Of a stretch of 32,000 bases of DNA, positions 1 through 32,000 are shown piece after piece; position 1 is the first letter of the stretch; each line of letters starts with the position of its first letter. The notes under the pieces are model-generated. The model was not told where the DNA came from. It saw only the letters and a list, made by a program, of their open reading frames with translations, and made no database searches. Made by a program: the position numbers and the translations under genes. The DNA is from Microcystis aeruginosa NIES-2549 (lineage in GTDB: Bacteria > Cyanobacteriota > Cyanobacteriia > Cyanobacteriales > Microcystaceae). The stretch covers positions 2,190,001 through 2,222,000 of the forward strand of contig NZ_CP011304.1 in NCBI RefSeq assembly GCF_000981785.2, read 5' to 3'.

Positions 1-1
1 T

Positions 2-1447
2 ATTAGTAGTCCATCGGGGGGAACGATTAATCGTGTCCGTTTTCAGGCCGAACGCTTGAATTTTGATGGTAAGGTGTGGAATGCCACTAATGTGCGTTTG
101 ACTAATGACCCTTTTTCCCCCCCTGAATTGGAAGTTCGGGCCAATTCCGCCACTTTTCGCAGTACCGGCCCTTTTACCGATGAGCTGCGGATGAGTAATT
201 CCCAGTTGGTTTTCGATCAACGGGTAGTGGCACCCACTTTTATTAATAGTCTTACGTTCGATCGCCGTCGTCGTCGTCCTTTTTTAATTGCCCCGGGCTA
301 TGATGGGGAGGATCGGGGCGGATTTTTCATAGAAAGTCCCCTAACTTTAGTGGAGACACCGAAGACTCTTTTTGAGTTGACACCGCAATATTTAATTCAA
401 AAAGTCCTTAATCCCGATGCTTTTCCCTCAGCTAACCCCGGAGGTGGCGAAGTTTCGCCCCTTAGTCCGAAAGCTTTTGGTTTATTGGGCAATTTTGCCA
501 CTAATTTCGGTGAGCGCTCGTTTTTGCAAGCAACAGCCTCTTTTTCTAATTTAGATTTGGAACAGATCGAAAATACGGTTCGTTCTAAAATTCGCTTTCA
601 ACAGACGATCGGACAGTTGCAGGATCCCTATCTGCTCAATGTGGAGTACAATTATCGCGAGCGTCTCTTTAACGGTTCTTTAGGGTTTCAGACGGTTAAT
701 AGCAGTTTTGGGGCAATTTTGACCTCACCTGTGATTGTCATCCCGAATACGGATATTAGACTCAGTTATCAAGCTTCTGTTCAGAATATTAATGCACCCA
801 CCGATCGCAGTAATCTCTTAGCGGCCAATGCAACGGATAATGTTACTAATTTAAGCCGTTTTCAGGGTGCTGTCTCCCTCAATCGCAGTTTTTTACTCTG
901 GTCTGCCCCTACTTTACCACCGACCCCCGACCAAGGTTTAAGATTTTCTCCCCTTCCCGTTCAACCCTATATTGCTCTTGTCACTGGTGTCACCGGTGTC
1001 ACCAGTTATTACACTAATGGAGAGACGCAAAATTCCGTCACGGGAACCGTGGGATTATTAGGACAGTTTGGGCGTTTTTCCCGCAATTTTTTCGACTATA
1101 CCGGGTTTAATATCAGTTTTAGTCAGGGTTTAGTTAACGGACAATCACCCTTTTTCTTCGATCGCTTTGTTGATCAACAAACAATCTCATATAGTATAAC
1201 TCAACAGGTATATGGTCCGATTCGCGTGGGTTTCCAGAGCATTTATAGTATCGATCAAGCTAAGGAAATCAGTACAGAATATTTTCTCGAATGGAGTCGT
1301 CGCACCTATAGTTTAATTTTGCGCTATAACCCAGTGCTGCAGTTGGGAATACTCAACATCCGCGTGTCGGATTTCAACTGGACAGGCAACCCCGGCTATT
1401 TTGAGGGCAGCGATGTCCGTCCGGTGGTGGATGGAGTAACCCGTTAA
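2..1447 (+). CDS. Outer-membrane beta-barrel protein, LptD/OstA-like (DUF3769-type); 5' end lies outside the window
   Basis: The frame of the 56..1447 ORF stays open back to nt 2 (ISSPSGGTINRVRFQAERL...), so the TTG at 56 is a window-edge artefact. The sequence is Gly/Asn/Ser/Thr/Phe-rich with an alternating beta-strand-like pattern. The family call rests on recollection of cyanobacterial LptD-like proteins, not on an alignment. Confidence 0.5.
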   Translation: MSSPSGGTINRVRFQAERLNFDGKVWNATNVRLTNDPFSPPELEVRANSATFRSTGPFTDELRMSNSQLVFDQRVVAPTFINSLTFDRRRRRPFLIAPGYDGEDRGGFFIESPLTLVETPKTLFELTPQYLIQKVLNPDAFPSANPGGGEVSPLSPKAFGLLGNFATNFGERSFLQATASFSNLDLEQIENTVRSKIRFQQTIGQLQDPYLLNVEYNYRERLFNGSLGFQTVNSSFGAILTSPVIVIPNTDIRLSYQASVQNINAPTDRSNLLAANATDNVTNLSRFQGAVSLNRSFLLWSAPTLPPTPDQGLRFSPLPVQPYIALVTGVTGVTSYYTNGETQNSVTGTVGLLGQFGRFSRNFFDYTGFNISFSQGLVNGQSPFFFDRFVDQQTISYSITQQVYGPIRVGFQSIYSIDQAKEISTEYFLEWSRRTYSLILRYNPVLQLGILNIRVSDFNWTGNPGYFEGSDVRPVVDGVTR

Positions 1448-1463
1448 GACTACATGGGAGGGT

Positions 1464-1502
1464 GAATTATGAATGATGAATTATGAATGATGAATTATGA
1501 AG
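1464..1502. repeat. Heptanucleotide tandem array (GAATTAT/GAATGAT, about 5.5 units)
   Basis: gaattat gaatgat gaattat gaatgat gaattat gaag is read directly between the convergent stops at 1447 and 1581. It has the same unit and orientation as the array at 20073..20128. Confidence 0.9.
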
Positions 1503-1580
1503 TGGGGTGTGGGGTTTTAGGGATTTTCAGATCGGGATTACCTCTCATTGAGACTCCCTTGACTAACTTCTATCTTCTTT

Positions 1581-4500
1581 TCAACGTGACAGAAAAGCTC
1601 CTAAAATTTTCATGGTGTTGCTCGTTTCATAATTCAACCCTTCTACTCCCTTAATATTTGTTTGTTCATAAAGTCTAGGAGAGCGTAAAGTGTTCTGACA
1701 CTCTCCTGTTTTTAGGTTCCAAAGTTTAATCGTCTCGTCTTCACCTGCGCTGGCCAATGTGTTACCGTTGGGACTAAAACAGACTGACCTGACACTTTTA
1801 GTATGTTCACACAGGAGTTGATGAAGTTGACCTGTTTCAACATCCCAAATTCGGATTGTTGCGTCATCCCCCCCACTTGCTAGTAACTTCCCATCGGGAC
1901 TAAAAGCTACTGACCATACCCAAGACTTATGACCTTCAAAACTATTAATTAATCTACCATCTTTGACTTGCCAAACTTTGACCGTTTGATCATCACTTGA
2001 ACTGGCTAATCGCTGACCGTCAGAGCTAAAGACAACAGACCAAATTCTTCCTTGATGACCTTTAAAAGTCCGCAAAGATTGAGTCATATCATCTTCAATA
2101 GACCAGAGTTTTATAGTTCGATCTTCACTACCAGTTGCTATTAATTTTCCATCAAGACTAAAATTTACTGATAATACCCAGGCCTGATGTTCCTCAAAAG
2201 TTTTAAGACAAAATCCTCTCGGAACTGACCAAAGCTTAACAGAATTATCTCCACTACCACTTACCAGCATTTGACTATTAGGACTAAAAGCGATCGACCA
2301 TACGCGCTTTTGATGTTCTGGGGAAAAAGTGTACTTTTCATCTGTCCTAATATCCCAAAGTTTGATGGTGTTATCGTGACTGGTACTAGCAATCAGTTGA
2401 CCATTCGGACTAACCGCGACTTGATACAATAAAACCCAATAATCTTTTTCTTGTAAAATTTTAATTACTTTGCCACTTTCCCCTGACCATAATCTAATCG
2501 TTTGATCTCCACTTCCACTTATCAATGTTTTTCCATCGGGACTAAAAGCTACTGAACAGATCCAGTCAGTATGACCATTAATCTGTTGAAGACATTTATG
2601 ATTTTTGATAGACCATAATCGGATCGAACGATCTATAGAACCACTCAAAATATATTGACTATCGGTGCTGAAAGTAATTGATGATAATCGATTGCCATAT
2701 CCCCTAAAACATTGAAGACATTCTCTGGTTTTTACTGACCATAATCGCAGTGTCAAATCTTCACTCCCACTGGCTATATATTGACCGTCCGGACTAAAAG
2801 CAATTGACCAAATCCAGCTTTCATGTCCTGTTAAAGTATCAATATTTTGATATTCTCCTTCTATAATAGACCATATTTTAATGGTTTTATCCCCACTTCC
2901 ACTGGCTAGAAGTTGACCATCGGAACTAAAGGCAACTTGCCAAACCCAATCTTGGTGTCCTGTAAGAGTATGGAGACATTTTCCTGTGTCAACTGACCAT
3001 ATTTTGATGGTTTTATCAGCGCTCCCACTGGCTAAAAGTTGACCATTTGGACTAAAGGTAACACCACCTACTCGTTCTTGATGTCCTTCAAGGGTGTGGA
3101 GACATTCTCCTGTTTCAACTGACCATATTTTGATGGTTTTGTCCTCACTTCCTGTGGCTAAAAACTGACTATCAGCACTAAAAGTAACGGCTCTAATAGG
3201 AGCATAATGTTTTTGAGAAGGGTGGGGCAAAGAATGACAATTTATAGATATATCTGTTGTAATAGACCAAATTTTAACAATTCCGTCTTGTCCCCCACTT
3301 GCTAGTAACTGTCCCTCAGAATTTAAGGCTACTGACCACACCCAACTTCCGTGAGCAGGAAAACTTTTGCTTAATTCTAATTTTCCATCTTGTTTGACTT
3401 TCCAGAGGTAAATCATCCCATGACTGTCACCAGTTGCTAAAAGCTCTTCTCTTGGAAAAGAGCGATTAAACTGACTGCAAGAAATTGATAAAATACTGCC
3501 ACAAGTTTGAGGGAAAATACAGTCAAAAAACTGTGAATAGGAAAAATCTACTTGGTTGAGTCTAATGTTTGAAAAATCGACTTGTCGAATAGGGATATGG
3601 GAAAAATCGTAGCCGATTAAATGACCATTTTTCAGTATATTAAGTAAGTTAATAATATTGCCAGCAATGCCCCCAATTTGTCCAGAAGGTTGATGTTTTA
3701 ATGTCTTTAAACAATCAATTAGTTTGCTTGACAGATTGTTTTCTTGAAAATCATGGATTAAGTTCTTGATTATTGGGTGTAAAATAACATTAATTTGAAT
3801 CTTTCTTAGATAATCAGGAACAGTAGTTTTAGTCAAGGAATTACTTCTTAATAATTGGAATTTTTCAGTTTTGATTTCTTCGGTTGCTATGGTAATAATT
3901 TTTTGAGTGAAATATTCAATCAGTAGAGGATGTATGGTAAAGTAGTCATCTTTTTTATCTAACAGAATTTTGCTAGATAATGATCTGATCCCTTCTTGGA
4001 TACTTTTACCGTCAGGTTCAATGATAATATTATGTTCTAGTTCCGACAAAGAAACTGGATTTCGATTAATCGCTAACTCAAAAATAATCGCTTTTTCTAA
4101 ATCAGATAGTTGCTGAAAGTAAGAATTTAAAATAGACTCGATTTTTTCTATCAGAAGATTACCTTTTAAAAGAAAATCCGAGAGATTATTATGATGAACT
4201 CGTTGAATATGATGAGCGATAGATTTGATGAATAAAGGATTGCCGTGACAGACTTGTTGAATTAAAAATTGCCATTCATCCTCTGAACCATGAAAGGTGT
4301 CAATATCTCCCAAAATTTGTCGTCCAGTTTGATAGTCAAGTCCTTGTAACTCTCGGAAATAAGTTGAAGTTTTATTTCCCACTAACGATTCAAGTTCTTG
4401 AGGAATTTTTCGACTGGTTATAATTAAACAGCTATTGTGCTTTGACTGACCAATTGCTTGTAAAATTTCGCTATATTCTCGATAGTTTTCATGCTCAATA

Positions 4501-5336
4501 ATCGCATCAATATTATCTAAAAATAATAAACAACGATATTTGGCTAGTATCTTGATAAATTTTATCAGTTTTATTTTAAATTTATCTTCTGCCTTAAAAC
4601 TGATATTTTGTGAAATAATATTACTTGTATTTTCCAGAAATTCTAGGGGTAAAGGAGGATTCAAAAAAGACCAATAGATAACACGGGGAAATTCCTCTTG
4701 AATTTGCTCAATCAGTTTACAGACAAGAGATGTTTTTCCGATTCCTGCTATTCCGAAAATTCCGATAATTTTACACGGGGGACTATTTTGAAAAAACTTT
4801 TGTTTTAATAATTCTAGTTCTTTTTCTCTACCATAAATCTGAGAAATATCAGGAATTAATCCGAAATTATCATAATTTATTTCTGTTTTAACTGATGAGT
4901 TTTCAAGATTGGGAAATTTACGCTTATCCCATTCTTCTTCAAATTTTTTCAAATTTTCTTCTGTTGATGAATGCCAAAGATTTAGGGTAAAGTGCAAATT
5001 TGCTGCGCCTTTAGTTTTGACTCTATTATCTATTAGTATTTCCCATTCTTGTAAAACCTTAAGGTCATTTCTCATCTGTTCAACAGTAATGGCAGCCCCT
5101 AACTTTTGCTTAGTAATTCCCTGACAAAAATCTGTTAATATTTTTAAAGTTGTATTGATAATTAACTTAGGGTGTGATACACCTTCTTCGAGCCACCTGA
5201 CGGATAGGTATTTCGACCAATACTCGTGATCTGGTGATTCCTTATTAACATGAGTTAATAGTCTTTCTAAGAAGAGCAGAATTCTTTTTTTGACGGTAGG
5301 ACTGGTATTGAGATTGGGCATAGTCTGAAATTTCAC
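1581..5336 (-). CDS. STAND NTPase (NACHT/NB-ARC-type P-loop) with a pentapeptide-like linker and 14 WD40 repeats
   Basis: Walker A is GIFGIAGIGKTS (nt 4728-4763) and Walker B is LLFLDNID. The N-terminal ~170-aa helical domain ends in LNLWHSSTEENLKKFEEEWDKRK. A short pentapeptide-like stretch follows (IRQVDFSNIRLNQVDFSYSQF). Then come 14 units ending [ILV]W[SKDQN], from IYLWKV to IKLWNL, which fits two 7-bladed propellers. The ORF-track start is GTG at 5336; the first ATG is at 5321. Confidence 0.9.
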   Translation of the reverse strand: MKFQTMPNLNTSPTVKKRILLFLERLLTHVNKESPDHEYWSKYLSVRWLEEGVSHPKLIINTTLKILTDFCQGITKQKLGAAITVEQMRNDLKVLQEWEILIDNRVKTKGAANLHFTLNLWHSSTEENLKKFEEEWDKRKFPNLENSSVKTEINYDNFGLIPDISQIYGREKELELLKQKFFQNSPPCKIIGIFGIAGIGKTSLVCKLIEQIQEEFPRVIYWSFLNPPLPLEFLENTSNIISQNISFKAEDKFKIKLIKFIKILAKYRCLLFLDNIDAIIEHENYREYSEILQAIGQSKHNSCLIITSRKIPQELESLVGNKTSTYFRELQGLDYQTGRQILGDIDTFHGSEDEWQFLIQQVCHGNPLFIKSIAHHIQRVHHNNLSDFLLKGNLLIEKIESILNSYFQQLSDLEKAIIFELAINRNPVSLSELEHNIIIEPDGKSIQEGIRSLSSKILLDKKDDYFTIHPLLIEYFTQKIITIATEEIKTEKFQLLRSNSLTKTTVPDYLRKIQINVILHPIIKNLIHDFQENNLSSKLIDCLKTLKHQPSGQIGGIAGNIINLLNILKNGHLIGYDFSHIPIRQVDFSNIRLNQVDFSYSQFFDCIFPQTCGSILSISCSQFNRSFPREELLATGDSHGMIYLWKVKQDGKLELSKSFPAHGSWVWSVALNSEGQLLASGGQDGIVKIWSITTDISINCHSLPHPSQKHYAPIRAVTFSADSQFLATGSEDKTIKIWSVETGECLHTLEGHQERVGGVTFSPNGQLLASGSADKTIKIWSVDTGKCLHTLTGHQDWVWQVAFSSDGQLLASGSGDKTIKIWSIIEGEYQNIDTLTGHESWIWSIAFSPDGQYIASGSEDLTLRLWSVKTRECLQCFRGYGNRLSSITFSTDSQYILSGSIDRSIRLWSIKNHKCLQQINGHTDWICSVAFSPDGKTLISGSGDQTIRLWSGESGKVIKILQEKDYWVLLYQVAVSPNGQLIASTSHDNTIKLWDIRTDEKYTFSPEHQKRVWSIAFSPNSQMLVSGSGDNSVKLWSVPRGFCLKTFEEHQAWVLSVNFSLDGKLIATGSEDRTIKLWSIEDDMTQSLRTFKGHQGRIWSVVFSSDGQRLASSSDDQTVKVWQVKDGRLINSFEGHKSWVWSVAFSPDGKLLASGGDDATIRIWDVETGQLHQLLCEHTKSVRSVCFSPNGNTLASAGEDETIKLWNLKTGECQNTLRSPRLYEQTNIKGVEGLNYETSNTMKILGAFLSR

Positions 5337-5425
5337 TTTTTAGGATTATAGCCTGATAATCTATTCACCGTCAATTAAGTTAAGTATGAAAAAAGTTAAT
5401 ACTTGTGTAACTAGATTGAATAAAA

Positions 5426-5971
5426 TTAATCATTAACTATTGACAAATAATCAGATAAAGATTTAATAGTTAGCAAATTTTTGGGAATTAATTGATCTCC
5501 AATTTCTATAGAAAGCTTAGTATATTGGGGTCGTGAATCAGATTGAGAAGGGAGGGAAACGTGATACATAGTCAATCGAAAAAATGGGTCAAAATTAACT
5601 AAGGCAGAAATAGCTCCCTCAGAATGTTGAGAAGCATATTTTTTATTAATTGTATCATCAGTTAAGGAAAAGTAATCAAAACTGCCCGGATGTCTATGCC
5701 ATAGTCCAAGAACTTCTATGGGTTCTCGATAAAATCTGGCAATTTTGTTAGACAGGTGGTTGATATAAGCATTATCATACTCAAAATAGCCGGGGCGAAA
5801 GATAGGATTTAGACCCGAATCTAAGGTTTCTAAAATATACCATTTATTAGGGTTTCTAATTCCTAAAAAAATGCCACCTGTTTCTGTTTTATAGCTTTCA
5901 TAGGTTTCAGCTGCAATAGCTAAAAATGATTTCTGGGAAAAAATAGTTTTGATATTCTGGTAACTTAACAT
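5426..5971 (-). CDS. JAB/MPN (JAMM) metallopeptidase, stand-alone 181 aa
   Basis: It carries a complete JAMM signature. The upstream Glu lies in ETGGIFLG, followed by H-R-H-P-G-S-F-D-Y-F-S-L-T-D (HxHx7Sx2D, nt 5657-5698). It has an ATG start and lies on the same strand as both neighbours. Confidence 0.8.
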   Translation of the reverse strand: MLSYQNIKTIFSQKSFLAIAAETYESYKTETGGIFLGIRNPNKWYILETLDSGLNPIFRPGYFEYDNAYINHLSNKIARFYREPIEVLGLWHRHPGSFDYFSLTDDTINKKYASQHSEGAISALVNFDPFFRLTMYHVSLPSQSDSRPQYTKLSIEIGDQLIPKNLLTIKSLSDYLSIVND

Positions 5972-6069
5972 TGTTTTTATTCTCTTAGTTATTCATCTTT
6001 TTTTCTGTCTAAGATAGATATTTATCAAACATTTATTTTTAATAAAATTTCGTAATATAAATATCTTTT

Positions 6070-6468
6070 TTAGTTACAACTGCGATTAGCTTGTTGAATT
6101 AATCTGTGAATATTAGGTAATTCTGCTTGAGTTAAGCCGTAATATTCGATAGATCGATCATAAGAATAATAAGCTTGTTTAACTTCCTGTTTTTCTCGTT
6201 CTAAGAAATGTTCAACTTGTTGGGAATAGCGTTCAGCCTCTAAAGCATAATCTTTGGCTTTAACCAACTCCTCATTGGTTTTTTCTAAGCCTTGTACCTG
6301 TTTTTGCAAAAATTCTATCATTTTCTGATCGTCATCTTCATGGGGATCAAGATAACGACGGTTAAGAGTTTTGGCAGCCTCATCTTGCCATAGGCCTCGA
6401 ATATCTTTACGATAGTCTTGCAGAGTGCGAGATCGCTGCTGCATCTTCCAAACAATATCTTCCATCAT
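6070..6468 (-). CDS. Small all-helical protein, WXG100-like (W-Q-D-E-A-A motif), 132 aa
   Basis: GLWQDEAAKTLNRRY resembles the WxG-x-A-A-x-x-F turn of the ESAT-6 family. The rest is heptad-like and charged helix. A GGAGGA Shine-Dalgarno lies in the 20-nt gap after the upstream gene. The family call is motif-based only. Confidence 0.5.
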   Translation of the reverse strand: MMEDIVWKMQQRSRTLQDYRKDIRGLWQDEAAKTLNRRYLDPHEDDDQKMIEFLQKQVQGLEKTNEELVKAKDYALEAERYSQQVEHFLEREKQEVKQAYYSYDRSIEYYGLTQAELPNIHRLIQQANRSCN

Positions 6469-6488
6469 TTTTTATCCTCCAAAAATCA

Positions 6489-7490
6489 CTAAAATTGAAA
6501 AGGACGGTTGAATTCAATCAGACTTTCTACTCGATATTCTATTTCTCTTGTTACCCCAATTTCTAAACATTGAGCGGAGTTTCCTTGCTTTTCCGCTCCT
6601 TTGAAATCATTTCGGGCTTCTTCGGTGAAATTGCGGGCATTATTTACGGCTAAAGACATTAAATCTGCCATTTCCTGCTCATTGCTTGCCTCTAATTGCG
6701 CTCTATCAACTTCCCGTCTAGCTGCATTCGCATTTTCTAAACTACGTTCGGCAAAACTCAGGGCATTATGGGCATAATTTAAAGTAATATTCGCCTGATA
6801 GACGGCTTTTTGGGCATATCCGACGGCATTTCGACAACAATTCACCCTAGCTTGCGCTCGTGCGACTTCTTCTCTTGCTGCTTTTTCTTCTTCAATGGCT
6901 TTATTTAAGCGAGCAATCGCAGCCTGAACCTTTTTTTGGGCTTGACTAACCCTAGCTTGCTGACCAGAACAATTGGGCGCATGATATTGTCCATCCTTGT
7001 CAGTATAGCCTGAATTTTGGCAACTGGTAAGGGCGGATTGTGCGCTTTGTAATTCAGATTCTGCACTGCTTAAAATAAATTCTGCTTGCTCTCTTTCGTT
7101 TATGGCAAGTTCTAATCGGGCTTCTGCCCGTCTTAACCAGTCAATTGCAATACCTAACTGATATTCCCAATCATTTAGGGTTGATTGCGCCTGATTTTGG
7201 GTATTTTGAGCTGCTGCCAAATTTTGTTGAGCTTTTTCTAAGACTTGATGACAATTAGATAACAATTGAGCAACTTCATCATTAGCCTGATCAACTAATT
7301 TTTGATCATTTTTAGCCTGATCTTGAATAATTGAAGCATGATACAGAGCTTGACTGACTTTTTCTTCACTTTGCCTTTGATGCCATGACATTTGATCCAG
7401 GGTATCACGGGCGGTTATTTTCCAGTATCTAAGTTCTTCAATTAAGTCATTGAGAAGGTTAATGAGAATACGGGGATCTTGAATAGTCAT
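6489..7490 (-). CDS. Ala/Gln/Glu-rich coiled-coil protein, 333 aa (candidate LXG-like substrate or structural component)
   Basis: Composition is almost uninterrupted helix-forming (QAQSTLNDWEYQLGIAIDWLRRAEARLELAINEREQAEF..., EEEKAAREEVARAQARV...). One central non-helical loop is flanked by Cys (TSCQNSGYTDKDGQYHAPNCSG). It starts 5 nt after the stop of the 81-aa gene. Confidence 0.5.
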   Translation of the reverse strand: MTIQDPRILINLLNDLIEELRYWKITARDTLDQMSWHQRQSEEKVSQALYHASIIQDQAKNDQKLVDQANDEVAQLLSNCHQVLEKAQQNLAAAQNTQNQAQSTLNDWEYQLGIAIDWLRRAEARLELAINEREQAEFILSSAESELQSAQSALTSCQNSGYTDKDGQYHAPNCSGQQARVSQAQKKVQAAIARLNKAIEEEKAAREEVARAQARVNCCRNAVGYAQKAVYQANITLNYAHNALSFAERSLENANAARREVDRAQLEASNEQEMADLMSLAVNNARNFTEEARNDFKGAEKQGNSAQCLEIGVTREIEYRVESLIEFNRPFQF

Positions 7491-7495
7491 AATGA

Positions 7496-7741
7496 TTAAG
7501 ATTTATCGGGGATTTCTTGGATAAAATTGAGGATTTTCTGAACTTCTAGCCTTGAATCTTCCATTTCTGCCAAGGTTCTTGTCCAAAAACCTGTAAATTC
7601 TTCGGCGGCTGATCCTTGAAAAACTTCATCAAGCGATCGCCATGCCGTATCGAGAAATTCCAATTCTTCGCTTAAAATCAAATAATATTGATTGAGTGCA
7701 GTTTGATAGGCTAAAAGGGCTGTTTTTCGGGAATTATCCAC
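7496..7741 (-). CDS. WXG100-like helical hairpin protein (F-Q-G variant), 81 aa
   Basis: Two ~35-aa helices are joined at VFQGSAAEEFTGFW, compared with the W-x-G-x-A-A-x-x-F consensus. It starts at GTG and overlaps the preceding gene by 8 nt (GTGGATAA). Confidence 0.55.
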   Translation of the reverse strand: MDNSRKTALLAYQTALNQYYLILSEELEFLDTAWRSLDEVFQGSAAEEFTGFWTRTLAEMEDSRLEVQKILNFIQEIPDKS

Positions 7742-8000
7742 CGTTTAAATACCTCTCTAATACTTGTAACTTATGGTTTAAAAAATCATTATAGGTGGGA
7801 ATTTGGCGACTATAATAATTATTAGTCTTTTCTTGCAAATCAAGCCACATTTCGTCATGTTTTTGTCGTTTTTGGTCTTGCCAATGGGGAGAAAGATCCT
7901 CATAGGTGGTTTCCACTTCTCGCCACGCCGATTGAACGCGATCATGGAATTGTTCGAGGGTCTGTTGAAAGTGTTTGAGTTGTAAAAATGAGTCATCCAT
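7734..8000 (-). CDS. WXG100-like helical hairpin protein (W-Q-D variant), 88 aa
   Basis: The predicted helix - turn (LSPHWQDQKRQKHDEMW, mid-protein) - helix has a size and layout typical of the ESAT-6 family. It lies 14 nt downstream of the FtsK-like ATPase stop. Confidence 0.55.
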   Translation of the reverse strand: MDDSFLQLKHFQQTLEQFHDRVQSAWREVETTYEDLSPHWQDQKRQKHDEMWLDLQEKTNNYYSRQIPTYNDFLNHKLQVLERYLNGG

Positions 8001-8014
8001 GGTTAAATTAAGCT

Positions 8015-10891
8015 TTAAGCTCTTTTGATCAAACTATTAGCAATTTTCTCTATTTGTTGCTTAAATTCGGGGGTAGATTCCGTACTATAAGGTTTAAAAA
8101 GAGTAGTGCGATCGCTATCCGTATCCCGATAAAGGGCTTTAATTGGAACATCTCCATCTGCTTGTAAACGTGAGGCTTGGCGATCACTAACAAAGGTGAA
8201 AGAATCATCTTCTGACATCTGTAAAGCGACTCTATGGCGAAAATAAGCTAAATTTCGCCGAATATCAAGGACATTAGAGAAAGCTTTGATCCCTGAAAAA
8301 CTGAGGATGAGATGAATACCTTTACTCGGTCCTTCCTTCAATAATCGCTTAATTTGAGTAGTTAAGTGACTTTCTGGGCTATAAGACTGCTCATTGCTCC
8401 GTCTTAAGTCATCTACTCTATCTAATTCCGTCATGATGACGAAAATAGAAGGTTGAGTCATCAAGTCTGCTTCACTGAGTTGGTTTCTTTCGTCAAGTTG
8501 AACAATTAAATTGTTCAAAATTGCCGTAATAATTCTATTTTCGCGGTTAAATGCCGTCGTAAAGCCCAAAGGTTTTAGAATAATCTGACATACTTCTTCC
8601 AATGCTAAATGCCATTGTGTACCGGATACACTGCGATCTACCACAACAAAACGAGATTGTTGAAGATTGCCATTAATAGCAAGACTGGTCAAAATAGCTG
8701 ATAGAATTCCATAACGGGCTGTATTATAGTCTCCACCGATAACTAGAACGTTTTCACTTGGACGACGGCGTAATATCAGCCTTGCCTGTTGCCTCACACT
8801 GAATTCTTGTCCTAGCCATGTTAAGACCGGGTATTCTGCACTAAACCAGTCAGAAATGCCTAATCCTCCTTTGTAGAAAGGTAAACGGGCGATTTTTTCC
8901 CAATCTTCTGAGGTTAACCATTTACCGTAATCTAAAATATGGCGTAATTGAGGATTATCTGCTAAATTAGGCTGAGAATCTCCATCAAAGACCACTGTTT
9001 CCGTGTAATCTTCTGGGGAGAGTTGATGAGCTTTTTGAGATAAAGCGTTAATGATCATATCTCGGCGAGATTTTTCGATAAATGCCACTTTCCCAAAATA
9101 ATTAGAGTTATCATCGCCACTACGGTCATTAATAACAATTTTCCCCGGCAAATCACAGGTCATTAATAATTGTTTTCCTCGTTTTCCAAATTCTGTCAGG
9201 GCTTGAATTTCTGTTTTTGACATCTGCATTCCCATTCTCAGGTGAATATTACCCAAAATTCCCGTTTGATTCCGCATTCCTTCAGCCCCAAACCTTTGGG
9301 AAGCGAGTAACATATGAATACCCGCACTCCGCCCCTGTTGGGCTAAAATCAGTAGTTGACTGGAAGCAGTATCCTCTTTGTCGTTAAAAAATAACTCCTG
9401 ATATTCATCAATAATTAGAAGAATACGGGGCATTTTGCCCTCTGGTTGTCCTAGTCGGCGATAACCTGCCAATTCTGACACCCCTAATCTTTTAAATAAG
9501 GCGTTACGTCGTTCTTTTTCGGCGATTAATTCAGTTAAAACACTACGCGATAATTCAGGGGAGGAATGTAAGGAAACTACTTCGGTATGGGGCAAATTGC
9601 GATAGGGGGCTAATTCTACGCCATATTTGCCATCAATGAGATAAAATCTTAATTCTGAGGGACTATAACGAGTTGCCAAGCCTAAAATAAGCCCATGATA
9701 CAGGGTAGATTTTCCTGATCCAGTCATTGCTCCTAGCATACCATGAGCGCATTGATGACCTTCGCTATCTTTACCAAACCAAATATTTAATTGATCAGAA
9801 CTTCCTCTTCCACCGATAGGTGTGGTTATCCATTCTTCACTGCTATAATTCCACCAATTTTGCGGATCAATTCCTACTATATCATCCCAATCTAATTTTC
9901 GTTCGGGGGGTTTAGCTTGTTTAACTTTATCAAGTAATTGTTTTTGTAAATCTGCGTCAGGAATACTATCCGCTTTAAATTGAAGTTGACAAGATGTTGC
10001 TGTCTTTGACTGTTGACTGAGATCAATATAAAAGGCATTTTCAAACCCACTCATATTAATATCTCTAGGGAGATCAATATCTTGATTATAGTGAATAAAC
10101 ACATATCTTCCAGCTTCTGGTCCACTATTACCAATTTTTTGTAATTCTTCAATATCTCTACGGTCATATCTTTTAGGAAAATCTGCGACAAAAATCCCCT
10201 CAAATCTTTCATTGACTCGAATATCTGGGGGGAGTAAATGTAAGGCAGGAGACTGAGGATCTAAATAGGTTTCTTTGACGCGACGAATATCTTGGGTGAC
10301 TTCTAATAAATCTCGATAAACTTCGCCACTATTTTCTCTAATCAAAGCCTCAGGAAGGGAACGACGCATTAAAAATGCACCCCCATTATTAACGGGATCA
10401 CAGAAGGTATAACGTATTTGATAAGGAAGTAAAATAGCGGTACGAATCACAAGAGATTGCAGTAATTCTAGCCCCATATTACGGGTATTATTGCTACAGC
10501 GAATAATAATAGTTTTATTCCCACCAATAAAGGGAGCAAATTCGGGAACACAAAAAGTGTTATTACTCGATCTTTGTTCAACTAATTGACCAATACGAAT
10601 TAATTCTGTATGCTCTAATGAGGATAATAAATTATCGTTAATGTTCCAATTTTCCCAACGATAATCTTGCCAACTTCCTATTATTTCTAATGGTTGCTGT
10701 TCTAAATAAGATTGAGTCGATAGATAGCTATCTTGGAGAAATTTTCCAAAATAATTAGGTAATTGTTCGCCGTTTAATTTACCATGATTGAACAAAGAAG
10801 CACAAAACCCTAAATAGTCGGTTATGCGTTGACTACTTTGTTCAATTTTTTGGTTTAACCCTTCAATTTGTTGTTGCCAAAACATAAGCAT
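8015..10891 (-). CDS. FtsK/SpoIIIE-family ATPase with three tandem P-loop-like modules (EssC/EccC-like), soluble, 958 aa
   Basis: The middle module has Walker A GAMTGSGKST (nt 9704-9733), Walker B LLIIDEYQEL (nt 9392-9421) and GRSAGIHMLLASQR. The N-terminal module is degenerate (NKTIIIRCSNNTRNMG, GIFVADFPKRYD). The C-terminal module is also degenerate (VLVIGGDYNTARYG, IFVIMTELDRVDD, GPSKGIHLILSFSG). No hydrophobic TM segment is present. Confidence 0.85.
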   Translation of the reverse strand: MLMFWQQQIEGLNQKIEQSSQRITDYLGFCASLFNHGKLNGEQLPNYFGKFLQDSYLSTQSYLEQQPLEIIGSWQDYRWENWNINDNLLSSLEHTELIRIGQLVEQRSSNNTFCVPEFAPFIGGNKTIIIRCSNNTRNMGLELLQSLVIRTAILLPYQIRYTFCDPVNNGGAFLMRRSLPEALIRENSGEVYRDLLEVTQDIRRVKETYLDPQSPALHLLPPDIRVNERFEGIFVADFPKRYDRRDIEELQKIGNSGPEAGRYVFIHYNQDIDLPRDINMSGFENAFYIDLSQQSKTATSCQLQFKADSIPDADLQKQLLDKVKQAKPPERKLDWDDIVGIDPQNWWNYSSEEWITTPIGGRGSSDQLNIWFGKDSEGHQCAHGMLGAMTGSGKSTLYHGLILGLATRYSPSELRFYLIDGKYGVELAPYRNLPHTEVVSLHSSPELSRSVLTELIAEKERRNALFKRLGVSELAGYRRLGQPEGKMPRILLIIDEYQELFFNDKEDTASSQLLILAQQGRSAGIHMLLASQRFGAEGMRNQTGILGNIHLRMGMQMSKTEIQALTEFGKRGKQLLMTCDLPGKIVINDRSGDDNSNYFGKVAFIEKSRRDMIINALSQKAHQLSPEDYTETVVFDGDSQPNLADNPQLRHILDYGKWLTSEDWEKIARLPFYKGGLGISDWFSAEYPVLTWLGQEFSVRQQARLILRRRPSENVLVIGGDYNTARYGILSAILTSLAINGNLQQSRFVVVDRSVSGTQWHLALEEVCQIILKPLGFTTAFNRENRIITAILNNLIVQLDERNQLSEADLMTQPSIFVIMTELDRVDDLRRSNEQSYSPESHLTTQIKRLLKEGPSKGIHLILSFSGIKAFSNVLDIRRNLAYFRHRVALQMSEDDSFTFVSDRQASRLQADGDVPIKALYRDTDSDRTTLFKPYSTESTPEFKQQIEKIANSLIKRA

Positions 10892-11352
10892 TATTCTCCT
10901 TGTTTAGATAATTTTAAAACATTTTTTTGAGTATTTAACTGATACAGTTGAGAAGAATTAGAGTCATCAGAGGAGTTATTGTTAGTAAAGATAAATAAAG
11001 TGAACAACAAGAAAGAACCCCCCACACTCAGCCCAATGATTAGCCCGATGATTAGGTTACGAGCTTTAATTTTTAAAGACTCTATCTCATTTTTATGAGA
11101 TTCTATATTAGACTGTTCTTGGTTAATTTTACGGTCTGTTTCTTCTAATTTATCCAGACAAGCTTCAATTTCAGCCGGGGGTAATTGTTGAGAAGTTAAA
11201 GGGGAAATAGTCGTAACTTGACTTGGATTACTATAATATTTAGCAAAGCGTTTACTTAGGTCTTTTCGATTAGAATCAGCCCGATCATATTGTTGCCAAA
11301 TTTGCTCTCTATTAGCAATCATACGAGCAATTGAATTTTGAATTGTTTTCAT
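10891..11352 (-). CDS. Single-pass membrane protein with an N-terminal coiled coil, 153 aa (candidate membrane anchor for the ATPase)
   Basis: It has one hydrophobic helix (LIIGLIIGLSVGGSFLLFTLFIF) preceded by a charged heptad region (KINQEQSNIESHKNEIESLKIKA). Its stop overlaps the ATPase start as TAATG, with AAGGAG embedded in its last codons. Confidence 0.7.
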   Translation of the reverse strand: MKTIQNSIARMIANREQIWQQYDRADSNRKDLSKRFAKYYSNPSQVTTISPLTSQQLPPAEIEACLDKLEETDRKINQEQSNIESHKNEIESLKIKARNLIIGLIIGLSVGGSFLLFTLFIFTNNNSSDDSNSSQLYQLNTQKNVLKLSKQGE

Positions 11353-11377
11353 GTTTAAACCTCTGGGTTATTGTTAA

Positions 11378-11740
11378 TTAATCAACGAGTTGAGGAATAG
11401 ATAAATCACAGTCATGTAACCACATGGTTGTGCGTGAGGGTTGATAGAAAACTTGCCAAATTTTATCACCTCTATTATTGGTGTTAATAACACCTGTTAA
11501 TGAGACGACTTGATCAACAATTAAATAACTTCCACGAGTCCCCTTTCTTGCGTCATAAACCCTGCCATCTTGTCGAATAAAATGATTGCTACAATATCCA
11601 CTCCGATGAGGTTTAACAATAGCTACCACATTACGATAGTTATTTTCTTGATGACGACGCCATGTTTGAGCGTTTACTGGTAAGACTAAGCTGGTTAAAC
11701 TGACAAGACAGGTGATAACAAATAAATGAGTAATTTTCAT
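11378..11740 (-). CDS. Small secreted/periplasmic protein with a Sec signal peptide, 120 aa
   Basis: The N-terminus MKITHLFVITCLVSLTSLVLPVNA-QT has an AxA-like cleavage site. It lies 25 nt upstream of the membrane-anchor gene on the same strand. Confidence 0.6.
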   Translation of the reverse strand: MKITHLFVITCLVSLTSLVLPVNAQTWRRHQENNYRNVVAIVKPHRSGYCSNHFIRQDGRVYDARKGTRGSYLIVDQVVSLTGVINTNNRGDKIWQVFYQPSRTTMWLHDCDLSIPQLVD

Positions 11741-11796
11741 ATTTTTTGCTAAATTAATGAAAGAAATATTTGAGGTTAATTAAGACTTTTAGAAGC

Positions 11797-12276
11797 TTAA
11801 TGACAATACGTCTGATTCCAATTAGCAGTTAAATTACTACCAGAAGGAATACAATCCCGTAGGCGAGTTTTTCCATCAGATTGAATAGCAAACTCTGGTC
11901 CCCACTCTGTCTGATCAATACCGAAAATTACAACGGCAATATCTTGACAATTAGATACGATTCTATCGGCATAACTTTTCATTAAAACACCAGAAGCTAT
12001 AATGTTTGAAACAATCCTATAACTTCTTGTATCAAGAGATGTATAGCTTTCATTATAAGGGCTTAATGCGAAAATGATTTCATCTTTTCTATTAGTGGGA
12101 TTTCTCCTATTAGTTACAGTCCTTTTTGTAAGTATCACCCTTCTAACTCCTTTAGATTCTATTTCATTGACAATAGAATTAATGGTTGCTTGACAGCGAG
12201 ATTGAGCTTTAAGTGGTAAGCTAAACCCTAGCTGACTCAGTATCAAAATGAATAAAATGAAGTTAATTTTTTTCAT
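11797..12276 (-). CDS. Small secreted/periplasmic protein with a Sec signal peptide and 4 Cys, about 159 aa
   Basis: The track ORF starts at TTG 12285. ATG at 12276 gives MKKINFILFILILSQLGFSLPLKA-QS. The mature part has four Cys (possibly two disulfides). It is the first gene of the co-directional block. Confidence 0.6.
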   Translation of the reverse strand: MKKINFILFILILSQLGFSLPLKAQSRCQATINSIVNEIESKGVRRVILTKRTVTNRRNPTNRKDEIIFALSPYNESYTSLDTRSYRIVSNIIASGVLMKSYADRIVSNCQDIAVVIFGIDQTEWGPEFAIQSDGKTRLRDCIPSGSNLTANWNQTYCH

Positions 12277-12480
12277 GATTTTCAATTCGCAAGATGGTCA
12301 ATTGCTGAAAACATTACTTACTGTTAAGCTTGACTAATTCTTGGTGAATACTAAAAACTAGAATCAATGATTCACAGAAAATTCGCAAGACTACATAACA
12401 GATAGTTAAATGCTAGGGAGGATTAAAACAGTCCAGTTAACCCCTCTAGCATAATCAGAAAAAAAACAACAAACTGTTTA

Positions 12481-12936
12481 TCAAATATCTGCAATAAGTT
12501 GATTTAATTCATTAATCATTTTCTTTGCTTCTGTTCCTTCCCAAGGAACATGAGAATATGCTACAACTCCACCTCCAGTTGAACCAACAGCAATGACGGT
12601 CTGAAAAGCACTAATGATATTGGCAACTCCAAGTAGAAGTAATGGGAATCCAAATGATCTAATAGCACTAAAACCAACTAAGAGAAGGATTACGCCAACA
12701 CATAGAGGCAAGAACTTGAACTCAGTTCTAGTTTTAATACCTGCTATGCTTCTTAATGGATATGTTACTTCATCTTGGCCTATAGGGATAAATAGGAGAA
12801 CATTGGGTTTTCTGGCGATTAGTCTCTTGTTAGTTAACCAAAAACCTGATTTTAGAAAGAAAAGTATCAAGGAATAGCTAAACTCATACTCCTTCTGAAC
12901 TGACTCATCTTTTCCTAATGGGGTGTCAAATTGCAT
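12481..12936 (-). CDS. Small membrane protein, function unknown (possible PH-like N-terminal part)
   Basis: It has an ATG start and two hydrophobic helices (FLPLCVGVILLLVGFSAI, FPLLLLGVANIISAFQTVIAV). The segment WLTNKRLIARKPN...YPLRSIAGIK resembles bacterial PH-like membrane proteins, but only weakly. Confidence 0.45.
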   Translation of the reverse strand: MQFDTPLGKDESVQKEYEFSYSLILFFLKSGFWLTNKRLIARKPNVLLFIPIGQDEVTYPLRSIAGIKTRTEFKFLPLCVGVILLLVGFSAIRSFGFPLLLLGVANIISAFQTVIAVGSTGGGVVAYSHVPWEGTEAKKMINELNQLIADI

Positions 12937-13353
12937 CTTAAGCTCCTTTACTTGATGTTTTTTTGAATAATTCTGATGAGTACATAAGTGAAAAGTTACC
13001 CTAGATAAAAAAGGTATTTTATATTAAGGCAACGTAAGTTGTTCCCTAACCTTAGTTTGGTTAAAGTGCTAACTCTACCCTATCAGCTACTCAACAAAAG
13101 CCAATCATCCACTTATTTCTAAGTTTCGGCTGAACAGGCCGCATCTGGTATGCCAGTATAGCTTGAGAATAATTTGGGAATCTACCCAAACTGGTATCAA
13201 TTTTAAAATAGCCTCAAACCCTTATAGAGTAAGGAATATGACATCTAAAGCTGAGATTGACTTCGGGACACTTAAGGATATAGCCAATTTTCAGGATAAT
13301 TTACCTTAAGTTCCCAAAATCTAGTATTTATCGGAAACCTATTGAGCTAGACT

Positions 13354-14439
13354 TCACACCGCAAACGCTTGCTTGTGTTTATGAAAAATCTGGTCAGCGT
13401 TGTGGTACTGATGCTTAATCATCCACTGCTCCAGTTCAATGAGATACCATTGACCGGCAAATGTTCCATATTTTAAGCAAACTTTTTCATTATCGTGTAG
13501 AGTGTGCTTAAATCCAAAACGTTCTTTATACAGTGCTTCAATGGTTTCGTCCCCTTTTGGATAAGTCGTGTAGGAAATTTCAGTGTGAGCAATATCATGT
13601 TTGTAAGTCAAGATAGCTCGAATCAATTGCTGATAAACAAGATAACTTGTTCCTATTTTGCCAGTTCCCTTTTCATCATATAGAGAGAGACTTTCTCCGA
13701 TGCTTGTTACATTTTTGGGTAACATCAAATGCTTTCCTGTGTGTTTTCCTTCACAAAATGTTGCCAGTTGACAAGGCAAATAGTAGCCATATTCAGGCAG
13801 AGAATAGGTATAACGTGCAACACCGATTACCTGAGAGGGATTCTGTTCAGGATAGGCTAGAAAAATAACCGATTGGTGAGTAAATAAATCGTCGATTTCT
13901 TTGCGATAATTTTGTGACTCAGGATAGCGATTCTTGAGAAATAAGAAATAGGATTCAATTTCTGCCGGTGTTTCCGCTTCCTTGACCAGATAACCTTTGA
14001 CCTTTGGCACATCAAAAGAAAGTAAGGCTCTTTTGCAAAGAATCCAGCAGTTGCCAATGTTATTTAATACAATAAACCCAGCACAAGAAAACAGAATCTT
14101 CACATATTGCTCAATATCAGGGGTTTGGGATATATCATAGACAAAGAGAAGACCGTTATCCTGTAACATTCTTCGGACAGTCCTTAAAGTGAATAGGGGA
14201 TCTTTTTGGGTGTAATTTGTGGTCTTTAGCGTTGCAAATGTTTGTGCCGTTGAATCCTTTTCCTCGTTTGGTTTTAAATTAAGCCAACAAGAAAGTTGCT
14301 CATAGTGACGCTCTCGTATTTGACCGCTAAATAAGTGATTGACATCAACTCCATCCGATGACAGTAGCCGCACCGATGTAGATGATAATGAGATAAACTG
14401 TTTACCATTGGTTTGGTTGATTATTTGAGAAATAGCCAT
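13354..14439 (-). CDS. Hypothetical 361-aa protein (C-terminal half possibly a GNAT-like acyltransferase fold)
   Basis: It is a long ORF with an ATG start, divergent from the NB-ARC gene. I recognise no catalytic motif with confidence, so the domain hints are impressionistic. Confidence 0.4.
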   Translation of the reverse strand: MAISQIINQTNGKQFISLSSTSVRLLSSDGVDVNHLFSGQIRERHYEQLSCWLNLKPNEEKDSTAQTFATLKTTNYTQKDPLFTLRTVRRMLQDNGLLFVYDISQTPDIEQYVKILFSCAGFIVLNNIGNCWILCKRALLSFDVPKVKGYLVKEAETPAEIESYFLFLKNRYPESQNYRKEIDDLFTHQSVIFLAYPEQNPSQVIGVARYTYSLPEYGYYLPCQLATFCEGKHTGKHLMLPKNVTSIGESLSLYDEKGTGKIGTSYLVYQQLIRAILTYKHDIAHTEISYTTYPKGDETIEALYKERFGFKHTLHDNEKVCLKYGTFAGQWYLIELEQWMIKHQYHNADQIFHKHKQAFAV

Positions 14440-14739
14440 TTTGCTACCCTTAGGAAGAGGACAACGAGCAATGAGGCTCTCTTCATTGGGAGTAAAGCGA
14501 TAGAAATCCTTAGATTTCTACGGAGAAGCAAGCAAAACGATGATTTTTGGGCGCAAAAAGCAAAAGAAGCTGGAATTAGAAAGAATGAGAAAGCTTGAAT
14601 GGCTTCCTATACCTATAATTGAGCAAATAGCTGATATGTACTTAGTCACCTTGAGAGAAAGTTTTTCAAAAAATGAGAATTTCTGGGGATAATTGATCAA
14701 CAATAGAGAAATAAACTTATGTAGATTGAATAGAGAGCA

Positions 14740-16239
14740 ATGAAGTTAAAACTCTCCGTAGCGGGACTTGAGCAAGTCAAAACCCGATGGGCGCAAAAAC
14801 AAAAAGAAGGCTGGACTAGAGAGCATTTATGCACAGAAGCTAGTCAATTTGCTGAACCTGATACCAATTGGGAGGAATTGTTCAATCTCCGACGTTACGC
14901 TTTGAATTGCACCCCAGAGACTTTAGATCGATTTTTAAGGAGGGAAAACATTCGATTAGGAGGTTTTGTTTCCTTTTGTCGAGCTTTGAACATCGACCCT
15001 TCAAAAGTCGCAGATCTAGATAATCTTTTGCAAAAACTGACTCAAGATATCGAGCCTATTTGGGTGGGGCGAGAGTCTCTTCAAAGTGATTTACTGGAAA
15101 AACTAAGAGGCGATTGTCGCATTGTCGTAATTACAGGAATAACAGGTATTGGGAAAACTGCCCTCGCCTACAAATTAGCCTTAGCTTTGTGTCAAGAAGG
15201 GTTTCCTCCTGAACTGCCTATTGATTTTGATGGGTTTAATCAACGGGAGGATCAACAGTCGCAATCAGAAGCACAAAACTTTATCAGCACAGCTATTGAT
15301 TTACTCAATCGTGGCGATGAACCTGTTACGGCAAAACAAGCAAAAAACCCAGAACAATTATTAACTCAACTGGTTAATCATCTGAGCAATAATCGTCGAT
15401 TGATTTGGTTTGATTCAATGGAAAATCTTTTACAAGGAGAACAACAAGATGGTAGTAATCGCTTTAAAGACCCCCTCTGGCGAGTCTTTTTTCAAAAAAT
15501 ATTAGAAGCCGAAGATTGTCAGACTCGAATTGTGATAACTTCGCAGGATAAGCCTGAAGATTTTGAAACTTTTAGTCAAGCTCAATATTGGCATATTCAG
15601 CCATTAATGGGATTAGAGGATCAGGAAAGTTTACAGTTATTTGAACGTTTATTTCAACAAGCAGAAGTCGAATTAATTCTTCATGGACGTAACCTTGCTT
15701 ACCTTAAAGAGATCGGAAAACTTTATGAAGGACATCCTCTCGCTATCCGCTTAATTTCTGGTGATATTATTGATAGACTGAATGGAGATATAAGCACTTA
15801 TTATGAGGAGAATAAATCCCGATTTCGACGATTAAGAGAAATGATTGATGAAGCTCAAAAAGCCAATCCTGATGATTATTACAAAGTTAACTTAATGACC
15901 AAACAATTACGAAAACAACTGCTAGAGGAGGAAATCAAAAAAACAATAGAGCGGCTTGAAAACACTTTTAAAACTGCTTATTTATTGCTTATCTATGGCT
16001 CCACTTATTCATCTTTTGAATTTAAAAATGCGTGGTTTCAAAATCTTCAATTATTTTCAGAATACGAGGAACAGGATTTAGACTTAGCTCTTTTTACCTT
16101 GTTTAACCGTTATTTAGTAGAAACTCAAAAACAACCGGGATATGAACCACATATCAAACAGCACAGCTTAATTCGCAATGTTGCTTTCAAGCATCTAGTA
16201 TCTACCCAAACAAAAGAAGGAAACCCAAATCATGAATGA
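14740..16239 (+). CDS. STAND NTPase (NB-ARC-like P-loop) with an N-terminal HTH-like domain, 499 aa
   Basis: Walker A is ITGITGIGKTALAYKLA and Walker B is RRLIWFDSMENL. The N-terminal ~95 aa (LSVAGLEQVKTRWAQKQKEGWTREHL...TLDRFLRRENIRLGGFVSFCRALNIDPSKV) match the pattern seen at the N-terminus of many cyanobacterial WD40/TPR/NACHT proteins, from memory. Confidence 0.8.
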   Translation: MKLKLSVAGLEQVKTRWAQKQKEGWTREHLCTEASQFAEPDTNWEELFNLRRYALNCTPETLDRFLRRENIRLGGFVSFCRALNIDPSKVADLDNLLQKLTQDIEPIWVGRESLQSDLLEKLRGDCRIVVITGITGIGKTALAYKLALALCQEGFPPELPIDFDGFNQREDQQSQSEAQNFISTAIDLLNRGDEPVTAKQAKNPEQLLTQLVNHLSNNRRLIWFDSMENLLQGEQQDGSNRFKDPLWRVFFQKILEAEDCQTRIVITSQDKPEDFETFSQAQYWHIQPLMGLEDQESLQLFERLFQQAEVELILHGRNLAYLKEIGKLYEGHPLAIRLISGDIIDRLNGDISTYYEENKSRFRRLREMIDEAQKANPDDYYKVNLMTKQLRKQLLEEEIKKTIERLENTFKTAYLLLIYGSTYSSFEFKNAWFQNLQLFSEYEEQDLDLALFTLFNRYLVETQKQPGYEPHIKQHSLIRNVAFKHLVSTQTKEGNPNHE

Positions 16240-17554
16240 TTTTCAATCTCCTCAATTAAGAGTCAAAGAACGTCTCACAAGTATCGATTTTACTGTTTTT
16301 GGAGAACTCGCTCAAGTCAAACAAAAAGGGGAAATTTTAGGGGCGACAGGGAGTCATTTTGAAAAAGCACATTTTGGCGCATTTATCTGGCATTTAATTG
16401 GTTATGAACGCCATATTAAGGATAAAATGGGACAGCAGCTCTCTATTCAAGAACGGGCAAGCCGTTATGTGGAAGCATTTCTCTGTCTGTGTCGATTAGG
16501 TTGGTACAAAGAAGCTAAATCTTTATTTTCTTTACCCTTAGAAATTCATGATCCAACTTCTTTACCTTTGCACAAACAATTACGCATCTGGGGACGGTAT
16601 GAAGATGGCATAAAACTGTGTAAAGAATTATTAGGAAATCTTGACAATGAAACCGATTTTATCTGTTTAAGTGAACTCGGTTATATGTATCGAGAATTAG
16701 GACAATTTGACCAAGCAAAAAATTATACGGAGAAACTCTTATCCTTAGCCGAGCAATTAAATAATCCTCTTTGGAAAGCAAGAGGAAAAGGAAATATAGC
16801 CACAATTGATGGAATAAAAGGGGAATATTTAAGCGCTGAAATAGGACTGAATGAAGTTTTAAATCTAGCCGAGATTATTCCCGATTGTGACGAAAAATTT
16901 GAGATTATTAATGTTGCCCATTCAAATCTGGGTAATTGTTATGTTTATCAGGGAAAAGTTGACCAGACTATTCCTTGTTTAGAAAAATACTTAAAATGGG
17001 CAGAAAAAATTAAAAATCTTATTTATCAAGCAACGGCTTTACGAAATTTAGGAGAAGCACACCGGCGAATCAATGATTTGAATACAGCTATCGATTATAC
17101 TCAAAGAAGTCTTGATTTATCTGAGCAAATAACCGATGAAGCAGGAATTATTTTTTCTTTGGGAAATTTAGCCGCAATTTATTGGCAACAAGCAAATTTT
17201 CAGGAGTCTGAAAAATACTTTAAACAACAAAAGAAAAGAGCTTTAGCTATTTCAGATGTGGCAGGTGTTGCCCATGCTTGCGCTGGATTAGGAGAAATTT
17301 ATAGTATCACTCGAAAGGATGATCTAGCCTATCAATATCTTAATCAAGCTTTAGATATTGCCCTCGATATTGGAGAACGATATGTAGAACTAGAGACTTT
17401 AATTGTTTTGGCAGAATTTGAAGAAAAAACCCATGATCTTAAATCAGCTATTAATCACTGGCAACGCGCCTTACATCTTTCTGAAAAATTAAATATGCTC
17501 TCCCATAAAGAGAACTGTGAACAAAACCTAGAAAGGTTGTTAAACCCCAACTAA
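16232..17554 (+). CDS. Tetratricopeptide-repeat (TPR) protein, 440 aa, translationally coupled to the NB-ARC gene
   Basis: TPR-like units recur (ALRNLGEAHRRINDLNTAIDYTQRSLDLSEQI, SLGNLAAIYWQQANFQESEKYF, CAGLGEIYSITRKDDLAYQYLNQALDIA). Its start overlaps the upstream stop as ATGAATGA. Confidence 0.85.
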   Translation: MNDFQSPQLRVKERLTSIDFTVFGELAQVKQKGEILGATGSHFEKAHFGAFIWHLIGYERHIKDKMGQQLSIQERASRYVEAFLCLCRLGWYKEAKSLFSLPLEIHDPTSLPLHKQLRIWGRYEDGIKLCKELLGNLDNETDFICLSELGYMYRELGQFDQAKNYTEKLLSLAEQLNNPLWKARGKGNIATIDGIKGEYLSAEIGLNEVLNLAEIIPDCDEKFEIINVAHSNLGNCYVYQGKVDQTIPCLEKYLKWAEKIKNLIYQATALRNLGEAHRRINDLNTAIDYTQRSLDLSEQITDEAGIIFSLGNLAAIYWQQANFQESEKYFKQQKKRALAISDVAGVAHACAGLGEIYSITRKDDLAYQYLNQALDIALDIGERYVELETLIVLAEFEEKTHDLKSAINHWQRALHLSEKLNMLSHKENCEQNLERLLNPN

Positions 17555-17575
17555 GTTGAGACTGAGTAACGCACA

Positions 17576-17606
17576 GAAAACGGGTTTCTCGGAGAAACCC
17601 GTTTTC
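17576..17606. terminator. Bidirectional hairpin terminator (15-bp perfect stem) between convergent genes
   Basis: gaaaacgggtttctc g gagaaacccgttttc. The inner stem CGGGTTTCTC/GAGAAACCCG is followed by TTTTCT on either strand. It lies 22 nt after the TPR stop and 4 nt from the PIN-fragment stop. Confidence 0.6.
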
Positions 17607-17609
17607 TAC

Positions 17610-17804
17610 TCATGCAAAAGAGATGTCTATTGAAACAATCTGAATTTCCCTGACTCGGTGCATTGGTTTGGTTTGCTTTTCGGTGGTGATTAGTTCATCA
17701 GCTTGAATTTGCAGCGCAGCAGCAACATGAAGTGCATCCATCGCCGCTAAACCGTAAGTGCCAGCAATTTCATGACTCACTGCATCCTCCTCGACGTGCA
17801 GCAA
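17610..17804 (-). pseudogene. PIN-domain (VapC-like) toxin, C-terminal fragment only
   Basis: GLAAMDALHVAAALQIQADELITTEK... is a typical PIN C-terminal half. The expected toxin start (ATGA overlap with the antitoxin stop at 17770-17773) reads MKLLALTV-stop in another frame, which implies an internal deletion. Confidence 0.5.
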
Positions 17805-17977
17805 GTTCTTGTTCTATTTCCTCTTCATTGAGCAGTTGCAATCCAGCCGAAATTGCCCGATGTCGGATTTCCCATAACTTTTTGCTTAATGGTGTTTGGG
17901 GAATAAATTTTAATTATATCTATTACTTCGCTACCATTATTATTCAATTCTTTAATTAAGAAGTCTAAAGATGGCAT
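17770..17977 (-). pseudogene. Antitoxin remnant, frameshifted
   Basis: Hand translation gives MPSLDFLIKELNNNGSEVIDIIKIY... in one frame. It continues as ..IPQTPLSKKLWEIRHRAISAGLQLLNEEEIEQELAARRGG.. in another, so one frameshift is needed to join them. Confidence 0.4.
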
Positions 17978-18225
17978 AATTACTTATTCCGAATATTGGT
18001 ATTTGGGCATTATTATAGCATTCCAATTTTCTAAAGTCAACCCCTCAACTCTAGCTAAATTAATACCATTAGTTTGTAGAATAGGAAATACTTTTTAATC
18101 TTTAATTCTTAGGATAAGTTGAGGTATAGTTTCTCATCTTAACTTTAATTGGAGCGATCGCAGTTTTTCTGTAAAAGAGAGAGTGGCGATCGCTGTTGAG
18201 TTGAGGATGAAGGATAAATTTGAGC

Positions 18226-18231
18226 TATAAT
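18226..18231 (+). promoter_or_regulatory. Candidate -10 box (TATAAT) of the RelE-antitoxin cassette
   Basis: gagcTATAATagggga lies 34 nt upstream of ATG 18265. The same 20-nt context recurs at 19745. A HIP1 pair with T-runs sits at 18153-18195. Confidence 0.35.
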
Positions 18232-18264
18232 AGGGGATAAAATTAACAAACAAGGTAATTATCA

Positions 18265-18462
18265 ATGCCATTAAAGCAAAAGTATATTACTGATGAACAG
18301 GGTAATCAAATCGGTATTCTTTTAGATATAGAGGAATATCGAAAACTCCTAGAAGATTCTGAAGAATTAAATGCTATTAGAGCCTATGATTTAGCTATTT
18401 CGGAAGAGGAAGAAATTCCTTTTGAAGAGGCGATCGCCGAAATTGAAAATAGTCGTCAATGA
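18265..18462 (+). CDS. Antitoxin of the RelE/ParE module (Phd/YefM-like), 65 aa
   Basis: It is small and acidic (ILLDIEEYRKLLEDSEELNAIRAYD...) and overlaps the toxin start by 4 nt (ATGA). Confidence 0.8.
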   Translation: MPLKQKYITDEQGNQIGILLDIEEYRKLLEDSEELNAIRAYDLAISEEEEIPFEEAIAEIENSRQ

Positions 18463-18713
18463 ATTACACTATTGCGATTAAAAAACAAGCTTCTAAGGCT
18501 TTAGCTAATCTTCCCCAAGATAGTTATCAGAAAGTTCGAGACGGGATTAGAGCATTAGCTGACAATCCAAGACCAGCAGGGTGTCTCAAACTGACAGGAC
18601 GAGAAGGTTGGCGGATTCGGATTGGAGTTTATCGCGTTATTTACGCGATAGATGATTCTGCAAAAAAGGTGATTATTCTAGATATTGGACATCGAAAGGA
18701 CATCTACCGATAG
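18459..18713 (+). CDS. RelE/ParE-family toxin, 84 aa
   Basis: The characteristic C-terminal pattern is WRIRIGVYRVIYAIDDSAKKVIILDIGHRKDIYR. Confidence 0.9.
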   Translation: MNYTIAIKKQASKALANLPQDSYQKVRDGIRALADNPRPAGCLKLTGREGWRIRIGVYRVIYAIDDSAKKVIILDIGHRKDIYR

Positions 18714-18821
18714 GCGATCGCGTTTTTAATAAAAATTTGGAAGAGGCGATCGCTATTTTACTGTGAGAAGAGGAGGGCGATCGCTTATAATAAATCCAGT
18801 GATCAAAATAGAAGGAGGCAA

Positions 18822-19241
18822 ATGCCAGCAAAAGACCTCTATCACGAAGCCGTTAAAAATGCCTTAATTAAAGACGGCTGGACAATTACGGCTGATCCTT
18901 ATCCTATTGAATATGAAGACGCTGAATTGTATCCAGACCTGGCGATCGAGAAATATATTTCCGAAGAACAAAGACAACGTAAAATTATCATTGAAATTAA
19001 AAGCTTTCTTGGCCCTTCAATGATCAAAGACTTTGAAATGGCTTTGGGACAATATATTTTTTATCGTGATCTCATTCAATTAGGACAAGATGAATACCAA
19101 GAAATCTATCTGGCTATTAAAGATGAAATTTATGAGACTTTTTTCCAACGAAAATCTATTCAAGCCGTTATTAAAAGACACCAATTAGATTTATTAGTTG
19201 TCAACATCGAAAAAGAGGAGATTGTCCAATGGATAAACTAA
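18822..19241 (+). CDS. xisH: XisH family protein (fdxN-element excision controlling factor homolog)
   Basis: The N-terminus MPAKDLYHEAVKNALIKDGWTITADPY is the hallmark XisH opening. GAAGGAGG lies upstream, and a TATAAT sits at 18786-18791. Confidence 0.9.
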   Translation: MPAKDLYHEAVKNALIKDGWTITADPYPIEYEDAELYPDLAIEKYISEEQRQRKIIIEIKSFLGPSMIKDFEMALGQYIFYRDLIQLGQDEYQEIYLAIKDEIYETFFQRKSIQAVIKRHQLDLLVVNIEKEEIVQWIN

Positions 19242-19570
19242 CTAACTATCGCCAAATTATTCAAAATACCTTAACAAAGCTAGACACAATTGCGAATAGC
19301 TCATCCAAAAAAAAACTAGAAACCTGTTTAATTTTTGATGAAAATCATGATCATTATCTATGGATGTCTATTGGTTGGATAAACAAAAAGAAAATCAACA
19401 ATATTCAGATTCATATTCGTATTAAAAATGAAAGAGTTTATATTGAACAAGATTGGACAGAAATAGGAATCACCTCTCAATTATTAGAAGCAGGGATTCC
19501 CAAAGAAGATATTGTTTTAGCATTTCATGATCCTGCAAGTCGTAAATTAACAGAATTTGCTATTGCTTAA
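19229..19570 (+). CDS. xisI: XisI family protein
   Basis: MDKLTNYRQIIQNTLTKL... has the typical XisI size. It overlaps xisH by 13 nt, the usual xisHI pair arrangement. Confidence 0.9.
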   Translation: MDKLTNYRQIIQNTLTKLDTIANSSSKKKLETCLIFDENHDHYLWMSIGWINKKKINNIQIHIRIKNERVYIEQDWTEIGITSQLLEAGIPKEDIVLAFHDPASRKLTEFAIA

Positions 19571-19650
19571 TCAGGGGCGATCGCATTTTTAGCTGAGGTT
19601 AAGAAGGGCGATCGCTGTTTTTCGGAGTTTGAGAGGGGCAATTTGAGCTA

Positions 19651-19744
19651 AGTACCTAAGCAAAATTAATTACACATATCTAACCACCTCTTGCCTCCTG
19701 CCTTTTGCCTATCTTCACTAGGAAATTAATTTTGCACGACTACT
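19651..19744. mobile_element. 94-bp MITE (family B) with about 22-bp terminal inverted repeats and a TA target duplication
   Basis: The ends are agtacctaagcaaaattaatt ... aattaattttgcacgactact, flanked by TA/TA. Removing the element plus one TA restores gagctataatagggga, which matches 18222-18237. Confidence 0.75.
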
Positions 19745-19949
19745 TATAATAGGGGAGAAAATTAACCTAAAGATTCAGGTGCCTCAAACGCATTCACAGA
19801 GAGGCTTCTACAATCTCAAAACTCGCCAAACTAACAGATTCATTCTCAATAAGCACGAGAATTAAGGCTTTTAGCATTTCTTTCTTAATGAGAGTGAGTA
19901 TTTTGGCATAATTCGCCCAAATGCTTACCTAGTATAGGTTTGACTACTT

Positions 19950-19987
19950 TAATCGTCGATTGATTTGGTTTGATTCAATGGAAAATC
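19950..19987. repeat. 38-bp exact copy of nt 15390..15427 (NB-ARC Walker-B coding segment)
   Basis: taatcgtcgattgatttggtttgattcaatggaaaatc is identical at both sites. The flanks are unrelated. Confidence 0.95.
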
Positions 19988-20072
19988 GGCTCTCCCCTCC
20001 AGACACAGAGGACACAAAGATCGATCGATCATAGAGTAAGTTAAACTGATCACACAGAACCTAGAAGAGCCT

Positions 20073-20128
<56 letters not shown>

Positions 20129-20185
20129 TGTGTAAGATGGTGATCGCACTACAACGCCCACCCTACTCCAATGGAAAGGCTATAG

Positions 20186-22885
20186 ATGACTACTACTCTT
20201 GAAAGCTTACAGGAATTTATTGATTTTTGTCAACAGCACATTACTGGCAAAGAAAGGAAAGAAGCTCAGATTTTCCTAGACCGTTTCTTTCGAGCTTTTG
20301 GTCATAAAGGTGCGTTAGAAGCGGGTGCAACCTATGAGGAGGCGATTACTAAAGGTAGCAAGAAAGGTAAAACAGGATTTGCTGATTTAGTTTGGAAACC
20401 TCGTGTTTTAATTGAAATGAAAAAGCGAGGAGAAGATTTAAGTAAGCACTATCCCCAAGCTTTTGAATACTGGAGTCGATTGGTTCCTAATCGCCCTCGC
20501 TATGTCTTATTATGTAATTTTGATCAGTTCTGGATTTTTGATTTTGATCTTCAAATAGATGAACCGGTAGATCGAGTAAATCTCAACGATTTGAAAAATC
20601 GGGTGAGTGCCTTCAATTTTATGGAAGTAGGGAATCGTACCCCTATTTTTCAGAATAATCAAGTCGAGATTACAGAAACGGCGGCGCGGCGGATGGGTGA
20701 GTTATTTCAACTGTTAAAAAAACGCGGTCAGAAAAGCGGTTTTGATGAGTTGACAGCCCAGCGATTTATTTTGCAGTGTGTATTAGCAATGTTTGCTGAG
20801 GATCGAGGATTGTTGCCAAGAGATTTATTTATTTCTTGTGTACAAGAATGTCTAAATGGTGGCAATTCTTATGATGTCTTGGGGGGATTATTTCAACAGA
20901 TGAACCAACCCGGAATTACCCCCACTGGCAAGTATCAGGGAGTGGATTATTTTAATGGGGGACTGTTTAGTATAATTCATCCAATTGAATTAACTAATAA
21001 AGAATTAGAGTTTCTGGATGTGGCGGCGCGTCAGGATTGGAGTAAGATCCGTCCGGCAATTTTTGGTAATATTTTTGAGGGGACGGCTAATGCTGAAGAA
21101 CGTCATACTTACGGAATGCACTTTACCTCAGAAGCGGATATTATGAAAATTGTTCGCCCAACTATTAGCCGTTACTGGGAGGAGAAAATTGAGCAAGCTG
21201 GGACGATTGGCGAGTTAAATACACTTCAGTTAGAATTACAGCAGTATAAGGTATTAGATCCGGCTTGCGGTTCGGGTAATTTTCTCTATGTCGCCTATCA
21301 AGAATTAAAGCGCATTGAACAGTTATTAATTGAAAAAATTGCTAACCGTCGTCGTTCTGCTAGTGACCAGTTACAGATTAGTTTTGTTACGCCTAAACAG
21401 TTTTATGGTATGGATATTAATCCTTTTGCTGTAGAATTAGCGCGGGTGACTTTAATGATTGCCAGAAAGGTGGCAATTGATAGGTTTAATTTGACGGAAG
21501 CTTCTTTACCTTTGGATACTTTGGATAGTAATATTATTTGTGCTGATGCTTTGTTTACGGATTGGCAAAAAGCAGACGCAATTATCGGTAATCCTCCATT
21601 TTTGGGAGGTAAACACATGAGATTAAATCTCAGTGATGATTATGTTAATAGAGTGTTTGGAAGGTTTTCTGAGGTTAAAGACTCGGTTGATTTTTGTTCC
21701 TATTGGTTTCGTCTAGCACATAATCAATTAGACGAGAAAGGAAGAGCGGGTTTAGTTGGAACTAATTCTATTAGTCAAGGGAAAAGTCGTGTAGCAGCGT
21801 TGGATTATATTACTCACAATGGTGGACACATTCATGAGGCGATTTCTACTCAGCCTTGGTCTGGTGAGGCTAATGTTCATGTTAGTATTGTCAATTGGAG
21901 TAAAGTTGAGCCAGTAAGTTATTATTTAGATAATCATCAAGTTTCTCAGATTAATTCTTCTTTAAAAGCGACTGTAGATGTTTCTCAATCTCCGCGATTA
22001 AAAGCTAATCTTAATCAATGTTTTCAAGGAGTGATTCCTGTTGGTAAAGGTTTTCTAGTTAGTGAAAAACAAGTTGATGAATGGATTAAACAAGATTCTA
22101 AAAATAGGAATGTCCTTAAGTTGTTTTCAATGGGAGCAAATCTAGCCCAAAATCCTCACGGTAAGCCAGAACGCTGGATTATTGATTTTAATGATATGAG
22201 TTTAGAGGATGCTAGTGAATATACACTACCTTTCGAGCATATTAAAGTAAATGTTAAGCCAGAAAGAGAGCAAAATAGACGAGAAGTTACTAAACTAAAC
22301 TGGTGGAAATATGGTGAAAAAAGACCAGCAATGAGAACAGCAATTAAACCTTTAGATTGCTACTTTGCTGTTCCAGAAGTTTCCAAATGGGCAGTTTTTG
22401 TCCCTTGTCCCTGTGATTGGCTACCAGGTAATAAAACTAAAGTAGTTGCTTCCGATGATTATTATATCTTAGGTATTCTTTTATCTAACATTCACCGAAC
22501 TTGGATGCACACCCAAAAATCTACACTTGCAAGCACAATAGCCTACACCCATAACACCTGTTTTGAAACCTTCCCCTTTCCCCAGACACCTTCACGGGAA
22601 CTTGTCGAAAAAATCCGTCAAACCGCCGGGGAATTACACGAATACCGCAGTCAACAGATGGAGAAAAAACAATGGGGAATCACCAAACTATATAACCAAT
22701 TCTTTAACGAACCCAGTAGCCAACTGTATCAACTCCATCAGAAATTAGACAAGCTAGTAATGGAAGCATATCACTTCCAAGCTGACGACGACATCTTAGA
22801 GAAACTATTAACCTTAAACCTCGAATTAGCAGAAAAAGAGAAGCGAGGAGAAACCGTCATCGATCCCTGGTCCCCTTACTCTTAG
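20186..22885 (+). CDS. MmeI-family bifunctional restriction-modification enzyme (type IIG/IIL; nuclease + N6-adenine methyltransferase + specificity domain), 899 aa
   Basis: The N-terminal PD-ExK-like motif is D..(x9)..EMK (FADLVWKPRVLIEMKK, nt 20384-20422). The SAM motif is DPACGSGNF (nt 21257-21283) and the catalytic motif is NPPF (nt 21590-21601). The single polypeptide has a length close to MmeI. Confidence 0.8.
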   Translation: MTTTLESLQEFIDFCQQHITGKERKEAQIFLDRFFRAFGHKGALEAGATYEEAITKGSKKGKTGFADLVWKPRVLIEMKKRGEDLSKHYPQAFEYWSRLVPNRPRYVLLCNFDQFWIFDFDLQIDEPVDRVNLNDLKNRVSAFNFMEVGNRTPIFQNNQVEITETAARRMGELFQLLKKRGQKSGFDELTAQRFILQCVLAMFAEDRGLLPRDLFISCVQECLNGGNSYDVLGGLFQQMNQPGITPTGKYQGVDYFNGGLFSIIHPIELTNKELEFLDVAARQDWSKIRPAIFGNIFEGTANAEERHTYGMHFTSEADIMKIVRPTISRYWEEKIEQAGTIGELNTLQLELQQYKVLDPACGSGNFLYVAYQELKRIEQLLIEKIANRRRSASDQLQISFVTPKQFYGMDINPFAVELARVTLMIARKVAIDRFNLTEASLPLDTLDSNIICADALFTDWQKADAIIGNPPFLGGKHMRLNLSDDYVNRVFGRFSEVKDSVDFCSYWFRLAHNQLDEKGRAGLVGTNSISQGKSRVAALDYITHNGGHIHEAISTQPWSGEANVHVSIVNWSKVEPVSYYLDNHQVSQINSSLKATVDVSQSPRLKANLNQCFQGVIPVGKGFLVSEKQVDEWIKQDSKNRNVLKLFSMGANLAQNPHGKPERWIIDFNDMSLEDASEYTLPFEHIKVNVKPEREQNRREVTKLNWWKYGEKRPAMRTAIKPLDCYFAVPEVSKWAVFVPCPCDWLPGNKTKVVASDDYYILGILLSNIHRTWMHTQKSTLASTIAYTHNTCFETFPFPQTPSRELVEKIRQTAGELHEYRSQQMEKKQWGITKLYNQFFNEPSSQLYQLHQKLDKLVMEAYHFQADDDILEKLLTLNLELAEKEKRGETVIDPWSPYS

Positions 22886-22898
22886 TGAGTAACGCACA

Positions 22899-22929
22899 GA
22901 AAACGGGTTTCTCCGAGAAACCCGTTTTC
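22899..22929. terminator. Second copy of the hairpin terminator (inside the 57-bp repeat 22886..22942)
   Basis: gaaaacgggtttctc c gagaaacccgttttc starts 14 nt after the MmeI-like stop. Confidence 0.6.
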
Positions 22930-23088
22930 TACTCATGCAAAAAGGGGAATAAATAATCAGTCTTTAATAACCAGATTTAGTATGACTACTATTGCACGGG
23001 TACATCAAGAAAAGTTAACGGGTCTATCCATTGCTGGACAAGGGTTTTCGGCTCTTGTAGTAGATATGTATGGAGTAGTTCAGGTGTT

Positions 23089-23337
23089 TTAGGTGGGAAT
23101 TGGTTCACCTGGCCGCAAACTAGACCATTTACCGGTTTCGCGCAAAAAGCTTTCACAACCCACCACATCCCACTCCATTTCGATATAATCTTCTTTGGTG
23201 CGAATGTTAACGTTAATAGAAGGGTTCTTCGCTTCAAAGTCCGGTGTCTCGGTGAGATGACGTTCCTGATGTTGTGTTTCTACGGCATGATAGGTGAGAC
23301 AGCGATCAACAAAATAGCAGTTAATACAAATACACAT
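23089..23337 (-). CDS. ycf34: Ycf34 family protein
   Basis: MCICINCYFVDRCLTYHAVETQH... carries the conserved Cys-rich Ycf34 N-terminus and is 82 aa. Confidence 0.9.
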   Translation of the reverse strand: MCICINCYFVDRCLTYHAVETQHQERHLTETPDFEAKNPSINVNIRTKEDYIEMEWDVVGCESFLRETGKWSSLRPGEPIPT

Positions 23338-23431
23338 AGGTTTAACTCTATAAGTCTTTTCCGTTAATCTAGCTCAGTCTCTCCCCAAATGGGGCCGGTA
23401 AAAATTATATTTTTGTAAATTTATCTTCTCG

Positions 23432-24649
23432 ATGTCTTGTCAAAAAAACCTAGATAGTTTAGTTAAAGAAGTTTTTGCGATTAATCGGCAAGAATTGCCA
23501 GAAAATGCTTATTTAGTCGGTGGTGCTGTGCGAGACGCTTTATTAAACCGTCAGAAAGACTATATTGACCTAGATTTTGTGGTTCCCGAAAAAGCGATCG
23601 AAATTGCCCAAACTATTGCCCATCATTATAAAGCGGGTTTTGTGGTTTTAGATGCCGTTCGTCAAATTGCTCGCGTCGTTTTTCCCCAGGGGACCCTTGA
23701 TTTCGCACAACAGGAGGGAGAATCTCTAGAAATAGACCTAAAAAGACGGGATTTCACCGTTAATGCTCTCGCTTATAATCTCCACACCCAAGAAATTTTC
23801 GATCCTTTAGGGGGATTAAAAGATTTAGGCTGCCAATCCCTGCGGATGATTTCCCCCGAAAATCTCCAAGATGATCCCCTAAGATTATTAAGGGCCTATC
23901 GACAAGCGGCTCAATTGGACTTTGAGATCGAACCCCATACCCGTGCAACTATTCGTTCTCTTGCCCCTTTATTGCACCGTGTAGCCGCCGAAAGGGTACA
24001 ATCCGAGTTGAATTACCTTTTGCTCAATTCCCGTGGCAATAAATGGCTAAAAAGTGCCTGGGAAGATGGCTTATTATCTCTCTGGTTGCGTCGGATTACC
24101 CCCGCAAAAATGGAGCGAGTTATGGGGGTGGAAGCGGCAGCGGGATTTTTAGAATCTTTGTTACCAGAAAAATTTATCTTTTCCCCTTCTCAGTTACAGT
24201 TGACAAAATTGGCCCTATTGGTATCGGATATTTTAGCAGAAGCGGAAAAAGAGTTAATCGATCTCAAGTATTCCAGGGGGGAAATTCGCACGGTAATCAC
24301 GGTAATTAAGTCTTTACCTCCCCTGAAGGAAGCGGATAATTTAAGTCTGCGGGAACATTATTTTATTTATCTAAATACGGGAAAAGTATTTCCTGTCTTT
24401 GCCCTTTTTGCTTTATCAATGGGGATTAACAAAAATATCGTCGCTTCTCTGTTGACTTCCTATCTCGATCCCGATAATATTATCGCCCATCCCCGACCTT
24501 TATTAAGGGGCGATGATTTAATTAACCATTTACACCTGAAACCTAGTCCGATTATCGGTAAGTTATTAACCGAGGTACAAATTGCCCAAATTGAGGGCCA
24601 AGTTACAGTTTTTCAGGAGGCGATCGATTTTGCTAAAAAGTTGTTATAA
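23432..24649 (+). CDS. cca: CCA-adding enzyme / poly(A) polymerase-family tRNA nucleotidyltransferase
   Basis: GGAVRDALLNR and DLDFVV form the pol-beta-type nucleotidyltransferase head, followed by RRDFTVNAL and DPLRLLRA motifs. Confidence 0.85.
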   Translation: MSCQKNLDSLVKEVFAINRQELPENAYLVGGAVRDALLNRQKDYIDLDFVVPEKAIEIAQTIAHHYKAGFVVLDAVRQIARVVFPQGTLDFAQQEGESLEIDLKRRDFTVNALAYNLHTQEIFDPLGGLKDLGCQSLRMISPENLQDDPLRLLRAYRQAAQLDFEIEPHTRATIRSLAPLLHRVAAERVQSELNYLLLNSRGNKWLKSAWEDGLLSLWLRRITPAKMERVMGVEAAAGFLESLLPEKFIFSPSQLQLTKLALLVSDILAEAEKELIDLKYSRGEIRTVITVIKSLPPLKEADNLSLREHYFIYLNTGKVFPVFALFALSMGINKNIVASLLTSYLDPDNIIAHPRPLLRGDDLINHLHLKPSPIIGKLLTEVQIAQIEGQVTVFQEAIDFAKKLL

Positions 24650-24786
24650 GTAGCTGGTTATAATTAAATTAAAAATGGATTTTAGGTCTGATCCCCCCTG
24701 CCCCCCTTGATAAGGGGGGTGCCGATAGGCGGGGGGATCTACCCTTAATAAGGGGGGCATCTGATAATTTTTAACGCCTACCTACT
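24649..24786. mobile_element. MITE family A copy (about 138 bp), TA target duplication
   Basis: It runs agtagctggttataattaaattaaaaatggattttagg ... ctgataatttttaacgcctacctact with TA on both sides. It abuts the cca stop codon. Confidence 0.75.
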
Positions 24787-24797
24787 TAAGTAGGGAG

Positions 24798-24841
24798 GCA
24801 CAATTATTTGTAGGATGGGTTAGCGGTAGCGTAACCCATGC
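24798..24841. repeat. 44-bp dispersed repeat (inverted copy at 29567..29610)
   Basis: gcacaattatttgtaggatgggttagcggtagcgtaacccatgc has an exact reverse complement at 29567-29610. Confidence 0.9.
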
Positions 24842-25109
24842 GGGCGTTGGGTTTCATGCTTCAACCGTTCGGCTGAGCTCACGGCCGAAGCCCAACCTAC
24901 GTTCATTTTATATTTAATTCCACCCACCTACTTACTTAGCAATTGTTCACAGTTTGGAGAGTTTTGTCTGTTAATCAGAGTTTTAGATTCCGATTGAGTC
25001 TCAGGGTTTCGACTTATCCAAAACTCAGATTATCCAAAACTGAGATTTATTTAGTTTTAAGCTGTGAAGATTGGGGAGCGTTTTCTCCTTAGATTAAAAC
25101 ACGACCGTT

Positions 25110-25559
25110 TTATTGTACTCCCTTCGATTGATTCAAGAGATTTTGGTAACATTCGGTCGGGGTACGGTAAGATAAATATTTAAAGGGAGTCTGATTAATT
25201 ATTTCTGCAAATCTTTCGTTATCAACCGCATTGTACTGATCTAATTTAGCGATTAAATTCTTCATGTTATTCATGGAGCTTACCAGACTCCTATTCTCGG
25301 ATTTGAGATAATGAATTTCAGGGGAATCGCCCTCATGCCGATCAATGGTGGTAATTTGAGCGATAATTCCCTTAATTCCCTGCTTGTACGAAGAAATTAA
25401 GGTGTATAAACTCTTTTCCTGAGTAATGAGAAAAATACCTCTCTTCCTGAGATCGAGGACATCAATTCGCCAAGCATTATTATCGGCGATAAAATCTTCT
25501 CTTGACTGCACTTCTCGTTGAAGTCTTTCGGCCGCTTTGCTTGACAAAATCAGATTCAT
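25110..25559 (-). CDS. Hypothetical protein, 149 aa
   Basis: It is an ORF with an ATG start and plausible composition. No motif was recognised. Confidence 0.45.
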   Translation of the reverse strand: MNLILSSKAAERLQREVQSREDFIADNNAWRIDVLDLRKRGIFLITQEKSLYTLISSYKQGIKGIIAQITTIDRHEGDSPEIHYLKSENRSLVSSMNNMKNLIAKLDQYNAVDNERFAEIINQTPFKYLSYRTPTECYQNLLNQSKGVQ

Positions 25560-25905
25560 CTCTAAAAATAAAGTTAATTATTTAATATTATAAACCAACT
25601 AGATTTTTGGTTCTTCGTTACTTGGTATGGTTCGATAGGGGGGCATAAATGGACTAAATCCTTATCTGGCAAGAGATTTAATTGATTAGTTCGCTCTAGA
25701 TCGAAAACAATTAACAAAAATCGCCAAATGTCTTTCTCTATAAGAGTTTAATTCCTTATAACCCTGTACGTTGCATAAGACAAACCGAAGAACCCTAATT
25801 AGGTTTTAGATTCGACCCTTGTTATCAGGGAGCAATGTTACGCGAAAAAACCGAGTTAAATCCCAAAATTAGGCGTTTTTATCGACAAAATTGTCGAATC
25901 GAATT

Positions 25906-26724
25906 TTAAACAAAAACACGATGCTGTAGGGACGGCATTTGTCGTCGCACCTGTTGCAGACGTTGGGGATTAATTTCGGCAATTGCCACCCCCGCTTCTT
26001 CCCCTGCGTCGGCTAAAACCACACCCCAAGGATCGATAATCATAGCGTGACCGTGGGTGTAACGGCGTGCGTAATTATTGCCCGTTTGAGCAGGAGCTAT
26101 TATATAACAAGTATTCTCGATCGCTCGCGCTTGTAACAAAACTTTCCAATGATCTTTCCCTGTAAAAGCCGTAAAGGCTGCGGGTACAAATAAAACATCG
26201 GCTCCTTGCCGCGATAAATAGCGATAGAGTTCGGGAAAACGCACATCATAGCAAATCGAGAGGCCAATTTTGCCCAAGCTATCGGAGCCATAAATCGGCG
26301 GTAAATCGATTCCTGCCATGACTGTACTCGATTCCTGATAGGTGTTACCATCTGGGACATTGACATCAAAGAGATGGACTTTTTGATAACGGGCTAATTC
26401 CGCACCGTTGGCATCAACTAAAATAGCGGTATTATAAGCCTTATCGGGAATACCCGTCACCGGCACGGGAAAACCACCCCCTAAAATAGTTACTTGAAAC
26501 CGTTGGGCCATGGTGCGGAGGAATTTATCGGCTTTTCGAGCAATAGTCTCGGCCTGGGCGATTTTATCGCTTTCTGCCCCCATAAAGGCGAAATTTTCTG
26601 GTAAACCGATTAATTCCGCCCCTTTACCCACGGCAAGTTCGATCAACTCTTCAGCGGCAGCGAGATTTTTCTCTAAATCCGGCTGACTGGTCATTTGAAT
26701 GGCGGCGGCGAGATAGGATTTCAT
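25906..26724 (-). CDS. Carbon-nitrogen hydrolase family protein (Nit/omega-amidase-like)
   Basis: The Glu-Lys-Cys triad contexts are GLPENF, YQKVHLFD and LSICYDVRFPE. Confidence 0.9.
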   Translation of the reverse strand: MKSYLAAAIQMTSQPDLEKNLAAAEELIELAVGKGAELIGLPENFAFMGAESDKIAQAETIARKADKFLRTMAQRFQVTILGGGFPVPVTGIPDKAYNTAILVDANGAELARYQKVHLFDVNVPDGNTYQESSTVMAGIDLPPIYGSDSLGKIGLSICYDVRFPELYRYLSRQGADVLFVPAAFTAFTGKDHWKVLLQARAIENTCYIIAPAQTGNNYARRYTHGHAMIIDPWGVVLADAGEEAGVAIAEINPQRLQQVRRQMPSLQHRVFV

Positions 26725-26810
26725 GGGGGTTGAAGCTCTAGAGTCAGATAATCTCTGTAAAATTAATCATAACCTTCGATTATATCCAATTTCAGATATT
26801 TTGTCACCCC

Positions 26811-27443
26811 ATGAGTAAAATTGTTTTCTGTGACTTTGATGGCACTATCACCGCCGTGGAAACCTTTGCGGGTATGCTCAAAGAATTCGCCCCCGATTTA
26901 TCAGCCCAAATTATGCCCCAAATGTACGCCCGCACTCTCAGTCTGCGCCAGGGTGTCCGTCAACTACTAGAGTCGATACCGAGCCAAAAATACGCCGATA
27001 TTATCGCCTATGCCGAAAGCAAGCCAATTCGCCCTGGATTAGCTGAATTTCTCGCTTTTTTACAGGAGCAATCCATCCCTTTTATTATTATCTCCGGTGG
27101 TATCCAAGGCATGATTGAAACGGTCTTAAAACGGGAGGGACTATTAGATAAGGTAACGGCAATTTATGGTGTCAATCTTCATACTCAAGGGGAATATTTG
27201 CAAGTTCATTCCGATTGGGAAAATGAGACAGAATTAGTGGCTAAAGCCTTGATTATGGCTAAATATTCAGGAGTAGAAACTATTGCGATCGGTGATTCCG
27301 TTACCGATATTACCATGGCTAGAAGGGCCGATCTAGTTTTTGCTAGGGATCGTTTAATCGATTATCTGCAAGCGGAAAATCACCCCTATATTCCTTGGGA
27401 TAACTTTTTTGAGATTCGCGAATATCTGTTATTGAGAGATTAG
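26811..27443 (+). CDS. HAD-IB family phosphatase (MtnX-like)
   Basis: HAD motif I is FCDFDGTIT and motif IV is IGDSVTD. It is 210 aa. Confidence 0.75.
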   Translation: MSKIVFCDFDGTITAVETFAGMLKEFAPDLSAQIMPQMYARTLSLRQGVRQLLESIPSQKYADIIAYAESKPIRPGLAEFLAFLQEQSIPFIIISGGIQGMIETVLKREGLLDKVTAIYGVNLHTQGEYLQVHSDWENETELVAKALIMAKYSGVETIAIGDSVTDITMARRADLVFARDRLIDYLQAENHPYIPWDNFFEIREYLLLRD

Positions 27444-27541
27444 GGATTGGCTGTTAATTAGGTAGGGGTTAAAAATTGTCAGATACCCTCCTTGGATTAA
27501 GGGGGGATCAAAGAGGGCGAATGCAATTCGCCCCTACGATA

Positions 27542-27688
27542 AGTAGCTGGTTATAATTAAATTAAAAATGGATTTTAGGTTCGATCCCCCCTCAGTCCTA
27601 GGGTTGATTCATAGTAGGGTTGATTCATGAATCAACCCTACCCTTAGTCCCCCCTTGATAAGGGTGGTGTCTGATAATTTTTAACGCC
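27542..27688. mobile_element. MITE family A copy, 3' end truncated by a family-B MITE fragment (27691..27744); a degenerate inverted half-copy lies at 27461..27509
   Basis: It is near-identical to the copy at 29694..29848, including the internal tagggttgattcatagtagggttgattcatgaatcaaccctaccc. It is followed by agtagtcgtgcaaaattaatttcctagtgaagataggcaagagg, which equals one end of the 19651-19744 element in inverted orientation. Confidence 0.75.
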
Positions 27689-27951
27689 TAAGTAGTCGTG
27701 CAAAATTAATTTCCTAGTGAAGATAGGCAAGAGGCAAGAGGCAATGATTTTTGCCGTCTTATTCCCAAGCTCCGCCTGGAAATGATTTTTGAAAGCGCTG
27801 CCTTCTGTAAAGATTACTCAGGAGGCAGAGACTCTCATTAAACAACGAGAGGTTTTAAAATCCAAGACCAACCCGTTAAAAGATTTTTTACTACCCTACT
27901 CTTAAGGGTAACAATAATTATAAATTTTTGTAAATTTGTGTTGGTTTACAC

Positions 27952-27979
27952 TTGACAAAATCGGGGGGGGGGGTAAAAT
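27952..27979 (+). promoter_or_regulatory. Consensus-like sigma70-type promoter whose spacer contains a G11 homopolymer
   Basis: TTGACA (27952-27957), then the 16-nt spacer aaatc+G11 (G run 27963-27973), then TAAAAT (27974-27979). It lies about 170 nt upstream of the PEP-CTERM gene on the same strand. Confidence 0.5.
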
Positions 27980-28150
27980 CCCGTTGTTGCTCTGTCTTGT
28001 CATTGAGGAACTAGCTTAAAATTTAGTGATTGGCAATTTTGAAAAAATCAATTTTTCTCCCTTGCCAATGTCGCTTAATTTGAGATTTTCTCCTTTAAAG
28101 GGCAGTCAGAACATTTGTTTGTTTATTTGTTTTGAGGAAAATTTCCGAAC

Positions 28151-28822
28151 ATGAAAACTTCGACTGTGCTTAAAAAGTTATCGATAGTTAGTGCTGGAGC
28201 AACATCTATTGCTCTTGCAACCATGGGAACAGCGTCAGCATCTATAATTTTTGATGGGGGTGGTCCAGATCAAAAGGATGCAAGTGAAATGACGAAATGG
28301 GTACAGACACAGGATTTTATTCTTAGTCAGGATATTGGGACAAGGCTAACAGATGTTCATTTCTGGACGCTTGAGGCTCCAGGTGCATGGGATGGAACCC
28401 TCGACTACTTTGTATTCGCAAATGCAGGCGGTCAGCCGGCCAGTACCCCCTTTGCTCAAGGCGCAGGGGCTAACGTGGTGAAGACGGCAACTGGCAACCA
28501 ACCTTTTGGTTTCAACGAATATGCTTATTCGTTCGATCTTCAGACTCCTCTCGATTTATCGGCAAATACAACATACTGGCTAGGTTTACACCTTTCCAGC
28601 AACTTTGACCAGGACAAGATTTATTGGAGTACAACAACTCCAGGTGTTGGTTCAACAGGTCAACAATCCTCCAGCGGGACTTTCAACAACTGGTCTAATA
28701 ATGGACTACACCATGCTTTTTACCTAACAGGTCAAAAAGTCCCCGAACCTGCTTCAGTCTTAGGTTTACTCGCCATCGGTGCTTTGGGTGCTGGTTCAGT
28801 CTTGAAGCGCAAATTAAAATAA
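28151..28822 (+). CDS. PEP-CTERM sorting-domain secreted protein
   Basis: It has an N-terminal signal peptide (..ATMGTASA) and the C-terminal VPEPASVLGLLAIGALGAGSVLKRKLK (PEP motif + TM + basic tail). Confidence 0.85.
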   Translation: MKTSTVLKKLSIVSAGATSIALATMGTASASIIFDGGGPDQKDASEMTKWVQTQDFILSQDIGTRLTDVHFWTLEAPGAWDGTLDYFVFANAGGQPASTPFAQGAGANVVKTATGNQPFGFNEYAYSFDLQTPLDLSANTTYWLGLHLSSNFDQDKIYWSTTTPGVGSTGQQSSSGTFNNWSNNGLHHAFYLTGQKVPEPASVLGLLAIGALGAGSVLKRKLK

Positions 28823-28935
28823 AAAACTGGCAAATCTAGCTTTAAATTGGCAGTGATCGCGCTCTATTGATAAAGTGCGATCGCTTTTTTGGTTATAATA
28901 GTTAAAGACACGATAAATTGATTCAAGTCAAGCCC

Positions 28936-29360
28936 ATGCCACTAACTCTTAATTTAACATCGGAAATCAAACAATATCTCAGCCAAAAAGCGAGGGAGAA
29001 AGGTCTTTCTCTAGAAGATTATGTCCTCAAGCTAAGTAGGTAGGCGTTAAAAATTATCAGACACCACCCTTATCAAGGGTAGGGTTGATTCATGAATCAA
29101 CCCTACCTTATCAAGGGGAGCAGGGGGGATCGAACCTAAAATCCATTTTTAATTTAATTATAACGAGCTACTTACTTAAAGATACTATTTTAGAACAAGA
29201 AAAACAGACCAAACTGGTTAATTTACTTCAATCTTGGATTGATGAAGAAGATGAACAGGAACAACAAGAAACAGGTGAATATTTAATCGAAGCACTCAAT
29301 CAAGATCGTTTATCTGAGCGTCCTTTATTTCCGGCTGAATTAAAGGGAGTAACTTGGTGA
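28936..29360 (+). pseudogene. Antitoxin gene split by a MITE (family A, inverted, 29035..29172)
   Basis: MPLTLNLTSEIKQYLSQKAREKGLSLEDYVLKL runs into a stop inside the element at 29041. Deleting 138 bp plus one TA (140 nt) rejoins it in frame to LKDTILEQEKQ...ELKGVTW. Confidence 0.7.
29035..29172. mobile_element. MITE family A copy (inverted orientation), TA target duplication
   Basis: It runs agtaggtaggcgttaaaaattatcagacacc ... aatttaattataacgagctact, flanked by TA/TA. Confidence 0.8.
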
Positions 29361-29635
29361 ATAGAGTAGTTTTATTAGATACGGGAATTATCGGTTTAAT
29401 TACTAATCCTAAGCGAGCGCCTGAAAGTCTAGCTTGTAATTGTTGGCTACAAACACTAATTAAAGCAGGTATTAGGGTTATTCTTCCAGAAATTGCTGAT
29501 TATGAGGTGCGTCGAGAGTTGTTACGCGCTAACAAGATTAAAGGAATTAAGCGACTGGATGAGTTAGCATGGGTTACGCTACCGCTAACCCATCCTACAA
29601 ATAATTGTGCGTCCGTACTTATGACAAAATATTGA
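29354..29635 (+). pseudogene. PIN-domain (VapC-like) toxin truncated after about 71 codons by a dispersed repeat
   Basis: VVLLDTGIIGLI is the PIN N-terminal Asp motif, and the GTGA overlap with the antitoxin stop is typical. From nt 29567 the reading frame runs into the 44-bp repeat also found at 24798, and the C-terminal half of a PIN domain is missing. Confidence 0.65.
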
Positions 29636-29693
29636 TCGGGAGAAACTTTAACTCTTTTTTTGACTATCTCTGGTAATTAAATAATCATTGTTA

Positions 29694-29848
29694 AGTAGCT
29701 GGTTATAATTAAATTAAAAATGGATTTTAGGTTCGATCCCCCCTCAGTCCTAGGGTTGATTCATAGTAGGGTTGATTCATGAATCAACCCTACCCTTAGT
29801 CCCCCCTTGATCAGGGTGGTGTCTGATAATTTTTAACGCCTACCTACT
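29694..29848. mobile_element. MITE family A copy (155 bp), TA target duplication
   Basis: It has the same termini as the other copies, flanked by TA/TA, and is nearly identical to 27542-27688. Confidence 0.8.
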
Positions 29849-29886
29849 TATCTCCCATTAACCTGAAGAGTAATTATCTAAAATCC

Positions 29887-30654
29887 TTATTCATCCCCTA
29901 AATAAGCTTCAATCACTGCGCGATTCTCCCTGACTGTGGCTGGATCTCCCAAAGCGATTAACTTACCGAAATCTAACACGGCAATGCGATCGCATAATCC
30001 CATCACTAAAGGCACATGATGTTCGATTAACAGGACGGTTAAAGCTAAATTATCGCGAATTTGTCGAATTAGCTGACTTAATGACCCCTTTTCGCTAGGA
30101 TTCATCCCAGCTGCCGGTTCATCGAGGAGCAATAACTGGGGTTGCAAAGCTAAAGCGCGGGCAATTTCCAAGCGTCTTTGATCACCATAGGCTAAATTAC
30201 GGGCTTTTCGATTGCTTTGGTCGGTTAATCCGACTAAATCTAATAATTCCGCTGCTCTTTTATAGGTTTTTTCCTCCTCCCTTCTCGAAACTGGTAAACC
30301 CAAAATTCCTGTCCAAAGATTGGCTCTATTGTGAATGTGACCAGCGATCGCTACATTTTCTAAAGCCGATAATTCACCAAATAAGCGCAAATTCTGGAAA
30401 GTACGGGCAATTCCTGCCTGAGCGATCTGGTGAGGACGATAATTCGCCAGACTGTCGCCTTGATAAATTAAATCACCACTCGATAGGGGAATTAAACCGG
30501 TGATCAGATTAAATAAAGTCGTTTTTCCCGCCCCATTGGGTCCAATTAAGCCAAAAATCTCGTTTTTTTGTACCTGAAAGCCAACGCCATCGACAGCGAC
30601 TAATCCCCCAAATCGACGGGTGGCTCCCCGCACTTCTAATAAATTTGCTTGCAT
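29887..30654 (-). CDS. ABC transporter ATP-binding protein, LivG-like (branched-chain amino acid/urea-type)
   Basis: Walker A is GPNGAGKTT, the signature region is AYGDQRRLEIARAL, Walker B is LLLLDEPAAGMN, the H-loop is IEHH, and a LivG-type insertion is present (NLWTGILGLPVSRREE). Confidence 0.85.
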   Translation of the reverse strand: MQANLLEVRGATRRFGGLVAVDGVGFQVQKNEIFGLIGPNGAGKTTLFNLITGLIPLSSGDLIYQGDSLANYRPHQIAQAGIARTFQNLRLFGELSALENVAIAGHIHNRANLWTGILGLPVSRREEEKTYKRAAELLDLVGLTDQSNRKARNLAYGDQRRLEIARALALQPQLLLLDEPAAGMNPSEKGSLSQLIRQIRDNLALTVLLIEHHVPLVMGLCDRIAVLDFGKLIALGDPATVRENRAVIEAYLGDE

Positions 30655-30928
30655 CCTTGTTAACAGATTAAATTAGTCGATTTTACTCGATCAAGACGAT
30701 TGGAAGTAAGCATTGCACCAACCAAAAAAAAGATATTTGTCAGGAGATTTACCCTGAAAGAATCAGTTGTAGAGATTTATCGGGCAGTTATTTTGGTCAG
30801 GAAACATTTTACACAATCCCCACCAGATAAGCAAGACGGCTCACCACTACCAGCGAATCACTACCGATAACGAAAAACTGCCATAATTGCAGAAATGTCC
30901 TCATCTAGCCAAAAGGCGATCGCTATTG

Positions 30929-32000
30929 ATGAAAAATGACGCTAAAATTATCGATCTCGTCATCCGGCTGTTTTTTCTGGGCCTGTTGTTATTTGCTGGT
31001 TTTACCCTGCTGCGTCCCTTCCTAACCATGATCCTCTGGGGAGCAATTCTAGCGATCGCTTGGTATCCGCTCTTTCTCTGGTTAAAAAAGTTACTCGCTG
31101 GCCGGGCGAAACTGGCCACAGTTCTCCTCACCCTACTTTGTCTAGGGATTATTATCGGTCCGGTGAGTGGCATTGCAGCGGTTCTGGCGGGTAATCTGCG
31201 AACGATGGCCGAGTATATCGATACTGGTGCGGCGCTGATTCCCCCTCCCCCCGCCGATGTGGCCACCTGGCCGCTGATTGGCGAAAGGATTGCCAGTCTC
31301 TGGCAGCAGGCATCGGATAACACGGGTCAATTTCTTCAACGCTTCGAGCCACAATTAAAAGAACTGGGGAAAATCTCCCTTTCCCTAGCCACCAGTACCG
31401 GTCTGACGGTGCTGAAATTTATCGCCTCGATTCTGATTGCGGCGGCCCTCACCCTCTCGGCTAAAAATCTGACTCGCCTGATGAACCGGTTAGCGGAAAA
31501 GATCGCCCCGGGTAGAGGAATCGCGCTGGCCAGTCTTACCGCCTCCACCGTCCGCAATGTTAGCCGTGGTGTTATTGGCGTTGCTATTATCCAGAGTCTT
31601 TTGATCGGCATCGGTTTAGTGACGGTGGGAACGCCTGCGGCCGGTTTATTAACTCTCCTCACCCTAATTTTGGGTATTCTGCAAATTGGCCCCGGTTTGA
31701 TTGTCTTGGGGGCGCTCATTCACGCTTGGGTAACACTACCCCATTCCATCGCCCTATTATTTACCCTCTGGATGATTCCCGCCACCCTGGTGGATAATTT
31801 CCTCAAGCCGATCTTAATGGGGCGCGGTCTGCCCATTCCTATGGTGGTGATTCTGTTGGGGGTGTTCGGGGGAGTGATCGCCTACGGGATTATCGGTTTG
31901 TTCGTCGGACCGGTTCTGCTCGGTCTCTGCTACGAGTTAGTTAGGGCTTGGATTGGCGAGGATAGCCCCGAACCAGTGGCAAATAGCCATGATGAGCCAA
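30929..32000 (+). CDS. AI-2E family transporter (PerM/UPF0118-like permease), 3' end outside the window
   Basis: This gene is not in the ORF track because it has no stop inside the window. Hand translation from ATG 30929 gives MKNDAKIIDLVIRLFFLGLLLFAGFTLLRPFLTMILWGAILAIAWYPLF...VDNFLKPILMGRGLPIPMVVILLGVFGGVIAYGIIGLFVGPVLLG, with multiple TM helices and the typical family motif. The frame is open to nt 32000. Confidence 0.85.
   Translation, partial: MKNDAKIIDLVIRLFFLGLLLFAGFTLLRPFLTMILWGAILAIAWYPLFLWLKKLLAGRAKLATVLLTLLCLGIIIGPVSGIAAVLAGNLRTMAEYIDTGAALIPPPPADVATWPLIGERIASLWQQASDNTGQFLQRFEPQLKELGKISLSLATSTGLTVLKFIASILIAAALTLSAKNLTRLMNRLAEKIAPGRGIALASLTASTVRNVSRGVIGVAIIQSLLIGIGLVTVGTPAAGLLTLLTLILGILQIGPGLIVLGALIHAWVTLPHSIALLFTLWMIPATLVDNFLKPILMGRGLPIPMVVILLGVFGGVIAYGIIGLFVGPVLLGLCYELVRAWIGEDSPEPVANSHDEP

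Follow-up and report, generated by a model that had tools for sequence, protein, structure and literature searches.

Ten genes lying co-directionally on the minus strand of Microcystis aeruginosa NIES-2549 raise the question of whether secreted proteins, a T7SS-like core, a JAB peptidase and a STAND NTPase constitute one system or several. In the window, i.e. the whole stretch of 32,000 nucleotides that was analysed, the list of open reading frames yields exactly the ten consecutive minus-strand genes between 1581 and 12285 that the initial annotation had counted (1581-5336, 5426-5971, 6070-6468, 6489-7490, 7496-7741, 7734-8000, 8015-10891, 10891-11352, 11378-11740 and 11797-12285). The only plus-strand reading frames in this interval (4909-5124 and 7803-7985) are short and nested in minus-strand genes, and the downstream end faces, as described, a convergent gene (a DUF3769 gene, 56-1447). 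The gaps of 98 nt before the JAB gene and 89 nt before the STAND gene were reproduced as well, all others being no longer than 56 nt. The run does not stop at 12285, however. Two further minus-strand reading frames (12481-12936 and 13354-14439) extend it, and it therefore comprises 12 genes up to 14439, while the first divergent gene upstream begins at 14740. The region 12286-12480, previously regarded as an AT-rich candidate promoter, is not notably AT-rich: its GC content is 0.33, that of the window 0.39 and that of the local surroundings about 0.34. It gave no minus-strand sigma-70-like match.

The upper part of the run encodes the T7SS-like core. Its ATPase (g7, 8015-10891, minus strand) is an EccC/EssC(YueA)-like protein of 958 aa, in which an N-terminal helix is followed by three FtsK-like domains and no TM helix was found. 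It matched Pfam FtsK_SpoIIIE (9.7e-31) and, below the cut-off, TIGR03924 EccCa (2.7e-33). Sequence comparison with the PDB returned EccC 4nh0 (2e-35), YukB (2e-24) and FtsK (5e-14), and 4nh0 was also the best Foldseek hit (E 1.7e-22, ~1000 aligned columns) of an AF2 model that is itself weak (pLDDT 68). An intact Walker A (GSGKS, 391-395) together with DE (495-496) occurs solely in the middle domain, which would be the only catalytic one of the three; domains 3 and 2 are alike by hhalign (95%).

The gene g8 (10891-11352, minus strand) codes for a coiled-coil protein with one C-terminal TM helix (residues 97-124). It is conserved along with the module and predicted to anchor the EccC/EssC-like ATPase at the inner membrane. 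The TM segment is present in 33/33 family members, and the gene occurs in 34 of the 79 sources, placed before or after the module. In Bacteroidota, g8 is fused to the ATPase N-terminus (g8 profile 1.5e-19 for L025, ~1e-7 for L023 and L024); Verrucomicrobiota and other ATPases of ~1080 aa carry a similar coiled-coil and TM extension without a match to that profile.

Downstream of the ATPase, g6 (7734-8000, 88 aa, W-x-D variant) and g5 (7496-7741, 81 aa, Y/F-x-G-x-A-A-E-x-F with an invariant Gly43), both on the minus strand, are WXG100-like helical hairpins. Their Pfam WXG100 matches (E 0.029 and 0.052, respectively) lie below the cut-off. When family profiles were compared with the PDB, that of g6 (A5) matched H. 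pylori HP0062 over its full length (3fx7 1.9e-5, 2gts 2.9e-5), and that of g5 (A6) matched 4lws (7.6e-4), S. aureus EsxA (1.3e-3) and HP0062 (1.6e-3). The two proteins are paralogues (hhalign 99.8%) and would likely form a heterodimer that is bound or translocated by the ATPase. They are followed on the same strand by g4 (6489-7490), a conserved all-helical coiled-coil protein of 333 aa with only generic coiled-coil matches in the databases, and by g3 (6070-6468), a helical protein of 132 aa that is the last conserved module gene. No family match to g3 was obtained in Pfam, NCBIfam or PADLOC; by hhalign, its N-terminus weakly resembles g5/g6 (75-78%) and the protein resembles g4 (93%).

As a module survey, the window proteins were searched by jackhmmer against the ORFs of 78 ATPase loci (genome representatives, 9 phyla). 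The genes g3, g4, g5, g6 and g7 were detected in 66-79 of the 79 sources with their order kept: g4 homologues directly follow the WXG pair, or the ATPase if no pair was detected, in 74/79, and g3 stands right behind g4 in 66/79. Meanwhile, the flanks are variable, the 496 flanking genes falling into 386 clusters, and a Pfam scan of the genes closest to the module (134 downstream, 129 upstream) revealed no recurrent JAB, WD40, ThiF or E2. In L003, the nearest relative from outside Microcystis (ATPase 66% identical), the module likewise lacks JAB and STAND. The segment 6070-11352, along with the Microcystis-only g9, g10 and g11, would be a self-contained and horizontally mobile minimal T7SS-like module.

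The accessory genes, all on the minus strand, agree in part with the secreted proteins proposed earlier, since g9 and g10 have the expected N-terminal hydrophobic segments. The g9 protein (11378-11740, 120 aa) begins with a signal-peptide-like segment (residues 1-25, ending VNA|Q), as does the g10 protein (11797-12285, 162 aa; residues 3-27). Neither gave a match in Pfam, NCBIfam or PADLOC. Among the ATPase loci, g9 is present only in those of Microcystis, and g10 homologues are confined to the Microcystis copies of the cassette save for one weak match in L008. The g11 product (12481-12936) is a membrane protein of 151 aa with two hydrophobic segments, located inside the variable segment; its exosortase-like match is weak (3.4e-5, below the cut-off), and jackhmmer detected it in just two Microcystis sources among the ATPase loci.

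Does the module secrete? An EccC/EssC-type ATPase adjoining a WXG100-like pair is the defining pair of a T7SS, the anchor is conserved and at times fused to the ATPase, and a table footnote of Zhang et al. 2012 already called the core module a "mobile T7SS" (PMC3482391). It could hence be a true export system for competition or colony biology that exports the helical proteins together with the WXG-like dimer; g9, g10 and g11 would then serve as envelope accessories, JAB and STAND would be irrelevant, and the GDPD phosphodiesterase gene behind the Vibrionaceae copies could be cargo. However, searches of the module revealed no EccD, EsaA or EssB-like polytopic channel component. Its hosts are mostly diderm, and none of its parts would cross the outer membrane. 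As g9 and g10 carry Sec-type signal peptides, they are not T7SS substrates, and the flanks at times harbor TIR, patatin, DO-GTPase2 and HerA genes, which are conflict-type neighbours. We therefore regard pure export as rather unlikely and lean somewhat towards a role in conflict or defence instead of housekeeping secretion.

Behind the module follows the gene of a Cap3/BilC-like JAB/MPN+ metallopeptidase (5426-5971, minus strand, 181 aa). Its JAMM motif is intact (E22, E30, H92-x-H94, S102, D105), the motif columns being invariant in the family alignment A4, and it matched Pfam Prok-JAB (1.4e-6), PADLOC JAB (1.7e-9) and NCBIfam 6A-MBL cap2_3 (9.3e-7). No E1 or E2 gene was found in the window. 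The last gene encodes a STAND protein with the N-terminal adaptor domain EAD4 (effector-associated domain 4; 4922-5336, minus strand; Pfam PF19959, E 2.6e-29, residues 12-138), for which the AF2 model is weak (pLDDT 49). Translation likely starts at ATG 5321 (MPNLNTS..., cf. MPRLNTS in homologues) and not at GTG 5336. The body (1581-4921, minus strand) consists of an NB-ARC-type NTPase, a linker with a weak pentapeptide match and ~13-14 WD40 repeats. Of the former label "NACHT-WD40", the WD40 part was borne out (2.5e-158, 13 stretches) and the NACHT part is imprecise (18.8 bits, below the cut-off): NB-ARC reached 31 bits, above the cut-off (1.9e-7), with AAA_16, NACHT and nSTAND matching weakly. 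A gene combining EAD4, an NB-ARC-type NTPase and WD40 belongs to the EAD-STAND class of Kaur et al. 2020 (PMC7159879). Hence both the module and the class had been noted, whereas for the combination of module, JAB and EAD4-STAND we found no description in the literature, which leaves the earlier claim of an undescribed system half correct.

Comparison with sister Microcystis strains revealed the composite structure of the block. There, the stretch from ~13259 to ~4950 is replaced between flanks that are 92-100% identical. The left bracket of this hot spot is g12 (13354-14439, minus strand, 361 aa), a conserved gene whose product gave no Pfam, NCBIfam or PDB match and which, among the ATPase loci, is found in Microcystis only. 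Microcystis strains that bear other cassettes have it at 93-94% identity, and on a Gloeothece plasmid a g12 of 66% identity again brackets a cassette that ends in JAB-STAND. On the other side, the STAND body is 92-100% identical across Microcystis strains with differing cassettes. Junctions fall at the start of JAB and at the end of EAD4. The loci L091 and L092 contain different cassettes, yet starting 3 nt ahead of the JAB ATG their identity is 94.7%, whereas identity between the window and L091/L092 falls to ~50% upstream of JAB. Compared with L092, the window DNA is 62% identical at 5300-5000 and 97-100% from 4850 on. The window allele and that of L080, L090, L091 and L092 share 69-71% identity in JAB and 55-59% in EAD4, while the first 600 STAND residues overall share 81-92%; within the latter allele, JAB and EAD4 are 95-99% identical. 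Thus, JAB and EAD4 are inherited together as a single allele, set on an NTPase-WD40 chassis that is conserved. We are highly confident that the block is mosaic, made up of three separately recombining units in a strain-variable hot spot of the Microcystis chromosome.

Because JAB and EAD4 make up one recombination unit, the coupling of JAB and STAND is well supported, and JAB and EAD4/STAND are probably a functional pair. Two observations count against this reading: the EAD model expects a partner with a further copy of EAD4, but neither JAB nor any of the cassette proteins showed one, and P0246, another EAD4-NB-ARC-TPR protein, has no JAB neighbour.

The initial annotation had further suggested that STAND and JAB may be coupled to the ATPase/WXG module, proposing co-variation across genomes as a check and naming separate occurrence as often as joint occurrence as contrary evidence. 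In the locus survey they do occur apart. JAB is present in 3 Microcystis loci only out of 78 ATPase loci from 9 phyla, the EAD4-STAND gene is likewise restricted to Microcystis by jackhmmer, and STAND NTPases lie within 10 kb of the ATPase in just 2-4 non-Microcystis loci, mostly of cyanobacteria. Conversely, other Microcystis strains and the Gloeothece plasmid carry the JAB and EAD4-STAND-WD40 pair without the module. Since each part occurs without the other, JAB and STAND do not belong to the T7SS-like system as such, and obligate membership is refuted. The idea that all ten genes form one system, a new T7SS subtype with STAND as obligatory trigger and JAB as obligatory processing enzyme, could draw on the co-directional genes, the short gaps, the lack of terminator-like hairpins in the g3-JAB and JAB-STAND gaps, the same JAB/EAD4 allele in 9/9 independent Microcystis copies of the T7SS-like cassette, and JAB relatives linked to FtsK and WXG-like clusters. 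It is very improbable and already contradicted by the distribution data: the module is complete without JAB or STAND across the 9 phyla, L003 included, the pair is found without it, and the three units differ in recombination history.

It is possible, if somewhat less probable than some link, that the parts are merely neighbours, with the T7SS-like module and the JAB and EAD4-STAND-WD40 pair as independent systems that came to adjoin each other in an island of defence genes or mobile elements. Lying between two STAND genes, this site would attract mobile cassettes, and pump recurrence would reflect their conjugative or mobile origin. The context is island-like, since a second pair of STAND and TPR genes, XisH/XisI and an MmeI-like restriction-modification enzyme are also encoded in the window. 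JAB is absent from 75 of the 78 ATPase loci, whose flanks are otherwise unrelated, and is thus dispensable to the pump module; the JAB-STAND pair is kept alongside other cassettes. The recombination junction falls exactly at the JAB start, and such independent recombination of cassette and JAB+EAD4 is unexpected for a tightly co-adapted pair. The border between them, the g3-JAB gap (5972-6069), is AT-rich (GC 0.16), as is the JAB-STAND gap (GC 0.25; just 38 nt long in the alternative JAB/EAD4 allele). Directly upstream of the STAND gene, a sigma-70-like match on the minus strand (TTGACG-18-TATAAT, 5374-5345, 11/12) is the best promoter-like match within 13.5 kb; as the total of such matches is not above that of shuffles, this near-consensus site is a lead only. 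The AT-rich gap and a possible own promoter would allow separate transcription. Finally, E1/E2/JAB operons and TraG/VirD4 genes both travel on conjugative or ICE-like elements, the former as known cargo (PMC1779556), and their adjacency could mean shared mobility, not shared function.

Against mere neighbourhood stands the recurrence of pump ATPases beside JAB. In the alternative cassettes, TraG/VirD4-like ATPases of 30-40% mutual identity replace the T7SS-like module, 0-2 genes from JAB, and every intact one has such a pump of the FtsK/HerA superfamily next to JAB. In cyanobacteria, this JAB clade lies within a few genes of three mutually divergent TraG/VirD4-type and one FtsK-type ATPases. 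L079, the sole pump-less cyanobacterial locus, bears an Hsp70 fragment adjoining an IS element and is therefore taken as decayed. Outside cyanobacteria, 43/44 informative loci of the JAB clade show an E2-JAB-E1-FtsK order, with E1 and then the FtsK-type ATPase in a conserved cluster of ~12 genes. Where FtsK is full-length (n=37), WXG-like genes accompany it in 35 and a coiled-coil gene in 32. With the window-family profile, these ATPases reach 212-328 bits, EccC and YukB scoring 112-144 bits with the A1 profile, a rough comparison only as the HMM builds differ. They share with the window ATPase family a degenerate-domain motif, DFP...G.Y..I.YN, and the W-x-D hairpin of g6 recurs in small proteins of the clusters. 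In L083, the one JAB cluster with precomputed Pfam annotation, neither a relaxase nor a VirB4 gene turned up. Such recurrence is hard to obtain by chance for gene families with a handful of copies per genome. Hence a looser JAB-to-pump link is plausible, and with an exchangeable pump and a JAB clade wired to E2, E1, FtsK and WXG, it is about an even call whether JAB-STAND acts on or is fed by the pump.

We thus prefer a three-unit mosaic with an exchangeable pump cassette, T7SS-like in the window and TraG/VirD4-like in sister strains; together with the scheme below, it has roughly equal chances of being right or wrong as a whole. The anatomy, the mosaic and the gene associations were observed; each biochemical step below is inferred. 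The second unit, made up of JAB and of the EAD4 domain with which the STAND gene begins, is inherited as one allele, and the third, an NB-ARC-type NTPase bearing a pair of WD40 propellers, would be a conserved NLR-like sensor and switch. A trigger may be bound by the propellers, NTP-dependent oligomerisation would cluster the EAD4 domains, and JAB would act on or with this platform by processing or deconjugating, a step likened to Cap3 in CBASS and BilC in Bil systems. A functional connection of JAB/STAND with the pump cassette may or may not exist, in our view with equal likelihood; that the relatives of this JAB elsewhere nearly always adjoin the same kind of pump ATPase is why the block matters.

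The ten minus-strand genes that the initial annotation had placed at 1581-12285 are borne out by the ORF list, in which the only opposite-strand ORFs are two short nested ones, and so are the gaps it described, namely 98 nt before the JAB gene, 89 nt before the STAND gene and at most 56 nt elsewhere. The co-directional block thus stands, but its end at 12285 does not, since the run goes on through g11 (12481-12936) and g12 (13354-14439) to a divergent gene at 14740. The stretch at 12286-12480 had been read as an AT-rich promoter region; it was rejected because its composition is ordinary (GC 0.33, against 0.39 for the window) and it holds no sigma-70-like match on the right strand. It is the two larger gaps that are AT-rich, with a GC of 0.16 ahead of JAB and of 0.25 ahead of the STAND gene; no terminator-like hairpin was found in either of them (g3-JAB, JAB-STAND). 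The top promoter-like match in 13.5 kb, TTGACG-18-TATAAT at 5374-5345 on the minus strand, lies just before the STAND gene. Because the total number of such matches was no higher than in shuffled sequences, this match is regarded as a lead and not as a finding. The ORF caller placed the STAND start at a GTG at 5336, and the homologues begin at the equivalent of an ATG at 5321 (MPNLNTS/MPRLNTS). With the ATG as the start, the JAB-STAND gap would be 104 nt and the -10-like box would lie about 24 nt upstream of the start.

The block opens with g10 and g9, which have signal-peptide-like N-termini and no family match, followed by g8, a coiled-coil protein with a single C-terminal transmembrane (TM) helix, and a 958-aa ATPase (g7). 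This ATPase is FtsK/SpoIIIE-like and nearer to EccC/EssC/YukB than to FtsK (2e-35 for EccC and 5e-14 for FtsK in the PDB); it matched TIGR03924, TIGR03928 and TIGR03925 at 1e-26 to 1e-33, every match being below the equivalog cut-off. An AF2 model of moderate confidence was aligned co-linearly by Foldseek to the three-ATPase EccC structure 4nh0 over about 1000 columns (E 1.7e-22). Domain 3 is homologous to domain 2 (hhalign 95%), and the comparison of domain 1 with domain 2 by hhalign was not significant (E 0.035); domain 1 is probably an ATPase domain, judging from the co-linear Foldseek alignment to EccC, and is recognisable by fold alone. Catalytic residues are invariant in domain 2 alone (Walker A G391-x-G393-K394-S395, and D495-E496), and domains 1 and 3 lack the P-loop Lys-Ser/Thr.

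No hydrophobic segment was found in the 958-aa ATPase, so it has no N-terminal TM anchor of its own as T7SS ATPases have. A separate single-pass protein, g8, is encoded beside it and is fused to the ATPase in Bacteroidota homologues, where the g8 profile matches the N-terminal extension of the ATPase in three loci (L023-L025). As a g8-like coiled coil with a TM segment is thus fused to the ATPase N-terminus, g8 is taken to be the membrane anchor of the ATPase. ATPase ORFs of about 1080 aa with an N-terminal coiled coil and a strong TM segment were seen in the Bacteroidota and Verrucomicrobiota loci L023-L026, L028 and L062.

Behind the ATPase, the single sequences of g6 (88 aa) and g5 (81 aa) matched Pfam WXG100 at E 0.03-0.05, below the cut-off. 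Their family profiles matched the solved EsxA, EsxB and HP0062 structures over the full length at 2e-5 to 1e-3, H. pylori HP0062 being the best, and carry the hairpin motifs Y/F-x-G-x-A-A-E-x-F (g5) and W-x-D (g6). The 333-aa g4 and 132-aa g3 proteins are helical and gave no family match.

The spread of this module was scanned with one genome per species, which gave 78 ATPase loci, or 79 sources including the window. Full-length ATPase relatives are about 50% identical across phyla, and the 78 loci fall into nine of these: cyanobacteria, Chloroflexota, Acidobacteriota, Bacteroidota, Verrucomicrobiota, Actinomycetota, Planctomycetota, Gemmatimonadota and proteobacteria, the last with Vibrionaceae, Pseudoalteromonas, Idiomarina, Burkholderia and others as hosts. 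According to iterative profile searches with each window protein, the order ATPase, g6, g5, g4, g3 is kept in 66-74 of the 79 sources, and g8 was found in 34 of them, before or behind the module. Only one copy, in Deinococcus, is clearly on a plasmid. Because PADLOC returned nothing beyond generic FtsK, HerA or coiled-coil matches for the core proteins, the module is not a listed defence system.

Several lineages have neighbours of their own. In the Vibrionaceae loci L041, L045, L048, L054, L056, L057, L060, L063 and L075 the module is always followed by a GDPD phosphodiesterase-domain protein of about 480 aa and a no-family protein of about 800 aa, and is preceded by a no-family protein of about 200 aa; these flanking genes may be lineage-specific cargo or accessory genes. 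Among Chloroflexota (L011:947-2188, L049, L021:7897-10563), two loci have DO-GTPase2, a conflict-system double-GTPase, immediately ahead of the module, and a HerA-like ATPase lies directly downstream in related loci. The Actinomycetota loci L032-L036, L040, L050, L053, L067 and L078 have the ATPase, g4 and g3 with the g5/g6 pair undetectable; their ATPases are about 1100 aa long with a hydrophobic segment near the C-terminus, and some contigs carry two module copies. In one Microcystis cassette copy, the signal-peptide gene g10 is duplicated in tandem (L085:2989-3606 and 3610 onward).

A "mobile T7SS" consisting of solo WXG proteins and a YueA-like ATPase, with three HerA/FtsK domains of which the middle one is active, was noted by Zhang et al. 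(2012, Biol Direct, PMC3482391, Table 1 footnote 6), and H. pylori HP0062 (WXG100) with HP0066 (FtsK) is an example pair (PMC4978471). The window module resembles it in the three co-linear FtsK-like domains with Walker motifs in the middle one only, in the solo WXG100-like proteins adjoining the ATPase, of which HP0062 is the best solved relative, and in its patchy spread (cyanobacteria, Bacteroidota, Verrucomicrobiota, Planctomycetota, proteobacteria). It differs in adding a TM anchor, a 333-aa coiled-coil protein and a 132-aa helical protein to the ATPase and WXG proteins of the 2012 note, and in being, in Microcystis, one of several exchangeable cassettes beside JAB-STAND. With the canonical T7SS (ESX/T7SSa of Actinomycetota, Ess/T7SSb of Bacillota) it shares an EccC/EssC-type three-domain ATPase and an adjacent pair of hairpin proteins that may be of the WXG100 type. 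Unlike those systems, its ATPase has neither TM helices nor FHA domains and only one catalytic domain, and its hosts are mostly diderm. EccB/D/E, MycP, EssA, EssB, EsaA and YukD/EsaB gave no Pfam/NCBIfam match in the ten window proteins. The core belongs with the mobile minimal T7SS-like modules noted in 2012 and lacks several defining features of the canonical T7SS.

The initial annotation had suggested that the JAB peptidase and the STAND NTPase may be functionally coupled to this module. Of the 78 loci, only the three from Microcystis gave matches to JAB, the EAD4-STAND gene, g9 and g12; g10 was found in the same three with one weak match in a further locus (L008), and g11 was detected in one of the three. 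The closest non-Microcystis relative (L003, 66% ATPase identity) lacks JAB, the EAD4-STAND gene and g9-g12. A broader JAB-clade profile again confined JAB to Microcystis among the module loci, and with a widened STAND profile, NTPases turned up within 10 kb in just two more loci, both from cyanobacteria, besides two weak matches (one in Chitinophaga). The module flanks are unrelated, 496 neighbours falling into 386 clusters. Pfam scans covering the two closest genes to either side of the module gave one JAB and one WD40 protein, both Microcystis, and neither ThiF nor E2. Since the module occurs mostly without the pair and the pair also occurs without the module, this phylogenetic-profile check refutes an obligate coupling, and JAB and STAND are not members of the T7SS-like module. 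A weaker link between JAB and pumps is reopened by the alternative cassettes and by the neighbourhoods of the JAB clade.

JAB itself is a 181-aa Prok-JAB protein with an intact JAMM motif (PADLOC match 1.7e-9); E22, E30, H92-x-H94, S102 and D105 are invariant in the alignment of its family. The STAND protein (1251 aa) consists of an EAD4 domain (PF19959, E 2.6e-29, residues 12-138), an NB-ARC-type NTPase and about 13 WD40 repeats. It had been described as a NACHT-WD40 STAND protein, of which STAND and WD40 stand; NACHT, at 18.8 bits, stays below its cut-off of 26.7, while NB-ARC, at 31 bits, exceeds its cut-off of 23.5. PADLOC matched only the candidate model HEAT-ARM_XIII to the WD40 repeat region (1.4e-45) and mad8 marginally, and no named STAND defence model (Avs, bNACHT type) matched.

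For JAB, the nearest homologues share 78% and 69% identity and are encoded immediately upstream of a protein of about 1247 aa with the architecture EAD4-...-WD40. One is on a Gloeothece citriformis PCC 7424 plasmid and the other on cyanobacterial metagenome contigs, both without the T7SS-like module. DNA comparison identified several of those contigs as the same chromosomal locus in other Microcystis strains. Its left flank (the second STAND gene and g12, window 16290-13259) is 94-97% identical across Microcystis strains and its right flank (from about 4950 down through DUF3769) 92-100%, and everything between the flanks is replaced. Against L092, one such strain locus, sliding-window identity is about 55% upstream of JAB and 68-84% within it, falls to 37% in the intergenic stretch between JAB and STAND, is 62% across roughly the first 330 nt of the STAND gene, and rises to 97-100% from 4850 on. 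This break coincides with the point where EAD4 ends (residue 138, nt 4922). At the other end, L091 and L092, unlike in their upstream cassettes, become 94.7% identical from a point 3 nt ahead of the ATG of JAB. Compared with the allele common to L080, L090, L091 and L092, that of the window diverges by about 30% in JAB and 41-45% in EAD4, whereas within those four loci JAB is 98-99% and EAD4 95-98% identical. On account of these junctions and allele identities, JAB and EAD4 form a discrete co-inherited unit on a conserved NTPase-WD40 chassis. Of all the evidence, this co-inheritance speaks most strongly for JAB working together with the STAND protein, in particular with the adaptor domain.

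Kaur, Burroughs, Iyer and Aravind (2020, eLife, PMC7159879; 2021, PMC8195603) have described conflict systems of multicellular bacteria in which NTPases are coupled through EADs. The window, which is from a cyanobacterium, shares with them an N-terminal EAD4 on a STAND NTPase with repeat sensors and, at strain level, a constant core with a fast-changing adaptor end (NTPase-WD40 92-100% and EAD4 55-59% identical, cassettes replaced). Their defining second EAD copy on an adjacent effector, however, was not found: the neighbour is a plain JAB without EAD4, the window has no vWA-MoxR, iSTAND or GAP1 core, and the unit that is swapped is JAB+EAD4. No second EAD4 copy was detected in JAB, g3-g12, the other window proteins scanned or the cassette proteins, and in related loci the EAD4 profile matches the STAND gene only. 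An exhaustive EAD4 search gave 218 matches, and among the 150 listed EAD4 is at or near the N-terminus except in two, where it is near the C-terminus; a word-indexed search gave 4 close or truncated matches. Pfam scans of 84 EAD4 proteins showed NB-ARC, NACHT and TPR as partners, and no fusion of EAD4 to JAB, E2 or a pump was common to two or more of the 84. The AF2 model of EAD4, built from 5 homologues, had a pLDDT of 48.7, too low for a fold search. Speculatively, EAD4 might have a ubiquitin-like fold and so serve as a substrate for JAB. By its domain the STAND protein is of the EAD class, but the second EAD of such pairs was not found.

At the same Microcystis site, the space bounded by g12 and the STAND chassis is occupied by at least four different cassettes, three of them with TraG/VirD4-like ATPases. 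In L090 and L091 the cassette encodes AAA+, GYF/HHH, radical-SAM-like and TraG/VirD4-like (576 aa) proteins and JAB. That of L092 and L080 encodes GrpE, two Hsp70 (one vWA-fused), a TraG/VirD4-like ATPase of 540 aa, two small genes and JAB, and that of L093 encodes E2, JAB (329 aa), a TraG/VirD4-like ATPase of 1064 aa and E1, with the STAND gene further on. The three coupling-protein-like ATPases are mutually only 30-40% identical, and no homology was found between the T7SS-like and the TraG-type cassettes beyond JAB, g12 and STAND. L093 looks like an intermediate between a Firmicutes-type E2-JAB-E1 cluster and a solo JAB.

On the Gloeothece citriformis PCC 7424 plasmid (L079; CP001293, 30030-50575), JAB-STAND lies beside CHAT-STAND, TRADD-N-like, IS elements, an integrase and PIN toxins, and no pump is present; a former cassette looks decayed there, because an Hsp70 fragment adjoins an IS element. 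The g12-type protein (361-393 aa, no known family; window 13354-14439, L079:2850-3992, L090:1764-2942) brackets the variable cassette and is 93-94% identical in Microcystis and 66% on the Gloeothece plasmid; it is possibly a fixed component of the system. By eye, the C-terminal end (...YKERFGFKH) appeared acetyltransferase-like, which nothing supported.

We also scanned metagenomes for the JAB clade, obtaining 71 non-cyanobacterial loci, 44 with enough sequence. In 43 of these 44, the gene after E1, or the next but one with a small gene in between, encodes an FtsK-type ATPase of 1135-1543 aa. These genes belong to a conserved cluster of about 12 genes (L082-L084, L094-L164; for example L083:4634-16315) on gut, sludge and Firmicutes-type contigs. 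It begins with a small W-x-D helical hairpin protein, a coiled-coil protein, two W-x-D hairpin proteins of about 92 aa and a Zn-ribbon membrane protein, continues with a protein of about 55 aa ending in a conserved G-K-L-A (with an extension in some), a Cap2-like E2, a JAB of about 300-350 aa and a ThiF-type E1, and closes with the FtsK/EssC-like ATPase (1135-1543 aa), a WXG-like protein and an M48 peptidase. The cluster ATPases score 212-328 bits with the window-family profile, and EccC/YukB score 112-144 bits with another profile, the two sets being only roughly comparable as they come from different HMM builds; the cluster ATPases also have the degenerate-domain motif in common with the window ATPase family. 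The E2, JAB and E1 are Cap2/Cap3-like. No description of this cluster was found in PADLOC or the literature searched; it may represent a T7SS-like system in which genuine Ubl-type conjugation takes place.

The JAB lineage thus adjoins pump ATPases of three kinds, which is unlikely to be chance since these gene families have few copies per genome. The adjacency might nevertheless exist without functional coupling, and there are sound arguments for this view: recombination exchanges the pump cassette and the JAB+EAD4 unit independently of each other, the 958-aa ATPase family normally occurs without JAB, and mobile elements commonly carry coupling proteins as well as E1/E2/JAB operons. A functional coupling of JAB/STAND to the pump cassette appears to us about as likely as not.

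JAB deconjugases are known as Cap3/BilC of type II CBASS and BilABCD (PMC10097602, PMC10557695). The window JAB is of the same family by profile, with an intact JAMM, and its relatives are, as in those systems, flanked by a Cap2-like E2 and E1 and a small protein with a conserved Gly near the C-terminus. In contrast to CBASS/Bil, the window has no E1, E2, CD-NTase or Ubl genes (E2 and E1 are present in L093 and the non-cyanobacterial relatives), the partners of its JAB are a STAND sensor and pump-ATPase cassettes, and in the relatives E1 and E2 are separate genes linked to FtsK and WXG-like genes.

As to whether all this is new, the initial annotation held that, to its knowledge, the combination is in no described T7SS or named defence system: the core was already noted in 2012 and the EAD class was known in 2020, but the combination itself was not found described. 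In the literature searched, whose coverage is incomplete and leaves novelty unproven, we found no description of the JAB+EAD4 swap unit, of exchangeable pump cassettes beside a STAND sensor, of E2-JAB-E1 with FtsK and WXG-like genes, or of a Ubl conjugation system (G-K-L-A protein, E2, JAB, E1) wired to a T7SS-like ATPase. Nothing relevant there treats E1/E2/JAB together with EssC, T7SS, FtsK or VirD4, an absence that is no proof of novelty. Overall, the observation made initially is confirmed and its interpretation partly supported.

Around the variable segment, which runs from about 13259 to about 4950, no tRNA, Rfam family or direct or inverted repeat was found at the junctions. On its left, at window 14740-17554 (plus strand), the gene for a second STAND NTPase (499 aa, nSTAND3/NACHT-like) points away from the block and overlaps that for a 440-aa TPR protein; as this STAND gene forms the conserved left flank, the segment lies between two STAND genes. 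The context is island-like, with a XisH/XisI pair (18822-19570) and an MmeI-like (type IIL/BREX-type) methyltransferase-endonuclease (20186-22885); a CCA-adding enzyme gene follows at 23432-24649. In view of the strain-variable hot spot between two STAND genes, the MmeI-like enzyme nearby and the occasional TIR, patatin, DO-GTPase2 and HerA neighbours elsewhere, a conflict or defence role seems somewhat more probable than housekeeping secretion.

From the sequence features, a working scheme can be proposed. g8 would tether a hexameric ATPase at the inner membrane. By analogy with EsxB-EccC, the ATPase would bind the g5/g6 hairpin heterodimer, probably via a C-terminal signal, and the bound pair would be either moved or act as a cofactor, with g4 and g3 as putative co-substrates or structural partners. 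No polytopic channel or outer-membrane component was found among the module genes, so export out of a diderm cell is unexplained by these genes alone. On the control side, the WD40 propellers may recognise a trigger, upon which the NTPase would oligomerise and the EAD4 domains cluster; JAB, matched allele-for-allele with EAD4, might then remove a block or conjugate as Cap3/BilC do, or be activated by proximity. Only tentatively, and with considerable doubt, do we propose a fixed control arm (EAD4-STAND-WD40 sensor and Cap3-like JAB) that takes interchangeable FtsK/HerA pump cassettes at domain-exact junctions and descends from a Ubl conjugation system (G-K-L-A protein, E2, JAB, E1) that in gut Firmicutes is tied firmly to a T7SS-like ATPase and WXG-like proteins. 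If this were true, a peptidase or Ubl-type modification would control a type-VII-like translocase in a conflict or immune response.

The minimal T7SS-like module, present in at least nine phyla, now comprises six genes instead of two with a fusion-supported membrane anchor, and its reconstitution is therefore possible. In dozens of metagenomic loci, the JAB clade connects the chemistry of E1/E2/JAB with FtsK-type ATPases and with WXG-like proteins. A functional link of this kind would bear on why type VIIb systems carry the ubiquitin-like protein YukD/EsaB. A 2006 source on YukD/EsaB detected no conjugation and suggested an assembly or structural role. In Microcystis, the locus is a natural experiment in which an NLR-like sensor keeps its NTPase-WD40 body and swaps its adaptor domain and partner peptidase together, the neighbouring ATPase cassette being swapped separately. 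This swapping of JAB+EAD4 is a direct lead to the binding partners of EAD adaptors, and the site is a candidate strain-variable immunity locus in a bloom-former under heavy phage pressure.

Follow-up and report, generated by a model that had tools for sequence, protein, structure and literature searches.

A six-gene cassette in Microcystis aeruginosa represents a reduced and divergent form of the type VII secretion core with a predicted tail-anchored ATPase partner

Cassettes that combine a soluble EssC-like ATPase with WXG100 proteins are known from the computational work of Bell et al. 2024 (PMC11090510), where Anantharaman et al. 2012 is cited for similar cassettes. The passages of Bell et al. 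devoted to them place such cassettes inside CoCoNuT restriction operons, liken their last small protein to an HU-binding DNA mimic, and argue from the missing transmembrane (TM) domains for a mechanism unlike classical secretion; EssC itself is stated there to retain Walker A and B motifs in D1 and D2. For "other bacterial lineages", WXG toxins of the T7SS type are listed by Zhang et al. 2012 (PMC3482391). The LXG/EsaD toxins of T7SSb have EsaG and YezG as their immunity proteins (PMC3482391). Our literature searches found no experimental study of such cassettes. An earlier reading of the present locus from its letters alone (the sequence-only reading) knew of no functional characterization of such a system in cyanobacteria, which stands for experiments but needs qualifying in view of the computational descriptions.

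The window analyzed here is a stretch of 32,000 nucleotides from M. aeruginosa NIES-2549. Six closely packed minus-strand genes occupy positions 6070-11352 and are followed after 98 nt by a JAB gene (Table 1). The 153-aa and 958-aa genes overlap by 1 nt (TAATG) and the 88-aa and 81-aa genes by 8 nt (GTGGATAA), while gaps of 14, 5, and 20 nt separate the 958-aa from the 88-aa gene, the 81-aa from the 333-aa gene, and the 333-aa from the 132-aa gene, respectively. All seven ORFs and their junctions lie where the sequence-only reading had put them. They are real genes rather than chance ORFs: homologues recur among 88 related loci, many of which are truncated contigs (79 loci for the 88-aa protein, 72 for the 81-aa, 65 for the 333-aa, 62 for the 132-aa, and 48 for the 153-aa). 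The six-gene cassette recurs in Cyanobacteria, Chloroflexi, Acidobacteria, and Deinococcus. The genes stand in the same order in Anaerolineales, Blastocatellia, and other cyanobacteria, on a Deinococcus plasmid, and in dozens of loci from metagenomes, so the neighborhood is conserved across phyla; no further recurring gene family was found beside it. We conclude that 6070-11352 is one six-gene cassette, related to the type VII secretion core but divergent from it and minimal in content.

Table 1. Coordinates of the cassette genes, the adjoining JAB gene, and protein features within the window.
Feature	Position	Strand	Basis
Predicted tail-anchored membrane partner, 153 aa	10891..11352	-	ORF, family alignment A6
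Single TM helix of 153-aa protein, residues 100-122, LIIGLIIGLSVGGSFLLFTLFIF	10987..11055	-	sequence, A6 hydrophobic block
EccC/EssC-like FtsK/SpoIIIE ATPase, 958 aa	8015..10891	-	Pfam, NCBIfam, PDB, Foldseek
ATPase N-terminal long helix, residues 2-65	10697..10888	-	AlphaFold model
ATPase module 1, ~residues 97-310, degenerate alpha/beta, no Walker motifs	9962..10603	-	secondary structure of model
ATPase module 2, ~residues 350-560, sole one with catalytic motifs	9212..9844	-	Pfam, A1
Walker A GAMTGSGKS, residues 387-395 (G387-S395)	9707-9733	-	ATPase module 2
Walker B, residues 491-496, ending D495-E496	9404-9421	-	ATPase module 2
ATPase module 3, ~residues 689-935, degenerate alpha/beta	8087..8827	-	model, Foldseek
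WXG100-superfamily protein A, 88 aa	7734..8000	-	family profile A2, orthologue scans
WXG100-superfamily protein B, 81 aa, GTG start	7496..7741	-	profile A3, orthologue scans
Coiled-coil carrier protein, 333 aa, cargo-less form	6489..7490	-	alignment A5
Helical protein, 132 aa, third carrier family	6070..6468	-	AlphaFold, relatives' fusions
JAB, 181 aa	5426..5971	-	ORF

The ATPase matches Pfam FtsK_SpoIIIE at residues 380-535 (9.7e-31). NCBIfam models rank EccCa (115.7 bits, 2.7e-33), EssC (104 bits, 4.1e-30), and EccCb (93 bits, 1.2e-26) far above FtsK (45 bits, 2.4e-12) and TraB (20 bits, 1.5e-4). Its top PDB sequence match is T. curvata EccC (4nh0, 2e-35), and the top Foldseek match of its model is three-domain EccC (D1-D3; 2.5e-28, ~1000 columns). 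These searches agree in grouping the protein with EccC/EssC rather than with FtsK or conjugative TraB, in line with the sequence-only reading. There are at least 969 homologues at E ≤ 1e-5 (8000 candidates scored), and the best 120 are mostly full-length at ~50% identity.

Three P-loop-fold modules make up the ATPase, with Walker A and B kept in the central module only, where G387, T390, G391, G393, K394, S395, D495, and E496 do not vary across the 22 homologues of alignment A1. Only the AlphaFold model and its Foldseek match to three-domain EccC reveal modules 1 and 3, as alpha/beta modules. The module 1 region is family-specific (413 representative clusters) and finds no sequence match among solved structures, and sequence searches with module 3 give no match. 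The earlier description of three P-loop-like modules is therefore correct for the fold but overstated for the motifs, because one alone is intact; just one of the three is predicted to be able to hydrolyze ATP. By analogy with D3 of EccC, module 3 is a candidate substrate-docking module.

Taken alone, the 88-aa and 81-aa proteins of the window match WXG100 with E values of 0.029 and 0.052, each below the Pfam threshold. The 88-aa family profile (A2) retrieves the H. pylori WXG100-like protein HP0062 (9.9e-6), followed by EsxA, EsxH, and EsxR, and 21 of 39 orthologues match PF06013 (best 3e-6). The 81-aa profile (A3) retrieves ESAT-6-like MAB_3112 (4.4e-4), HP0062 (8.7e-4), and EsxB (1.1e-3); among its 38 orthologues, 32 match PF06013 (best 1.3e-8) and two match T7SS_signal. 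An invariant W40 lies inside a W-Q-D turn (7875-7883) of the 88-aa protein, and the 81-aa protein, which is shorter than its family by ~13 C-terminal residues, has an F-Q-G turn (7613-7621) followed by A..F. Profile evidence thus places both proteins, which are paralogues of each other, in the WXG100 superfamily at family level. The sequence-only reading had proposed comparing all four small proteins with the WXG100 and LXG families; the 333-aa protein has no LXG and no other Pfam match, and the 132-aa protein has no Pfam family and no fold match.

The N-terminal part of the 153-aa protein is helical and contains an ER..W..D motif; a PP.E motif and a coiled coil are also present, and the C-terminal end has one TM helix with a short tail. 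This hydrophobic helix is present in 25 of 26 members (A6), the remaining row being cut off before it, and what had been called a single-pass membrane protein is here refined to a predicted tail-anchored one. After profile iteration the family was found in 58 loci, its gene lying either upstream of the ATPase gene or after the 132-aa gene. The family HMM also matches the N-terminus of five ATPase homologues (best 2.7e-16), which are gene fusions. Extensions of >200 aa at the N-terminus occur in the ATPase family; N-terminal hydrophobic segments were seen in 12 of 35 long forms, whereas just 7 of 183 forms of normal length have such a segment at any position. From the fusions we infer that the N-terminal helix of the ATPase may be where the tail-anchored partner docks. 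A fusion with a single TM segment would leave either its N-terminal domain or its ATPase on the wrong membrane face, except where that segment is a hairpin. Both the tail anchor and its fusion to the ATPase N-terminus in some relatives go beyond the first reading.

The 333-aa protein has an alanine every seven residues (115-150, 184-212) and conserved cysteines, and its family shares a core of ~330 aa ending in ..R320...L324..NRP. Beyond this core, other loci carry variable C-terminal extensions of 0-300 aa (alignment A5), one of which is a GNAT domain (L054). The 132-aa protein is modeled (pLDDT 88.8) as helices 2-27, 30-40, and 44-131, the last of them 88 residues long, and W27-x-D29 forms a turn (6382-6390); W27, D29, and P42 are invariant in the family. 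Relatives of all three carrier families (WXG, coiled-coil, and 132-aa) bear swappable C-terminal domains, with GNAT fusions on each of the three. AHH sits on a WXG-like N-terminal domain in L018 (8.4e-15), L021, and L030, and GIY-YIG occupies its slot in the sister locus L020. Endonuclea_NS_2 is found on a WXG-like N-terminal domain in L065 (1.6e-27) and fused to a 132-aa-family relative in L069 (4.4e-25), both times with a YezG-like immunity gene behind it. In L056 and L057, the gene after the long coiled-coil form encodes an HD_4 hydrolase. No adjacent immunity gene was seen for several AHH-bearing carriers, whose contigs are short there, and the window copy has no toxin domain and no immunity gene. 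Interchangeable cargo accompanied by immunity genes is likewise new relative to the first reading and follows the logic of LXG/EsaD toxins in T7SSb.

How does the cassette compare with known systems? Like T7SSb (Ess/Yuk, Bacillota), it has an EssC-type FtsK/SpoIIIE ATPase gene adjoining WXG100 genes, and its relatives have helical N-terminal carriers with swappable C-terminal toxins (AHH, Endonuclea_NS_2, GIY-YIG, GNAT), YezG-like genes by both Endonuclea_NS_2 cargoes, and some 81-aa orthologues matching YwqH-like and T7SS_signal models. Unlike T7SSb, its ATPase has one catalytic module and neither FHA domains nor TM helices (by sequence and AlphaFold model), its long carrier has no LXG (PF04740) match by sequence, its membrane component is a single protein with a predicted tail anchor, EsaA, EssA, EssB, and EsaB/YukD are missing, and its hosts belong mostly to diderm phyla. 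ESX (T7SSa, Actinomycetota) provides the top ATPase sequence and fold matches (T. curvata EccC, EccC5) and the precedent of a WXG100 paralogue pair directly downstream of the ATPase (esxB-esxA). However, the cassette lacks EccB, EccD, EccE, MycP, and PE/PPE, its ATPase is soluble with modules 1 and 3 degenerate, and its turn motifs are W-x-D and F/Y-x-G, not W-x-G. The sequence-only reading had anticipated an ATPase without FHA or TM region and the absence of EccB/D/E, EssB, and EsaA.

Compared by description rather than sequence against sequence, the cassette of Bell et al. (PMC11090510) likewise has a soluble EssC-like ATPase with an N-terminal coiled coil and three ATPase-like domains, the central alone predicted active, a pair of WXG100 proteins of which one keeps the canonical motif and the other lacks it, and the same gene order of a coiled-coil protein and then a small protein. 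The window differs in that its coiled-coil protein has no nuclease domain, its ATPase N-terminal helix is just ~65 aa, and flanking VWA or CoCoNuT genes are absent. A tail-anchored partner, toxin-immunity swapping, and ATPase fusions are not mentioned in the passages of Bell et al. on these cassettes.

With a probability of roughly 0.55, we favor a putative ATPase-driven, membrane-tethered machine for the export or delivery of helical carrier proteins. The ATPase would form a hexamer, by analogy with FtsK-family proteins, and the tail-anchored protein would tether it to the cytoplasmic membrane, probably via the ATPase N-terminal helix. The two WXG100 proteins would pair as a heterodimer of hairpins; bundled with the coiled-coil and 132-aa proteins, this dimer would make up a rod-like substrate that the ATPase recognizes. 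ATP hydrolysis in module 2 would then push this assembly into or across the inner membrane, and any carrier-attached toxin domain would travel along. The Microcystis copy carries neither toxin domain nor immunity gene, so what it exports would be the helical proteins themselves. Several features count against export: the ATPase has no TM helix of its own, it has a single intact module compared with Walker A/B in D1 and D2 of EssC (PMC11090510), the WXG100 scores of the window proteins are sub-threshold, the topology of single-TM fusions is awkward, and several AHH-bearing carriers, on short contigs, show no adjoining immunity gene. So does the gene content, in which no translocation channel is evident; searches turned up no polytopic membrane protein recurring with the cassette, no counterpart of EccD, EccB, EsaA, or EssB, and no linked outer-membrane component, though most hosts are diderm.

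The missing TM helix and the lack of a linked channel protein would suit the main rival, an intracellular abortive-infection machine whose ATPase remains cytoplasmic or peripheral to the membrane and from which nothing is secreted. After phage attack, the ATPase would use WXG100-type recognition to unfold carriers or strip off inhibitors, and the producing cell would be exposed from within to toxins of the nuclease or GNAT type or to membrane-active helical proteins. This would accord with the CoCoNuT-embedded cassettes of Bell et al. and their argument for a mechanism unlike classical secretion (PMC11090510), with a match of the ATPase to the FtsK-like part of the PADLOC SspH model, and with the neighbors of some copies: STAND NTPases, an MmeI-type enzyme, and JAB in the window, a serine recombinase and an AAA_16 STAND gene in Anaerolineales, and IS elements on the Deinococcus plasmid. 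Yet Endonuclea_NS_2/YezG and AHH are families of T7SSb interbacterial antagonism (PMC3482391), and the membrane anchor is conserved and at times fused to the ATPase, which a purely cytoplasmic machine would not obviously need. No PADLOC model recognizes the cassette as a system. Some copies occupy housekeeping contexts, including another cyanobacterial one, and the defense-island setting proposed by the sequence-only reading is a trait of the window genome rather than of the cassette; the absence of copies from viral contigs we count as neutral. We consider intracellular action possible, albeit unlikely.

Far less probable is a seven-gene system in which JAB acts as a MycP-like processing protease or as partner of a ubiquitin-like component, a role the sequence-only reading had entertained. 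JAB homologues occur in just 10 of the 88 loci, all from Microcystis, and are absent from other cyanobacterial copies. A STAND-WD40 gene, likewise confined to Microcystis loci, follows JAB wherever the locus is long enough to show it, and in the 99%-identical Microcystis locus L010 an Hsp70 gene replaces both. Although JAB lies close by on the same strand, has an intact JAMM motif (HxHx7SxxD), and matches Prok-JAB (1.4e-6), no YukD/EsaB ubiquitin-like gene is present, and its best named relatives are Cap3-type and Cap2-type defense JAB domains. This distribution largely refutes the seven-gene reading: JAB and STAND-WD40 are neighbors outside the cassette. We give least credence to a DNA translocase or conjugative coupling protein (FtsK, Streptomyces TraB, TcpA-like) with the small proteins as DNA-binding accessories. 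FtsK and TraB reach 45 and 20 bits versus 116 and 104 for EccC/EssC, in the fold search the FtsK motor aligns with just a single ATPase module, the invariant partners are WXG100 proteins, and there is no relaxase, T4SS, or FtsK gamma domain. The reading draws on the FtsK_SpoIIIE domain, source annotations naming homologues "DNA translocase FtsK", the DNA-mimic likeness in Bell et al., and the one copy on a plasmid, which is however typed non-mobilizable.

A Helicobacter plasmid locus is another diderm example of the same logic as the cassette. Its ATPase is distant (32% identity over 30% of the query), and its gene order and partners differ, the neighboring genes being annotated as hypothetical proteins. 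On the plasmid, this related ATPase adjoins an 89-aa protein, an HNH endonuclease, and an SMI1/KNR4 immunity-type protein. Helicobacter is also the source of HP0062, the solved structure that the 88-aa family profile matches best.

As shown in the table, six minus-strand genes of the window form a compact cassette, followed by a gene for a JAB/MPN peptidase. Successive cassette genes are spaced by -1, 14, -8, 5 and 20 nt, with 98 nt leading to the JAB gene, and the overlap sequences TAATG and GTGGATAA at cassette junctions were both found in the window. Thus, the ORF listing and junction sequences reproduced the seven minus-strand ORFs and packed junctions described in a sequence-only reading of this DNA. 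Loci in M. aeruginosa assemblies were 95-96% identical to the window over the ATPase region. Promoter and terminator scans of the locus returned counts not above chance, and its Rfam and tRNA scans gave no matches. As judged by sequence comparison, the locus is a real, conserved variant of the core found in type VII secretion systems (T7SSs). The overall interpretation as a minimal T7SS-like module held for the ATPase, the WXG100 families and conservation, but not for the JAB gene or for three P-loops by motif.

Coordinates and strands of the cassette genes and neighboring features within the window
Feature	Positions	Strand	Source
153-aa protein	10891-11352	minus	ORF listing
958-aa ATPase	8015-10891	minus	ORF listing
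88-aa WXG-A	7734-8000	minus	ORF listing
81-aa WXG-B, GTG start	7496-7741	minus	ORF listing
333-aa coiled-coil protein	6489-7490	minus	ORF listing
132-aa protein	6070-6468	minus	ORF listing
181-aa JAB protein	5426-5971	minus	ORF listing
STAND-WD40 NTPase, 1251 aa	1581-5336	minus	
120-aa protein	11378-11740	minus	
162-aa protein	11797-12285	minus	
151-aa membrane protein	12481-12936	minus	
STAND NTPase	14740-16239	plus	
TPR-repeat protein	16232-17554	plus	
XisH-XisI pair	18822-19570	plus	
MmeI-type enzyme	20186-22885	plus	

The ATPase contains one FtsK_SpoIIIE domain at residues 380-535 (Pfam, 9.7e-31). NCBIfam models of T7SS proteins scored it at 115.7 bits for EccCa (2.7e-33), 104.2 for EssC (4.1e-30) and 93.1 for EccCb (1.2e-26), versus 45.4 bits for the DNA translocase FtsK (2.4e-12) and 20.5 for plasmid TraB (1.5e-4). 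All of these scores were far under the equivalog cut-offs, and the protein is therefore a distant relative. Its top solved relatives by sequence in the PDB were T. curvata EccC (2e-35), EccC5 and B. subtilis YukB, with FtsK behind them at about 1e-13. The AlphaFold model (pLDDT 73.8) consists of a long N-terminal helix (residues 2-65), amphipathic in the model, and three alpha/beta modules, which we number 1 to 3 from the N-terminus. Foldseek placed the three-domain cytoplasmic EccC (D1-D3) first (2.5e-28, about 1000 columns) and EccC and EssC D2-D3 structures next, while the FtsK motor aligned over only about 300 columns. Profile scores and fold search thereby upheld the proposed grouping with EccC/EssC rather than with FtsK or conjugative proteins.

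In module 2, the Walker A residues G387..G393-K394-S395 and the Walker B residues D495-E496 were invariant across 22 homologues. Neither motif was present in modules 1 and 3 of this alignment, in which the family consensus shows S..... and GG.N.ARYG where a P-loop would be. Accordingly, the description of three P-loop-like modules survives by fold only, since by motif the Walker pair belongs to module 2 alone. Sequence searches with modules 1 and 3 against the PDB had no matches, and the counterpart of module 1 may be EccC D1 or the DUF domain. No hydrophobic segment, TM helix or FHA domain was found in the sequence or the AlphaFold model, as had been proposed. Given the EccC/EssC-first matches, the single Walker pair and the lack of TM and FHA regions, the ATPase is predicted to be a soluble, single-motor EccC/EssC-like protein, albeit a distant one.

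WXG100 proteins are helix-turn-helix hairpins of about 100 aa with W-x-G in the turn. At 88 and 81 aa, the two small window proteins are of a suitable length. Directly 3' of the ATPase gene are the genes for WXG-A and WXG-B, whose families are paralogues of each other. Both window proteins by themselves fell under the PF06013 cut-off of 27.3 bits, with WXG-A at 15.1 bits (E 0.029) and WXG-B at 14.3 (E 0.052). We gathered orthologues from related loci into family alignments, in which 21 of 39 WXG-A members (best 3e-6) and 32 of 38 WXG-B members (best 1.3e-8) matched PF06013. Against solved structures, the WXG-A family profile matched H. pylori HP0062 (9.9e-6), then EsxA, EsxH and EsxR, and that of WXG-B matched the ESAT-6-like MAB_3112 (4.4e-4), then HP0062 and EsxB. 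Membership is therefore a property of the families and not of the two window sequences alone, and the suggestion that the 88-aa and 81-aa proteins are WXG100-like stood only at that level. On the evidence of these profiles, WXG-A and WXG-B are families of the WXG100 superfamily encoded next to the ATPase. The turn of WXG-A (W40-Q-D) keeps the Trp and has no Gly, and that of WXG-B (F41-Q-G43) keeps the Gly and has no Trp; the WXG-B family form is [FY]-x-G..A..F, with A..F conserved. Microcystis WXG-B is about 13 residues shorter at its C-terminus than almost all relatives and is without the conserved ERI..L....NR tail. The C-terminal region is the usual site of targeting signals in T7SS substrates.

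Members of the coiled-coil family share a core of about 330 aa that has Ala at each seventh residue and several conserved Cys, and that closes with ..NRP. The Microcystis protein stops at the core end, while relatives carry unrelated C-terminal extensions (0-300 aa across the family alignment, and 100-300 aa in extended forms). LXG (PF04740) matched neither the window protein nor 10 long relatives, and Pfam returned no significant domains on the extensions of 10 long coiled-coil proteins; the ParB-like GRHR, REase-like D-ExK and RelA/SpoT-like motifs that we see there are guesses. By analogy, the family may be called LXG-like in its working, combining a helical N-terminal core with variable C-terminal domains, a likeness of layout in which homology is no part of the claim. 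Within residues 108-235 of the 333-aa protein, two arms (115-150 and 184-212) have Ala spaced exactly 7 residues apart; a Cys-containing segment lies between the arms, and an R-V-x-C-C motif comes after them at 215-220. The pattern is suggestive of an Ala-zipper hairpin with antiparallel arms and a cluster of Cys, which may bind metal or form a disulfide.

In the AlphaFold model of the 132-aa protein (pLDDT 88.8), the chain turns at the invariant W27-x-D29 between a first helix and a second one of 88 residues; Foldseek found no fold match and Pfam no family match. We rejected WXG100 membership of the 132-aa family because hhalign against the 88-aa family gave a probability of 3.9% and a PDB profile search found only tropomyosin-like coiled coils. 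Its W-x-D turn is one hint of a link, and an HMM match that is weak (0.017) is the only other. Iterated profiles merged the 132-aa and 333-aa families through weak matches at many positions, as coiled-coil composition predicts, and they were therefore treated as separate families. Database profile searches found at least 9 proteins of the 333-aa family and at least 14 of the 132-aa family.

Of the candidates scored, at least 969 were homologues of the ATPase (E <= 1e-5), and most of the top 120 are full-length with about 50% identity. The family-specific N-terminal third was found in at least 413 representative clusters (E <= 1e-3, clustered at 50% identity). Across 88 loci, the recurring order was ATPase, WXG-A, WXG-B, coiled-coil protein and 132-aa protein, with the 153-aa homologue upstream in some loci, Microcystis among them, and behind the 132-aa gene in others. 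Hosts include Anaerolineales, Blastocatellia and Picosynechococcus sp. NKBG042902. All six genes are present on a plasmid of Deinococcus actinosclerus SJTR, annotated as 'hypothetical' or 'FtsK', and a further cyanobacterial assembly has the cassette among housekeeping genes. The gene set is thus a conserved neighborhood in Cyanobacteria, Chloroflexi, Acidobacteria and Deinococcota, as anticipated. No seventh gene family recurred in the 76 non-Microcystis loci, where the largest extra clusters were antisense shadow ORFs, and no relatives of the cassette were found on viral contigs. The JAB and STAND-WD40 genes occurred in 10 of the 88 loci, all from Microcystis, and a 99%-identical Microcystis locus (L010) has an Hsp70 gene in their place. 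JAB is therefore a neighbor and not the component that it had been taken for.

Related loci exchange cargo domains. A WXG-like N-terminal domain is joined to an AHH nuclease in L018 (8.4e-15), L021 and L030, with GIY-YIG in the same slot of a sister locus (L020), and to Endonuclea_NS_2 in L065 (1.6e-27), where a YezG-like immunity gene is next. The 132-aa family is likewise fused to Endonuclea_NS_2 in L069 (4.4e-25), again beside a YezG-like gene. GNAT domains were found on all three carrier families, in one case as an extension of the coiled-coil protein. The long coiled-coil form is followed by an HD_4 hydrolase gene in L056 and L057 and by a YbjN-like gene in L044. No cargo domain, immunity gene or extra carrier copy was found in the window. 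Going by these domain matches, the cargo layout is a polymorphic-toxin architecture with T7SSb-type toxin and immunity families. T7SSb toxin/immunity pairs of Bacillota include EsaD/YeeF with EsaG/YezG. T7SS-type WXG/LXG toxins have been listed in 'other bacterial lineages' (Zhang et al. 2012, PMC3482391).

Two further loci are of interest in this regard. The coiled-coil protein of L056 and L057 (546 aa) has a C-terminal extension that is RelA/SpoT-synthetase-like by eye, which no model confirms; with the small HD_4 hydrolase, it resembles a toxic alarmone synthetase and its hydrolase antitoxin. In a plasmid locus of Helicobacter sp. NHP19-012 (L090, 2440-6842), the gene for a distantly related FtsK/SpoIIIE ATPase is preceded by those for an 89-aa protein, for an HNH endonuclease and for SMI1/KNR4, a protein of SUKH immunity type. 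The locus is a second diderm T7SS-like toxin module and probably a relative of the one that encodes HP0062.

The 153-aa family is tail-anchored, and its HMM matched the N-termini of five ATPase-family representatives (best 2.7e-16), which are fusions. N-terminal hydrophobic segments were present in 12 of 35 long ATPase forms, and 7 of 183 normal-length forms had a hydrophobic segment anywhere. The fusion argues for cooperation between the two proteins and for action of the ATPase at the membrane.

The cassette shares with T7SSs generally an EccC/EssC-clade multi-module ATPase beside WXG100 genes, and with T7SSb the toxin and immunity families of its relatives (EsaD/YeeF with EsaG/YezG type). 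It differs in that the ATPase is without its own N-terminal TM helices, there being a separate tail-anchored protein, and in having Walker motifs in one module rather than several of D1-D3. Neither EccB/D/E and MycP of T7SSa nor EsaA, EssA, EssB and EsaB of T7SSb had a Pfam or NCBIfam match among the cassette genes, consistent with the previously noted lack of EccB/D/E, EssB and EsaA.

Relevant passages of Bell et al. 2024 (PMC11090510) describe a similar cassette, in which a soluble EssC-like ATPase whose central domain alone is active is accompanied by a pair of WXG100 proteins, a nuclease with a coiled coil and one further small protein; they cite Anantharaman et al. 2012 for a stand-alone, mobile form of the cassette. 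Compared by description, that cassette and ours share a soluble three-domain ATPase with an active central domain and N-terminal coiled coil, and the succession of two WXG100 proteins, a coiled-coil protein and a small protein. Unlike the CoCoNuT form in these passages, the 333-aa protein has no D-ExK restriction-endonuclease-like domain, ending at the core, and the window has no VWA or McrB-like genes; the window copy is therefore the 'stand-alone' form. In the same passages we found no description of three features: the tail-anchored partner and its ATPase fusion, the cargo on three carrier families together with immunity of YezG type, and JAB's exclusion. Garrett et al. 2024 added subtypes T7SSc-j, in Gram-positive bacteria only. 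Literature searches found no experimental study of the cassette, such that the claim of no known functional characterization holds for experiments, although a computational description exists in those passages of Bell et al.

With homology, conservation, cargo swapping and fusion observed, the best-supported reading, to which we assign a probability of roughly 0.55, is that a membrane-tethered EssC-like ATPase would drive a carrier bundle into or across the inner membrane. We infer that the ATPase would form a hexamer, tethered to the membrane, and would recognize a complex in the form of a helical bundle that unites the WXG pair with both longer carriers. The bundle would then be pushed into or across the inner membrane along with whatever toxin is attached to it. 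The main rival, an intracellular defense machine, is favored by the solubility of the ATPase, the absence of a channel protein from the cassette and the CoCoNuT association in passages of Bell et al. 2024, and we hold it to be possible but on balance unlikely.

We also considered a non-secretory cassette in which a membrane-tethered intracellular 'toxin-arming' machine reuses the T7SS ATPase-WXG100 recognition pair, a speculative idea that we judge improbable. Here, phage attack or another trigger would cause the single-motor ATPase to unfold the helical carriers or strip their inhibitors, so that cargo of nuclease or GNAT type, or helical proteins that act on membranes, would be set free inside the producer. 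If true, it would constitute a new abortive-infection class and a non-secretory role for T7SS parts. A system that includes JAB is very improbable given the restriction of this gene to Microcystis. Least probable of all is DNA translocation by an FtsK or conjugative coupling protein, against which stand the FtsK (45 bits) and TraB (20 bits) scores relative to EccCa (116 bits); no relaxase or T4SS genes were found in the window.

Type VII secretion is regarded as belonging to Actinomycetota and Bacillota, while the same ATPase-WXG100 core and toxin-immunity logic occur here in Cyanobacteria, Chloroflexi, Acidobacteria and Deinococcota. The only membrane part of the cassette is the tail-anchored protein. 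Were the cassette to export proteins, no known T7SS-like machine would be smaller; it would work in diderms and would be relevant to the open question of how the T7SS channel is made. Otherwise, it would represent a second, intracellular use of T7SS parts. For bloom-forming Microcystis, the cassette would be a further candidate for a role in conflict with phages or between cells.

The surroundings of the cassette contain several other features. JAB has an intact JAMM motif (HxHx7SxxD), and among named relatives the best are defense JAB domains of the Cap3 and Cap2 types. The STAND-WD40 NTPase, with about 13 WD40 repeats, is behind JAB in every Microcystis locus long enough, and the two may be a separate conflict module. 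Just upstream of the cassette, the 120-aa and 162-aa proteins have signal-peptide-like N-termini; Microcystis loci are the only ones in which they stand beside it, and neither matched any family. The match of the 151-aa membrane protein to the transmembrane region of exosortase EpsH (3.4e-5) falls just short of the threshold, at 23.8 bits versus a cut-off of 25.7. On the strand opposite the cassette, a STAND NTPase with nSTAND3/NACHT/NB-ARC matches overlaps the TPR-repeat protein, and together (14740-17554) the two resemble a STAND sensor that is split into a pair. The XisH and XisI genes also overlap (5e-55 and 2e-42). The MmeI-type enzyme is complete, with N-terminal, helicase-spacer, methyltransferase and TRD domains, and is type IIL restriction-modification or BREX PglX-like.
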